A stretch of DNA of 64,000 bases, taken from contig CAWBHS010000004.1 of assembly GCA_963788655.1 (NCBI GenBank), positions 26,349 to 90,348 on the forward strand, written 5' to 3'. Source of the stretch: an uncultured Verrucomicrobiae bacterium. GTDB taxonomy: Bacteria > Verrucomicrobiota > Verrucomicrobiia > Limisphaerales > JAFGQR01. The notes under the pieces were generated by a model. The model was not told the origin of the DNA and made no database searches. It worked only from the letters and a program-made list of their open reading frames with translations. The translations under genes and the position numbers were made by a program. Below, piece by piece: positions 1-64,000 of this stretch (position 1 is its first letter; each line of letters opens with the position of its first letter).

Positions 1-1188
1 GCGGATGCGCTCACCCCGCAGACCCGCGCCTATCACGCCATTTGGGTGGAGGGCGTGGAATTGGATTTGAAAGATGCCGCGGATCAGGATTTTGTCGATC
101 CGCTATACGGGAAGAAGTATTTGCCTCGGAAATTCAAAGTGGCGTTCGCCATTCCGCAGTTGAACGATGTGGACTTGTTCACCAATGATCTGGGTTTCAT
201 CGCCGTCGAGGAGAACGGTCAACTCATTGGATATAATGTGACGGCCGGTGGCGGCATGGGACGGAGTCATGGCAACCAGGCGACGTTCCCACGGGTGGCG
301 GATCGGCTGGGTTTCATTCGGCCCGAACAAGTCGTTGAAGTGGCGAAGGCTGCCGTCACTATCCATCGGGACTTTGGCGACCGCACCAACCGCAAACACG
401 CCCGGCTGAAATACGTGTTGGAAGAACGCGGCGTGGATTGGTTCCGCGCCGAAGTGGAAGCGCGGGCGGGAATCCAATTCGAACCGATGCGGGCTTTTGA
501 GTTCGAGCGGCAGGGCGATTTGTTGGGCTGGCATCGGCAGCATGATGGGCAATTGTTTTTGGGACTGTTTGTATTGAGCGGACGCATCAAGGATGCTGAG
601 GGTTACCGGCTCAAATCTGCTTTGCGCGAGATCGTCGAACAATTCAAACCGGAAGTGCGCCTGACGCCATCGCAAAACATCATCCTGGCCGACATCGCCA
701 TCGAGAATCGGGAGGCGATAACCCGCCTCCTCGCCGAACACGGCGTGCCCGTGGACAACCAAGGCACCATCCTGCGCCGCGCCGCGATGGCGTGCCCGGC
801 ATTGCCGACGTGCGGACTGGCGCTGGCGGAAAGCGAACGTTATCTGCCGAACTTCCTGGATCAGGTCGAAGCAGTACTGGGCGACTTGGGACTGGCGGAC
901 CAGGAAATCATCATTCGCATGACCGGTTGCCCAAATGGCTGCGCCCGGCCATATATGGCGGAGATCGGTTTGGTGGGCAAAGCGCCTGGTCGTTACCAGA
1001 TCTGGCTGGGCGGCAACGTGGCCAGCACGCGGCTGAATCGGTTGCACCGGGACAACGTCAAGGAAGCCGAATTGATCGGCGAACTGCGTGGGTTGCTCGA
1101 GCGTTACCAAAAAGAGCGCCTCGGTGCCGAGCGGTTCGGGGACTGGTGCGAACGCGTGCTGTGGCCGGAGGCGGCCGTGGCAGCGTGA
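1..1188 (+). CDS. cysI: Sulfite reductase hemoprotein (beta) subunit, 5'-truncated by the window edge
   Basis: Frame open from base 1; LPRKFK motif, siroheme/4Fe-4S ligands ACPALPTC and MTGCPNGCARP; upstream of cysH/cysD/cysN. Confidence 0.92.
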   Translation, partial: ADALTPQTRAYHAIWVEGVELDLKDAADQDFVDPLYGKKYLPRKFKVAFAIPQLNDVDLFTNDLGFIAVEENGQLIGYNVTAGGGMGRSHGNQATFPRVADRLGFIRPEQVVEVAKAAVTIHRDFGDRTNRKHARLKYVLEERGVDWFRAEVEARAGIQFEPMRAFEFERQGDLLGWHRQHDGQLFLGLFVLSGRIKDAEGYRLKSALREIVEQFKPEVRLTPSQNIILADIAIENREAITRLLAEHGVPVDNQGTILRRAAMACPALPTCGLALAESERYLPNFLDQVEAVLGDLGLADQEIIIRMTGCPNGCARPYMAEIGLVGKAPGRYQIWLGGNVASTRLNRLHRDNVKEAELIGELRGLLERYQKERLGAERFGDWCERVLWPEAAVAA

Positions 1189-1374
1189 GCCGGACGGTCT
1201 ATTGTTGCGTTACCACGAAACTCTCGACCACCTGATTTGAAAGTCGTGCTACCCCATCAATCCTGGCATAGCGGCGTCTCGGCAGATCGCCGCCATCATG
1301 TTCGAGAATTTGCGATGCTCTGCCGAGACGCCGCTACGGTTCAGGATGCCAATGCGCTTTATTAAAAACTGAGC

Positions 1375-2106
1375 ATGTTGTCGCGCGAAGAAATCCAGGA
1401 GCTGAATCTGCGTTTCAACCAGGAACCCACCGAAGCTATCCTGCAATGGGCCTGGAAACGGTTTGGAACCCGGGCGGCCATTGGCACCAGTTTTCAAGGC
1501 GCCGGCCTGGTGATGATTCATCTGGCCAGCCAGGCGGGCCTTCAATTCCCGGTGTTCACGATTGATACGGGCTTGCTATTCCCGGAAACGGTGGCGTTGA
1601 AACAGCGGCTTGAAGAGTTCTTTGGTTTTCCCATCGAATCTTTAAATCCCGACCTGACGGTGGAAGAGCAAGCCGACATTCATGGACCAGAACTGTGGCG
1701 CACCGAACCCGATCTGTGCTGCACGGTGCGCAAGGTGCTGCCGCTGCGCGACCGGCTGAGCACGCTCGATTGCTGGATCACCGGCCTGCGCCGGCAGCAA
1801 AGCGATACCCGGGCGAACGTCGGCATTGTCGAACTCTACGCCTTTGACGAAACCACCGGGCATGACATTGTGAAACTCAATCCGATGGCGAACTGGAAGC
1901 GCGAGGCGGTCTGGCAGTACATCCGCGAACACCGTATTCCGTACAATCCGTTGCAGGACCGAGGCTATCGCTCGATTGGTTGCCGGCCCTGCACTCGGCA
2001 GACGGCGGCGGGGGAGAACGAACGCGCCGGGCGGTGGACCGGCTTCAACAAAGTCGAATGCGGCATTCACACCTTCATGTCGAAGAAAGTTGATTTCCAA
2101 ATTTAG
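1375..2106 (+). CDS. cysH: Phosphoadenylyl-sulfate (PAPS/APS) reductase
   Basis: TSF, IDTG, CC..RKV, GYRSIGC.PCT, ERAGRW and ECGIH motifs. Confidence 0.93.
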
Positions 2107-2110
2107 GTCT

Positions 2111-2922
2111 ATGGACTACCTCTCCAAACTCGAGAACCAATCCATCTACATTTTCCGCGAGGCCTTCAACAAGTTCGAACGGCTGGCGATGCTCTGGAGC
2201 ATTGGCAAGGACTCGACCGTGCTGCTGTGGCTGGCGCGCAAGGCTTTTTTCGGACACGTACCTTTTCCGCTGGTCCACGTGGACACCAGCTACAAGATTC
2301 CGAGCATGATCGAGTACCGCGACCGACTCTGCCGCGAATGGAACCTGCAATTGGTTGTCGGCAAAAACGAGGAGGCGTTGCGTGCCGGGCTGACCTTTCC
2401 CAACGGCAAAGCCACCCGGGTCGAATGCTGCGGCCGTTGAAGAAGGACGCGCTCAAAGCGGTGCTCGACCAGCACCAATTCAACGGCGTGATCGTGGGCG
2501 TGCGCCGCGATGAGGAGCCGACCCGGGCCAAAGAGCGTTACTTCAGTCCGCGCGACAAAAACATGGAATGGAACGCCGAAGACCAACCGCCCGAGTTGTG
2601 GGACCAATTCAAAACCGATTTCGAACCCGGCGCTCACATTCGCATTCATCCGTTGTTGCACTGGACGGAACTGAACATTTGGGAATACATCGAGCGCGAA
2701 AACATTCCGATCATTCCGCTCTACTTTGCCAACGACAAAGGCGAGCGCTATCGCAGCATCGGATGCTTTCCCTGCACGACTCCCATCAAGTCCCGCGCCG
2801 GGACCGTGCAGGAAATCATCGAGGAACTGCGAATCACCAAGGAACCCGAACGCGCCGGCCGCGCCCAGGACAAGGAGAGCGAAGACGCCTTCGAGAAACT
2901 GCGGCGCGACGGATACATGTAA
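2111..2922 (+). CDS. cysD: Sulfate adenylyltransferase subunit 2 (one frameshift near 2435)
   Basis: MDYLSKLE..., SIGKDS, HVDT in one frame, continuing as LK...GVRRDEE..RAKER...GYM in the next frame. Confidence 0.92.
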
Positions 2923-2946
2923 ACGCAAAATCATCATTCCCCTTTC

Positions 2947-4843
2947 ATGGCTCCCTCCGCCCCCGCTACCGAGCAACTGAAAATCGTCATCGTCGGCCAC
3001 GTCGATCATGGCAAGTCCACCTTTGTGGGTCGGCTGTTTCACGACACCGGCTCGCTGCCCGAAGGCAAACTCGAGCAACTCCAAAAGATTGCCGAACGCC
3101 GCGGCGTGCCCTTCGAATGGGCCAACCTGATGGACGCTCTGCAGTCCGAACGCGACCAGAACATCACCATCGACACCGCGCAGATCTGGTTCCACACCGC
3201 AGAAGCGGCAATACGTGATCATTGATGCGCCGGGCCACAAGGAGTTCATCAAAAACATGGTGACCGGCGCGGCCAATGCCGAAGCCGCCTTGCTGCTCAT
3301 CGACGCCCACGAAGGCGTCCAGGAAAATTCCCGGCGGCACGGTTACCTGCTGCATCTGTTGGGCATCCGCCAGGTTGTCGTGCTGGTGAACAAAATGGAT
3401 TTGGCCGATTACCGCCAAAGCCGCTTCGACGAAATCGAAGTCGAATATCGTCATTGGCTCAAGAGCATCGATCTGGAGCCCAAGCTGTTCATCCCCATCG
3501 CGGCCAAAACGGGTGACAACATTGCGCTGCTCAGCAAAAACATGCCCTGGTGGACCGGGCCGACCGTCGTGGAAGCGCTGGATGAACTGATCGTCTCTGA
3601 ATTGCCGAAGGACCAGCCGTTGCGGTTTCCCATCCAGGACATTTATCGTTTCGACGAACGTCGAATTCTGGCGGGCCGCGTGGAGAGCGGAACGGTCAAG
3701 GTCGGTGATCGGCTGCTCTTTTCGCCCAGCAACAAAACCAGCGTCGTCAAGACCATCGAACGTTGGAACGCTCCGTCCCACGATGAAGCGTCCGCCGGCG
3801 AAAGCATCGGCATCACACTGACCGAGCAAATCTTTGTCGAGCGCGGCGCGGTGGCGGCCCTCGAAACGGCGCCCCCGTACGAACTGGCCAAATTCAAAAC
3901 GCGCGTGTTCTGGCTGGGCAAGCAACCTTTCAAGAAAGGCACGCGCTACAAAATCAAACTGGCCACGCAGGAGGCTGAGTGCGAAATCGCCAGCATCGAA
4001 AAAGTCATCGACGCCTCGACGTTGAGCACGGTATCCCGCCAGCACAACGAAGTCTTTGTGGGACGGCACGAAGTCGGCGAAGTTACCCTCAAAACCAAGA
4101 AACCGCTCGCCTTCGATGCGGTGACCGAAATCATTCCCACGGGGCGTTTTGTCATCGTGGATGGCGTGGAAGTCTGCGGCGGCGGCATCGTGTTGGCAGA
4201 CGATTACCCGCGCCGGTCCGCGGGGGGCGAACACAAGAGCGACAACATCTTCTGGAGCCAAGGCAAGATCACGGCCGAGCATCGCTCCCGCCGCAACGGC
4301 TATCCCGGTTGCGTGATCTGGCTGACGGGGCTGTCCGGCTCCGGCAAGAGCACCATCGCCAACGAACTGGAGCGGGAACTCTTCAATCTCGGCAAGAATG
4401 CCTACGTCCTCGACGGCGACAATGTCCGCCACGGCTTGTGCAGCGATCTGGGGTTCAGTCCCCACGAACGCACCGAGAACATCCGCCGCGTGGGCGAAGT
4501 GGCCAAGCTGTTTGCGGACGCGGGCGTCATCTGCGTCACGGCGTTCATCTCACCGTATCGCGAGGATCGCGACTTGGTGCGGCAGATGTTGCAGGTGGAC
4601 CAGTTCGTTGAGGTGTTTGTCAATGCGCCGGTCGAGGTTTGCGAACAGCGTGATCCCAAGGGACTTTACGCCAAGGCTCGCGCCAATGAACTCCAGGAAT
4701 TCACCGGTATCTCCGCACCATACGAACCGCCGTTGAAACCGGAACTTGAACTCCTCACCGCCGAAGCGACCATCGAAACCTGCGTCGCCCGGATATTGGA
4801 TCATCTCCATTTGCGCGACGTGGAAATGGCGATTTCGATTTAG
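2947..4843 (+). CDS. cysNC: Bifunctional sulfate adenylyltransferase subunit 1 / adenylylsulfate kinase (frameshift near 3200)
   Basis: [18 protein letters not shown] and NKMD GTPase motifs; C-terminal APS kinase [29 protein letters not shown]. Confidence 0.93.
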
Positions 4844-4942
4844 CCCAGGGGAGCACAAGCGCCTCGCCGGTCGTTCGGCGCGCCTCGCGCCGAACATCGA
4901 ATGGAATGCCGCGTCCAATCTGAGACGGGCGGTGAATAACGA

Positions 4943-4965
4943 GTCAACGGCGCGGTGCCGTTGAC
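4943..4965. promoter_or_regulatory. 23-bp palindrome GTCAACGG-N7-CCGTTGAC, copy 1
   Basis: gtcaacgg cgcggtg ccgttgac; same arms and spacer length as the copy at 6301-6323. Confidence 0.5.
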
Positions 4966-5000
4966 AACGCCCGGGGCGGGCGTGTTCTCCGGCGGGCCGG

Positions 5001-6215
5001 CTACAACAAATAACAAAACATCGCGTCGCGCAGCTTCGGCTCGAACCACGTGCTTTTGGGCGGCATCATTTCGCCGGCGTCGGCGATCGTCATGAGATCT
5101 TCGACGCTCGTGGGATACATGGAAAAGGCGCAGGCACACTCATGCTGGCGCACGATCTTCTCCAATTCCGCCGGGCCGCGAATCCCGCCGACAAAAATGA
5201 TCCGTTCACTTCTGCGGGGATCGTCGATGCCGAAGATCGGCTTGAGCACGTGTCTCTGGAGCAACGCCACGTCAAGTTGTTCCAGCACCTCGGCTGAGGA
5301 GGTCAGGTGCGGATGAAATTGCAGTTCGTACCACTTGTCGGCCAGGTACAGGCACAAGTCATGTTTGCGCGCCGGTTGGGTGGCGCCGGTTTCCCGGACG
5401 TCGCAGACGGCATCCAATTTGGCCAGCAACGTTTCGGGCGTGTGGCCGTTCAGATCTTTGAGCACCCGGTTGTACGGCAAAACGCGCAACTGGTTGTGGG
5501 GAAAAATCACCGTCAGGAAATATCGGCTGTTACCGCCACCTTTACGGGCTTGAAACACCCGCGCCGCCGCCGCCGTGCGATGGTGCCCGTCCGCGATGTA
5601 CAAATACCGAATCCGCTCGAAGGTCTTTTGAATTAGCTCCACGTCCTCGTCACAGACCAGCGACCAGGCGCTATGTCGCACACCGTCGGCCGCGACGAAA
5701 TCCACCGTCGGCTCCGTGGCCGTGCGTTTGGCCACCAGTTCATCGAGCGCCGGCGCCGCGCGATAAATCAGAAAGGCCGGACCGGTTTGGGCATTCAATG
5801 CTTCGATGTGCCGAACGCGATCATCCTCCTTGTCCGGCCGGGTCGATTCGTGCTTGCGGATAATGTTGCGCAGATATTCCTCGCAACTGGCGACCGCCAC
5901 CAGACCGGTTTGCGTGTGGTTGCCCTGGGTTTGGCGGTAAAGGTAAAAACCGGGCTGCACATCCTGACGCAGCCAGCCTTCGGAAAGAAACCGGGCGAAG
6001 TTGCGCTTGCCCTTTTCATACACCTGCGGATCGTGTGAATCGAGCGTCGCCGGCAGATCAATCTCCGGCTTGCTGACCCGGAAAAAACTGAAGGGATTGC
6101 CGGCCGCTTGTTCGCGCGCTTCATCCGCCGACAACACGTCGTAAGGCAGTTCGCAAATACGGACTGCCAGTTCGGGCCGCGGTCGCAACGCGGCAAAGGG
6201 TTTGATCGTCGCCAT
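5001..6215 (-). CDS. DUF1015 family protein
   Basis: MATIKPF, LPYDV, IRKHE.TRPDKEDDR, YIADGHHR, MPPKSTWFEPKLR. Confidence 0.9.
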   Translation of the reverse strand: MATIKPFAALRPRPELAVRICELPYDVLSADEAREQAAGNPFSFFRVSKPEIDLPATLDSHDPQVYEKGKRNFARFLSEGWLRQDVQPGFYLYRQTQGNHTQTGLVAVASCEEYLRNIIRKHESTRPDKEDDRVRHIEALNAQTGPAFLIYRAAPALDELVAKRTATEPTVDFVAADGVRHSAWSLVCDEDVELIQKTFERIRYLYIADGHHRTAAAARVFQARKGGGNSRYFLTVIFPHNQLRVLPYNRVLKDLNGHTPETLLAKLDAVCDVRETGATQPARKHDLCLYLADKWYELQFHPHLTSSAEVLEQLDVALLQRHVLKPIFGIDDPRRSERIIFVGGIRGPAELEKIVRQHECACAFSMYPTSVEDLMTIADAGEMMPPKSTWFEPKLRDAMFCYLL

Positions 6216-6300
6216 AAACTGAGGGCGGGAAACATAAAGGCTGCCCCGGCGGCAACGCACGCACAAAAAGCACATTGGGATCGCACTCGCTTCAAGCGCT

Positions 6301-6323
6301 GTCAACGGTGTCACCCCGTTGAC
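6301..6323. promoter_or_regulatory. 23-bp palindrome GTCAACGG-N7-CCGTTGAC, copy 2
   Basis: gtcaacgg tgtcacc ccgttgac in the divergent intergenic region. Confidence 0.5.
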
Positions 6324-6589
6324 TCGCAAACCGCCGCCGTTTTCAAATTGCGCGCCGTTCCATTCGCGTTCGGCGCGGAGCGCCCAACCAGCCAGCCAGC
6401 GAGCCGCATCGCCGATGCTCCTCAATACGTTTGGCTTGTTCCGGGGGCACGACTTGGCATTCTGGGGACAGTGACCGCTGTACCGGGCCTAATCGGCAGA
6501 TTACTTGCTGTGCTTTAGTGGAATTCTTGGTCAAAACCAACTGTGGTAAATGGATTTGAGACAGTTAAAACCATAACAAACATAACTAC

Positions 6590-7633
6590 ATGGAAACGAA
6601 ACGACTCGTAGAACAGGACCCACCCTTGCAGAAGGATGACCTCATCGTCATCACGGGCGGCGGCGGCTTTATTGCCGGTAATCTGGCGAAATATTTTTCG
6701 GACAAAGGATTCACCCGCATCCGGGCGGTGGACAAGAAGCCGCTTTATGAATGGTATTTGCGGGTGCCCGGCGTCGAATCGCTCTGTCTGGATGTCAGTC
6801 AGGAAGTCAATTGTCGGCGCGTGTGCGAAGGCGCCGTCGAAGTGTATAACCTGGCCGCCGACATGGGCGGCATGGGCTTCATCGAGCGCTTCCGGGTCGA
6901 GTGCCTGCGGAGCATTCTGGTAAACACCCACATGATTGAAGCGGCTTACCGGGCTGGAGCGCGGCGCTATTTCTTTTCCTCGTCGGCCTGCGCTTACAAT
7001 ACCCTGCTCCAAAAAGATCCCAACGTGCGGGCCTTGAAGGAATCCGACGCCTATCCCGCCATGGCCGAACGCGGTTACGGTTGGGAAAAACTCATGTCCG
7101 AAATGTTCTGCCAGGAATACTGGGCCGAACGCGGCATGAAGACCGCCATTGCGCGGTTCCACAATGTGTATGGTCCGTACGGCACGTGGGACGGCGGCCG
7201 CGAAAAGGCCCCAGCCGCGATCTGCCGCAAAATCATCGATGCGATCGACAAGGGACGCGACACGATTGATATCTGGGGCGACGGCTCCCAAACCCGCAGC
7301 TTCATGTATATCGAGGACTGCGTGAAGGGCATCGACATGATCATGCACTGCGACGAGTTGATTGCCACGCCGATCAACCTTGGCTCCAGCGAAATGGTGT
7401 CCATTAACGAACTGGTGTCCAAAGTGGAGAAGATCGCCGGGGTCAAGTTGAAACGGAACTACCAACTCGATGCCCCGAAGGGCGTGGCTGGCCGCAACAG
7501 CGACAACACGTTCATCAAGCAGGTGCTCAAGTGGGAACCCAACACCACCCTCGACGAAGGATTGCGCGCCACCTACAAGTGGATCAAGGAACAGTACGAA
7601 GCCCGCAAAAAGGGCAAACGCGTGGTTGAATGA
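6590..7633 (+). CDS. NAD-dependent epimerase/dehydratase, GDP-mannose 3',5'-epimerase-like
   Basis: TGGGGFIAG, NLAADMGGMGFI, SSSAC, YGWEK, GGREKAPAAICRK, WGDG.QTRSF. Confidence 0.88.
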   Translation: METKRLVEQDPPLQKDDLIVITGGGGFIAGNLAKYFSDKGFTRIRAVDKKPLYEWYLRVPGVESLCLDVSQEVNCRRVCEGAVEVYNLAADMGGMGFIERFRVECLRSILVNTHMIEAAYRAGARRYFFSSSACAYNTLLQKDPNVRALKESDAYPAMAERGYGWEKLMSEMFCQEYWAERGMKTAIARFHNVYGPYGTWDGGREKAPAAICRKIIDAIDKGRDTIDIWGDGSQTRSFMYIEDCVKGIDMIMHCDELIATPINLGSSEMVSINELVSKVEKIAGVKLKRNYQLDAPKGVAGRNSDNTFIKQVLKWEPNTTLDEGLRATYKWIKEQYEARKKGKRVVE

Positions 7634-8457
7634 ACAACCACGTACCGAACTCTTTGTCCAACCAAGCGCCCATTCCGATTACGGAAATCATCGGCAAGAT
7701 CCCCCACCGCCTCGCACTGGCCGGCGGGTGGATCGATCAGCCGTTTGTCTCGCGCCACAATCCGCAACCGCCGGGCTCCATGGTGGTGGTTGCCTTGGAA
7801 CCGTATTTCCCGGTCATGGATCGCGCCGGGTTTGCGACCGGCACCCGCGACATTGCCCGGCGATTGTGGCACGACGAACTGCCCGCGCGACCTCCGGACG
7901 AACTTGTCCGCGAACTCTACGAAGCAGAGAACCGCGGCAAAGCCGAGCCTTCCGGTTCGCAAGACATGATTGGCCTGGTCTATCCGGGCATCAATCGACT
8001 GGACTACGACTTCAGCGCGCATGGCGGCATTTTTCCGGCGCATATCGAGTCGCTCAACGAACCGCGTGCGGCGCGGTGGCTTGAATCGGTGCTGCACGTG
8101 TTGCCGGTCGCGCAACGTCCGAGCGGCTACAATCCGTTGGGCGAAAAACATCTCGATCCACAATGGATCGCGCGGTTGGGCCAGTCGGGAAAAACTTGTT
8201 TCGACGCCATCCGCCGCATGGATCTGTCGGCGTTGGGCGCTGCGATGAACGAGTGCATGGCGTGCTGGGCGGCGATCCTGCCGCATACTATGCGACACGC
8301 CACGATCCGAGAAAATCTCCCGGGGCTGTTGCGCTCGTATCAGTCGAGGTATCCCGGCGCCATGTATTCCGGCTGCGGTGGCGGGTACTTGTTTGTCGCT
8401 TCGGCGGAGCCGGTGCCGGGTGCCTTCAACGTGAACCTTCGTTTGGCCACACCGTGA
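7630..8457 (+). CDS. GHMP-family sugar kinase-like protein
   Basis: P.RLALAGGWID, SGSQD, GAMYSGCGGGY; overlaps both neighbours (ATGA/GTGA). Confidence 0.65.
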   Translation: MNNHVPNSLSNQAPIPITEIIGKIPHRLALAGGWIDQPFVSRHNPQPPGSMVVVALEPYFPVMDRAGFATGTRDIARRLWHDELPARPPDELVRELYEAENRGKAEPSGSQDMIGLVYPGINRLDYDFSAHGGIFPAHIESLNEPRAARWLESVLHVLPVAQRPSGYNPLGEKHLDPQWIARLGQSGKTCFDAIRRMDLSALGAAMNECMACWAAILPHTMRHATIRENLPGLLRSYQSRYPGAMYSGCGGGYLFVASAEPVPGAFNVNLRLATP

Positions 8458-9293
8458 ACGACACGCAGAAGCAGGTGGTGGTTTCCGGCGCCTTTGATGA
8501 CTTGAAGGCGTCGCACCTCCGGTTCCTGGAAGAAGCGGCCCAATTGGGCGAGTTGACTGTCCTGCTGTGGGCTGACGAACTCGTCGGTCGCATCGCGGGT
8601 AAACCGCCCAAGTTCCCGGAAGCTGAACGGCGCTATTTGTTGGAGTCCGTCCGCTATGTCAGCCGGGTCAAACGGGTCGCCAACCGGTTGGACAAGGATG
8701 CGCTGCCGGACTGGGAGACGCTCGGCTTCAAGCCCGATCTTTGGGTGATGGACGAAGCGCAAGCCGGTTCCGCCCAAAAAGCATTTGCCGAGGAGCACGG
8801 CGTGCAATACCAGGCGCTGAGGCGAGTTGACTTGACGGGATTTCCCGAACGCCCGGCACCTGCCGGCAACTCCGAGACCGGCCGGCGCAAAGTCATGGTG
8901 ACGGGTTGCTACGATTGGTTTCACTCCGGCCATGTGCGTTTCTTTGAAGAAGTCAGCGCTTATGGTGATTTGTATGTGGTCGTCGGACACGATGCCAACA
9001 TCCGTTTGCTCAAGGGCGAGGGCCACCCGCAGTTTTCCCAGGACGAACGCCGCTATGTGGTTCAATCCATCCGTTTTGTCACCCAGGCGCTTGTGTCAAC
9101 CGGGGATGGCTGGCTGGATGCAGAACCGGAAATCCAACGCCTCCAGCCGGACATCTATGCCGTAAACGAAGACGGCGACCGTCCCGAAAAACGCGAGTAT
9201 TGCGCCCAGCACGGCCTCCACTACCTGGTGCTCAAGCGCATTCCCGCTCCCGGCCTGCCCCCGCGCACCAGTACCGATTTGCGTGGATTCTAG
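8454..9293 (+). CDS. Tandem-domain cytidylyltransferase family protein
   Basis: Two HxGH-type domains: SGAFDDLKASH (degenerate) and TGCYDWFHSGH; C-terminal RTSTDLR. Confidence 0.8.
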   Translation: MNDTQKQVVVSGAFDDLKASHLRFLEEAAQLGELTVLLWADELVGRIAGKPPKFPEAERRYLLESVRYVSRVKRVANRLDKDALPDWETLGFKPDLWVMDEAQAGSAQKAFAEEHGVQYQALRRVDLTGFPERPAPAGNSETGRRKVMVTGCYDWFHSGHVRFFEEVSAYGDLYVVVGHDANIRLLKGEGHPQFSQDERRYVVQSIRFVTQALVSTGDGWLDAEPEIQRLQPDIYAVNEDGDRPEKREYCAQHGLHYLVLKRIPAPGLPPRTSTDLRGF

Positions 9294-9348
9294 CTAAGGA
9301 CGTTCGCGGTCTGAAAACTGGATTATTTCTACAAGAACTGGTTTTAGC

Positions 9349-9492
9349 ACTACAGCGACACTTTCCACAAATCGCGGATGGAGCGCGGCGTTTACGCCGC
9401 TTCACCGTCCTATTCAATAAGCCGCTGGCAGGTCCTTGGTGCTTGAAGCGGCCTAAAGGCTGCGCTCCGTTCTTCGGAAGTGTCGCTGTAGT
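9349..9492. repeat. MITE/REPIN-like element: 15-bp terminal inverted repeats enclosing an inverted REP pair
   Basis: actacagcgacactt ... aagtgtcgctgtagt; internal ggagcgcggcgtttacgccgcttca / tgaagcggcctaaaggctgcgctcc. Confidence 0.65.
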
Positions 9493-9529
9493 TTTAGGAA
9501 GTCTTCCCAGGCTTCTGCCCGTTGAATAG

Positions 9530-10981
9530 TTACGGGTTGTCGGAAGGTTCTTCCGCTTCGTCCTGTTTCGGGTGGAGGCCGAAGCGATTTAGTTTTTCCC
9601 GCAAGGTCAGGCGGGACAATCCCAGCCAGCGGGCGGCTTTGCTTTGGTTGCCCTGAGCCAATTGGATGGCTTGAGAGAGGACTTCGCGTTCGGCCAGTTC
9701 GAGGAGGCGCGCGTGTGCGTTGGTGATTTCTCCGCGTTGCGCGGCAGCAAGCAGTGCAGTGGCATGTTGCTCAAGGGATTGCTGGCCCGTCGGAGGCGGG
9801 GCTGCCTCCTGGCTCAGCACGGCGGTCACGTGATCACGGTTGATCGTATAACCGCGCGCCAACAGGAGGATTTTCCGCACAGTGTTCTCCAGTTCGCGCA
9901 CGTTGCCGGGCCACGGCTGCGATTGCAACAGTGCCATGGCCTCCGGGCGAATGGAGGGCGGACCTTCGCCGAGTTCCTCGCCGTGTTTTTGAAGAAAGTA
10001 TTGGATCAGGTCCGGAATGTCTTCCCGCCGTTCTCGCAACGCCGGCAAGCGGACGACCACGGTGCTTAAACGGTAATACAGGTCTTGGCGAAACTGCTGT
10101 TCGGCCAGGGCGGTTTCCAGGTTGCGATTGGTCGCCGCGATGACGCGGACGTCGGCCGCGATCAGTTCCTTGCCGCCCAAGCGCCGAAAGTTCTTTTCCT
10201 GGAGCACGCGCAACAGTTTGACCTGCGTGCCGGGGGGCATGTCGCCGATTTCGTCGAGAAAGATGGTGCCGCCGTGCGCCTGTTCGAAGCGTCCAATGCG
10301 GCGCGCCTCGGCGCCGGTGAACGCGCCGCGTTCGTGTCCGAAGAGTTCACTTTCGAGCAAGGTTTCCGGGATCGCCGCGCAGTTGATGGCCACCATGGGC
10401 GCGGATTTGCGGTCGCTGTGCTGGTAGATGGCCCGGGCCACGAGTTCCTTGCCCGTCCCGGTTTCTCCGCGGAGTAGGATATTGACCGGCTTGGCGGCGA
10501 CACGGCCAATCTCTTTGTAAATGGCTTGCATCGCCCGGCTGTTGCCAATGATGGCGTCCCGTCCGATATCGGCCTCACCCAGGGTGATGGGTTGGGACGT
10601 CAGGCGCCCGGCGGCCACGGCTTTCGCCACCAGCGCCAACAATTCATCCATTTCAAACGGTTTGAGCAGGTAGTCGTAGGCGCCGAATTTGGTGGCTTCG
10701 ATGGCGATGTCGGTGGTGCCGTGCGCGGTCATCAGGATCACCGGCAGGCGAGGCTTGACGGTATGTAATTGACGGACGAGTTCCAAGCCATCGCCGCCGG
10801 GCAGCTTCAAGTCGCTGAGGACGGCATCGAAGTTTTGCTGCTCGGCGCGCTGGAGCCCGTTGTCGCCACGGGTTTCCCAAGCAAGGGTGTAACCTTCGTC
10901 GGCCAGCACTTGCCGGAGCCCGGCCGCCAGGTCCGCATCGTCTTCAATCAGGAGCAGGCTAGGCTTGGGTTTCAGGTTCAT
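9530..10981 (-). CDS. Sigma54-dependent response regulator (NtrC family)
   Basis: Receiver domain, GETGTGKE, ESELFGHERGAFTGA, WPGNVREL, Fis-type HTH. Confidence 0.93.
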   Translation of the reverse strand: MNLKPKPSLLLIEDDADLAAGLRQVLADEGYTLAWETRGDNGLQRAEQQNFDAVLSDLKLPGGDGLELVRQLHTVKPRLPVILMTAHGTTDIAIEATKFGAYDYLLKPFEMDELLALVAKAVAAGRLTSQPITLGEADIGRDAIIGNSRAMQAIYKEIGRVAAKPVNILLRGETGTGKELVARAIYQHSDRKSAPMVAINCAAIPETLLESELFGHERGAFTGAEARRIGRFEQAHGGTIFLDEIGDMPPGTQVKLLRVLQEKNFRRLGGKELIAADVRVIAATNRNLETALAEQQFRQDLYYRLSTVVVRLPALRERREDIPDLIQYFLQKHGEELGEGPPSIRPEAMALLQSQPWPGNVRELENTVRKILLLARGYTINRDHVTAVLSQEAAPPPTGQQSLEQHATALLAAAQRGEITNAHARLLELAEREVLSQAIQLAQGNQSKAARWLGLSRLTLREKLNRFGLHPKQDEAEEPSDNP

Positions 10982-12344
10982 GGATGCGTGGCAATACGAT
11001 GCCAAAGGTGGTGCCGATGCCCTGCTCGGTTTGATACAGCAAGGCGCCGCCGTGTTTCTCGACGATGCGGGCGGCAATGGATAATCCCAGTCCGCTGCCT
11101 CCCTGCTTGGTGGTGAAGAACGGGTCGAACAACCGTTGCTCAATGTCCGGGGGAATGCCGCCGCCCGTGTCCCGCACTTCCAGGATGACCACTTCGGTCA
11201 ACCGGTTGTCCAGGCGTTTGGCCCCGGTGTGCAGGCGCAACGTAATGGCCCCATTTTGGCCGATGGCGTCCGCGGCGTTTTGCACGAGGTTGATGAGCAC
11301 TTGTTGGATTTGTTGCACGTCAATTTCAACCCATGCCGGGCCGGCGAGCTCGAGCTGCAGTTGAATGTCAGACTTTTTCAGTTGCGGGGAAAGCAGTTTG
11401 TGGACTTCGCGCAAGGGAACCTCGGCTCCCGTGATGGTGCGCTCCGGATCAGAGGGCCGGGCAAAGAGGAGGAAGTCCTTGACGATACGTTCCAGGCGAT
11501 CGATTTGCTGGTTGATGGTTTCCGCGTCGGTTTGCTCGGGGGAATTCGCCGGCAACAGTCGCTTCAAGGTAAACAGCCGGGCCTTGATGGCAGTGAGGGG
11601 GTTGCGGATTTCATGGGCGACGCCGGCGGCCAGCATGCCCAGCGAAGCGAGTTTTTCCTGCCGCTCGAGGAGGGAGCGGCTTTCGACCAGCTTGAGTTGG
11701 AGCGGCGCTATTTTTCGGTGGTAGGCAATCACGGCGAGCCAGGCGCCCAGGCCGATCACGACCACCGTCGTGCTTAGCAGCAGGATGCCGAGATCCCGGA
11801 GCAGGCGATCCGAACTATTGAAGAGGTTCTGCATGTACAGAATACGGGCGTCGGCCAATTGGTAGCCATGATCATTCAACTCTTCGGAAGCCTGTTGAAC
11901 CGGATTGAAATCAATCAAGGGCATCTGGTTGGTGCCCTGTTTCAGGTCGCGGACCGCGTGATAAAAGTCCTCGGCCGCCATCATGTAGTTCGTGTGGGCC
12001 GTATCAATCGCATTGAGAACGCGTCGTTCCTTTTCCGAGGTGTACAGCAACTTGCGCTCGTCGATGTAAGCGTCCAGGGCTCCGCTCTCTTTGGTGAACT
12101 GCGCCCACTCCGCGGGAAGCTTGTCGATCCCGTAATGAAGCAAGATATTGTTGAGCCGGAACGTGGCCAGTTGGAAACGGCGCATCACATGAAAGCTATC
12201 GCTGGGGGCCGCGGCCAGTTGATTGCGCACCCAATTGATGCGTTGCCAGGAGGAATGGGCTTTCCAAATCACGGCGCCCAAACCCAACGCGATCGCCAGC
12301 ACAAAGAAGAGGACACGCACTTTTAAACTCAGGCTCAGTTTCAT
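10959..12344 (-). CDS. Membrane sensor histidine kinase
   Basis: Two TM segments, H-box AHEIRNPL, NLVQNA, DTGGGI, FFTTK, GSGLGL. Confidence 0.92.
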   Translation of the reverse strand: MKLSLSLKVRVLFFVLAIALGLGAVIWKAHSSWQRINWVRNQLAAAPSDSFHVMRRFQLATFRLNNILLHYGIDKLPAEWAQFTKESGALDAYIDERKLLYTSEKERRVLNAIDTAHTNYMMAAEDFYHAVRDLKQGTNQMPLIDFNPVQQASEELNDHGYQLADARILYMQNLFNSSDRLLRDLGILLLSTTVVVIGLGAWLAVIAYHRKIAPLQLKLVESRSLLERQEKLASLGMLAAGVAHEIRNPLTAIKARLFTLKRLLPANSPEQTDAETINQQIDRLERIVKDFLLFARPSDPERTITGAEVPLREVHKLLSPQLKKSDIQLQLELAGPAWVEIDVQQIQQVLINLVQNAADAIGQNGAITLRLHTGAKRLDNRLTEVVILEVRDTGGGIPPDIEQRLFDPFFTTKQGGSGLGLSIAARIVEKHGGALLYQTEQGIGTTFGIVLPRIHEPETQA

Positions 12345-12468
12345 TTTATCACTTCTGGTAAGGAACTGATCAGTTCCTGGTTGCTTCTTTACCATACAAA
12401 CAGCCGCCCGCGTAGTAAGTTTCTACCGAACAGGTTGATTCCCAAAGAGACGCCAACCCTCACTTCAT

Positions 12469-12484
12469 TGGCACACCGATAGCT
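12469..12484 (+). promoter_or_regulatory. Putative sigma54 (-24/-12) promoter
   Basis: TGGCAC-accga-TAGCT with GG-N10-GC spacing, divergent from a sigma54 activator operon. Confidence 0.5.
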
Positions 12485-12833
12485 TAAAGAGAGGGGTCAC
12501 TGCCGAAATGGGGTACGGCGGGACGGAAAATAACGACAACATGAATCAACGAATTCGAAAACCGACCCCGTCAACGTGGACCGAAGGGATGCGCAGTCGG
12601 AACGGGATGGCGCATACGAGTGAGCCGACGGAAACCGATTTCACAAATAAAGGAGTTAATTCGTTGACTGGACCGGGTTTCACGATTCTCCACACAATGT
12701 CGCGAAGCGGCTCGCGATGCAGATTGCAAGTGGACCGGTCCCGGTTGACTTCACTTGCGGTTGAGCCATCCCCTGGCTCAACCGCAGGTGCCCGCCCGCG
12801 GCATAGAACCACGCCTGCCATCCCCAAAAAATA

Positions 12834-13277
12834 ATGAACAAGATGATTTTAATCGCCGACGACGATCAGTCCGTGCAGACCTCGCTGGCACGGGTGCTGG
12901 AAGTGGAAGGCTATGAAGTAGTGTGCGCGGCGGACGGCACGGAAGCTGTCCACGAAGCGGTGACGCGGTTGCCGCACTTGGTCTTGTTGGACCTCAACAT
13001 GCCCAATCGAGACGGTTGGCAGGCTTTTGAATTACTGGAACGGCTGTGTCCGTTGTTGCCGGTGATTGTGATCACGGCCCGACCGCACCAGTATCAGCGC
13101 GCTGCCGGCCAGGGAGTGGACGCCTTGATGGAAAAACCGCTGGATCTGCCAGTGCTGCTCGATACCATTCGCCGCTTGATCAAGGAATCCGAAACTGACC
13201 GCATTCGGCGCCTGACCCGCGGCGATTTCCGCACCGAATTGCTGCCCTCTGTAAACGAAAAGGAGGCCCTCCCTTGA
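12834..13277 (+). CDS. Response regulator receiver protein
   Basis: IADDD, LLDLNMP..DG, ITA, EKP. Confidence 0.88.
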   Translation: MNKMILIADDDQSVQTSLARVLEVEGYEVVCAADGTEAVHEAVTRLPHLVLLDLNMPNRDGWQAFELLERLCPLLPVIVITARPHQYQRAAGQGVDALMEKPLDLPVLLDTIRRLIKESETDRIRRLTRGDFRTELLPSVNEKEALP

Positions 13278-13313
13278 CCATCGATGTCTTGATGAGATAG
13301 AGTTACCCAGCGC

Positions 13314-13868
13314 ATGATGAAAACCATTTTGTTAGTGGACGACGATGTGTCGGTTCGGGAGTCGGTGTCACAGGTATTGGTCGCCGAGGGGTATGAAGTG
13401 TTGTTGGCTGAAGATGGAGATACCGCGCTGGAACTGGCCAGGAACTACTCGGTGAACCTGGCGCTGCTGGACTTGCGCATGCCCAAGAAAAGTGGGTGGG
13501 ATACCTTCGAGCCGTTGACCCGCGAACACCCCACGTTACCGGTGATCATCATGACGGGCCGTTCCAATCAACGCTTTACCTCGCTGGCCGCCGGGGTGGG
13601 GGCGTTGATCGAGAAACCTTTTGAAATGAGCAAATTGATCGAGATCATCGAGCAATTGCTGGCCCAACCCGCGGAAGCGCATCTGGCGCGGCTAGCCGGT
13701 GAAACCTCTGATTTGCGCTACGTTCCGCGCGGGGAGGAAGTGGAGCGCGAGCGGGCGGGCGCCCCGGTCCACCTTGTCGGCAACTATGCGACTGGCAAGG
13801 AATCGGGAGTGGCTGGACATCCTAACGGGGCCAAGACACTCACCCCGGCGAAGCCGCACGGCGAATAA
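13314..13868 (+). CDS. Response regulator receiver protein (paralog of the preceding gene)
   Basis: LVDDD, LLDLRMP..SG, MTG, EKPF. Confidence 0.88.
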   Translation: MMKTILLVDDDVSVRESVSQVLVAEGYEVLLAEDGDTALELARNYSVNLALLDLRMPKKSGWDTFEPLTREHPTLPVIIMTGRSNQRFTSLAAGVGALIEKPFEMSKLIEIIEQLLAQPAEAHLARLAGETSDLRYVPRGEEVERERAGAPVHLVGNYATGKESGVAGHPNGAKTLTPAKPHGE

Positions 13869-14152
13869 CACCCATTTCTAAGATTACTGAAGTTTGAACC
13901 GTGGCCGCGGCGGTGAAGCCACGACCACACTTCTTCTGCTGGCGGCAGTTTCGATCCAAGCGCCGTCTCGCTTCTCTGCCTACGCCAAAAAAACCGCATC
14001 TTTTCCTCGCAAAACACGCTTATTTGGGCCATGGTGTCCGCGTACCCAACGGAATGACTTGGCCCGGTTTCGTCTGCTCAGCAGGAGCTTACGCTTGGCA
14101 GAAGAACCGTCAGGTTTCCGATAAATGTGGCTTCAAAACTTGCGTTGTGACG

Positions 14153-17100
14153 ATGAAATTTGGTTGGTGGTCTTCAATTTGTATTTTCGCTCTGGCGTTT
14201 TCGGCCTTGGAAGTACGCGCCGAACAGGTGGTGTTTAGTGAAATCATGTATCACCCCGCCGGATTGCTGCCGGAATACCTGGAAATCTACAACCACACCG
14301 CTACCCCCCTGGACATTGCCCAGTGGCAATTGCGGGGTGGAGTGGATTATGAGTTTCCCGATTATTCCGCGAGCGATTCGATGCTGACGTTTCTCAAGCC
14401 GTATGAGCGAATCCTGGTTTGCGGTGTGGACGCGGCCACGTTGCGCACGGCTTACGGCATTCCTGCCACCGTCCGCATCTTCGGGCCGTGGACTGGCAAC
14501 CTCAACAACGCCGGGGAACGCCTGACGCTCAAAGACAAAAACGGCGTGACCGTTTGCACCGTGACGTTCAACGATCGCGGTAAATGGTCCCCCGCCGCCG
14601 ATGGGGCCGGGCACAGCCTGGTGCTGGTGAATCCAGACAGGCGGCTCGACGACTGGCGCAATTGGACCGCAAGCCAGCGACGCGGCGGTACACCGGGCAC
14701 CGAAGCCATCGCCGAACCCGAAACGCCGGTGGCCAATCCCGAGGTGAATCTCAGCCAGGGCATTCCCTTTGTGGAATACGGCGACGTTTGGAAATTCCAC
14801 GACCAAAACCAGAACCTCGGGACCGCTTGGAGGGCGACTGGTTACGATGATAGTAGTTGGAGCCAGGGACCGGGTCTGTTCGGTTTCGAAAACGCCGGCT
14901 TGCCCGCGCCCGGTATCCAAACGCCGCTGTTCAACGACACCGACGCCAACAACCTCATCACGTATTATCTGCGCAAGAGCTTTGCCTATAACGGCAGCCT
15001 GCAAAACGTCGCCCTCAGTATCGACCAAATCCTGGACGACGGCGCCATTTACTATTTGAACGGCCAGGAACTCGGGCGTGACAACATGCCCAGCGGAACC
15101 GTCGATTGGAAGACCACCGCGTCAGGCGCAGTGGGGGACGCCACCGAAAGGCTCAACGTCATCAGCGTGCCCGGCACTGCGTTGGTCCGCGGCAACAATG
15201 TGCTGGCCGTCGAAGTTCACCAGATCAATGCCACCAGCTCGGACGCAGTGTTTGGCTGCCGATTGAAAATCTCCGCGCCCAGCCAGAACAACGTGGTCAT
15301 CAATGAAGTTCTGCCCGGCGCGGCAGGCCTCGGATTTGTCGAGTTTTACAATCCCACGCTAGCTCCCATCAATCTGCGCGATTATTACGTTAGCGACGAT
15401 CCCGCGAACTTGGCCAAGCATCGCATCACCACTGATGTCATCGTTTCTGCGGGAGGATTTGCTTCGGTGGGTTTCGCCGAATCCGGGTTGTCGAGTGGTA
15501 GCACGCTCACCGTGTATCTGACCGACGCCGACGGAGTCACGGCCTTGAGCGGTATCAGCACCAGCGCTGCGTTGAATGGCCGGTCCATTGGCCGCAAACC
15601 CGCCGGGGGCGCTTCCTGGTTTTTGTTTGCCGATCCCACGCGCGACGCCCCGAATGAAACCCAAAGCGGTCTGGCAGCGGCGCTGCACTTGAGCGAAGTG
15701 CATTTCAGCACGTCAAATACTGTTGATTGGGTGGAATTTTACAATGCGAGCGGCAGCAGCCTTCCGTTGAACGGTTTGTTCCTCGCCGCCGACCGTGAGC
15801 TGACCAATAAGCTGGCATTGAGCGGGACGGTGTCCGCCGGTGGTTACGCCAGCGTGAATTGCAATTTCGCGACGTCTGATGGCGAAGTGACGTTGTTTCT
15901 GGTCACGTCCGCCAACACCGTGCTGGCCGCGCGGGTGTTCGAGCGGACTGCGTTGGGCAACTCGTTGCAAGCGTTTCCGGCCGGGGCGAATGAATGGTAC
16001 GGCGCGCCGGCCAGTTCCCGCGATGCCGCCAATAATCCGCCGCGGCAGGATTCGATTGTGATTAACGAGATCATGTACGATCCGCCGTCCGACGAAGTGG
16101 CGGGCGAGTTCATCGAGCTGTTCAATCGCGGCGCCACAACGGTGGACGTGTCGAACTGGCGGTTCACCGACGGCATCGACTTCACGATTCCCTCCGGCAC
16201 GACCATTCCGCCGAATGGCTTTTTGGTGGTCGCCGCCGATCAGGATTGGATGCGCTCGACCTACGGCACCATTGCGGTGGTGGGAAATTTCAGCGGCCGG
16301 TTGCGCAACACCGGCGACTTGATCCGCTTGGTTGATCAATGGGGCAACCTGGTGGACGAAGTGGATTATCAGCCGGGCGGCACCTGGCCCAATTTAGCCA
16401 ACGGCGGCGGCACCAGCATGGAATTGCGCAATCCGTGGATGGACAACCATTTCGCGTCCGCCTGGGCCGACAGCAACGAAACCAACAAAGCCGGTTTCCA
16501 GCACTACAGTTACTCCGATGTGTTTCGCCAGCTCAAGGCCGACGGCGGCGTAACCGATTACCGGGAACTGCATTTCCATCTGGTGGGCGACAGCCATGTG
16601 GTGCTGCAAAACATCCAGGTCCGCCAAAACGGCATCGGCGCGAACCTGATCCAGAATGGCGACCGCATGTCCACCGACTGTTGCAGCGCCAGCGGTTGGC
16701 TGGCCCAGGGCACGCACTACGCCAGCACCATGCAGAACGGCCAATTGCACATCCTGGCGGATGGCCACGGCGACAACCGGCCCAATCGCGTCGAGATCGA
16801 CGTGACCGCCATGCAACCCAGTTCGACGTACGAAATCAGTTTCGATGGCCGCTGGGTGGCCGGTTCTTCGCGGCTCGTCGCCCAGACCTGGGACCACAGC
16901 ATCGCAACGAGCTTCTCGCTGGAGATTCCCCCGAACCTCGGTACGCCCGGCACGATGAATTCGCAGTTCATCCCCACACCCGCGCCGCAAGTGGATGGCC
17001 TGTTGCACAATCCCGCCGTGCCTGCCGCCGGGGAAACGGTCACGGTCACCGCGCGCATCACCTCCGCCTCGCCGGGTCCGCAAGTGCGATTATTCCATCG

Positions 17101-20100
17101 GCTCGACAACAGCAGCGGCGACGGCGCCTGGAGCAGCAAGACGATGTTCGATGATGGCCTTTCCGGCGGTGATGCCACCACCGGCGATGGCATCTACACC
17201 GCGCAACTCACCGAATACGGCGGCAACGGCCAGGTGGTGCAATTCTACGTGCAGGCTACCGCCGGCGGGCAGTCCAGTCAGATGCCCAAATGGGGCGCGG
17301 ACCGGCCGGCGATGTATGTGGTGGACACGCCCGAGCACCATTGGCGATTTGCGGAAGATGCGCTTCGTGGTTTCGGCGCTCGACGTGCGCACCATCAGCG
17401 ATCAGGACAATCCCACGGGGACGTACGGCTACAAGTTCCCGCGCCTGTCCAATCATTACTTCAACATGACGCTCATCATCAACGAGCGAAACGTGGTCTA
17501 TAATTGCGAGATTCGCACCAGTGGCAGTCCGTGGACCCGCGGCGGCGGACTGGATCGCGGCAAATTCAAACTCCCCAAGGACCAGCTCTTTCGCGGCAAG
17601 GAAAAGCTCATGTACGACAACGACGCCGGTGGTGGCAGCCGGCATCATAACCGGATTGCCCGTTACTGGCTTTATCTGCTGGGCCACCCGGTCAATGAGA
17701 ACGAATTCATCCAGATGGAGGTCAACAACGGCGGCGTCAGTTTGCGCGAGGAAGTCGAACCGGTGGGCAACGATTTGTTGGACCGCAATTTTGAAAACGG
17801 CACCCAGGGCGAATTATACCGCATCGACGACGAGTGGTGGTTTCAAGACAACTGGGGCCGCAGTCAGCGCGATGCGGACTGGGTGTATAAAGGCACCGAC
17901 AATGCCGGCCGTTATCGCACCGAATGGATGAAACGTTCGCGCGAAGACGACGACGATTTCACCGCGCTGATCGGCTTTTTCAAAAAGCTGTCGCAAGGTT
18001 ACACCCAGTCCGAAATCGAGCGACTGATCGATTCCGAGATGGTCATGAAAATGGCCGCCGTCCGCGGCTACATTTACGACTGGGACTCGTTCTCAGTGAA
18101 CCGCGGCAAGAACGGTTACTTCTATCGCAAGCCGACCGATGGGCGGTTCATGTTCTGGCATTGGGATAGCGACCTGGCGTTTCAGGATGCGAACGCGACC
18201 TTCCTGGCGGGCAAGCCCGGCTTTCCCGGCTACGTCCAACAATCCTACAACCTGCGTCGTTTCAAACATTACCTGGCGCTGGTGGTCGAGGATTACGCGC
18301 GCAATTCACCCCGCATGAATGCCTGGCTCCAGGCCGAGGAAAACGCCAGTTCGCAATACACCGTCAGCGCCACGTACCAAACCTGGTTCAACAACCGCGA
18401 AACGCCCGCCCTCAATTTCCTGGGTGCCAACCGGAACGCAGCGTTCAACGTGACCACCGGGGGCGGCGGGGTGATTTCCACCAGCGGCGCCACGGTGAAC
18501 CTGTCGGGCACGGCGCCCTTGCGGGTTTACCAGGTCACGGTCGCCGGCCATCCGGAAGCGACGTTCTCCTGGATCAACGAAACCAGTTGGACGCTGAATG
18601 GCATCGGGCTGTCCAGCGGAGCGAATGTGCTCACCGTCAATGCCGTCGATGATTTCGGTCAGGTGCTGCACACCGACACGGTCACCGTCAACAAAAGTGG
18701 CAACGCCCCACCGGTAATGGCGCTCGCAGCCAATCCCGATTCCTGGCACGTCTCGGTGGTAGCACCGTTGGAACTCGATGCGCACAACAGCTTCGATCCC
18801 GACGGCGGACCGCTGACGTATTCGTGGACCGTTTCACCGGCAGATGCCCAACTCGAAACGAGTTCGCAGGACCGCGCGACAGCAATCTTCCCCCGGCCCG
18901 GCCTTTATACGTTCACCGTGAACGGCCGTGATCCCGGCAACGCGGTGACCACGATCCAACGTGAGGCGGCCGTGTATGCACCGGACGGTTTCAGCCCGTT
19001 CAACGACGCGGTGCTCGAGCCGTATTGGAATCGCAGCAGCGTCGAGCCGCGCATGAATTACAACACCGGCACCTATTATTCACTCAGCGAAATGGACGGC
19101 CACTTGGTGGTGCAGGTGTTGGACGACCGCGCGCGACCGTTGGGCGCCGCCACACCGGCATATCCGCTGATTTGGCGGACCATGCCGCCGCAAACGGATT
19201 GGGCGTTGATGACCAAGGTGGGTGTGATCGGGCAGTTGTTCGGCGATTATTCGACCGGCCTCATGGTTGAAATGATCGAGGAAGGCAGCCCGGTGCGGTA
19301 CGCGTTCGGTATCGAGAATGGCAGCATCCTGAGCGTCAAACGGGCGACCTCGTCAGGCGTTGCCGGAGCGTTGAAGAGCGCGTCACTGACCACGACGGAA
19401 ATCGCGATTCGCATTCGCCGGGCGGGCAACGTGCTGTATTTCGAAAAGCAGGAAAACGGCGTCTGGTCGCTGGTACATTCCACTGGACTGGCCTCCGGCG
19501 AACCGGCGACCAAAGGGGGGCTGTTCGTGGCCACGGACACACCGCAAATCATCCGGGCCGCGTTTGATTACGCGCTGCTGGTGGACTCTTCAGCCACTTC
19601 CGACCTGCGGGAGAATTTGCGCCTCAGTGAAATCATGTACAATCCCGAGGGCGGCCTGGAGTTTGAATATGTCGAATTGGTAAACATCGGCGACACCACT
19701 TTGGACCTGACGGGCGTTCACTTTACCGACGGCGTCACGTACACGTTTGGCAGCACCCGGCTCGGGCCGCGGCAATATCTCGTGGTGCCGTATTACGATC
19801 AGGCCTTTGCCGCGCGCTACAGCACCGCCGGTGTAAACCTGGCGCCCGGCGGCTTTGCTCCGAGCCGGTTGAATAACGCCGGCGAAACCATCGAATTGTC
19901 CGACGCGCAAGGCGCGGTGATCCTGTCGGTGACGTACGGCTCGTCCGGCGTCTGGCCCGCTGAGGCCGACGGCGGGGGGAGTTCGCTCGAAGTAGTTGAT
20001 CCGGCCGGTAACTTAAATGATCCGGCCAATTGGCGCGCCAGCCCGGAATCCAACGGTTCACCGGGACGCGCCGGCGGTGAACTGTTGGGAACCGTGGTGG

Positions 20101-22996
20101 TGAACGAGGTTCTGACCCACACGGATTATCCCTTCGAAGATGCCATCGAATTGTTCAACCGCACCGAGGCAGCCATCGACGTCAGCGGTTGGTTCCTGAG
20201 CGACTCGCGCGATGATTTGAAACGCTTCCGTATTCCGAACGGCACAGTGATTGGCGCCGGTGACTTCGCCGTGTTTTACGAAGTCGATTTCAACACCAAC
20301 AATCCGCTCGTACCGTTCTCGCTCAGTTCGGCCAATGGCGACCAAGTCTATCTCTCCGCCGCGGACGCCAACGGCAACCTGACCGGCTACCAGTCCCGCG
20401 TTGATTTCGGACCGGCGGAGAATGGGGTTTCCTTTGGGCGCTATGAAACGAGCGTGGGCCGCGATTTTACGGCAATGGCCGAACGGACTTTCGGCATGGA
20501 CTCCCCCGCGACAGTTGGCCAATTTCGCTCTGGCACCGGGTTGGTCAACAGCGCGCCGCGCGTGGGTCCGGTGGTGATCAACGAGGTGCTGTTTCATCCG
20601 CCCGACATCGGCGGCACCAACGACAACACCTTTGCGGAGTTCATTGAATTGCATAACGTCACGACGAACAGCGTGACGCTTTACGATTCGGCGTTCCCAA
20701 CAAATACCTGGCGTGTGCGCGGGGGTGTGGACTTTGATTTTCCGCAGGGCACGACATTGCCGTCGCGCGGATACCTGCTGTTGGTGAGTTTCGATCCGAC
20801 CACCAACGCCACCGAGTTGGCGGCGTTCCGCAGCAACTACGGATTGCCTACGAGTGCGACCATCCTGGGTCCCTACGCCGGCAAACTGCAAAACAGCAGC
20901 GAGACGTTGAAGCTCCTCAAACCGGACGCCCCGCAAGGGTCCGGGGCCGGAGGAAGGGCTGGTGCCTTACGTGTTGGTGGATCTGCTGCATTATGGCGAC
21001 GCGTACCCTTGGCCGGTGAGCCCGGATGGCAACGGTGACTCGCTCCAACGACGCCGGCCATTCGACTACGGCAACGATCCGGCCAATTGGAAAGGCGAAC
21101 CTCCGACCGCCGGGCGGGCCAACGTCGCCGCAAGTGATTTCACTGACACCGATGGCGATGGTTTGCCGGACACCTACGAATTGGCCAACAGTTTGAACAT
21201 AAGCGATCCGACTGACGCTGCGGCGGATGCCGACCACGATGGCCGCTCCAATGAGGCCGAATTCCTCGACGGCACGGGACCGCAAAACGCTGCCGATTAT
21301 CTATCAGGTGCCGGCCATTGAAACCGCGCCGGCGGACCGGATCGCATCGGCGGGAACGGTGGTGAACTTCACCGTGACGGCCAATGGCACGGAGCCGTTA
21401 AGCTATCAATGGCGCGTCAATGGATTGGCGATGCCGGGTGCCACGAATGCTTCGTTGACCCTGACCAACGTGCAAGCTTCGGAGGCCGGCGACTACCATG
21501 TGGTCGTTCACAATGCCGCCGGTTTTGTGATCAGTGAAGTCGCCCGACTAACGGTCAATCAACCGCTCGAAATCCTCGCCCAGCCGTTGAGCCAGTACGC
21601 CGATTTGGGCAGCATGGTCACCCTCAATGTGCTGGCTCAGGGCACCGGCACGCTGCGCTATCAGTGGCAACGTGACGGAGTGAATTTGACTGGTGCTACT
21701 AACGCCTCGCTTGTCTTGTCGGAGGTGCAAGCCGGGGATAGCGGCAATTACGCGGTCGTGGTGACGGACGATGTCCAATCGCAGGTTAGTGCCAGCGCCA
21801 CGTTGACGGTGCTGAGTCCGCCCATCATCTTGCAGCAACCGCAAAGTCAGACAGTAGTGGCTTATACCGATGTCTATTTCACGGTGATCGCCGGAGGGCA
21901 AGGACCGTTCGCTTACCAATGGCGGCTCAACGGGGTGAACATTGTGGGCGCCAACAGTGCGATGCTGCAATTGCCCAATGTGCAATCAGGGCAGGCGGGC
22001 AGTTACAGCGTGGAGGTGTCCAATCCGGTCAGTTCGGTCGTGAGCAGCAACGCGCTGCTAACGATTCAAATTCCGGCCACCATTACCGAACAGCCCGTCA
22101 GCCAGATGGTGGATCCGGGAGCAACCGTCACGTTCCGCGTGGTGGCAATCAGCACTTCCACCATGACCTACCAGTGGCGGCTTAACGATCAAGACATCCC
22201 CGGCGCTACGGGCAGCACGTTGACGCTGGCGAACGTACAGGAAGCCGACAGCGGCCAGTACCAAGTGATCGTGACGGACGCGATTGGCTCAGCGGCCAGT
22301 GAAGTCGTGCTTTTGACCGTGTTGACCGCGCCGGCGATAACGCAACAGCCAGTCAGTGTTTCCGTCGTCGAAGGCGGCACCGCGGTGATCAGCGTCGAAA
22401 CCAGCGGGGCGCTGCCGATGGGCTATCGCTGGCGGTTCGGCCATGTCACCATTGAAACGAACCTGGTGTATTCGCACCAATCGTTCCTCACTTTGGAAAA
22501 TGTAACCACCAATGACGCCGGCCTCTACGAAGTCATCATCACCAACATCACCACCGGATTGCCCGGCCTGGCCAAACAGTCGGACCACGCCGAATTGGTT
22601 GTCCTGGCCGACAGCGATCACGACGGCATGCCGGATGTTTGGGAGGATGCTAACGGGCTAAATTCGCAAGACCCGGCCGATGCGGACCGCGACGACGACG
22701 AGGATGAGATGAGCAATTACGAAGAATACTGTGCCGGAACAGATCCCGGCGTCGGCGCCAGTTACTTGCACGTCGCGACGTTGGAGACCGGAGACAGCGT
22801 CACGCTCAATTTCCTGGCGACCTCGAATCGCACCTACACCGTCGAGTACACCGACGGTCTGGACCACGTTCTATGGCTAAAGCTTGCTGACTTGGTGGCG
22901 CATTCGACGAACCAGGTCGAATCCTTGCCTGATCCGCAATGGAATCCCCAGCGTTACTATCGCCTGGCCACGCCGCGGCAGCCCGATCCGGATTGA
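14153..22996 (+). CDS. Giant secreted protein: multiple lamin-tail domains, CotH kinase-like domain, PKD, Ig repeats, DxDxDG Ca-binding repeats (frameshifts near 17335, 20945, 21305)
   Basis: Signal peptide MKFGWW...VRA; repeated (I/F)(N/S)EIMY.P...E(F/Y)IEL motifs; CotH-like WD...KN.YFY...WDSDLAF; Ig repeats YQWR.NG..I.GAT..L...G.Y; stitched from ORFs 13901, 16995, 20962 and 21227. Confidence 0.8.
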
Positions 22997-23574
22997 GGTT
23001 GGGCATTGGGGGAAACGGTTATAGCATTAGTTCGGGCAAATTTGAGGCGCGTTCAATCCACGCCATACGAACCGCCAAAGCGGTAGTTTAGGAGTTCAGC
23101 ACCTGCCACTGTGCGAATCGCGTTCAGGCCGGAGCATTTGGATTTCGGGCTTCGGTTTTTGAGCTCGGTCCCGACACGTTGTTTGCGACATTCGAGCAGC
23201 CAGGCAGCACAACCGCAGAAAATATTCAAAAATAGTTCTAGATTTCAGTTGTCAGTCAGTTCAGGAATCCTTCCAAGCAACTGCTTCCCCATAGAAAGCG
23301 GTTTGTGAGGTAAACAGTTCTTTGGAATTTGATCATTTGCGTAGCTTTTGGCGAGCTACGACCTCGTGGAAAAAAACCGACCAAAACTTCTTTACTGCGG
23401 AATTCGCCAAGGCGCGCCCCAATGGGCGCCGCCTTGTGCATTTCCGCAGCGGGTGCCTTGGTCGGTTCCCGTCCACGAGGTGCGCGGGTGTGCGCCTCTT
23501 TGTTTGTTGGATGAGGCTCGCCCGCTTGAACGCCACTGAGGTTAACATGCAGTCAATGGAGAAAGGATCAGTTG

Positions 23575-24822
23575 ATGAATCCCAAACGGTTGTTCCCCCC
23601 AATGCTGATGGCGGCACTGGCCTGCTGGCCACTGCTATCTTCAGCGCGACCCCGTCCCCCGCTGCCGCCCTGGCCGGAAGTTTTCCTGCAACGGCTGACC
23701 TTCGACGAACCTTATGCGCTACCTGCAGGGACAGGCGCTGAACGAAGCCCTAGCATTGACGCTTCGACTTGGGTGGAAAGCTGGAGCGGTTACGCCCTGA
23801 ATCGGCAGGATGATCATTTGAACCCGGTCATCATGCCCATGGTCACGACCGAGCAATGGAACGTGGCCCCGGATGCCGGTATCATTCGCTTTTGGTACAA
23901 GAGCGAGTGGACTGCGCCGGGAGTGATGGCCAACGGCGGGCCGGGACATTACGCCCGGCTGGCCGAGTTAATCACCACCACGGACAAAAAGCATCCCGTT
24001 GTTTTCTGGTCGTTGTATTTCTCGCCGGATGGCACCCAGCTTTACCTCAGTGGCGACGGGGCATCGGGGCCGGTGGATTACTTGAAGGCATCCATTTCCT
24101 GGGACAATAGTTGGCATCTGGTGGCCTTGTCATACGGACCGGAGGAAACCTCGTTATGGCTCGATGGCGCGTTGGCCGCACTTGGCCAGGGAATTCCGAG
24201 TGTGCCGATGGCGGCGGCGGGCCTGACCAGCCTGGTCATCGGGTCGGACGCGTCGGGGCGGAATACGGCCGCCGGGCAGATCGAAGAGTTTACCACGTTT
24301 GTCGGTGAACTGCCGATGTGGCAGACGGGATTCGCCTGGTATTTCCAGGCTACATGGGAAACGGCAGCCCAAGGCCCCATCTCCGCGGAAGAAGATGCAG
24401 CGTGGCTGCAACAAGCTGCCGAGTTGCAAGCCCTGCGCGACGCGGGATTGGTGGCGCAAAAGCCAGCCATGCACCCCATGCTGCTGGAATTGGAGACGGG
24501 CTTCTATTTTCTGACGCCGGAGCTTTCCGGCACCAATGTGAATCTGACGCTGGAGAATGGCGAGACCAACAAAGCCTACAATCTGTTGTTCAGCCCGGTC
24601 CTGCCCGCGTCCTACTGGAGCACGGCCATCATCGGCACAATGGGGCAGACCAATTTCACCGTCCCGCTGTCCAACTACGCCGCCTTTTTTCGGGCCGAGG
24701 AAGGGGATGATTGGGACGGCGACGGAATTAAGAACTGGGAGGATGCCGATCCGTCCGATCCGGACGTGGGCATTTTGCAGGTGACCATCGAGGCGCCGGA
24801 GGATGATTCAGTCATTCATTAA
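23575..24822 (+). CDS. Secreted LamG-like (concanavalin A fold) protein with acidic DxDGDG tail
   Basis: Signal peptide; G.IRFWYK, WHLVALSY...LWLDG...LVIGSD...GQIEE; ends 15 nt before the Rhs start. Confidence 0.7.
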   Translation: MNPKRLFPPMLMAALACWPLLSSARPRPPLPPWPEVFLQRLTFDEPYALPAGTGAERSPSIDASTWVESWSGYALNRQDDHLNPVIMPMVTTEQWNVAPDAGIIRFWYKSEWTAPGVMANGGPGHYARLAELITTTDKKHPVVFWSLYFSPDGTQLYLSGDGASGPVDYLKASISWDNSWHLVALSYGPEETSLWLDGALAALGQGIPSVPMAAAGLTSLVIGSDASGRNTAAGQIEEFTTFVGELPMWQTGFAWYFQATWETAAQGPISAEEDAAWLQQAAELQALRDAGLVAQKPAMHPMLLELETGFYFLTPELSGTNVNLTLENGETNKAYNLLFSPVLPASYWSTAIIGTMGQTNFTVPLSNYAAFFRAEEGDDWDGDGIKNWEDADPSDPDVGILQVTIEAPEDDSVIH

Positions 24823-24837
24823 TCAAGCGAGGTAACT

Positions 24838-27800
24838 ATGAAAAGATACTTGTTTTGGCAGAGTTGGATTGGGCTGGTCATCAGCGTTTCCCTGATGTTA
24901 CAGGCGCACGCGCAGACAAACACGGCTCGGACGGGACAGTTTTTCCGGGGAACCGGGAATGATCAGCAATACCACTCATTGGTGGTGGCGTTGGATTTTC
25001 AGAAGGGAATCCCCTTGGACAACATCGGGGGGATTGCCACAAACCTGTTTGATTGGAGTGCGCCCACTTACTACCACTTAAATGCGACGAATGCGGCCAG
25101 CCGGATTCCCTTTGAGAATTCGATTGTCGCTTTTGGGAGTCGGGTGGGAGGCAGCCCGCTCTATGTCGGCAGGAAGTATAGCTGGGGCGTTTACGGTGGG
25201 GAATTCGATCCCGAAATCAGCCCATATCTTTACATCGAAGCCTACTATCGGACGAACTTCGAGTTCACGAATTACTTTTTCCTTTTTCTGCCCAATCATG
25301 CTTTTTACCCTGATTATTGGCGGGACTTCGCGACCAATGGCTTTGCCACGAACCTGACGGAGTTGGGATTGACGGTTCGGGCTTACAATGTGCCTGAGCG
25401 CGCCTGGGGGGTGTCTCCCTACTACAGTTACGTGCTGACGCTGGAAGCGCAACCGGAGGCGACCAACTACATTTTTGATTTCTACTTGCTGGGATACACC
25501 GATCAGGGCGACATGGTGGTGGACGACACCGGTGATTCCGCCTACTCTGATCTATTCACCGCAGAGTTTGACGAGCGCCCTCCAGGGCAGGCCGTTTTCC
25601 TGGACCAACCCCATTTCGATGGGACGCCCTTACCACCCGAGTACGCCGGAAAATCCGTGGAAGAACTCACCAACTTCACGGCCAGTGCGACCAACGCAGT
25701 GTGGCTCACGAATGACACAGGTTATTTGACTGTCGATCAAAGCCCGGAATTGCGCCGCCATCCGCTGTTGGACCAGTTGGTTACTGATTTGCGGAATGAT
25801 CCCTTGGCTTTGACGGCTTATGTGGTGAACGAAATCGAGTTGACCGACGCGTTGGCCTACGGCGAAGACGGCCAGGTGCCGGAGGATTCGGTCAATTTGG
25901 GCGGTGTCAATCGCAGTGCGCTGGGAACGTTCCTCGAAAAGCAAGGCTCGCCAACTGAGCAGTGCGCGTTGTTGGTCTATCTGCTACGCCAGGCCGGTTA
26001 CCCGGCAGCCTACGTCTTCCACCAACAGCAATTTGGAACTGCTGGACTCGCGCTTGAGCAAGCTGCTGCGGATGCAGATTCGCGGAGCCGTAGATGAGTG
26101 GGGAAGTCCTTACACCAGCAACCGCTTGATCACGGTGAACTATCCGTGGGTGGTGGCGAACATTGACAACCGGTGCGTCCACATTTTCCCGTGGCTTAAA
26201 GACACCGAGATCGTCGAAGGATTGGATCTTTATGATTACTTACCCGCGGAATACGACTGCGGCTTCAAGTGGGTGCGTGATTATCTGTATGGAGCCACCA
26301 ACATCCTGGGCCTGAGCGCGGAGCCGACATGCCGCGGGTGTTGTTTCCCAAGTTCGTGGAACAGAGTTTGCTGGACAATTATCCCGGCCTTTCCCTGGAC
26401 GATTTGGGCGTGCGGATCGTGAACCGCCAGCATCAGTATGCGCGGTGGGAAGATTTGCCGCAGCCAAATCTCTTGACCAACCAGAGTCAGGTCGTGGTAC
26501 ACGGAAAGTCTGACGACGGCCACCAATGAACTCCCCTACTTGAGCCAGGTTTTTGACATCATGCGCGTGGAGGTGCTGCGGTCCAGCACGGCCATCCTGG
26601 ACACGGGGGAGCTGCGGATGTGCGATTTGCAAAGCCGCAAATTTCTGTTGTTCACCAACAACAGCCAACTGGTCCTGTGGCTGGCAGCCGTACCAGCCAG
26701 GCGACGACCAACCAATCCTCCTTTGACGCCTCCGATCCGGCGCTGACCAACCGGCAGGTCCTGGTAACGAACGTGCTGGAGAGCGGACAACCAATTCAAA
26801 GTCCGGTTGACCTATCAACGCCACCGGTCATTAACCAACGAGCTGGCCGTGATTCTTAAAGGTGGGGGAAACCCGTGGTTACACCAATGAGTTGATCGTC
26901 ACCAAGCGCGACGTGGCGGCACTTTGCTTCAGCGTCGGGCGCGTGACTCCAGCGATGCTGCAAATCCAAGCCGAAGACTACTGGCGCATAGAACGGCGCA
27001 AAGAAACCAACTCGGCGTACGCCCCGGCCATCGAAGACTACCAGGGGACTGCGGTTTATTTGATGGGGATGAGTTACTTTGAGCGTGCAGGCGAGTTTCA
27101 GCGGCTCAACCAGAATCTCCACAAAGTGCAAATGGTCTCTCGCTTTGCCGAAGGGTTGTCGAAACTCACCACCACCGAAGTCGGCGGCACGACGAAGGTG
27201 CAACCTGGGGTGGATATGCTTCACAACGAAACGGCCATCGCCGGCAACCGCACCGTACATCCGGATTCGGGGGAGGACCCCACCGCGGCTCAAGTCGTTT
27301 CTTTGGCTCGACCTGGCCAGCAGTTCGGCCGAAGAACACGCGATGCTCAACCAATTCTTTGGGGAAACCAATTCGATCTCCACGGTGAAATTGCTCCAAT
27401 TGGCGCAACAGCGCGCTGGTCCGAACCTGCGAAGGGATCGTCCAACTGGACGAGAACAATTACGTGGCGCGAGGAAATCAAGCGTCAACCGATTATGGTG
27501 GCACCTTGCTGAAGGACTATGATCCAGTGGCATGGAACGAGGTAACCTCGGTTTTTAGCCAGAACGAGGCCCGCTTCGCTTTGGTGTATATGACCCCGGC
27601 CGGGATCAGCAACGAGACGGCCTCATACAAAGGCATGGGCACCTTCCTATTCCATCCGCTGGGCGGCATTTCTCTAATTAGCACCAATTTGAACGGCGGC
27701 TACGGCAGTTACAGCCGACTTCCAGGCCGACGCGGGGTCGGAGGACAACTACCTGAACTATTCCTTGTTTACGGCGGACGACAACTCGTTCTACTTCGGC

Positions 27801-30800
27801 CATAACGACCAAGAGGACACTTATTTCCAAAGTTCGTACTCCGCCTACGACGCGAGCCGGTATTTTAATGACACGTGGTCGCTGATACCTTCAATCTTCC
27901 AATACGATACTTCCTGGCAGATCGACGCGCTCTTCAGCTTGGGCGCTCGTCGTTCACCGATTCGGAATGGCGCGCGTACAACAGCGGGTTTTTTGGTCCC
28001 TCAGATTGGGTGGACTCAAAATCGAGTTTTGTTGCCGACCCGGTTAATCCTTTAACCGGCGAGTTCTACATCGACGCCGTGGACCTGTCCTTGCCGGGGC
28101 CGATGCCGCTGCAAATCCGGCGCAATTATCTGAGCCAAAATCGTTCGGAAAACCAGTTCGGCATCGGCTGGAAATGGAGCTTCACCCCCTACCTGGTCGT
28201 GACCACCAACGCGGCGGAAATGCCGATCATCTACGCCGCCGAAATGGCAGGTTCGGTCGTGGCCTATCGCTTCCACACCAACGAGATGTGGCGGCCGGCG
28301 TGGGAAGACAATCCCAGCCTGAACAACAACAACAACGCCGGCATCGGCTCCGTCGCGAACATGATGAATGCCTGGCTGGCGCGGGCCGAAACCAACGGGG
28401 TGGAAACCTACGAGCTCAACACTCCCAATGGGAGTGTGCGCCTTTACGAGACGATGTCCTTTCCGATTGTCACCAGTTCCAACACCCTGGCGCGCACCCG
28501 TCCTTACCTGGTCCGCTGGGAAGACGCCCGCGGTAATTTCTACACGTTCACCTACGGCACCAATGCCAGCGGCGGTGGACTATGGGGAACTTATCCGCAT
28601 CGAGAGCAGCAACGGAGGCTACCTGGGCCTGTATTATGACACCCATGGCCGCATCCGCGAAGCATACACCGGCGATGGCCGCCGGCTGAGCTACCGGTAT
28701 GATAACTATGGCGATCTGGTGCAGGTGACCTTCCCGGACGCGTCGCAAATTGATTACGGATACGCCCAGTACACCTTCACGACCAACAGCCAGACCTTCA
28801 CTGATTCGGACCATCTGCTGGTGCGCGAACTCAAGCCGGACGGGCGGGTCCTGCAAAACGAATATGACCCGCAGCGGCGCGTCACGAATCAATGGGCCAC
28901 CGTCGGGCCGGACCTCCGATTGGTGCGCACCGCGTCGTTCCTCTACACCAACAATTACGATCCGACCAACCTCACGTTGACCCTCACCGGGACCACGACC
29001 CTCCTGGATTACACCAACCGGGCGACGACTTACTGCTACACCAACAGCCTCCTGCGGCGCGTGCGCGATCCGCTGAATTACGAAGCGCTCCAGGAATGGT
29101 ACAAAGTGGGCGAAACCAATCCGCCCGCTTCCCGCGCAGCCTGAAGCAAGTCACCGACCGGCGGGGATTGGTGACCGAATATCAATACGATGAACGCGGC
29201 AACGTGACCAACCAGACCGTGCGCGGCGACTTGCTGGGCGACGGCGATACCAACACCGTGGCCACCCAACGGGCGGTGTTCAACGCACAAAACCTGCCGC
29301 TGCGCATTGAAACCGCTCGCGGCACGACCAACTGGTTTTACTACACGAACACCTGGCTGCTTAGCGGCGTGTCCCAATGGGGCCTCAATGCCACGACGGC
29401 CGAGGCCATCACCAATGGGTACAATATTACAACGTCACCAACACGGTGAGCCTCGGCGGCACGGTGTTTACGAACGTGGCCTTGGGTTTGAAACATCGCG
29501 CCATTCGCGCCGAGGGCACCACCGAGGCGGCCACCGACGAATGGTGGCACGATGGCCGCGGTTGGCCGACGCAACTCCGCTACCCCGGCACCAGCGATTC
29601 GAATGTGGTGACCACCTACTTTTACAGCGACCGGGGCGAGGTCCTGGCCCAAGCCGATGCCGCCGGGCGGAGGACCGAAATGGGCTACGACAACCTGGGG
29701 CGGCCCATCGCGCGCGAAGTGTTCGAGCCCGGAGCCACGGTGCCCCTGGCCTGGGATTACACCTATTACAACGAGAACGGCGAAGTGACCTGGACCGACG
29801 GGCCGCGTTACGATCCGGAGGACTATGTCTGGCGCGATTACGATGGGGCGGGCCGAAGACGGTCGAAATCCACTGGCGCACGCGGGCCAAAGCCGATGGC
29901 AGCGGCGTGGAGGCCGGCGCCGATCCGCTCGCTCCCAACGCTGCCAACGAGCCAGGGGACGACGGGCTGTATGCCACGACCTATTGCGATTACGATCCCT
30001 TTGGCAACCTCGTCCGCGTCACCGATCCACGGGGCAACTATACGCTCAAGATTTATGATGGGCTGAACCGCCTGGTGCGGGAGGAAACGTATGCGGCCGA
30101 CAACACGTTGATGGCGACCAACGGCCTGGCTTACAATGCGGCCGGCGACGTGACGGACCCGTGCAACGGGCTGGGCGCCGCCACCCACAAGCTCTACACC
30201 AGCCGGGGCCAAGTGAAATGGCAGGCCAACGCCGACGGCTCGACCAACGCCTGGACTTATTACGCCGATGGCCGGTTGCGCCGGGAAATCCAGCGCAACG
30301 GCGCGTATTGGGAACCACCTACGACGATGCTGCCCGGACGGTGACGCGCGTGTTCTACACCGCCGGCGACTCGCCGCTCGCGACGAATACCGTCGAGTTC
30401 GACCGGCGGGGCAACGCGGTCCAGGGCACCGATGCCGGCGGTTACACCTGGACGGCCAGCTATGATGGTTTGGACCGGGTGAAAGTGGCGGCGGGACCGC
30501 TGGTGACCAACCTGGTGGCCACCGGCATGGACCCCGAGGAATACACCACCAACCTCATCCAACAAAGCACCACCTACACCTACAGCGCGAGCGACCAGGT
30601 GCTGGCGGTGCAGAACGCTCTGGGTGAAACCACGGTGGCCACCAACGACGCGTTGGGCCGGGTGATCTGGAGCGGCACCTACGCTTCGAACAGCGCCACA
30701 CCGTTGCGCGTGACCAGCACCCTCTATCGGCCGACCACCACAGCGCCACCGTGACCGCCGGTACGGGCGACAATGCCGTCACCCCACGACGTTCACGGAC

Positions 30801-33800
30801 ACCGCGGGCAATCCGTTGTTGACCATCAGTTGCCCCGACACCGGGATCGCCGAATACGCGCTGAGCCGCTACGACGTGGCCGGCAACCGCGACCTGGCAA
30901 GGCCGTTACAGCAACACCAACGGCGCGGTCGACGCTCTGGCAGACCAACGCCTGGACCTCGACGGACTAAACCGCGTGCTGACCGAAACCACCCGCGACG
31001 GCGCGACCACCACCTTCGAGCGGGACGCGCTGGGCGACGTGACCGGCCGGGAAATGCCCAGCGGGCTGACCTGGTCGGCCACCTACACCAGCGACGGGCG
31101 TATCTTGACGGAGCACGATTCGGCGGCACCAACACCACGCGGAGCACGACTTACAGCTATTACGGAAGCGGTGCTCCGTGGTCGGGTAAACTCTACACCG
31201 TGACCGATGGACGGAGCGTTACGCAGACTAACACCTACGATGACTGGTTGCGGGTGGCCAGCGTAACCACCAGCGGGAACGAAGACGAAGAAGAAATGAC
31301 CGTCAGTTGGTCCTACGACGCGCGGGGAATATTAACAAACCTGGTGCAATCCTTCGCCAACACCAACACCGGACCAAACGACCGCCGTACGGCGGGATTA
31401 CGACGCCTACGGCGCGGTGACTGGGAATGGTTGGCGCTCGATGGCGCGACGCCGGGCGCGCGGCATCAAAGCTGGGACAGCGCCGGCCGGCGAAACGGCC
31501 TGCGGCCGGCACCTGGAACGTTCCCTTCGCCTACGGCGCCGACGGCCTGATGACTCAGGCGGGCGAGGCGACCTTCGGTTACGGCGACAATGGATTGCTG
31601 ACCACCCGCACCAACAGCCATCGCACGTCATGGTCACGTCTCGCGATGGAACCGGTCGGCGCTTGGAAACGACCACGACCGCGACAGCAACGACTTGACC
31701 GAGACGTTGACCTGGCGCGGCGACGGCCTGCTGACCGATTACACGGCCACCCGCAGCGACTTCACCGACACGCGGCACTACGCTTATCAGGATTGGAGCC
31801 AACGGTGCTTTAGAAAGCCTGTATCTCGGCAGAGCCAACCGCTGACGAACAATTACGATTACGATCAAGGAACGGCCGGCGGTTTGGGCGTGCTGACGGC
31901 GGCCAGCCAATCCTCGGCCGAACTACCTGGCCAGTGGGGCTTGCCCAGCAGTGGCGGAATGGACGGGTTAAGCCGCGTGGTGCAGGCCACCAACACCGTG
32001 GTCAAGCGCACCGCCCACGGCCAGGTGAATGGCGCGGCGTCTCTACGGGCCGACCTCAATAATCGTCCGCTTGCCATCCGCCACGATTCGACTCAAGCAG
32101 GCCAATGGCTGGCCGACATGGAATTGGTCGCCGGCACCAACACGCTGGAAATCATCGCCGAGCATCCCGAGCCACCAGTTCAGCACGAACACCAGCAGTT
32201 CGTTTACGCTCACCAATGCCGCAGCCGATCTGGCGAATGCACTTATGACGGCAACGGCAATGTCACCCAGCGCGTCTGGAAAAACCACACCAACGGCACC
32301 GTTCGCACGCAGACCCTCACGTGGGATGCGTTCAACCGTTTGGCCGCAGTGACCGAGCGCGATGCCGAGGACCAACGGCTACAACTGGCAAGCCGTCTTC
32401 GATGGCCTGGGCCGCCGCGTGCAAACGCTCGTGACGCTGGTCAGCAACAACACCGAAACGGCTACCGCGACGCTCAACCACTACTACGATCCGAGCGTGG
32501 AGTTCCTGGAAATCGGCGTTTCGGTGAACGGCGTGACAACCTGGAAACTCTACGGTCCTGATGGCGATGGCGGCTACGGCAGCCAGCAAGGCCTTGGTGG
32601 ATTGGAAACGTTGAACACGGGCAGTCCCAACCAGAGCACCGGGCGTCATTCAGGACCACTTCGGCAACGTGCTGGCCGGTATTGCCGGCGGTTCGGTCAC
32701 TTGGGCTGCCGCTCGCCTCACCAGCTACGGTCCAGTCGAAGGAACCCAATTACCGACGCTTTCGTTCACCCCGCTGACCGCCGAGCACCTCGCCTGGCGC
32801 GGCAAGTGGCGCGACGTGACCGGCGACTTCTACTGGGGCGCGCGCCCGTACGATGCGCGCCATCGGGCCTTTATCGCCTTCGACACGGCGGGTCACGCGG
32901 CAACGCCCGACGGTTACTCAGCCTTCGGCGGCAATCCCGTCATGCTCTGGGACCCGGATGCGCGCTGTAATAACACCCCATCTGCCAACGTGCCGATGGT
33001 GCCGTGGCCAGACAGCGCGTTGGACCTCGAGATCGATGATACACTCAGGAATCTGCAAACCATCAACACGGGCTACGCGCTGCGCCGCGAAGCCCAGGAA
33101 GCTTATGCGGCCGACCAAGTGAACCGCGCGCTGTGGGATTACCAACTCAATCAGCAGATTGACCACATGTGGGACCAAACGCCACAACGCGCCTATGCGG
33201 GCGCCGCGTGGCAACAGGAGACCGAGCGTTTACGGTACGAATCGACGCCGACGCCCGATCTAAGTTGGTCCCAGCAGTGGCGCTACGACCCGACCGGAAC
33301 GTTCGATAACGCGCTGGCGACCACGGCGAACATTGTGACCCTGGGGACTGCCAACTCAGCGAGCATCGCTTTCAGCGGGAGTGATTTGTGGGGCAAGGGC
33401 GGTTACTCGACAGGCCAGCGGGCGACTGAGGGATTGTTTCTGGTGAGCATGATCGCGCCGGCAGGTGGACTGGGGCTCAGGGCGGAAGAAGGATTGCTGG
33501 GGGCCGCAGAGGGGTTAGGCAGATATGAGGTTGGGTCATACAACGTGCTGCGCGAAGGAGCGGAAGCTGGCTTGGACGCTCATCACGTCGGGCAGAAGGC
33601 CTTAATGAGGCAATTCGTCGAGGGCTACGACCTCCGAACTGCACCTTCAATCTTAGTTCCAAAAGCTGGTCATACACGTGGCGCAGATGTTCTGTCGCGG
33701 AACATGAGCGGCTTCAACAACGCGCGAGACGTTATCGCAAGAGACATTTGGGAGCTTCGGCGAGTTATCTTGGACATCCCGAACAGCCAGCTTCAGCGTT

Positions 33801-33844
33801 TGATAGAACTGAACAAACAAATGTATCCTGAGGTTAGGAGGTAA
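24838..33844 (+). CDS. Giant Rhs/YD-repeat polymorphic toxin (signal peptide, transglutaminase-like, DUF6531, YD core, HNH-like C-terminal toxin); many frameshifts
   Basis: MKRYLFW...AHA signal; LLRQAGYPAAYV; DPVNPLTGEF...LQIRRNY...FGIGW; YD repeats; GARPYD...NPVMLWDPD; tip LDAHHV...APSILV...GH; stitched from about 15 overlapping ORFs. Confidence 0.85.
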
Positions 33845-33848
33845 TGGT

Positions 33849-34193
33849 ATGACACCCCAGGAATTTGTTTCATGCATTCGGCGCGAGGTTTTGGAAGAGA
33901 GTCTTAAGATGTATCGGCAAAGCCTTGAACGCTCAGCTTCGACTCCGACCGGGCGAGACACATACTGGCCGGAAATGACCGAGTTTTACCAGTCGCTCAA
34001 CGAAGAACAGCGACCGCAGTTTATGGATGGAATCCGGCAGGTACTGGTGGACACTTTGTCCAATGTCTTCGGAATCCTCGACGGCTCGACTCTGCTGGAA
34101 AAGCATCGAGATTACTTCCATCTCACCTATGGCGACGAACCACAAGAACTGAATGGTGAACTCCAAGATCTATTCCTGTCGCCTGAAACCTGA
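33849..34193 (+). CDS. Putative immunity protein for the main Rhs toxin
   Basis: 114-aa ORF 4 nt after the toxin stop, with a GGAGG RBS and composition distinct from the Rhs core. Confidence 0.75.
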   Translation: MTPQEFVSCIRREVLEESLKMYRQSLERSASTPTGRDTYWPEMTEFYQSLNEEQRPQFMDGIRQVLVDTLSNVFGILDGSTLLEKHRDYFHLTYGDEPQELNGELQDLFLSPET

Positions 34194-34214
34194 AAATGCT
34201 GTGAACGAGTAATG

Positions 34215-34469
34215 GAAATGAACTTCACACGCCAACCATAGAAAGGCCCGAGTTGCCAAAAGAAGTTAAAACGCTGGACCAGCTTCTCAGCTACGCACCC
34301 TTCGCAGGCGCAGGAAAGCTCACCTACGTCAGACTGAACATCCCAATGCCCTGCCCGCCTCGTGGCACTGTCCTGGTCAACACAAGGACGTGGTTTTGCG
34401 AGCCTGTTTCATCTCAGCACGCCCGGTTCGCTTTCAGTCAGGGATGCGACCGTTCCAGCTAGGTTGGCG
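34215..34469 (+). repeat. ~250-nt non-coding cassette-boundary element, copy A
   Basis: gaaatgaacttcacacgccaaccatag ... cagctaggttggcg; homologous to 36689-36787 and 40423-40672. Confidence 0.85.
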
Positions 34470-34483
34470 CTTTGGATAAGCCC

Positions 34484-36381
34484 ATGAAGCGCCGGCTTCA
34501 ATTCGTTTTGGTCCTGCTGCTGGCGGCGTCCGCCTTTGGTTACGCTCCATTGGCGAAGCTGACTTTGCCGCACCTTCTGGAGGAACGGTCAGCCCGTCCC
34601 AGCCATCAGTTCAGCACCAATGCGAGCAGTATCTTTACCCTCACCAATGCGGCCGCCGACATGGCCCTCACTACCTACGATGGCAACGGCAACGTAACCC
34701 AACGCGTCTGGAAGGATCACACCAATGGAACTGTCCGCACGCAGACACTCACCTGGGATGCTTTTAACCGTTTGGCCGCAGTGACCGAACGCGACAACGA
34801 GAATCATGGCTACAACTGGCGGGTCGTCTTCGATGGCCTGGGCCGCCGGGTGCAGACGCTCGTGACGCTGGTCAGCAACAACACGCAAACGGCCACCGCC
34901 ACACTCAACCACTACTACGATCCGAGCGTGGAGTTCCTGGAGATCGGCGTTTCGGTTAACGGCGTCACGACCTGGAAACTGTACGGCCCCGATGGCGATG
35001 GCGGCTACGGCAGCCAGCAAGGTCTTGGTGGATTGGAAACGCTGAACACCGTCAGTCCGAACCAGAGCACCGGCGTCATTCAGGACCACTTCGGCAACGT
35101 GCTGGGGAGCGTTGCCGGCGGCTCGGTGAGCTTGGACTGCCGCTCGGCTCACCAGCTACGGTCCCGTCGAAGGAACCCAACTCCCGCGCTTTCGTTCACC
35201 CCGCTGACCGCCGAACACCTGGCCTGGCGCGGCAAATGGCGCGACGTGACCGGCGACTTCTACTGGGGTGCGCGTCCGTACGATGCGCGCCGGCGGGCCT
35301 TTATCGCCTTCGACACCGCGGGCCACGCGGCAACGCCCGATGGCTATTCAGCCTTCGGTGGCAATCCCGTGATGCTCTGGGACCCGGATGGGCGATTGGG
35401 CCAGAACCCGGCGTTTGGAGTGGGCACGAGTTATGGGCCGGGCATGGACATCTTTACCCAGAACGACATCTGGTGGAACAGTTTTCAGCAGCCCGCCACT
35501 GCCGCCAACGACGTATTCACACAAAACCAACAATGGATTGACAGCTACCATCAGCCCAACTGGCTGGCCGGCGGCGGGCGCTTGCTGGGCGGCAATTACG
35601 ACTGGATGGGAAACCCGGTGCCCGAGAGTAGCAGCGGCTACGGCGGCGCGAGTGATCCGTACGCCAACTGGAATGCCACGGTGGACTACAACAATCCGCG
35701 GGATGTCATGGGCGTCTTCCAGCAAGAAGCGTCGCGCACATCGCGCGGCTCCGGCTCGGAACTGAGCTGGTCCCAGCAGTGGCGTTATGACTCGACCCGC
35801 ACGTTTGACAACGCGCTGGCAACCACTGCCAACGTCCTCACCCTGGGCACCGCTAACTCCGCAAGCATCGCCTTTACCGGCAGCGACCTCTGGGGCAAGA
35901 GCGGCTACTCGACGGGCCAAAGGGTCACCGAGGGATTGTTTCTGACCAGCATGATCGCGCCGGTCGGCGGGCTAGGACTTAGGGCGGAAGAGGGATTTTT
36001 GGGGACTGCCGCAAAGCGGCTAGCAACCGGTGCAGACGGAGCGGTTTTCTGGTCGGGAATTGGAAGGGGCGGCGCTGAAAGAGCCGCCACATGGGCGGGA
36101 CAGAACGGAGGAATAACACTCGAATCGACCTTGGCGTACGGGGAATAGCGCTTCCCGCTTGGGATGCGAGCAATCCGGCCTCTGTTGCGGCTTGGCGACA
36201 AGCCTCGACGGATTTCGCTGCCGGCGCGGGAGGAAATGTCCGCGTGCTACAGGGTGATGCTTTGCGTGTTGATGCTATCTGGCGCGATGAGTTCAGAGCG
36301 CTGCAAGCAAATCGCAACGTCAATTCGATACGATCGATAAACCCAAATTCAGGAGCGGAGGTCTTTCTATGGTCGAGATAA
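34484..36381 (+). CDS. Orphan Rhs-CT cassette: signal peptide, Rhs core end, pre-toxin linker and ADP-ribosyl cyclase-like toxin tip (frameshifts near 35130-35180 and 36140)
   Basis: 34598-35390 resembles 32166-32960; WDPDGR; tip AVFWSG, TLESTL, WRQASTDFA, WRDEF. Confidence 0.8.
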
Positions 36382-36682
36382 ACAATCTCAGTTCCCGGCA
36401 GCTTGTTGAGGCAGTTCGGCTTTGGACCGGATGGGGGCAGAGACGCCCAACCGAAACAACAAACGAGTGGTGGATCGTTTCGGGGAGCAGGACGCCGTGA
36501 AGCTGCTTCCTCTAATAAAATCTTTAGAGGAGGACTTTTACGCATCTGATGCGCAGCTTGTTGCCGCCAATCTTCAGGAGATGGAAAAACTGGCCTCCGA
36601 GCATTTCAAGCGAAAGCATCCGACAGCGGCCGAGGAAATCGTCAAGGCGTTCGCGTGGTGCTACACGTTCGACTTCAAATAA
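36369..36682 (+). CDS. Putative immunity protein for the orphan toxin (one frameshift near 36440)
   Basis: ATG overlapping the toxin end reads MVEINNLSSRQLVEAVRLWTGWG and continues in another frame as PNRNNKRVVDRFG...AWCYTFDFK. Confidence 0.7.
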
Positions 36683-36688
36683 ATGAAC

Positions 36689-36787
36689 AAATGAACTTCA
36701 CACGCCAACCATAGCACCCGAGTTGCCAATGAATTTAAAACGCTGGAAAAGCTTCGCGGCTACGAACACTCCTCGACGCGGAGTCAA
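36689..36787 (+). repeat. Cassette-boundary element, copy B (5' ~100 nt only)
   Basis: aaatgaacttcacacgccaaccatagcacccgagttgccaatg ... gacgcggagtcaa, close to copy C. Confidence 0.85.
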
Positions 36788-36794
36788 TGATCCC

Positions 36795-37079
36795 GTGAAG
36801 CGTCGGCTTCAATGCGTTTTGCTCCTGCTGCTGGCGTTGCCAGCTTTTGGTTACATTACGTCACCGATCGTTCGGCCAGACAGCGCGTTGGACCTCGAGA
36901 TCGATGATACACTCAGGAATCTGCAAACCATCAACACGGGCTACGCGCTGCGCCGCGAAGCCCAGGAAGCTTATGCGGCCGACCAAGTGAACCGCGCGCT
37001 TTGGGATTACCAACTCAATCAGCAGATTGACCACATGTGGGACCAAACGCCACAACGCGCCTATGCGGGCGCCAAGTGA
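36795..37079 (+). CDS. Mini-cassette: signal peptide fused to a 200-bp copy of variable region 1 of the main Rhs
   Basis: VKRRLQCVLLLLLALPAFGY, then 36874-37073 equals 33006-33205 with one mismatch seen. Confidence 0.55.
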   Translation: MKRRLQCVLLLLLALPAFGYITSPIVRPDSALDLEIDDTLRNLQTINTGYALRREAQEAYAADQVNRALWDYQLNQQIDHMWDQTPQRAYAGAK

Positions 37080-37362
37080 ATAGGCAACCAATAGCAGGCT
37101 TGTGGCCAGCTTTTCGCCTGGTGGCACCGGCAGCAGCTTCTTGGAGTTCGCGGCCTTGCAACGTTGGCCGGTGCGCCATCTCATGTATTCATCCGAACGT
37201 TCCAACACACGGGCCACCCACATCCAGTGCTGGTCCTCGTCAACCTCGGGAACGCTTCGCTGATCACCGAAGGTTTCCTGCCAACCGAGTTCAAACGCGA
37301 CTGCTGCCGGCTCTGTGGAACCATCTTTTGATGCTCCGATAGCCATAATCAATCTAACCTAA

Positions 37363-37789
37363 ATGAAAATTAAAGCGATGAAGCTAACCGGATTCCTTCT
37401 GGCGCTGTGGGCCGGGCTGTTGACGCTTCCAGCACAACTGGTCGTCACGGTGTTACCACCCAAAATCACTGGCAGCAAAGCGGTGTACCGCTGGCGCTGA
37501 AGAACAACTTTGCGGAAAGCGTAACATCGGCCCGGGCCGGTTGTTCCTATTGGATGAGCATGGCAAGATGGTCGGCCAATCAACGCACTGGATCATTGGG
37601 AACGGGAAGTCCAAAGGGCTAGCGGCAGGCGGTACGAACGCCTTTTACTTTGTCATCACCAGCAACCGGCCCATTGCCACCACCAACCTGACCGCCAAAG
37701 TGTCCTTTACGCGCCTCGTGCTGGAGGACGGCAAGGTGGCCGATCCGGCAAAAGACATTTCCATCGTCAACACCAGCGCGGCCCGTTAA
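37363..37789 (+). CDS. Small secreted beta-rich protein, copy 1 (frameshifted)
   Basis: MKIKAMKLTGFLLALW...AQLVVTV; FLLDEHGKMVGQ...TNLTAKVSFTRLVLE; paralog of 40712-41125. Confidence 0.65.
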
Positions 37790-37801
37790 GCTGCTGTTCT
37801 T

Positions 37802-40449
37802 GTGCGCGGATTTCCGCTCAGCTTGGCTTGGTTGATCTGCTGCGAGGCCGCCGCGTTGGCATGGCCGCGAGCAGAACCGGTTCTCCCGTCTTGCAGCGCC
37901 ATTCAGCCGGACGGGCGCGTCCTGCAAAACGAATACGACCCGCAGCGGCGCGTCACCAATCAATGGGCCACCGTCGGGCCGGACCTCCGATTGGTGCGCA
38001 CCGCGACGTTCCTCTACACCAACAATTACGATCCGACCAACCTCACGCTGACCCTCACGGGGACCACGACCCTCCTGGATTACACCAACCGGGCGACGAC
38101 TTACTGCTACACCAACAGCCTCCTGCGGCGCGTGCGCGATCCGCTGAATTACGAAGCGCTCCAGGAATGGTACGAAGTGGGCGAAACCAATCCGCCCGCT
38201 TACCCGCGCAGCCTGAAGCAAGTCACCGACCGGCGGGGATTGGTGACCGAATATCAATACGATGAACGCGGCAACGTGACCAACCAGACCGTGCGCGGCG
38301 ACTTGCTGGGCGACGGCGATACCAACACCGTGGCCACCCAACGGGCGGTGTTCAACGCACAAAACCTGCCGCTGCGCATTGAAACCGCTCGCGGCACGAC
38401 CAACTGGTTTTACTACACGAACACCTGGCTGCTTAGCGGCGTGTCCCAATGGGGCCTCAATGCCACGGCGGCCGAGGCCATCACCAATGGGTACGAATAT
38501 TACAACGTGACCAACACGGTGAGCCTCGGCGGCACGGTGTTTACCAACGTGGCCTTGGGTTTGAAACATCGCGCCACTCGCGCTGAGGGCACCGCCGAGG
38601 CGGCCACCGACGAATGGTGGCACGATGGCCGCGGGTGGCCGACGCAACTTGTTCGTTACCCCGGCACCAGCGATTCGAATGTGGTGACCACCTACTTTTA
38701 CAGTGACCGGGGCGAGGTTCTGGCCCAAGCCGATGCCGCCGGGCGGAGCACCGAATTGGGCTACGACAACCTGGGGCGGCCCATCGCGCGCGAAGTGTTC
38801 GAGCCCGGAGCCACGGTGCCCCTGGCCTGGGATTACACCTATTACAACGAGAACGGCGAAGTGACCTGGACTGACGGGCCGCGTTACGATCCGGAGGACT
38901 ATGTCTGGCGCGATTACGATGGGGCGGGCCGGAAGACGGTGGAAATCCACTGGCGCACGCGGGCCAAGGCCGATGGCAGCGGCGTGGAGGCCGGCGCCGA
39001 TCCGCTCGCTCCCAACGCTGCCAACGAGCCAGGGGACGACGGGCTGTATGCCACGACCTATTGCGATTATGATCCCTTTGGCAACCTCGTCCGCGTCACC
39101 GATCCACGGGGCAATTATACGCTCAAGATTTATGATGGGCTGAACCGCCTGGTGCGGGAGGAAACGTATGCGGCCGACAACACGTTAATGGCGACCAACG
39201 GCCTGGTTTACAATGCGGCCGGCGACGTGACGGACGCGTGCAACGGGTTGGGCGCCGCCACCCACAAGCTCTACACCAGCCGGGGCCAAGTGAAATGGCA
39301 GGCCAACGCCGACGGCTCGACCAACGCCTGGACTTATTACGCCGATGGCCGATTGCGCCGGGAAATCCAGCGCAACGGCGCGTATTGGGAGACCACCTAC
39401 GACGATGCTGCCCGGACGGTGACGCGCGTGTTCTACACCGCCGGCGACTCGCCGCTCGCGACCAATACCGTCGAGTTCGACCGGCGGGGCAACGCGGTCC
39501 AGGGCACCGATGCCGGCGGTTACACCTGGACGGCCAGCTATGATGGTTTGGACCGGGTGAAAGTGGCGGCGGGACCGCTGGTGACCAACCTGGTGGCCAC
39601 CGGCATGGACCCGGAGGAATACACCACCAACCTCATCCAACAAAGCACCACCTACACCTACAGCGCGAGCGACCAGGTGCTGGCGGTGCAGAACGCCCTG
39701 GGTGAAACCACGGTGGCCACCAACGACGCGTTGGGCCGGGTGATTTGGAGCGGCACCTACGCTTCGAACAGCGCCACACCGTTGCGCGTGACCAGCACCC
39801 TCTATCGCCCGACCACCACAGCGCCACCGTGACCGCCGGTACGGCGACAACGCCGTCACCACCACGACGTTCACGGACACCGCGGGCAATCCGTTGTTGA
39901 CGATCAGTTGCCCCGACAGCGGGATCGCCGAATACACGCTGAGCCGCTACGACACGGCCGGAAACCGCGTCTGGCAAGGCCGTTACAGCAACACCAACGG
40001 CGCGGTCGACGCTCTGGCAGACCAACGCCTGGACTTACGACGGATTAAACCGCGTGCAGACTGAGACTATGCGGGACGGCGCGACCACCACCTTCGAGCG
40101 GGACGCGCTCGGCGACGTGACCAGCCGGGAAATGCCCAGCGGGCTGACGTGGTCGGCTACCTATACCAGTGACGGGCGTATCTTGACGGAGCACGATTCG
40201 GGCGGCACCAACACCGCGCGCAGCACGACTTACAGCTATTACGGAAGCGGTTCTCCGTGGTCGGGCAAACTCTACACCGTGACCGATGGACGGAGCGTTA
40301 CGCAGACTAACACCTACGATGACTGGTTGCGGGCGGCCAGCGTGACTACCAGCGGGAACGAAGACGAAGAGGAAATGACCGTCAATTGGTCCTACGACGC
40401 CCGGGAGGTTGACGAACCTGGTGAAATGAACTTCACACGCCAACCATAG
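37802..40449 (+). pseudogene. Orphan ~2.5-kb fragment of the Rhs YD core
   Basis: 37905-40423 closely matches 28834-31346 with scattered substitutions; no C-terminal toxin; ends at element copy C. Confidence 0.8.
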
Positions 40450-40672
40450 CACCCGAGTTGCCAATGCAGATTAAACGCTGGAACAGCTTCTCGGCTACGA
40501 ACACTCCTCGACGCGGAGTCAAGCTCGCCTACTTCAGACTGAACCGCCAAACGCCCTGCCCGCCTCGTGGCGCTGTCCCGGTTAACCAGGGGCGTGGTTT
40601 CGCGAGTTTCTTGCACCTCAGCACGCCCGGATCGCTTTCGGTCATGGCGGCGACTGCCCAGCTATGTCGGAG
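40423..40672 (+). repeat. Cassette-boundary element, copy C
   Basis: Full-length homolog of 34215-34469. Confidence 0.85.
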
Positions 40673-40711
40673 CACGGAATAAACTCATGGAGATAACTTG
40701 TCAGGGCTAAA

Positions 40712-41125
40712 ATGAGAACGACGATTTGGATACTAATGCTGCTCTTTGAAGCAGCCACTGCGAGCGCGCAATTGACCGTCACCATCTCGCCGGTGAAGCG
40801 AGCCGGCCAGAAGGCCGTGGTGCCGCTGGCGTTGTCCAATGGATTGCCCCAAAAGATTGAATCGGCCCGGGCCGTTTGTTTCCTGCTTGATGAGCACGGA
40901 AAGATGGTCGGCCAAGCCACGCGCTGGGTGATCGGGAACAGGAAGTCCAAAGGGCTCCCGGCGGGCGGCACGAACGCCTTCTTTTTCGTCGTCACGAGTG
41001 CCCGGCCCATTGCCACCACCAACCTGACCGCCAAAGTGTCCTTCACCCGCCTCGTGTTGGAAGGCGGCAAGCTGGCTGATCCGTCGAAAGACATTTCCAT
41101 CGTTAATCCTGGCCCGGCGCGGTAA
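40712..41125 (+). CDS. Small secreted beta-rich protein, copy 2 (intact)
   Basis: Signal peptide MRTTIWILMLLFEAATASA; paralog of 37363-37789. Confidence 0.75.
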   Translation: MRTTIWILMLLFEAATASAQLTVTISPVKRAGQKAVVPLALSNGLPQKIESARAVCFLLDEHGKMVGQATRWVIGNRKSKGLPAGGTNAFFFVVTSARPIATTNLTAKVSFTRLVLEGGKLADPSKDISIVNPGPAR

Positions 41126-41160
41126 ACCGGATTGGAACCGGCTCGCACTAACTTGAGCCA

Positions 41161-41295
41161 GCGTTTGGAGCGTCCGGCTTGCCGGCGCTTTCGGATGCGG
41201 GACGACTACTAAAATCTTGTCGAGCGCTACCTTCCCCGTTGCCGCCGGACCCAATGAAAGCGGGAGCAAGCTCCGCGCACTCCAGACGCTTCGCG
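41161..41295. repeat. Inverted REP-like pair (TGGAG(T/C)G...GCTTT family)
   Basis: gcgtttggagcgtccggcttgccggcgctttc / gaaagcgggagcaagctccgcgcactccagacgc; related copies at 53730 and 59652-59948. Confidence 0.65.
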
Positions 41296-41347
41296 AGGTG
41301 CAGAGGCCGATGGCAACGAATTGCGCTGCGTATTTCTTCGCCTGTAT

Positions 41348-42004
41348 TCAATCAAAATCCGTCGGCAAGTCCTTGTTCCCCGCATGCTCGAAGAAGCGCA
41401 CCAGTTGCTCGCGCTTGACGCGGGACTCGGACAATTCCGGAATTTCGTCCTGGTCGAAGAAGGCAATTTCGCTGGCTTCTAAATTTGGTCGGGGGGCGCC
41501 GCCGGCAATTTCACAAAGAAAGAACAGTTTATAAACGTGGTATGGAAACGGCGGTTGATGACGTTGCTTGTCCCGATCCCACACGGCCAGGAGTTTGACG
41601 ACGCGCACCACGTAACCGGACTCCTCCAATACCTCGCGCGCCACGGCCTCGCTCGGCGACTCGTTCACGTCGGCCCAACCACCCGGAAGCGTCCAGCGGC
41701 CCTGGTCCGCGGTTTCCCGGACCAATAATATCTTCGAATCCTTGAACACCACCCCGCGCACATCGACCTTGGGCGTGGCATAGCCAAATTCCACCACGTT
41801 CAATTGGAGGATTTCTGCTTCCGGCAGCGTGCTGTGGGTAGCAAGAATCGCCGCCGCAATCCGGCCAACTTGCTCATAGCGTTCCCGGTCGTAGGGCTCC
41901 TCGGTGAAATGGAGTCCGGTCTGGCTGATGGCTTGCAGGGAACGCGCCCATTCGAGCCATTGGGGTAGCGACGTTTTTGCGGGCGGGATCGAATCGCCGC
42001 TCAT
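41348..42004 (-). CDS. NUDIX hydrolase (YjhB-like ADP-ribose pyrophosphatase with N-terminal helical domain)
   Basis: GYATPKVDVR; Nudix box PGGWADVNESPSEAVAREVLEESG. Confidence 0.88.
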   Translation of the reverse strand: MSGDSIPPAKTSLPQWLEWARSLQAISQTGLHFTEEPYDRERYEQVGRIAAAILATHSTLPEAEILQLNVVEFGYATPKVDVRGVVFKDSKILLVRETADQGRWTLPGGWADVNESPSEAVAREVLEESGYVVRVVKLLAVWDRDKQRHQPPFPYHVYKLFFLCEIAGGAPRPNLEASEIAFFDQDEIPELSESRVKREQLVRFFEHAGNKDLPTDFD

Positions 42005-42564
42005 GGTCCATGGGGCTCGTCGGGATGCTCACTGCTCTCGGACTGCCGGTAAACCAAGCTTTCCTTCGGCTCGTCTTTGTTCGCTGGGGTATTCCCCGAT
42101 GGAATTTGCCGTTCCGGGCTTTCCCCCGATGGCAACGCTAACGACGGACGAAATACTTTGCGAATCAGCGGCAACAGACCTTTCTCGGTCTTCTTGATTG
42201 CTTCTTCCGCTTCCCGGACCACCCCTTCCCAGGCCGGGGCAAAACCGGGCGCCTTTTCATACATCAAATGCACTGCCCGATCATAGACCGCCAGCGTGTG
42301 CAGTTCCGCGCGGCCGGGTTTTTGATTCAATGTGGCGTTGGTGACGCGCAAATTCTCGTTTTGCTTGCGCAGTTCTTCGAGTTCATTTTTCAGTTCGGCG
42401 TGGCCACGAGCGGTGATGTCCATCTGGGTGTGTAGATGCTGTTTGAGAGTGCGGTTTTCCTTCACAATCGACCGGCGCTTCCACCAGGCGCCGATCCACA
42501 CGACCAACGCAATAAACAAACCAATCTCAAGACCAATGGCAAACGGCTGCTTTAAATATTCCAT
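42001..42564 (-). CDS. Hypothetical membrane-anchored coiled-coil protein
   Basis: N-terminal TM and coiled-coil segment; overlaps the NUDIX start. Confidence 0.7.
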   Translation of the reverse strand: MEYLKQPFAIGLEIGLFIALVVWIGAWWKRRSIVKENRTLKQHLHTQMDITARGHAELKNELEELRKQNENLRVTNATLNQKPGRAELHTLAVYDRAVHLMYEKAPGFAPAWEGVVREAEEAIKKTEKGLLPLIRKVFRPSLALPSGESPERQIPSGNTPANKDEPKESLVYRQSESSEHPDEPHGP

Positions 42565-42727
42565 ACATCAAGAATTCACAGTTCCACAATGGCCGGGAAC
42601 TCTTGCGGACCTCCCGGTCCCAACACAGTAGCCCAATCCCCCCGGACTGCACAACTTCCTTGCGCCAGAGAACTGCGCGTTGCCACGGGGTGCATCAGGT
42701 TGCCGGCGCGCCCGTCCGCCCGAAGTT

Positions 42728-44194
42728 TTACAGCAGCTTGAACTGCAGTTCTTCTTTCGCCAACGCCTCCCCCAGGCCCTCGACGCGCGCCCGTCGGCGT
42801 TCGATGATGTGCTTGTCCACATCGGGATCGTAGGGCACCGGATAATTGCCGTCGTAGCAGGCCATGCAAAACGTTCGGCGGGCAAACCGGTGGCCTTGAC
42901 CATGCCGTCCTGCGACAGGTAGTGCAGCGAATCGGCGTTCAGAGTACTGCCGAATTTCGTCCAGTGAATAGTTGGCCGCCATGAGTTTGCTGCGGTCGGG
43001 AAAATCAATGCCATAGACGCACGGATTCATGTGCGGCGGACAACTGACGCAGCACGTGAACTTCCTTCGCGCCGGCTTCCTTGAGGTTGTTCACGCGCGG
43101 CTTTGCAGGTGGTGCCGCGCACGATCGAATCGTCCACGATGATCACGCGTTTGCCCTTCACCAATTCGGGGATGAGGTTCAGTTTCACGCGGACATTGAA
43201 GTCGCGGATGAGTTGGGAGGGTTGGAGAAAACTGCGCCCGACGTAATGGTTGCGCACGAACGCCATTTCGAAGGGGATGCCGGATTCCTGGCGAATAACC
43301 CAGCGCCGCGCAATTGCCGCTGTCCGGCACCGGCACGACCAAGTCGGCGTCCACCGGATTTTCGCGGGCCAGTCTGGCGCCCCATTTCAACGCGCACCTT
43401 ATAAACATTGCGGTCGCCGATGTTGCTGTCCGGCCGGGCGAAATAGACGTATTCGAAAATGCAAAATGCCCGCCGGCGATGTTCGGGAAACGCCTGGATG
43501 CTTTTCAAGCCCTCCTCGTTGATGATGACGATTTCGCCCGGCTCGACGTCGCGGACGAATTTGGCGTGGATCAGGTCCAGCGCGCACGTTTCGCTGGCCA
43601 GCACCCAGGCGTCGTCCAAGCGGCCGATGCACAGCGGCCGAAAGCCGTGCGGATCGCGCACGCCGATGAGTTCCTTTTCGGTCATGATGACCAGCGAATA
43701 GGCGCCTTCAATGCGCCGGATGCTTTGGAGCAGATTGTTCTCCTGGCCGTGCCAGATTGGGCTGGGCCATCATGTGCAGGATGATCTCGCTGTCCACCGT
43801 CGTCTGGAAAATGGAGCCGCGGTTTTCCAATTCCTCGCGCAACTGGGCGGCGTTGGTCAGGTTGCCGTTGTGCGCGATGGCGATTTGCCCGCGGGCGCAG
43901 TCCACGGTGAGTGGCTGGGCATTGCGGACGTGCGAGGAACCGGTGGTCGAGTAGCGGGTATGGCCCACGGCCATCGGGCCGCCCAGTTCCTGGAGAATCG
44001 AGCTGTCGAACACCTGCGAAACCAAACCCATGCCGCGATGCACGCGGAATTGCTTGTCCTCGCAAGTCACGATGCCGGCGCTTTCCTGGCCGCGATGTTG
44101 GAGCGCGTAACAGACCGTAGTACGTCAACTCGGCGGCATTCGGATGACCGTAAATGCCGAAAATACCGCAGTAATGCTTGGGGTAATCTTGCAT
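42728..44194 (-). CDS. purF: Amidophosphoribosyltransferase (several frameshifts)
   Basis: [51 protein letters not shown]. Confidence 0.93.
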
Positions 44195-44358
44195 ACTTGA
44201 TGCGTTAACCGCGCCCGCGAATTCCACCGGGGTTTCAGGTTTCCCGCAAGCATCAAGTATTGCCGACGGCAAAACCGCGCTCGCGCACCCGATGGTCGTC
44301 AAAAGTTCGGCTGCACACTAGGCGGCGCAACCTAAGAAGTAAAGCCGAAGGCCACCAA

Positions 44359-44768
44359 CGTGCTGCCGGCGTCTCGCCGGCAGATCGCACGGAAGAGGGC
44401 GCCTGAAATTGGCAAGAAAGGCCGAGCGCACCAAAGTCCTCGGGTGCCGGCGGCAGTTCGGATAATTCCGGTGCTTCCGTTTCTGCCGGCGGGACGCCGA
44501 CAGCACGTTGCCCCAGCGTGCTGCCGGCATCTTGCCGGCAGTATTGGAACGACGAGTGCGAATCAATGACCACCACCCAATGACCCAATGACCAGAGAAT
44601 GACCAAGGCCCAGGGTCCAGTCGCCGGTTGATCGCGACTGGGCTTGGGGTTTGGTCCTTGGGCATTCTTTGGGATTTGGGTCATTGAACATTGGTCATTG
44701 TGCTCAAGCCTTGTTCATTTGCGTGGCTTACCTGCATTCGTTTCTGCCCGTGGGACGCCGGCAGCACG
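44359..44768. repeat. Cluster of four GTGCTGCCGGC-type REP-like palindromes (two inverted pairs) around heptamer repeats
   Basis: Copies at 44359-44384, 44482-44507, 44517-44541 and 44743-44768; caatgac/ttggtca heptamers at 44564-44700. Confidence 0.75.
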
Positions 44769-44777
44769 CTGCGGAGG

Positions 44778-44954
44778 TTAGAAGTTGATCGTCAAAGAAG
44801 CGGTTACCGTGTGCGCCCGCAGCCCTTTCCAATCCAGCAGCACATCCGGAGCGTGCCAGGCCTCGTAACGGAAGCTTGAATCTTCGGTCTGGAGATATTT
44901 GTATTCCACCCCGAAGGAAAAGTTCTCGTTCAACTTGACCCTCAACCCCGCCAT
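44778..44954 (-). pseudogene. C-terminal fragment of an outer-membrane beta-barrel (opacity/porin-like) protein
   Basis: AGLRVKLNENFSFGVEYKY...HTVTASLTINF amphipathic strands ending in Phe; N-terminal part absent. Confidence 0.55.
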
Positions 44955-44961
44955 TCCTCCG

Positions 44962-46633
44962 TTACCATTTTTCCAGGATGGCCAAGGCCGTTTTGGCTGC
45001 GCGGAAGTCACCGGTCCATTTGCAGCAATTCGTGAAAGACTCGGCGGGCTTCGGTGACCTTGCCGGTCAAAGCCATTAGCAATCCGCCGGTGAACTTCAA
45101 TTGCACCGTTTGCCGGTAACTGGCCTGGCTGGCCAATTGCGAGGCCAATGCGAAATGCGTGGCCGCTTCCAGATAAGCCGCTTGATTGTCAGTCGCCCGA
45201 ATCAAGGCGGCAATCAGCGTGCTGTGGGCCAGGAACGATCGCGGATCACGCTGCGCTGCGAGGCGGGCTTGCTCGACTGCTTTGTCCCAGCGACCGCAGG
45301 CAGCCTGGGCTTTGGCCAGGAAGATCCGGTGCGTCGCGGAGTCGTCCTGCTTCACCAGCGCTTCACAGGCGCGCAGCAATTCTTGCGGACGTTGCTGACT
45401 GGCCAAAGCCGCGATCAGGCCGCGCCAGGAATGTTCCCGTTCGGGAGCCAGCGTGACGGCGCGCCGGAAGCTGGCCTCGGCTTGAGGGTAATCTTGCAGG
45501 AGGCTTAGTTGCAGCATTCCCAACCCCTCTGCCGCTTCGGCGGCTTGGGCCGATTTGGACTGGGCGATTGCGTTGAGCCGATCCAGTTTCTCGCGAATAG
45601 ATTTGACCGTCGCCGGGGGCAGCGTTTTCCAATTCGTGCGCAGGTTCGGGGTGGTTTCCAGTTGCCTGGTCTGCTGTGGCAGGAATCCACTGACCCCTTC
45701 AAACATCGCCACGGCGCCGATCAGGCGAGGATTGTCCGGTTCCAATTCGGCAGCCCGGCGTAAATCCGGGAGACAGTCCGGACTCATGGTTGCGGCCAGG
45801 AGTGCGGCAGCGTCTGGTTGGGCTGCTGCGGCACTTGTTTTGAGGGCCTGGATCAGGGCGCCGTTGATCCGGCACCGGGCGCGGGCTTCGAACAGTTGCG
45901 ATTTGCGGGGAGCCAATTGAATCGCCACGTTGAAGCATTGCAAGGCCTCAGCCCAACGCTGTTCCGCCGCTGTGAACCGCGCGGGAGCGGGGCGCAACCG
46001 GCCGAGCATACTCAGCAGTTGGGGAATGTCCGCCGGCAACGCCACGTGGGATTGATCCGGCAGCAACTTCTGCAGGCTACCCGCGCTGAGGAAGCGTCCG
46101 AGCAGCAGGTTTGCTTCGGGATTATCGGGCGCCATTCGCGCGGCATTCCGCAGTGCGACTTCGGCTTCCTCGTCCTGCCCCGCGCCCCACAATGCTTCGC
46201 CAAAGTGCGTTCGTAGCCGGGCGTCTTGCGGACGTTGCTCAATTTGCGGACGGAATAATGCCACCGCGTTCGAGTAGGTCATCGCTGCTTGCGCGTCGTT
46301 GCCGGCTTCGCGAAGCCAGCGGGCGACCTGAAGCAGCGATTCGGGATTCGTGGGATTTTCCTGGGCCTGTCGGCGCAACGCGGCGAGTTCCTGTAGGTCA
46401 GGCGTTTCGTGTTCCCAGCGCAACCGGTCCAGGGCGGAAAAACCAGCTTTGGCGGAAAAGCTCATTTGCGGCAGCGAGGCCAACCGGCGCAATTCCTCCC
46501 GGCCCGCCGGAGCTTTGGCGGCCTGGCAGGTCAGACTGAAATTGACCAACAGACAGGCCAGCATCAGCAGCAAGCCGCTGGCACCATCACTTCTCCTTCG
46601 CTGGGAGAGAGGGTAGAATTGGACATGGGTCAT
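44962..46633 (-). CDS. Tetratricopeptide-repeat protein, probably exported (start uncertain; apparent frameshift near the 3' end)
   Basis: Repeated A...F..A..L.P TPR patterns; hydrophobic N-terminal segment; the tail DFRAAKTALAILEKW lies in a shifted frame. Confidence 0.75.
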
Positions 46634-46714
46634 TGGGAAACTCGAACGTTGCATCGCCACAATTCGGGCAAACGTAAACTGAGGAAGCAGTGTCCAGCAA
46701 TGATTAAGACGCAA

Positions 46715-46827
46715 CGTGCTGCCGGCGTCTCGCCGGCAGAAACGGACGCGCGTGGTACGCTCGAACCTGTGTGGCCATTAGCAGCCTATATTCCCGTTCG
46801 AACTGCCGGCAGGATGCCTGCAGCACG
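46715..46827. repeat. Inverted REP-like pair (GTGCTGCCGGC family)
   Basis: cgtgctgccggcgtctcgccggcaga / ctgccggcaggatgcctgcagcacg. Confidence 0.7.
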
Positions 46828-47138
46828 CTACGGACTGCGACAAGGATATTCCGAAATCAAGTCCGCGCTCCAGTTCGTGCGCTGGAATCGATGTTGGGAG
46901 GCTTTGTTGCCGTCGTGTTGGGCGCTTTCAGTCAGGCGCCGCCACAATCACTCGAGCCCGGTGAGATGCCGATGGGCGGGGCATATCCGGAGCACTTGCT
47001 GGTGACGAAAATCCTTGCTGGAAAATCCCAATCGACTTTTCTTAAACGCATGGTAAAACATTCCTTTGGAAGATTCAGGCGGGTGAGCAAATCCGAAGGG
47101 CGTTTCGCCTTTTGAGATTGGCGTAAGCTATCAGTCCA

Positions 47139-47423
47139 ATGACCGCAAAGCTCCTCCACCCGATCAGTCTAGCCGCCCTCTGGGAGACACTTCTCGTCAC
47201 ACTGTTTTTTCTTTTTCCATTTGGTCCGGATGGAGGCTCGGCAGTCGGAGCGATTGTCTTCGGGTTGCACGGGCCGGCTATGAGCCTCGTTTCTCTGCTT
47301 GTAGGTTCCAAAAGCGGAATTGCAGGTCTGGTTGCTGTCTTTACCCTTATGTACGCCGCGTGTGTTGCTGTTTTTTACTTGATTCGTTCATTTTGGCGGT
47401 CCTTTAGGGACACCGGCTCATGA
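47139..47423 (+). CDS. Hypothetical small membrane protein
   Basis: 94 aa with about three hydrophobic segments. Confidence 0.5.
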   Translation: MTAKLLHPISLAALWETLLVTLFFLFPFGPDGGSAVGAIVFGLHGPAMSLVSLLVGSKSGIAGLVAVFTLMYAACVAVFYLIRSFWRSFRDTGS

Positions 47424-47491
47424 AAGGCTGAAAACCAGGACGATTCAGTAAACCGAAACCAACCGATTCGCCCAGAAACAAACAGTACGTC

Positions 47492-47997
47492 TTGCAGCGA
47501 ATGGGGCTCATCGCCGACTCATGCCTCCGCCTGATTGACATGGAAACGAAAGTCATTGCCTGGGGACGCCGGGGAAGATTCGAGATCACCCGGAGGAAGT
47601 TCTTTTGGCGCTGGACCTATTCCATAGAACCTTGGGCGGGTCTTTACTACTTTTTCCATGGTTGTTGCTTGCCGCTGCTGGTTGACAGAGTCGTTGGCGA
47701 ATACCGAAGCCATCGCGCCCGCGCCAAGTACGGGAACGAAACAAGGTGGAAAGCTTGTGGAACGAAACAGTTGATTTGTGGGCGCCCGTAATTGATTGGG
47801 TCAATGAGCAGGAATTCGCCGACTTCATTGGGTTTCAATTTCACCCTTTCCGGATCGAGTGGTATTGGACCATCCAAACCGGCGATTCCAAAGAACTCAA
47901 TCAGCTCAGGACGGAAGGGCTCCGGGATCGGTTCGAGGTGCTCGGCCATTCACTGCGCGAAAAACTGAAAGCAGAAACTGACCGAGTGACGGGATGA
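47492..47997 (+). CDS. Hypothetical protein, probably one frameshifted gene (start uncertain)
   Basis: ORFs 47492-47791 and 47746-47997 overlap and join plausibly near 47742. Confidence 0.4.
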
Positions 47998-48041
47998 ACC
48001 GGCAGCGCGTGGTTTGCGGTGAAACCATCGAAAGGCCCACC

Positions 48042-50431
48042 TCAACCCTGCATCGCGCGGGCGAGCGCGTTCCACCAGAGATCGTGCAACTCCGCGAGTG
48101 TCCAATTCCATTCGCCGGTCGCGGTCTTGACTGCCAACTTGTCGCCGCCGACGGTGCCAATCCGCAGGGCGGAAACGCCCAGAATCTTCGCCTGCGCCAG
48201 CACTTTGCCGGCATTCAGCGCCGAGGTCGTGATGACAATCCGGTTCTGAGCTTCGCCGAAGAGCAGTCCATCCAGTCGCGTTTCGCTAACGCTGGATAAA
48301 TCGAATTCAGCGCCGAGGAGCCGGGGCGTATCGCGCGCCACCACCTGGCTGATGCAGGCTTCGGCCAGGCACACCGCCAAGCCGCCTTCGCTGCAATCGT
48401 GCGCGCTCTTCACACTGCCGCCGTAGATCAGCGACCGAATCGCTTCGTGCAACGTCTTGCGCCGTTTCGAGATCGCAGCGCGGCGGGGTGCCGGTCTTTT
48501 GACCGTGAATGACCTGCAGATACGCGCTGCCACCCAAGCCCTGCAATGGATCTTTGGCATCGACCGGTTCCCCGAGCAGGATGATGGCGTCGCCTTCGTC
48601 CTTGAACCATTGCGTGGTGATGTGTTCGGGCTTCTCGATCAGGCCCACCATGGCCACCGTCGGCGTCGGATCAATCGGGCCGTTCGGGCTTTGGTTGTAA
48701 AGACTGAGCAATTGCCGCCGGTGACCGGGGCATTGAACGCGCGGCAGGCTTCGGCCAGACCGCGCACGCTTTCCTGGAGCTGCCAGAACAGTTCCGGATT
48801 GTGCGGGTTGCCAAAGTTGAGATTGTCCGTCACGCCCAGCGGCGTCGCGCCGGAGCAGGCGAGATTGCGCGCGGCTTCGGCGACGGCGATTTTGCCGCCT
48901 TCGTAGGGATCGAGATAAACATAAGCGCCGTTGCACTCGGAGGTCAGCGCCACATATTTTTCGAGGAAAGGGATGGGCGTTTCCGCAGATTGACGGCTGG
49001 GCAGTGGCGGTATTGAATCGGCCTTAATGCGAATGACGGCGGCGTCGCTCCCGGGCAAACGGTCGAGTTGTCGCGCACCATGTGATCGTATTGGCGGTAA
49101 ACCCAGTTCTTGGAGGCGATGGTCGGCCAGCCAGCAATGCCTTCAGGTCGGTCCACCGGATCAGTGATGTCCGGCAGGCCGTCCAGCGTGAAGGCGCGCA
49201 CGGCTTTCCAGATATTCCGGCTCCTTCGCCTCGCGCTGGTAAATCGGCGATTCGTCGGCAATCTTCCTGGCGGGAATATCGGCCACGACCTGGCCGTGGT
49301 GCTTGACCACCATGCGGCCGGTGTCGGTGACGCGGCCGATCTCGGACCAGGGCAAATCCCACTTGTCGAAGATGCGTTTCACTTCTTCCTCGCGGCCCTT
49401 GTGGACGATGATCAGCATGCGCTCCTGCGATTCGCTGAGCATGATTTCGTAGCTGCTCATGTTCGGCGCGCGTTGCGGGACTTTGTCGAGTTCGATCTCG
49501 ATGCCCGTGCCGGCGCGCGCGGCGGTTTCGCAGGTGGAACAGGTCAAGCCCGCCGCGCCCATGTCCTGAATGCCGGCGACCGCGCCGGTGGCGAGCAATT
49601 CCAGGCAGGCTTCGCACACCAGCTTTTCCATGAACGGATCGCCCACCTGCACCGCGCCGCGTTGTTGTTCGGCGGATTCCTCGGTCAAATCCTGCGAGGC
49701 AAACGCCGCGCCCGCCAGACCGTCGCGCCCGGTGGCCGGGCCGACGTAAAAGACCGGGTTGCCGATGCCCTTGGCCGCGCCGCGGGCGATTTGTTCGTGG
49801 CGCAGCACGCCCGAGGCAAAACGCGTTCACCAGCGGATTGCCTTCGTAGCATTTGTCGAAATACACCTCGCCCGCGACGGTCGGGATGCCGAAGCAATTG
49901 CCGTAATGCGCGATGCCCGCCACCACGCCGCCGAAGAGCCGGCGGTTGTTGGCGGTAGGCGATTGCTTGCTGGTGGAGGGCGAAGTCGGTTCCGAACTGC
50001 TGTCGGCTGCTCCTGCCTGCGTGATGGGCCCAAACCGCAGCGAGTTCACCGCGCAGACCGGCCGCGCGCCCATGGTGAAAATGTCGCGCACGATGCCGCC
50101 GACGCCGGTCGCCGCGCCCTGGAACGGTTCCACCGCGCTCGGGATGGTTGTGCGACTCGATCTTGAACGCGATGCGCCAAGCCGTCGCCGATGTCAATGA
50201 TGCCCGCGTTTTCCTCGCCCGCGCCGACGAGGATCTTCGGCGACTTGGTGGGGAAGGTCTTCAGCAGCGGCCGGGTGTTTTTGTAGGAGCAATGCTCGCT
50301 CCACATCACCGAGAAAATGCCCAGCTCGGTGTAGCTGGGCTCGCGGCCGAGGATCTTCAGGATGGCCGCATATTCGTCTCGGTGAGGTTGTGTTTCTGGA
50401 CCAGTTCGGGGGTGATGGCGGGTTCAGTCAT
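48042..50431 (-). CDS. purL: Phosphoribosylformylglycinamidine synthase subunit PurL (several frameshifts)
   Basis: [59 protein letters not shown]. Confidence 0.93.
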
Positions 50432-51177
50432 TGGTAATAGCGCGGTTTAGCAATCCATCTCGCAGTCAGGCCGCCGCGACAGCCGTTTGCTTTTGCCAGC
50501 GCGGCAATCATGCTCTCGAAAATCAATCGTCCGTCGGTGCTGCCGAGCACCGCTTCGCAGGCGCGCTCCGGATGCGGCATCAGGCCGGCCACGTTACGGC
50601 GTTCGTTGCAGATGCCGGCGATGTTCAGAACGGAGCCGTTGGGGCTGGCGCGGTCGGTGATCTCGCCGTGGGCGTCGCAGTATTGCCAAAGGATTTGGTG
50701 GTTGGCTTGCAGTTGAGTCAGCGTGGCTTCGTCGGCGAAGTAACAGCCCTCGCCGTGCGCGACTGGGATCCGCAATAATTTGTCCGACGGAATCTGGTTC
50801 GTAAACGGCGAGTCGTGCGTGGCGGTCTTTAGAAAGACGTGTTCGCAGCGGAATTGCAGCGAGCGATTGCGGATCAGCGCGCCGGGCAGCAAGCCGGCTT
50901 CGCACAGGATTTGGAAGCCATTGCAGATGCCGATCACCAGGCCGCCATCTGCCGCGAATTTCTGCAGGGCTTGCATCACCGGGCTGAAGCGTGCGATGGC
51001 GCCGGTGCGCAAGTAATCCCCGTAGCTGAAACCGCCGGGAACGATGACGGCGTCCGCGTTGCCCAGCGACGTTTCCTTGTGCCAAACATATTCGGCTTGG
51101 TGGCCCAGTACCCGGATGGCGTGGACGGCGTCCTGGTCACAATTCGACGCGGGGAATTGGAGGATGGCAAATTGCAT
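50428..51177 (-). CDS. purQ: Phosphoribosylformylglycinamidine synthase subunit PurQ (true 3' end may be slightly earlier)
   Basis: [37 protein letters not shown]. Confidence 0.93.
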
Positions 51178-51185
51178 GAGCGGGA

Positions 51186-51241
51186 TCGGTTATCAGTGAT
51201 CAGTGATCAGTAATCAGTAAACAGTGATCGGAAGTCAGTGG
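51186..51241. repeat. Heptamer tandem repeat (TCAGT(G/A)A)n between purS and purQ
   Basis: tcggtta tcagtga tcagtga tcagtaa tcagtaa acagtga tcggaag tcagtgg. Confidence 0.85.
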
Positions 51242-51261
51242 TTGATGGCGTCGGATTGGGG

Positions 51262-51501
51262 TCATTCGATCACCAGTTGGTAATCCTCGATGACGGGATT
51301 GCTGAGGAACTTGTGGCTCGCTTCTTCAAGGGCCTTGCGGGCGGCTTCCTGGTCCGTACCGGCCAGGTCGATCTCGAGGTATTTGCCCACGTGTACCGCC
51401 TGGACGCCCTGGTAGCCCATATGTTCCAACGCGTTTTGCACCGTCTTGCCCTGGGGGTCCAACACGGCTTTCTTGGGGGTGATAATGATTTTTGCTTTCA
51501 T
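51262..51501 (-). CDS. purS: Phosphoribosylformylglycinamidine synthase subunit PurS
   Basis: VLDPQG, GKY.E, LSNPVIEDY. Confidence 0.93.
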   Translation of the reverse strand: MKAKIIITPKKAVLDPQGKTVQNALEHMGYQGVQAVHVGKYLEIDLAGTDQEAARKALEEASHKFLSNPVIEDYQLVIE

Positions 51502-51730
51502 GTCTCAGCGGGATTTCCCGCAACGGTGTCGGCGGGATTGTTGAACAAGCCAGGCTGGGACGCTAGTTCTTTTTTGAGCGCAATCGTGGTTGCGCCGAGC
51601 CAGTTTAAAACATGGCGGAAGAAGTGGGAAGGAACGGGGAGTGAGGTCCGAAATCCGAAATCCGCGGCCCGAAAGAAGTCCGAAGCTCGAAATCCGAAGA
51701 GCTCCGGCGTGAGAGCCTGTTTGAAAAATG

Positions 51731-51815
51731 GTAGCAGCCGACGTGAGAAGGCTCATTTTATTTCGAAAACCGTGCTGCGTTCGACAAGTATGAGCCTCCT
51801 TACGTCGGCTGCTAC
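51731..51815. repeat. Inverted GTAG-type REP pair
   Basis: gtagcagccgacgtgagaaggctc / gagcctccttacgtcggctgctac; related pair at 53576-53648. Confidence 0.7.
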
Positions 51816-51974
51816 AGATCGGATGGAGTTTTAAGTAACACCCTGCAACTCAATCGCCGCGTTCAGCCTGCCGATGTTTGTTGCGTCCCTCCCAGTGGAA
51901 GGACTGGTGGGTTTTGTTGGCGTTTTCTGTGTGTCGCCACAAAACCCGCCAAGGTCAAATTGCTCAACGACCGT

Positions 51975-52700
51975 TCAGAAACGTTTTAAGCCCCGGAACA
52001 GCATGTCCACCAAAATGCTTTGCGGTTTGGCCGGGTGCTTCAAATACTCCTGCAACGCGATGCGCACCACCAGATTGGCCAGCCAATGGTTGATATCCGC
52101 GGGTGTTTCCAGGCCGGTGACTTCTTCGCCCTGGATGTCAAAGTCGAGTTCACTGCTGTTTTCCGGATGCGCCAGGTCCGTGTAGGTCAACTTGCCCACC
52201 GTGAGCACCAGCTTGTCGATCCCGGCAAACTGGTAAGATCCCGGGGCTTTCGGTTTGGGCTGGGGAACGGACGGATCATTGCGGACCGGCACGTTAGTGG
52301 ACGGAGATTTCTTGACCGGCAATTGGACATTCAACTGGCCTTGCCGGTTTCGCACCAAATGGAGGGCGGCCACGTTCAAGCGGACCTCGTTGAAGTGTAA
52401 CTGACCTTCCTTGGCTTGGGCGGCATCAAGGGCCAGGTAAATTTCCGGCACATCCAACAGAGTTCCTCCACCAAAGACCGGGGGATTGGTCAGGCGGAGA
52501 TCTTTGATCGTCAATTGCGCGGCGCGCCAGTTGAAGTGCAATTGGCCGATGGCGGCTCCGAAACCGGTTTGTTGGCGGATAGTGCGTTCCGCCAGCCCAC
52601 GCAGGATGGAGTCTTTGAAAAACGCCAGCGCCAGGAGCAGCGTCAGCAGCACCAGCAACACCCCGATGGTCCAACGGAGGAATTTCTTCAAGCGACGCAT
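51975..52700 (-). CDS. AsmA-like family protein
   Basis: N-terminal TM, L.I.DLRLTNP..F, LNVAALHLVRN..GQLN. Confidence 0.65.
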   Translation of the reverse strand: MRRLKKFLRWTIGVLLVLLTLLLALAFFKDSILRGLAERTIRQQTGFGAAIGQLHFNWRAAQLTIKDLRLTNPPVFGGGTLLDVPEIYLALDAAQAKEGQLHFNEVRLNVAALHLVRNRQGQLNVQLPVKKSPSTNVPVRNDPSVPQPKPKAPGSYQFAGIDKLVLTVGKLTYTDLAHPENSSELDFDIQGEEVTGLETPADINHWLANLVVRIALQEYLKHPAKPQSILVDMLFRGLKRF

Positions 52701-52725
52701 CAAAACGGAACCGGCAGGTGAACCC

Positions 52726-53334
52726 TCAAAGCTTGATGTCCTCCGGGCGGACTTCCAGGCATTCGTCCTGGTCCTCCCAAATCAGGGTTGGGTAAGAATC
52801 CAGCAAACGGGGGACGATCTGTTGTCCGGCGTGGCTCAACAAGCGCTCGACTTCCGCGGCGGCATCGTCCAATTCCTGATCGTAATCCAGGCATCGCTTG
52901 CGCCGGTCGTCCTCCCAATGGGCCACCGCGTGAACCGGCGCGTATGTTTCAGCCCATTTGCGGATGTCCTCCTGTAGATCCTCGGGCATCTCCTCGAAGG
53001 GAACACACGTGTCGCCACAATGTTGGCAAATCAGGCCCGATTCGTGGACGTCGCGGGTGAACAACGTCAGCAGCGGCGCCCGGCAACAAGAGGCTTCCGG
53101 GTAGGCCCGCGGTGCGGTGACCAACCGCTTGTGCCAGATTTGCCGGTCGTGGGCAATATGGGCTGCCAACCGATAAGCACCCACCAGCGGATGGGACAAC
53201 CGCCAGGCACGCCCCTCCAACTGGCCGAGCGTCTGGGCCATCCATCGGGCCAGAGTCAGGTCGTCGAAGTCGCGAAATACGACTTCGTATTCCTGCCAGA
53301 GCCGGTCTAAAGGGGCATCCGAATAATTTGCCAT
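52726..53334 (-). CDS. Hypothetical protein with a possible Zn-binding CC...CxxC motif
   Basis: 202-aa ORF with host-like codons; SCCRAP...CQHC; overlaps the AsmA-like gene region in operon orientation. Confidence 0.7.
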   Translation of the reverse strand: MANYSDAPLDRLWQEYEVVFRDFDDLTLARWMAQTLGQLEGRAWRLSHPLVGAYRLAAHIAHDRQIWHKRLVTAPRAYPEASCCRAPLLTLFTRDVHESGLICQHCGDTCVPFEEMPEDLQEDIRKWAETYAPVHAVAHWEDDRRKRCLDYDQELDDAAAEVERLLSHAGQQIVPRLLDSYPTLIWEDQDECLEVRPEDIKL

Positions 53335-53575
53335 TGGCGGTGAACGTAGTTTTCAAAACCCAAAGTTCAAAGCCGAAAGTCGTGGGTGTCGTACGCGGGA
53401 CTGAATCCGTGCATCCACGAGTGGTCGCGGCCGAGGCCACTCCCTCACATTCGCAGCGCTGTTCCAGGGAAGCGACGCTGCTCCAAGCCGAGCCGCGACC
53501 GTGAGGGAGCGACTGAGCCGTTGTCGAGCAATTGAACGGACACACTATTCTCACAATAGCGACACTGCTTGGCGC

Positions 53576-53648
53576 GTGGCAGCGGACGTGAGTCCGCTCA
53601 CTTTTTCTGCCTCCGAGAAAGTTAGAGCAGACTCACGTCTGCTGCTAC
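53576..53648. repeat. Inverted GTAG-type REP pair
   Basis: gtggcagcggacgtgagtccgctc / gagcagactcacgtctgctgctac. Confidence 0.7.
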
Positions 53649-53871
53649 GTGATCCGATCCTTCAGTGACCGTTCGCGATGGTTATTTGAAAGGGTGGTTG
53701 CAGTGTTCTTCGCCCGTCCCATACCCAAGGAAAGCGAGCACAAGCTCCACGCACTCGAAACGCTTCGCAAAGTTCGCAGGCCACCGGCCACTGCTCCGGC
53801 ATCCAGTATTCAGCATCCGACTTCCATCAATTTGCCTTTCGCCTTTTCCCCCCGCCTTCTATAAACGCCGC

Positions 53872-55878
53872 ATGCCGACATCGTCCGCCCATTCGCTTGA
53901 CACGCCCATTACGGCGTTGGCCGGGGTGGGCCCGGAACGCGCCGCCCAATTGGCGCGGTTGAAAATTTTCACCGTCCAGGATTTGTTGTGGCACCGCCCC
54001 CGGCGCTACGAGGATCGCCGGCATTTATCAACCATCCACCAGCTCGCGCTCGGCAAGGCCGCCGCCACGCAGGGACGGATTGTAGCCTTGGGATTGAAAC
54101 GCTACCGCAAGGGCTCCCGCTCGGTGTTCGAAATCATTCTTGAAGACGGCACCGCCCGCTTGCACTGCCGGTGGTGGAACCAGCCGTTCATGGAGAAGTA
54201 TTTTAACGTCGGGGACACGGTGATGGTTTTTGGCAAGCTGGTTTCGCTGAAGCCACGAACGATTGACCATCCGGAAAGCGAAGTGTTCGAGGCCGGCGAA
54301 GAAGTGTCCATCCATCTGGACCGGTTGGTGCCCGTGTATCCGCTGACGGAGGGGTTGCCGCAACGATGGTTGCGCACGCTCTTATGGCGGGCCCTGGCGG
54401 TGTTCGAAAAGCAGGTGAAAGAGCCCTGGCCACAGTTGCCGTTGTCCGATCTGCCGCCCCGAGCGCAGGCCATTCGCGCGCTGCACTTTCCTGAAGAGTC
54501 CATCGACGCGGAACGCGCCCGGCAACGTCTGGCGCTCGACGAGTTCCTGGAACTGCAAATCCGCATCCAAACTCGCCGGCGGAATCTGCAACAAAATGCC
54601 CGCGCTTGGCCTTGTGCCGGCAACAATCGTTTGATCAAACCGTACCTCAAGAACCTGGGCTTCAATTTGACCAATGCGCAAACCAAAGTATTGCGTGAGA
54701 TTCGTCAGGATCTGGGTGGGGCGCAACCAATGCGCCGTTTACTCCAAGGCGACGTGGGCTCGGGCAAAACCGTGGTGGCGGCCTGCGCGGCGCTGATGGC
54801 TTTGGAAAGCGGGTTCAACGTCGTCCTGATGGCCCCCACCGAAATCCTCGCCGAACAACACTTCGAAAACTTTCGCCGGTGGTTTAATCCGTTGGACATT
54901 CCGGTCCACCTGCAGACCGGCAGCCGCAAGACCGTCGAAGCAGAGTCAACGAACCCGGCGCAACTCTCACCCCGCAACTCTCACCCCGCAACTCTCTTCC
55001 TCGGCACGCATGCATTGCTCGAGCGCGGTTTTTCCGTGGACAAGTTGGGATTGGTTATCATCGACGAGCAGCATAAGTTCGGCGTGACCCAGCGCGAGCA
55101 ACTGGTGCGCAAAGGTCAATACCCGCATCTGCTGGTGATGACGGCCACGCCGATCCCGCGTACCCTGGGGCTGACGCTTTACGGCGACCTCGACAGTTCG
55201 GTGATTGACGAACTGCCCGCGGGGCGGGGCCGCTTGCGCACGTTCGTACGAGGAGCGGCGCAAGTGGCCAAAGTCCACACCTTCATCCAACAGCAGATTG
55301 CCGCTGGGCGGCAGGCTTACGTGGTTTATCCCCGCGTCGAGGACGCCGACACAGTGGCCGGAATCAAAGCTGTCACCGAAGAATACGAACACTTGCAAGC
55401 AGTCTTCGCCCCGCATCAGGTTGGCCTGTTGCACGGCCGCCTTAAGGCCGAAGAAAAGGAGCGGGTGATGGCATCGTTCCGAGCCAACCGAACCAAAGTG
55501 CTGCTGGCCACTTCGATCATCGAAGTGGGGGTGGACGTGCCGAATGCCACGGTGATGTTGATCGAGAATGCGGAGCAGTTCGGCCTCGCCCAACTTCACC
55601 AATTGCGGGGCCGTATTGGCCGTGGCGCCCAGGAATCGTTTTGCATTCTCGTGGCGCAATTGAAGACGCCGGAAGCCCGCGAGCGCCTGCGGGTGATGGA
55701 ACAAACCAATGATGGTTTTCGCATTGCCGAAGCTGACCTCAAACTGCGCGGGCCCGGCGAACTGTTGGGCCAGGAACAAAGCGGCGTGCCGAATTTCCGC
55801 TTCGGCAACCTGGCGGATGACCTGGCCTTGGTCGAACGCGCGCGCCGCCTGGCTCCAAGCATGATTCCGGGCCGTTAG
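53872..55878 (+). CDS. recG: ATP-dependent DNA helicase RecG
   Basis: PRRYEDR, QGDVGSGKT, APTEILA.QH, DEQHKFGV, TATPIPRTL, QLHQLRGRIGRG, DL.LRGPGE. Confidence 0.95.
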   Translation: MPTSSAHSLDTPITALAGVGPERAAQLARLKIFTVQDLLWHRPRRYEDRRHLSTIHQLALGKAAATQGRIVALGLKRYRKGSRSVFEIILEDGTARLHCRWWNQPFMEKYFNVGDTVMVFGKLVSLKPRTIDHPESEVFEAGEEVSIHLDRLVPVYPLTEGLPQRWLRTLLWRALAVFEKQVKEPWPQLPLSDLPPRAQAIRALHFPEESIDAERARQRLALDEFLELQIRIQTRRRNLQQNARAWPCAGNNRLIKPYLKNLGFNLTNAQTKVLREIRQDLGGAQPMRRLLQGDVGSGKTVVAACAALMALESGFNVVLMAPTEILAEQHFENFRRWFNPLDIPVHLQTGSRKTVEAESTNPAQLSPRNSHPATLFLGTHALLERGFSVDKLGLVIIDEQHKFGVTQREQLVRKGQYPHLLVMTATPIPRTLGLTLYGDLDSSVIDELPAGRGRLRTFVRGAAQVAKVHTFIQQQIAAGRQAYVVYPRVEDADTVAGIKAVTEEYEHLQAVFAPHQVGLLHGRLKAEEKERVMASFRANRTKVLLATSIIEVGVDVPNATVMLIENAEQFGLAQLHQLRGRIGRGAQESFCILVAQLKTPEARERLRVMEQTNDGFRIAEADLKLRGPGELLGQEQSGVPNFRFGNLADDLALVERARRLAPSMIPGR

Positions 55879-56050
55879 CTCTTCTCCGCCTCCATGCGGT
55901 TAAGTTGGGGAACCGAATCGTTGAGGTTTATTCAGGCCGCTGGTTGCCAAGGGAGCGTCCTTGGGGAAGAATAAGCGCGTCCGGCGTGGTAACGCCACGA
56001 CTAACGGACAACGACGAACATTTGAGACGAATAAAAGGATATCATCGAGC

Positions 56051-57225
56051 ATGCGTCTGACGCTCCAAGCCCGGCTGGCGGTGGTAGGGTTCGTTCTGAG
56101 CGTGGCTTCGGCCCTGGCCCAACTGGATCCGTACCCGCGCAATTTCATCGAAAGCGGCTATGATCAGCCGGTTCAGGGACAAGGTCCGTTGGCCGCTTAC
56201 GGGTTCTTCTACCACAATAATCCGCAGTTCTTTCGCACCAACCAGGTGTTGCGACTCGTGGTGGGGCCGACCTTCCTGGATGGCGAATTGGGCTTCCGCC
56301 ATCTGCTCTCTCCCACCACGGATGGGGCCATTGAGGTGAAAGGCGGCGGGTTTATCGACGATCACCACGAGGTGCGCCAGGGCCATTATTTCAAGGACCA
56401 AAGCTTCGACGGGCATGGTGGTGGCGCCAGTTTGAGTCTTTATCAACGGCTCAATCCGCACCAGCGTATTCCGCTCAATGCCGTCGTCCGGGGAGGAGTT
56501 CACTACGCGACCTTTGCCGCCACCGACCGGACCGCGCCCGCCTTTCAAGTGCCAGGCAACCAAGTCGATCCCTTCGTCCGCGTCGGCTTGCGCCTGGCCG
56601 GCACACCGCCGAGGCTGTTTCCCCGCCTGGGCATGGAGGTCTCGGTGTGGTATGAGCGCCAATGGCGTTTGCAGTCCGACGCCTATGGTTTCAATCACGA
56701 CCGGCGACTCCGGCCCCGTGCCGACATCTATTGGCTGTACGCGGGATTGGACTATGCGTGGACCAACGTGGGCCACCAGGTTTCCTTGGGGCTGACCGCC
56801 GGCGGTTCGGCGGAAGCGGATCGCTTCAGCGCCTGGCGACTGGGCAGCATGTTGCCCCTCGTGGCGGAAGTGCCCCTGTCGTTGCCGGGGTATTATTTCC
56901 AGGAACTCACGGCGCGTCGCTTCGTGCATTTGAGCGTGGATTACCTTTTTCGGTTTACCCCGACGAGCCGCTGGCAACTCATGGCCAGCGCGGCCAGCGC
57001 TTGCGTCGATTATCTGCCGGGCTTCGAACAACCCGGTGCCTGGCAAACCGGCGCGGGCGGAGGCGTCGCCTACACCTCGCCGCACCAGACGTGGCGCGTG
57101 ATCCTCCGCTACGGCTACGGCTTCAACGCCCTCCGCCACGGCGAAGCGGGCGCCCACAGCGTCGGCCTTTTGTTCCAGGTACCGATTTCGGGGAACCGCC
57201 CCGGCATTCCCGTTCCGACGAGTAA
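56051..57225 (+). CDS. Putative outer-membrane beta-barrel protein (frameshift near 57180)
   Basis: Signal peptide, amphipathic strands, ends ...HSVGLLFQ/DF..., with stop TAA at 57223-57225 in the shifted frame. Confidence 0.6.
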
Positions 57226-57229
57226 GCCT

Positions 57230-58462
57230 ATGAAGAGGGATGCGGAGGTTCCGCCGATTCCACGTGACGCACCCGGTCGGCCGAAAGCGGTCATCGACGC
57301 CGTCCGCGAAACTGCCGCGCCGGATGTTGGCATGGCCGCCGGTGACACGCAGGCCGGCGCCGAAGCGGCGGCCCGCGCCGAGGACGCAACTCTGGTGGCG
57401 CCCCGTCCGGCCGCTGCCTCCCTGGTGGTGTTGGCGGTGCTGGGGCTGATTGCGTTTTTGTACTTCGCCCAGGAAGTGGTAGTGCCGGTGGTGCTGGCTT
57501 CGGTGGTCGGGATGTCACTCCAACCACTCGTTCGCCTGTTGGTGCGCCTTCACATTCCTCGGTTTTTGGCGGCGGCCATCGTCCTCGGCACCTTTATCGC
57601 GGTGGTGAGTTACGGTTTCGTTCGGCTTGGCGAACCTGCCATGGAGTGGGTCAATGACGCGCCCGTGCATCTCGAACAACTGCGGGAAAAACTGCGGGCG
57701 GTGCTGCTGCCGGCGGCCAAGATCAGTCAGGCGGCGGCGGCGGTGGCGAACCTCAGCGCCACCGAAGAGAACCGGCCGTCCCCCCCGACGGTGGAAGTCA
57801 AGGACAAGGGCCTGACGAACACGCTCTTTAATTGGACCGGCAATTTCGTGCTTGGATTGATCGAAACGCTCGTGCTGTTGTTTCTGTTGCTGGCCTCCGG
57901 CGAACAATTTCTGCCGAAACTCGTGGCCCTGTTGCCGGTTTTGCAAGACCGGAAGGGCGCGGTGGAAATCAGCCGCCAAATTCAACAGCACATCTCGAAG
58001 TACCTGTTCGCGATTTCGGTGCTCAACCTCAGTCTTGGCGTGGTGGTGGGGGCGGGGTTGTATTTCATGGGCGTACCCAATCCCGCGTTGTGGGGCGCCG
58101 TGGCGGCCATCTTGAATTTTGTTCCGTATTTCGGGCCCTTCGCGGGCGTAGTGATCATCGGCATGGTGGGCCTGCTGTCGTTTTCCCAACTGGCCGCCGG
58201 ATTGTTGCCGCCGGCCTGGTACCTGACGGTTCACCTCGTGGAGGCCAATCTCATCACCCCGGTCATTCTGGGCCGCCGCTTCACGATGAGCCCGGTGGTG
58301 ATTTTCATTTCACTCATGTTTTGGATGTGGTTGTGGGGCATCACCGGCGCCTTGGTGGCGGTGCCCTTGCTCGTCTCGCTCAAGGATGTGTGCGAGCGCA
58401 GGGAAATCCTGGCGCCGCTGCGAGACCTGCTGGGCGGTAAAGCCCCGCGGCCCCAGCGCTGA
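57230..58462 (+). CDS. AI-2E family transporter
   Basis: Multiple TMs; LNFVPYFGP, EANLITP.ILGR, WMWLWG..GALVAVP. Confidence 0.85.
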   Translation: MKRDAEVPPIPRDAPGRPKAVIDAVRETAAPDVGMAAGDTQAGAEAAARAEDATLVAPRPAAASLVVLAVLGLIAFLYFAQEVVVPVVLASVVGMSLQPLVRLLVRLHIPRFLAAAIVLGTFIAVVSYGFVRLGEPAMEWVNDAPVHLEQLREKLRAVLLPAAKISQAAAAVANLSATEENRPSPPTVEVKDKGLTNTLFNWTGNFVLGLIETLVLLFLLLASGEQFLPKLVALLPVLQDRKGAVEISRQIQQHISKYLFAISVLNLSLGVVVGAGLYFMGVPNPALWGAVAAILNFVPYFGPFAGVVIIGMVGLLSFSQLAAGLLPPAWYLTVHLVEANLITPVILGRRFTMSPVVIFISLMFWMWLWGITGALVAVPLLVSLKDVCERREILAPLRDLLGGKAPRPQR

Positions 58463-58557
58463 ATGCCGGGGATTATTGCACGGTGCGGCGTGCAAAGTGC
58501 AACCGCTCCCCGGCTCCCTTTTCGCCTGACCGGCTGCCGATCAGGCACTTGGATGGA

Positions 58558-58572
58558 TGGCACGATTTGAGC
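58558..58572 (+). promoter_or_regulatory. Putative sigma54 promoter
   Basis: TGGCACGATTTGAGC with GG-N10-GC spacing, upstream of the DUF3185 gene. Confidence 0.35.
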
Positions 58573-58740
58573 GGAAGATGGTGGCATGAAGAGAATCGTT
58601 GTGGTCCAGCGATGAGTAATTGCCCGGACCGACTGCTCGAATAAGCGGCGTGCGGGCCTTCGGGGCACCCCTTGCTCGTCCGAGGTGGAACTTCACAGCG
58701 AATGAAATAGAACGAAACATCCAAAACGAAAGGATCAACA

Positions 58741-58947
58741 ATGAATAGAGCCCTGGGAATTGCCCTCCTCGTCATCGGCGTGGGATTGATCATTTTCGGC
58801 ATTAACGCCACCCAATCACTCAGCTCGGACTTCTCGCGGTTTTTCACCGGCACCCCCACGGAGAAATCCATTTGGATGCTCCTCGGCGGCGTGGCCGCGG
58901 CCGTCGTCGGCTTGGTATTGAGCATGAGCCGCCGGGTCAAGTCCTAG
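58741..58947 (+). CDS. DUF3185 family small membrane protein
   Basis: GIALLVIG..L..FG...S.FFTG.PT.K..W.L.GG; AAGGA RBS. Confidence 0.85.
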   Translation: MNRALGIALLVIGVGLIIFGINATQSLSSDFSRFFTGTPTEKSIWMLLGGVAAAVVGLVLSMSRRVKS

Positions 58948-58964
58948 CCGGGCTCGCCGGTATT

Positions 58965-59477
58965 TCAAGTCGAATCCTCGTCCCCGGAACCAACCGGGGA
59001 GGGGTTGGGCTTGACGTGTTGGTATTCGTTCCAGACCAGAAACACCACGAAGGCATCGAAGACCGTCAAGCCGACCAAACCCCAGGAAAAGTGCGCGGTG
59101 AGTCGGTAAACCTGATAACCGATGAACAGGACGAGCACGACCATCGACACCGGAAAGGCCCACAGTTTATTGCGCCACAGCCCCCACACGACGAAGCCCT
59201 TCGTCAGGCCGTGAATGAGCAAATAAATGGCCGCAAAAAGCTGGCGTCCCGAGGAGAAGTGATGGAAGGCCTGCTGCAGCGCGTTGGCCAACAAATCGTC
59301 CGGATCCTCCATCAATTCGTGGTGCGTCAAGGCCAGCACGATCTCATGGAGCGTTGAGTGTTGCACGACCAGAAACAACACACCGCCCACCGTTTCCAAA
59401 AATCCATCGACGCCTTTGGCGACAATGCCGATTTTGAACAGGAGATGCAGCACCTGCTGACGGGACCATTTTTTCAT
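58965..59477 (-). CDS. DUF2127 family membrane protein
   Basis: KGVDG.LE..GG, EL.EDP.D, YLLIHG..K, LW..K.WAFP, YQ.Y, W.EY. Confidence 0.8.
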   Translation of the reverse strand: MKKWSRQQVLHLLFKIGIVAKGVDGFLETVGGVLFLVVQHSTLHEIVLALTHHELMEDPDDLLANALQQAFHHFSSGRQLFAAIYLLIHGLTKGFVVWGLWRNKLWAFPVSMVVLVLFIGYQVYRLTAHFSWGLVGLTVFDAFVVFLVWNEYQHVKPNPSPVGSGDEDST

Positions 59478-59651
59478 TGTTCTTGTATCGTGAACGCCCT
59501 GCCGAGCGCCACTGGGCGATACAGCAAAATTCAATTCGGCGCAACTCTGGCCCGTGATTGTAGCCTCTCCTTGAGTTCGATAGCGGTGGAGAGAGCCGCC
59601 CCGCACTTTAGGATCGGGTGGGTACCGAATGCACTTGCGGCCAACGCGGCA

Positions 59652-59948
59652 GCGTCATGGAGTGCGGCAGCCCTCTGCCGCTTTCGAGCCACGCCCGGCG
59701 CTCGCCTGCCCGCGCCACGACCGTCAGCTCAGCAGCGTACTCCTGCTTGCGAAAGCGGTGGAGAACCGAGCGCACTCCCAGACAGGGTGGACGCTCAGCG
59801 AGGCCGCTGATAACTCGCGCTAGCGTTTGGAGCGCGTCAGGCTTGCCGGCGCTTTCGCACGCCAAGTGACGTGGCATGGTTGATGGACTAACGATTAGAC
59901 TCGGAGCGCGCGTTTCATTCGAAAGCGGCAGAGGGCTGCCGCACTCTA
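59652..59948. repeat. Cluster of four TGGAGTGCG-type REP-like palindromes
   Basis: gcgtcatggagtgcggcagccctctgccgctttc; gaaagcggtggagaaccgagcgcactcc; gcgtttggagcgcgtcaggcttgccggcgctttc; gaaagcggcagagggctgccgcactc. Confidence 0.7.
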
Positions 59949-60165
59949 ACGGTAATATTTCACACGCCTCTTCGCAAGGCATCCGGTCCGCGATTTTGGG
60001 GGGCCGGAATTCGTGGCGAACCGCCGCTTTTTCAAGACGGCAAGGGCGCCCCAGGAGTTATCGGATTTTGACCGCTCAAAACCTCACTTTTGGGCCGGTT
60101 TTGAAGACGCCTCGCCCCGTGCCGCAGGGCGCCCCGCCGTTTGGGAGTTTGTGCCTGCCGGCCAG

Positions 60166-60500
60166 CTACGTTGCGCCGATCGCCCGAGCCGCCAACCTCG
60201 CCGCGCATTGGCGAAACAAAGCTTGTAACGGAAAGGCCGAACTCATCTGCACATACACCCGCCGCACGCTCACCGTCACTTGCGCCGCCACTTTCAGCAG
60301 CCGCGTGCGAATCGTCCCCACCGTCGCCGTCGCCAACCCGCTGCCCCGCAGCCTCACCGTCCGCACGCGCTCCAACAACAGATACGCCAGGGTCGCCCGG
60401 TTGCTCGCCAGTTCGTGCGTGCTCATCCGGGCCCCCGGTAAATCCAGCACTTGTTGTTTGAGCACATTTTCCATGTCCCCCCACGCACAGTAAAAGCCTT
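60166..60500 (-). mobile_element. IS1380-family transposase C-terminal remnant
   Basis: YCAWGDMEN..KQ..LDL...STH..ASN...LAYLL.ER.R...ATVGTIR.RLLKVAA.V.VSVRR. Confidence 0.75.
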
Positions 60501-60859
60501 CATACCGCGCCGCCGCGACAAACCGGGTGCGATCTTCCTCACAGAAACCTTCCCGTGGCAAATTTTGAGACGCCGTGAGAATTCACGCTCAACCCGCGGT
60601 TGCGACCGAGAGCCATCATCTCCGGATCGTTTCAAGTGCGAAGGACGTTTCGCCACATGGGCATCGTACGCGACTGCTTCTTATTAAATGGCCGCGGGGC
60701 ATTGTGCGAGGAACAGCAAGTAACAACCACGTTCAGGAGAAAAACACGCGGAAGTCGGTAGCTATCGACTTTGACGCTGTTGGTACCGTCCTGCACGTGC
60801 GAGGGGAGAGCGACTTCCCCGATGACCTGGCTCGCAAGTGACAGCATCAGGTTATTTTC

Positions 60860-61267
60860 TCACTTGGCTGGTAAGCCTTCTTGCCGTAGCAGGTCGTTCG
60901 GGATAGCTGCGAAATGCGGGTCGCGATGGACCAATGTGGCGTTTTCAAGTGAAGCAGAGGCTGAAATCAAAACGTCCATCGCTGACACACGAGTTGTAGC
61001 GCCGATACGGAGCCGGATAGCTTCATTCGCGACGGTTTCATTGACATCGACAATCTTGTCCAGCAGAGATCTATATCGGCTCACTTCAGTCGCACGAGTT
61101 GCTCCATCTATCCCCAGTAGATGGAGGCGGAGATCGAATTCAAACAAGGCAAGCACGGAGGTTCCAACCACCACGGCATCGTCTTCGAAAAGAGCCTGGA
61201 CTCTTGCCGCACCTGGTTCGGCCAAGTAGTGCGCCAGCAGAGCCGACGTATCCAGGAGGTGAGTCAC
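60860..61267 (-). CDS. vapC: PIN-domain (VapC-type) toxin
   Basis: LLDTSALL...EPG, E, MD..I.A.A, LVHRDPHF. Confidence 0.85.
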   Translation of the reverse strand: MTHLLDTSALLAHYLAEPGAARVQALFEDDAVVVGTSVLALFEFDLRLHLLGIDGATRATEVSRYRSLLDKIVDVNETVANEAIRLRIGATTRVSAMDVLISASASLENATLVHRDPHFAAIPNDLLRQEGLPAK

Positions 61268-61533
61268 CGTTGTTCGTCTGTTTGGTCAAGTTGGTCGTCA
61301 TGTTCCCGGTCGCGAATCAGGTCGCCGATTGGATCTGCTCCTGCCTTCAGCCAGGGACGCCCCGCTCCCATTAGTTGACGAGCCAGTTCCCCGCGCCGGG
61401 GCAAGGGCTTGACTGCAATTAGACCTTCATCGGTCTTCTCCCATTTTAAACGGGTGCCTGGATGAATGTCGAACTCGCGCACAATGTCCGCTGGAATCCT
61501 CACCAAGTTGTTTTCGCTGACGGTCGATGTCAT
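61264..61533 (-). CDS. vapB: AbrB/MazE-type antitoxin
   Basis: STVSE...VRIPA.I..EF.I.PG..L.W; overlaps the PIN gene start. Confidence 0.8.
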   Translation of the reverse strand: MTSTVSENNLVRIPADIVREFDIHPGTRLKWEKTDEGLIAVKPLPRRGELARQLMGAGRPWLKAGADPIGDLIRDREHDDQLDQTDEQR

Positions 61534-61866
61534 GGTGCAAATTTATCAAGGCTGGATGCCTTAGGCAATGAGACGTTTGGTGATGTTTCTGCCACGGAGC
61601 CCCAATCCCCACAATGCGCGGGCATCGCTAATCGCTGTCCTGACACACGCTCACCCGACTCGGGTACAAGAATGTCCGCGCGAAGTAAACGTGGGACAGC
61701 GCGTTCCGCCTGTCCCGAAGTTCAAGAAGCGGTCCGATCTTGTGTGAACATCTCTTTGCAGAAGGTCGGTTTCTTGCCATGCGGGACCGCCGGGATGGCT
61801 TTCCTACGTTGGCTCCGCCTCAGCCGCGCTTGACGGCGTTTTGTTAATTCGCGTACGCTCCCGGTC

Positions 61867-63221
61867 ATGACCACCGAAGGGACTGCGCCGCGCGTCCAAA
61901 CCAAATCGGCTCCCACGCATTGGCGGGGCATGCTCCGGCACCTGGGGCCGGGGTTGATCATCAGCGCGGCGATCGTCGGCTCGGGGGAATTGATCGTGAC
62001 GCCCAAGCTGGGTGCTTCGGTTGGTTTCACGTTGTTGTGGTTCATCATCCTGGGCTGTTTTATCAAGGTGTTTGTGCAAATCGAGCTGGGCCGGTTTGCT
62101 GTGGCCAAAGGGATGACCACCCTGGAGGCCATGAATACGATGCCCGGCCCGCGGTTCATTGTGTCATGGCTGCTCTGGCTCTGGCTGTTCATGTACCTCT
62201 CGCTGGTGTTTCAAGTGGCCGGCATGATTGGCGGGGTGGCGTCGGTGTTTGTGCTGGCCGGCTTTCCGATCAGCGAAAGAACAGCAACGTTGCTGATCGG
62301 GGCGGTGACCGCCGGGTTGCTGGTCGTGGGACGCTATCGGATGATCGAACGGTTTTCCCTGGTGTTGGTGGCGATCTTCACGTTTTGCACGCTCGTCGCC
62401 GTGGGTGCGCTCCAATGGACCGATTTTGCCGTGACACCGCAGCACCTCGTGGAAGGGCTGGAGTTTCGGCTGCCGCAGGATTTTACCATTGCCTTCGCCG
62501 CCTTCGGGATAATTGGCGTGGGCGCGTCAGAACTCATTTATTATCCGTATTGGTGCCTGGAGAAAGGTTACGCGCGCAACGTGGGCCCGAATGATGGCTC
62601 GTTGCCCTGGCGGGAACGGGCGGCGGGATGGATGCGCGTGATGCACCTTGACGCCTGGGTGTCATTCGTGATCTACACGCTGGCGACGCTGGCGTTTTAC
62701 CTGTTGGGCGCGGCGGTGTTGCATGCCAAAGGGCTGGAAGTGAAGAACGAGGAAATGATCGCGCGGCTTTCGCAGATGTATTTGGAGACATTGGGCGCTT
62801 GGAGCTTTTGGCTGTTTCTGATGGGCGCAGTCGTGGTGCTGTATTCGACCGTGTTTTGCGCTACCGCCTCGAACGCGCGGTTGTTTGCAGACGCGCTGTT
62901 GCTGTTTGGTTTCGTCAAATACCGTGACGATGAACACCGCATGACCATGGTGCGGGTCGGTTGTGTGCTGCTGCCCATCGCCTGCGTGGCGGTGTATTTG
63001 TTTTGGGGACAACCGGTGTCGCTCGTGCTGATCGGAGCGCTGGCGCAAGGATTGATGCTGCCGTTTCTGGCCATGGCCGCGCTGTATTTTATTACCGCCG
63101 CACTGACGAATTCTTGCTGCCGGGTCGGTTGTGGCTCGCCTGCCTGTGGCTGGCGACGCTGGCGATGACCGCGGTGGGCCTGTACCAGGTCATCGCCGAA
63201 ATTAGAAAGCGATTCTTCTAA
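61867..63221 (+). CDS. Nramp-family divalent metal transporter-like protein (frameshift near 63090)
   Basis: LGPGLII.AA.VGSGELI, GF.LLW, many TMs, YPYWC.EKGY. Confidence 0.8.
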
Positions 63222-64000
63222 ATGCAAAACTCCAAAACCAACCAGCCAACCATGTTCAGCTTAAACCATAAGACCGCCCTGGTAACCGGTGCGGGGTCCG
63301 GCATTGGTGCCGCCATCGCCGAAACACTGGCCCGTGCCGGTGCGTATGTATTTGTCACGGATTGCCATGAAGCCAGCGGCAAGGAAACGGTGACGCGTCT
63401 TGCAGGGCAAGGCTGCCAGGCTGACTTCATCCAACTGGATGTCCGCACCGAAACGGATTGCACTCGCGTCGCCCAACAAGCCCTGGCGGCGCGGGAGCGT
63501 CTCGACATTCTGGTGAACAACGCGGGCATTGGCCACGTGGGCACGTTGCTTACCACGGACGGGGCGGACCTGGACCGGTTGTATGCCGTCAATGTGCGCG
63601 GCGTGTTTAACGTCACCAAAGCCTTCCTGCCCGACATGGTGCGGCGCAAGTCCGGCGCGATTGTCAACCTGGCTTCAATTGGCGGCGTGCTGGGCATACG
63701 CGACCGGCTGGCGTATTGCACGACCAAGTTTGCCGTGGTGGGGCTGACGAAAACCATGGCACTGGATCACGCGATGGACGGCATCCGGGTGAATTGTATC
63801 TGTCCGGGCCGCGTGGAAACGCCATGGATCCAGGAACGGCTCAAGGAGTATCCCGATCCGGCGAAAGCCCACGCTGAAATGTGCGCGACGCAAGCGGTGG
63901 GGCGGATGGGCCGCCCGGACGAAATTGCCGCGGCCGCGCTCTACCTGGCCAGTGATGAAGCCGCGTTCGTAACCGGCACGACATTCATGATCGATGGCGG
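63222..64000 (+). CDS. SDR family oxidoreductase, 3'-truncated by the window edge (absent from the ORF track)
   Basis: VTGAGSGIG, LVNNAG, YCTTK, IRVNCICPG, F.TG...IDGG. Confidence 0.9.
   Translation, partial: MQNSKTNQPTMFSLNHKTALVTGAGSGIGAAIAETLARAGAYVFVTDCHEASGKETVTRLAGQGCQADFIQLDVRTETDCTRVAQQALAARERLDILVNNAGIGHVGTLLTTDGADLDRLYAVNVRGVFNVTKAFLPDMVRRKSGAIVNLASIGGVLGIRDRLAYCTTKFAVVGLTKTMALDHAMDGIRVNCICPGRVETPWIQERLKEYPDPAKAHAEMCATQAVGRMGRPDEIAAAALYLASDEAAFVTGTTFMIDG

Follow-up and report, generated by a model that had tools for sequence, protein, structure and literature searches.

The closest described relatives of the locus analysed here are the Sec/T2SS-exported RHS toxins with an inactive N-terminal transglutaminase domain reported by Zhang et al. 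2012 (PMC3482391). As presented in the passages of that work drawn on here, these toxins share with the locus a signal peptide, a transglutaminase-like domain with an incomplete triad, RHS repeats, a variable toxin and downstream immunity, but the transglutaminase domain directly follows the signal peptide, whereas several hundred residues separate the two here, and no neighbourhood signature gene is listed for this export route, whereas a conserved upstream partner is found here. FN-plug and NHL domains define the bacterial teneurin-like proteins (bioRxiv 10.1101/2025.11.11.687626), which are likewise large toxins with a YD shell and a signal peptide; their N-terminal adhesion domains vary and their tip is encapsulated. 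Verrucomicrobia and transglutaminase go unmentioned in the text of that preprint, the parts considered describe no separate docking partner, and Pfam reported no FN-plug or NHL domain on eight full-length relatives of the present Rhs. Dedicated partners are described for Listeria LrhA, a protein with DUF6531 and Rhs repeats served by the small LxpABC proteins (PMC10327511), which in the sections used is type VII-linked through a helical N-terminal region, whereas here a signal peptide and a predicted strand-donating partner are found. Donor-strand complementation, in which a strand of one protein completes the incomplete beta-sandwich or Ig-like fold of another, is known from chaperone-usher pili, TapA-TasA and archaeal cannulae; in the accounts drawn on, these systems build filaments, whereas here a single C-terminal strand would dock on a domain inserted in the toxin shell, and the Rhs locus has no usher or chaperone gene.

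The toxin type of the locus is thus a known one (signal peptide, inactive transglutaminase, RHS shell, variable tip and displaced orphans), and its partners, the upstream protein and the small downstream protein, are new. The first-pass annotation had put forward a candidate undescribed system, which holds for these partners and not for the toxin architecture, already present in the cited passages of Zhang et al. 2012 (PMC3482391); an Ig insert within the shell, the downstream small protein and a junction element come in addition to what those passages describe. No description of the partner, the insert, the small protein or the element was found in the literature searched, which comprised mostly open-access main texts. 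The supplements of Zhang et al. 2012 may list such neighbourhoods.

We lean towards the reading that the locus encodes a polymorphic Rhs, likely Sec-exported, whose upstream partner donates the strand missing from the shell insert and so serves as an export or anchoring adaptor. It builds on what was observed: the domain anatomy, the joint presence of tail and insert and the way the two complement each other when matched to Ig domains, together with the variable toxin-family tips and the duplicated cores. The tail-insert pair bears on how Gram-negative signal-peptide Rhs proteins lacking a type VI system exit the cell and are retained at its surface, and would, if the reading is true, represent a new way of clipping Rhs toxins to an export or anchoring helper and a new trafficking logic for polymorphic toxins.

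The Rhs toxin, its tips and its export

The window (the whole 64,000-nt stretch analysed) carries the gene order laid out in the first-pass annotation, from the LamG partner to the last small secreted gene; all coding features given below lie on the + strand, and element copies are given without strand. The Rhs gene (24838-33844) has the length of about 3,000 codons originally attributed to it, without forming a single open reading frame, as 31 frame breaks interrupt it as assembled. Its parts are a signal peptide, a conserved N-domain of about 330 aa, a transglutaminase-like domain, DUF6531, the RHS shell and the tip, with RHS/YD repeats and the RHS-associated core matched by PF05593, TIGR01643 and TIGR03696. 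The transglutaminase-like domain matched PF01841 under the cut-off (E 6e-4 to 0.05); its Cys is invariant and the His and Asp positions appear replaced, as judged by eye against the known motif. Relatives, found by an alignment-based contig scan (a single-protein query of the genome contigs gave none), often add RCC1, Calx-beta or other modules before this domain, and a DPxG-type core end motif was present in 92 of them. The Sec-type signal peptide proposed for the Rhs was supported across the family: a hydropathy heuristic of ours, distinct from SignalP, called signal-peptide-like N-termini in 90 of the 92 complete Rhs proteins compared with 19 of 460 control windows.

The relatives carry 92 distinct tips, 27 of which match Pfam, mostly toxin families. 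Tip 1 (33482-33844) showed no direct Pfam match itself; its 117 homologues include Rhs tips, one of them carrying PF15652, and it is a Tox-SHH-like predicted HNH nuclease. The 114-aa predicted immunity protein 1 (33849-34193) showed no significant family match and is so called from its position only. Tip 2, borne by the orphan module described below, matches PDB 9ro8 (E 1e-11) and 9ouf (E 4e-13) and is a predicted NADase of CD38-like ADP-ribosyl-cyclase fold; the ARC NADase toxins to which it is thereby related have a different delivery module in the passages of PMC12605009 drawn on, and the present copy sits in an orphan module interrupted by a frame break. Predicted immunity protein 2 (36369-36682; family length about 105 aa, with a frame break near the 5' end) has 137 homologues, none named, one of which lies downstream of the Rhs of a relative (L033). 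The tip would be cut at the DPxG motif and then poison neighbouring cells, and the gene after the tip would protect the producer.

Delivery was previously suggested to be independent of T6SS, and VipB, VgrG (Phage_GPD) and PAAR indeed gave no match in the 86%-complete genome (PF05943, PF05954 and PF05488), in which the controls matched. Searches of the genome for ShlB/TpsB and SprA, as markers of two-partner (CDI) and type IX export, gave no match, as did their controls. Eight secretin matches were present.

The upstream partner and the Ig-like insert

The partner gene (23575-24822) encodes 415 aa and has a second copy on another contig (C70). The protein comprises a signal-peptide-like start, a LamG region (Pfam Laminin_G_3), a C-terminal-type domain (24511-24702), a calcium-binding-like DxDxDG loop and a terminal tail (24772-24822) predicted to form the first strand of an Ig domain. 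The DNA ahead of the partner gene showed no sigma-70-like promoter. What is conserved upstream of the Rhs relatives is the C-terminal region of about 100 aa: the tail, a strand-plus-proline motif in the last 15 residues with the stop codon at a conserved distance, was found in 137 of 152 related loci; among all 8,478 plus-strand ORFs it occurs in 267, a count that contains these 137. The proposed LamG-like partner therefore stands as a conserved upstream partner and not with LamG as its conserved part, the LamG portion from the window being matched in 10 of 160 loci; three further partners carry a different LamG by Pfam. Co-occurrence of the partner genes with the Rhs was likewise seen for the small downstream protein, which follows it in 53 of 89 loci. 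Partner N-termini vary (96 of 130 are ≤200 aa and 13 >350 aa), some carrying LamG, CBM96 or Big_7, and the partner of L124 is a Big_7 chain that ends just after the next first strand.

The C-terminal-type domain, a predicted small beta-sandwich, aligned at 93% HH probability (E 3e-7) with a domain found at the end of many proteins of this genome, and its model gave FN3-like matches (Z about 5-6), with no Foldseek match for the partner model at E 0.001 or better. In this genome 166 of 189 matches to the domain lie within 15 aa of a C-terminus, and no paper naming such a domain was found in the literature searched. We infer that it acts in secretion; binding of tail and insert would point to this common unnamed C-terminal domain of Verrucomicrobia proteins as a sorting signal.

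The insert lies in the RHS shell (31977-32225, one frame break inside; family profile E 3e-18), has about 80 residues, lacks the first Ig strand and is present in 89 of 96 complete relatives. A model of a relative's insert (pLDDT 83) matched Ig folds starting one strand in (Z up to 8), aligning with solved Ig domains from their residue 14-32 onward, with no Foldseek match at E 0.001 or better. The tail aligned by profile comparison to positions 11-26 of complete Ig domains and has no secondary structure in the model of the partner alone. The insert by itself covers Ig positions 45-96 (probability 72), and tail and insert together cover positions 13-96 end to end (HH probability 94.8, E 5e-8). 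The first Ig template had been chosen by a tail-like motif, which is circular, and the comparison was repeated with templates from a different motif; shuffled tails scored ≤33.7 versus 42.4 for the real tail. Among 91 complete loci, 83 carry both tail and insert, six neither and two the insert only; L116 has an insert without an adjacent tail and L051 a diverged insert-like stretch without a tail. The loci are non-independent, some being duplicates, and those lacking both features map to one clade (support 90/88), so that their joint absence represents about one independent event. Co-folding scored 0.32 against 0.00 for the best control, a weak pass giving no interface, with runs agreeing in ≥94% of contacts and partner pLDDT ≥54. 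Among solved pairs 116 of 157 reached the co-fold mark, and among mismatched pairs two of 215, but only 18 solved pairs and both mismatched ones did so at ≤0.60; the score may reflect likeness to solved Ig domains.

Under strand donation, both proteins would reach the periplasm by Sec, the partner tail would complete the Ig fold of the insert on the shell, and the C-terminal-type domain would supply a surface or secretion signal in trans, as the Rhs cannot carry such a domain at its own end, which the toxin occupies. The donated strand might instead only fold the Rhs or add interchangeable adhesion domains (LamG, Big_7 or TSP3-like repeats), the partner having no part in passage across the outer membrane, for which the toxin would take a general type II route. 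The wide variation of partner N-termini, the secretins in the genome and the distant partners that keep the tail without a C-terminal-type domain are consistent with this, but most partners contain little beyond the signal peptide, the C-terminal-type domain and the tail, suggesting that the domain is important, and we regard a role confined to folding or adhesion as unlikely. It is more improbable still that the tail docks elsewhere (on the N-terminal region of the Rhs, on the small downstream protein or on a further copy of the partner) and that the insert is a self-sufficient beta-sandwich. The insert does fold alone in the model, the co-fold score is low and the weakly Ig-like small protein is a candidate acceptor; against this, tail and insert are contiguous in register on complete Ig domains and jointly absent in one clade, and the small protein was not found in the fetched flank of 36 of 89 loci. 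Strand donation offers a concrete pair that is predicted to bind, the tail of 15 residues and the insert of 80, both conserved in about 140 loci.

More tentatively, and with a chance that we put somewhat below even, Verrucomicrobia may deliver several unrelated Rhs types by a single undescribed adaptor-to-Ig-handle principle, together with element-marked cassette capture. In such a scheme a separate adaptor would carry the C-terminal sorting-type domain of the phylum, since the toxin occupies the Rhs C-terminus, and would lock onto a strand-deficient Ig handle outside the Rhs shell, and a phylum-wide structured RNA or ssDNA element would mark, and may drive, the capture of toxin-immunity cassettes and give displaced orphans their own signal peptide. 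In profile comparison, inserts from other Rhs types gave no significant match to either the family insert or complete Ig domains, two of the six extractions being too long.

The cassette array, its junction element and the frame breaks

Downstream of the first immunity gene and element copy 1 (34216-34475) lies the orphan module (34484-36381), in which a signal-peptide-like leader is in frame with a displaced core end (34598-35394, 88% to the main Rhs), followed by a pre-toxin region and tip 2, with a frame break near 36140. Immunity gene 2 is followed by element copy 2 (36689-36787, the 5' 100 nt only), a mini-cassette (36795-37079) that joins the leader of the orphan, in frame, to a 99% copy of 33006-33210, a diverged element copy 3 (37085-37317, also on C70), the first small secreted gene (37363-37789), a displaced core fragment (37802-40427) with a hydrophobic leader and no tip that is 97% identical to 28834-31350, element copy 4 (40423-40676) and the second small secreted gene (40712-41125). 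The orphan array punctuated by an element was therefore recovered as first proposed, with the diverged copy as a fourth. Near-identical core fragments, unrelated tips and a direct repeat also characterize the arrays of rhs C-terminal displacement in the passages drawn on from Jackson et al. 2009 (PMC2935791), where most displaced fragments have no start; here, by contrast, at least 10 core fragments follow a structured element and begin with a signal-peptide-like leader in frame. C-terminal displacement is the most likely way in which the array grew: incoming DNA would comprise a core end, tip, immunity gene, element and the start of the next secreted gene, pushing older ends downstream and leaving signal-peptide leaders fused to old core fragments.

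The element is a noncoding, strongly covarying structure of about 245 nt with sharp ends. It occurs in 96 of the 401 genomes from the order, has 15 profile matches in this genome and gave no Rfam 15 match at E up to 1-2 (window plus 16 loci); its wobble pairs favour the minus strand. It lies at the junctions as noted at first and is not specific to the Rhs family, about half of its contexts being non-toxin genes. Copy 3 reached E 2e-18 after iteration of the profile on loci that included this genome's own copies, and, used alone as the query, matched sites in L096 and L234 that the first profile had already recovered. An assignment as a SymE-like or other ORF was rejected (indels not in threes, no Pfam match). 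The ends of an integron attC site, RYYYAAC and GTTRRRY, pair into one hairpin with the L boxes. As an attC site the element was rejected: its 5' AAC is invariant, but its 3' end is mostly GTC, and the ends are unpaired in the consensus fold of either strand. Any resemblance to group II introns, IS110 bridge RNA or HEARO appears unconvincing. In its own right the element is a candidate class of structured RNA associated with the ends of toxin cassettes.

Whether the element is a passenger or a mobile or recombinogenic structured RNA or ssDNA that itself drives cassette capture can be weighed from its contexts. With family Rhs genes it was downstream and co-oriented in 14 of 89 loci and never upstream or reversed, and in distant genomes (L283, L285 and L293) orphan Rhs modules are bordered by it; two-sided changes occur in 19 of 28 pairs versus at most nine when slid, and nearly all of the roughly 10 column pairs highest in mutual information show Watson-Crick covariation. 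On the other side, no linked recombinase or reverse transcriptase was found in 41 element contexts, many contexts are free of toxin genes, single-sequence folding z-scores are about 0 and its ends lack the pairing seen in attC, so that a driving role appears doubtful. Another explanation, that the locus in this strain is a decaying pseudogene array whatever the state of its relatives, draws on the breaks in the Rhs, on the tip-less core fragment, truncated element and truncated sister locus on C70, and on a large upstream secreted-protein region with only three long ORFs over 9 kb. Frame breaks also affect the orphan, the second immunity gene, the first small gene and the core fragment. Frameshift-aware alignment over 8.1 kb of the Rhs (two intact relatives as controls gave 0 and 0) revealed no in-frame stop, however; purF and a neighbour have eight breaks each, purF at a rate similar to that of the Rhs, near-identical Rhs genes occur without breaks on C48 and with breaks on C95, and between the copies 91 codons differ synonymously and 30 non-synonymously, a synonymous excess. 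Housekeeping genes close by show the same kind of breakage, which makes assembly errors the probable source of the frame breaks; the Rhs rate (3.8 per kb) exceeds that of a genome sample (14 in 20.8 kb), so some real decay may be present, and we hold decay of the array to be quite unlikely. In relatives the Rhs is intact, with open frames of 2,974-3,970 aa.

The small secreted protein

Copies 1 and 2 of the small secreted protein are 83% identical, the first being frame-broken with an intact twin on C70 and the second encoding 137 aa. The protein belongs to an unnamed family detected in 21 of 401 genomes, and no solved relative was found. Its Atlas neighbours are unnamed, and among the best 150 of 268 clusters all are ≤374 aa. 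DUF3426 was matched in nine of 59 members (best E 0.002).

The Rhs family and the frame of the window copy

All parts of the locus listed in the first-pass annotation were found, in the order it stated, around the Rhs gene (24838–33844). The N-terminal piece of this Rhs was present in 25 of 401 genomes of the order and had 63 longer homologues, those named being from Verrucomicrobia and Parachlamydiaceae. The best 80 matches from each of two sets, 121 in genomes and 282 in metagenomes, were fetched (some duplicates among them), giving complete frames of >2,800 aa in 96 loci. From N- to C-terminus, the layout comprises a signal peptide, optional adhesion modules, a conserved N-domain, a transglutaminase-like domain, DUF6531, the RHS shell and a tip; toxins of this signal peptide/transglutaminase-like/RHS/variable-tip architecture are of a kind already known (PMC3482391). 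Pfam matches were obtained for 27 of 92 distinct tips, including WHH and NS_2 nucleases, TNT, ART, a deaminase and Tle1. In the window, tip 1 (33482–33844) is Tox-SHH-like, and tip 2, ending the orphan module at 34484–36381, matches CD38-fold NADase toxins (PMC12605009). The toxin and the orphan array both belong to known kinds. The 86%-complete genome gave no match to VipB, VgrG or PAAR and eight secretin matches. Family members typical in kind were also seen on contigs labelled Pseudomonadota or Bifidobacteriaceae (L007, L013, L016, L031 and L039), which are likely mislabelled.

The window Rhs, initially taken as a single open frame, showed 31 breaks and no in-frame stops across 8.1 kb in a frameshift-aware alignment to a profile built from 16 relatives, compared with no breaks in either of two intact control relatives outside the profile. 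Among five conserved window genes, purF and one other (42728–44302 and 48042–50133) carried 8 breaks each and likewise lacked stops (16 breaks in 7.3 kb), which indicates that the assembly is poor in this region. Duplicated copies within the locus differed at 91 synonymous vs 30 non-synonymous codons and, of two near-identical Rhs genes elsewhere in the genome, the copy on contig C48 is intact and that on C95 broken. Together, these three observations point to assembly errors as the source of the Rhs breaks; counting against this reading, a genome-wide sample of 17 genes showed just 14 breaks in 20.8 kb.

The upstream partner and the Ig-like insert

The gene upstream of the Rhs (23575–24822) had been described as a LamG-like partner. 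LamG proved optional, as just 10 of 160 loci matched the LamG stretch of the window protein, and the conserved stretch is instead the last ~100 residues. Most partners are ~140 aa long, and the N-terminus resembles a signal peptide in 121 of 130. Enough upstream DNA was available at 152 loci, and at 137 of them the gene adjacent to the Rhs closes with a hydrophobic strand followed by a proline and some five further residues (in the window, 24772–24822); this pattern was found in 267 of 8,478 ORFs overall, these 137 partners counted in. The preceding domain is homologous to one that ends many proteins of this genome (HH probability 93%), with 166 of 189 hits lying ≤15 residues from the C-terminus; in the model of the partner alone it forms a small beta-sandwich, and the tail lacks secondary structure. 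One partner consists of consecutive Big_7 domains and halts just past the next first strand.

An insertion of ~80 residues lies within the RHS shell of 89 of 96 complete Rhs proteins (window 31977–32225). Its model is Ig-like, and its alignments to many solved Ig domains start no earlier than residue 14–32 of those domains (Z ≤8). On complete Ig domains of this genome, picked by their F-strand motif, the tail mapped to positions 11–26, the insert to 45–96 and tail plus insert to 13–96 (probability 94.8). Tail and insert were both present in 83 of 91 complete loci and both absent in six, with two having the insert without the tail. Five of the six group with L064 in one clade, so that the joint absence amounts to roughly a single event; the remaining locus, L051, lacks the tail and has a stretch resembling a diverged insert. 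Co-folding gave a weak pass (0.32 vs 0.00), with contact agreement ≥94% and partner pLDDT of 54–57; the same mark was passed by 116 of 157 solved and 2 of 215 mismatched pairs, of which 18 and 2, respectively, scored ≤0.60. Docking of the partner tail on the insert is a proposal well motivated by sequence and predicted fold, with weak support from co-folding, and the partner may have a role in export. No description of a strand-donating partner, a strand-deficient insert, the small protein or the element was found in the literature searched.

By inspection, at least three further Rhs types of this genome (C60:333628-345000, C48:35400-45400, C95:1-3668, C89:6000-14926, C109:37276-60138 and C87:300-8927) carry a beta-rich insertion at the corresponding shell position and, where assembled, a secreted upstream partner with a short strand-plus-proline tail; profile comparison of these insertions with the family insert gave no significant match. 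A transglutaminase-Rhs type at C93:3-13900 has, also by inspection, neither feature; the partner there has a C-terminal stretch resembling YD repeats, possibly a second docking mode, and the locus continues with two signal-peptide-leader orphans and several element copies. At a sister locus (C70:40662-44834; partner 86% identical), the initial part of the Rhs, with RCC1 repeats, is cut off once the N-domain begins; 3' of it lie a diverged copy of the element and a small gene with its frame intact. The unnamed ~70-aa domain that ends ~166 proteins genome-wide (e.g. window 22800–22996), a candidate sorting signal of Verrucomicrobia, was covered by no NCBIfam model among the proteins scanned. Directly 5' of the partner, three long ORFs form a very large secreted-protein region (13901–22996) with lamin-tail, CotH kinase, PKD and Ig-repeat domains.

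The small protein, the element and the array

The small secreted protein (37363–37789 and 40712–41125) occurs 291–2,101 nt past the Rhs stop in 53 of the 89 loci with ≥1.5 kb downstream. It was found in 21 of 401 genomes of the order, the Rhs being also present in 15 of the 20 other than this one, and an Rhs core lies beside it in four more fetched regions (L236, L239, L240 and L241). It forms a stand-alone unnamed family, Ig-like at most weakly, and may act as a helper in the periplasm or at the surface; of all the parts, its role is the least well constrained.

The element between cassettes is ~245 nt long and sharply bounded, conserves no reading frame and had no match in Rfam. Its covariation is real and wobble pairs favour the minus strand; folded singly, copies do not outperform shuffled sequences. 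Of the genomes scanned, 96 of 401 in the order and 12 of 301 phylum-wide had a match. It lies 3' of 14 of 89 family Rhs genes, and was never upstream or reversed. Of 29 other contexts, about half were read as Rhs fragments or toxin-immunity ends, with Pfam confirming four of these, the rest being unrelated genes, and five of 12 distant contexts were Rhs modules. At L287 and L289, the element directly follows housekeeping genes (pyruvate phosphate dikinase-like and rpoC-like) with toxins absent nearby.

Directly 3' of the element there is often a signal-peptide start running into the small protein or an Rhs fragment; counting in-frame cases alone, fusion to an Rhs fragment was seen at least 10 times. 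This pattern fits C-terminal displacement, for which there is precedent (PMC2935791), with one junction inside a secreted gene behind the element. The relative L227 has the same layout of Rhs, small gene, leader-orphan and small gene. Stacks of immunity genes and short toxin cassettes, the latter lacking an RHS core and each bearing its own signal-peptide-like leader, were also seen (L226:8490-11482, L232 on the minus strand, C48:36684-39107 and C93:7073-7726). Just past the locus, a separate ~140-nt repeat (41132–41300) with well over 100 BLAST hits genome-wide resembles elements of the REP or MITE type, and inverted repeats of 29–49 nt cluster at 44356–44774.
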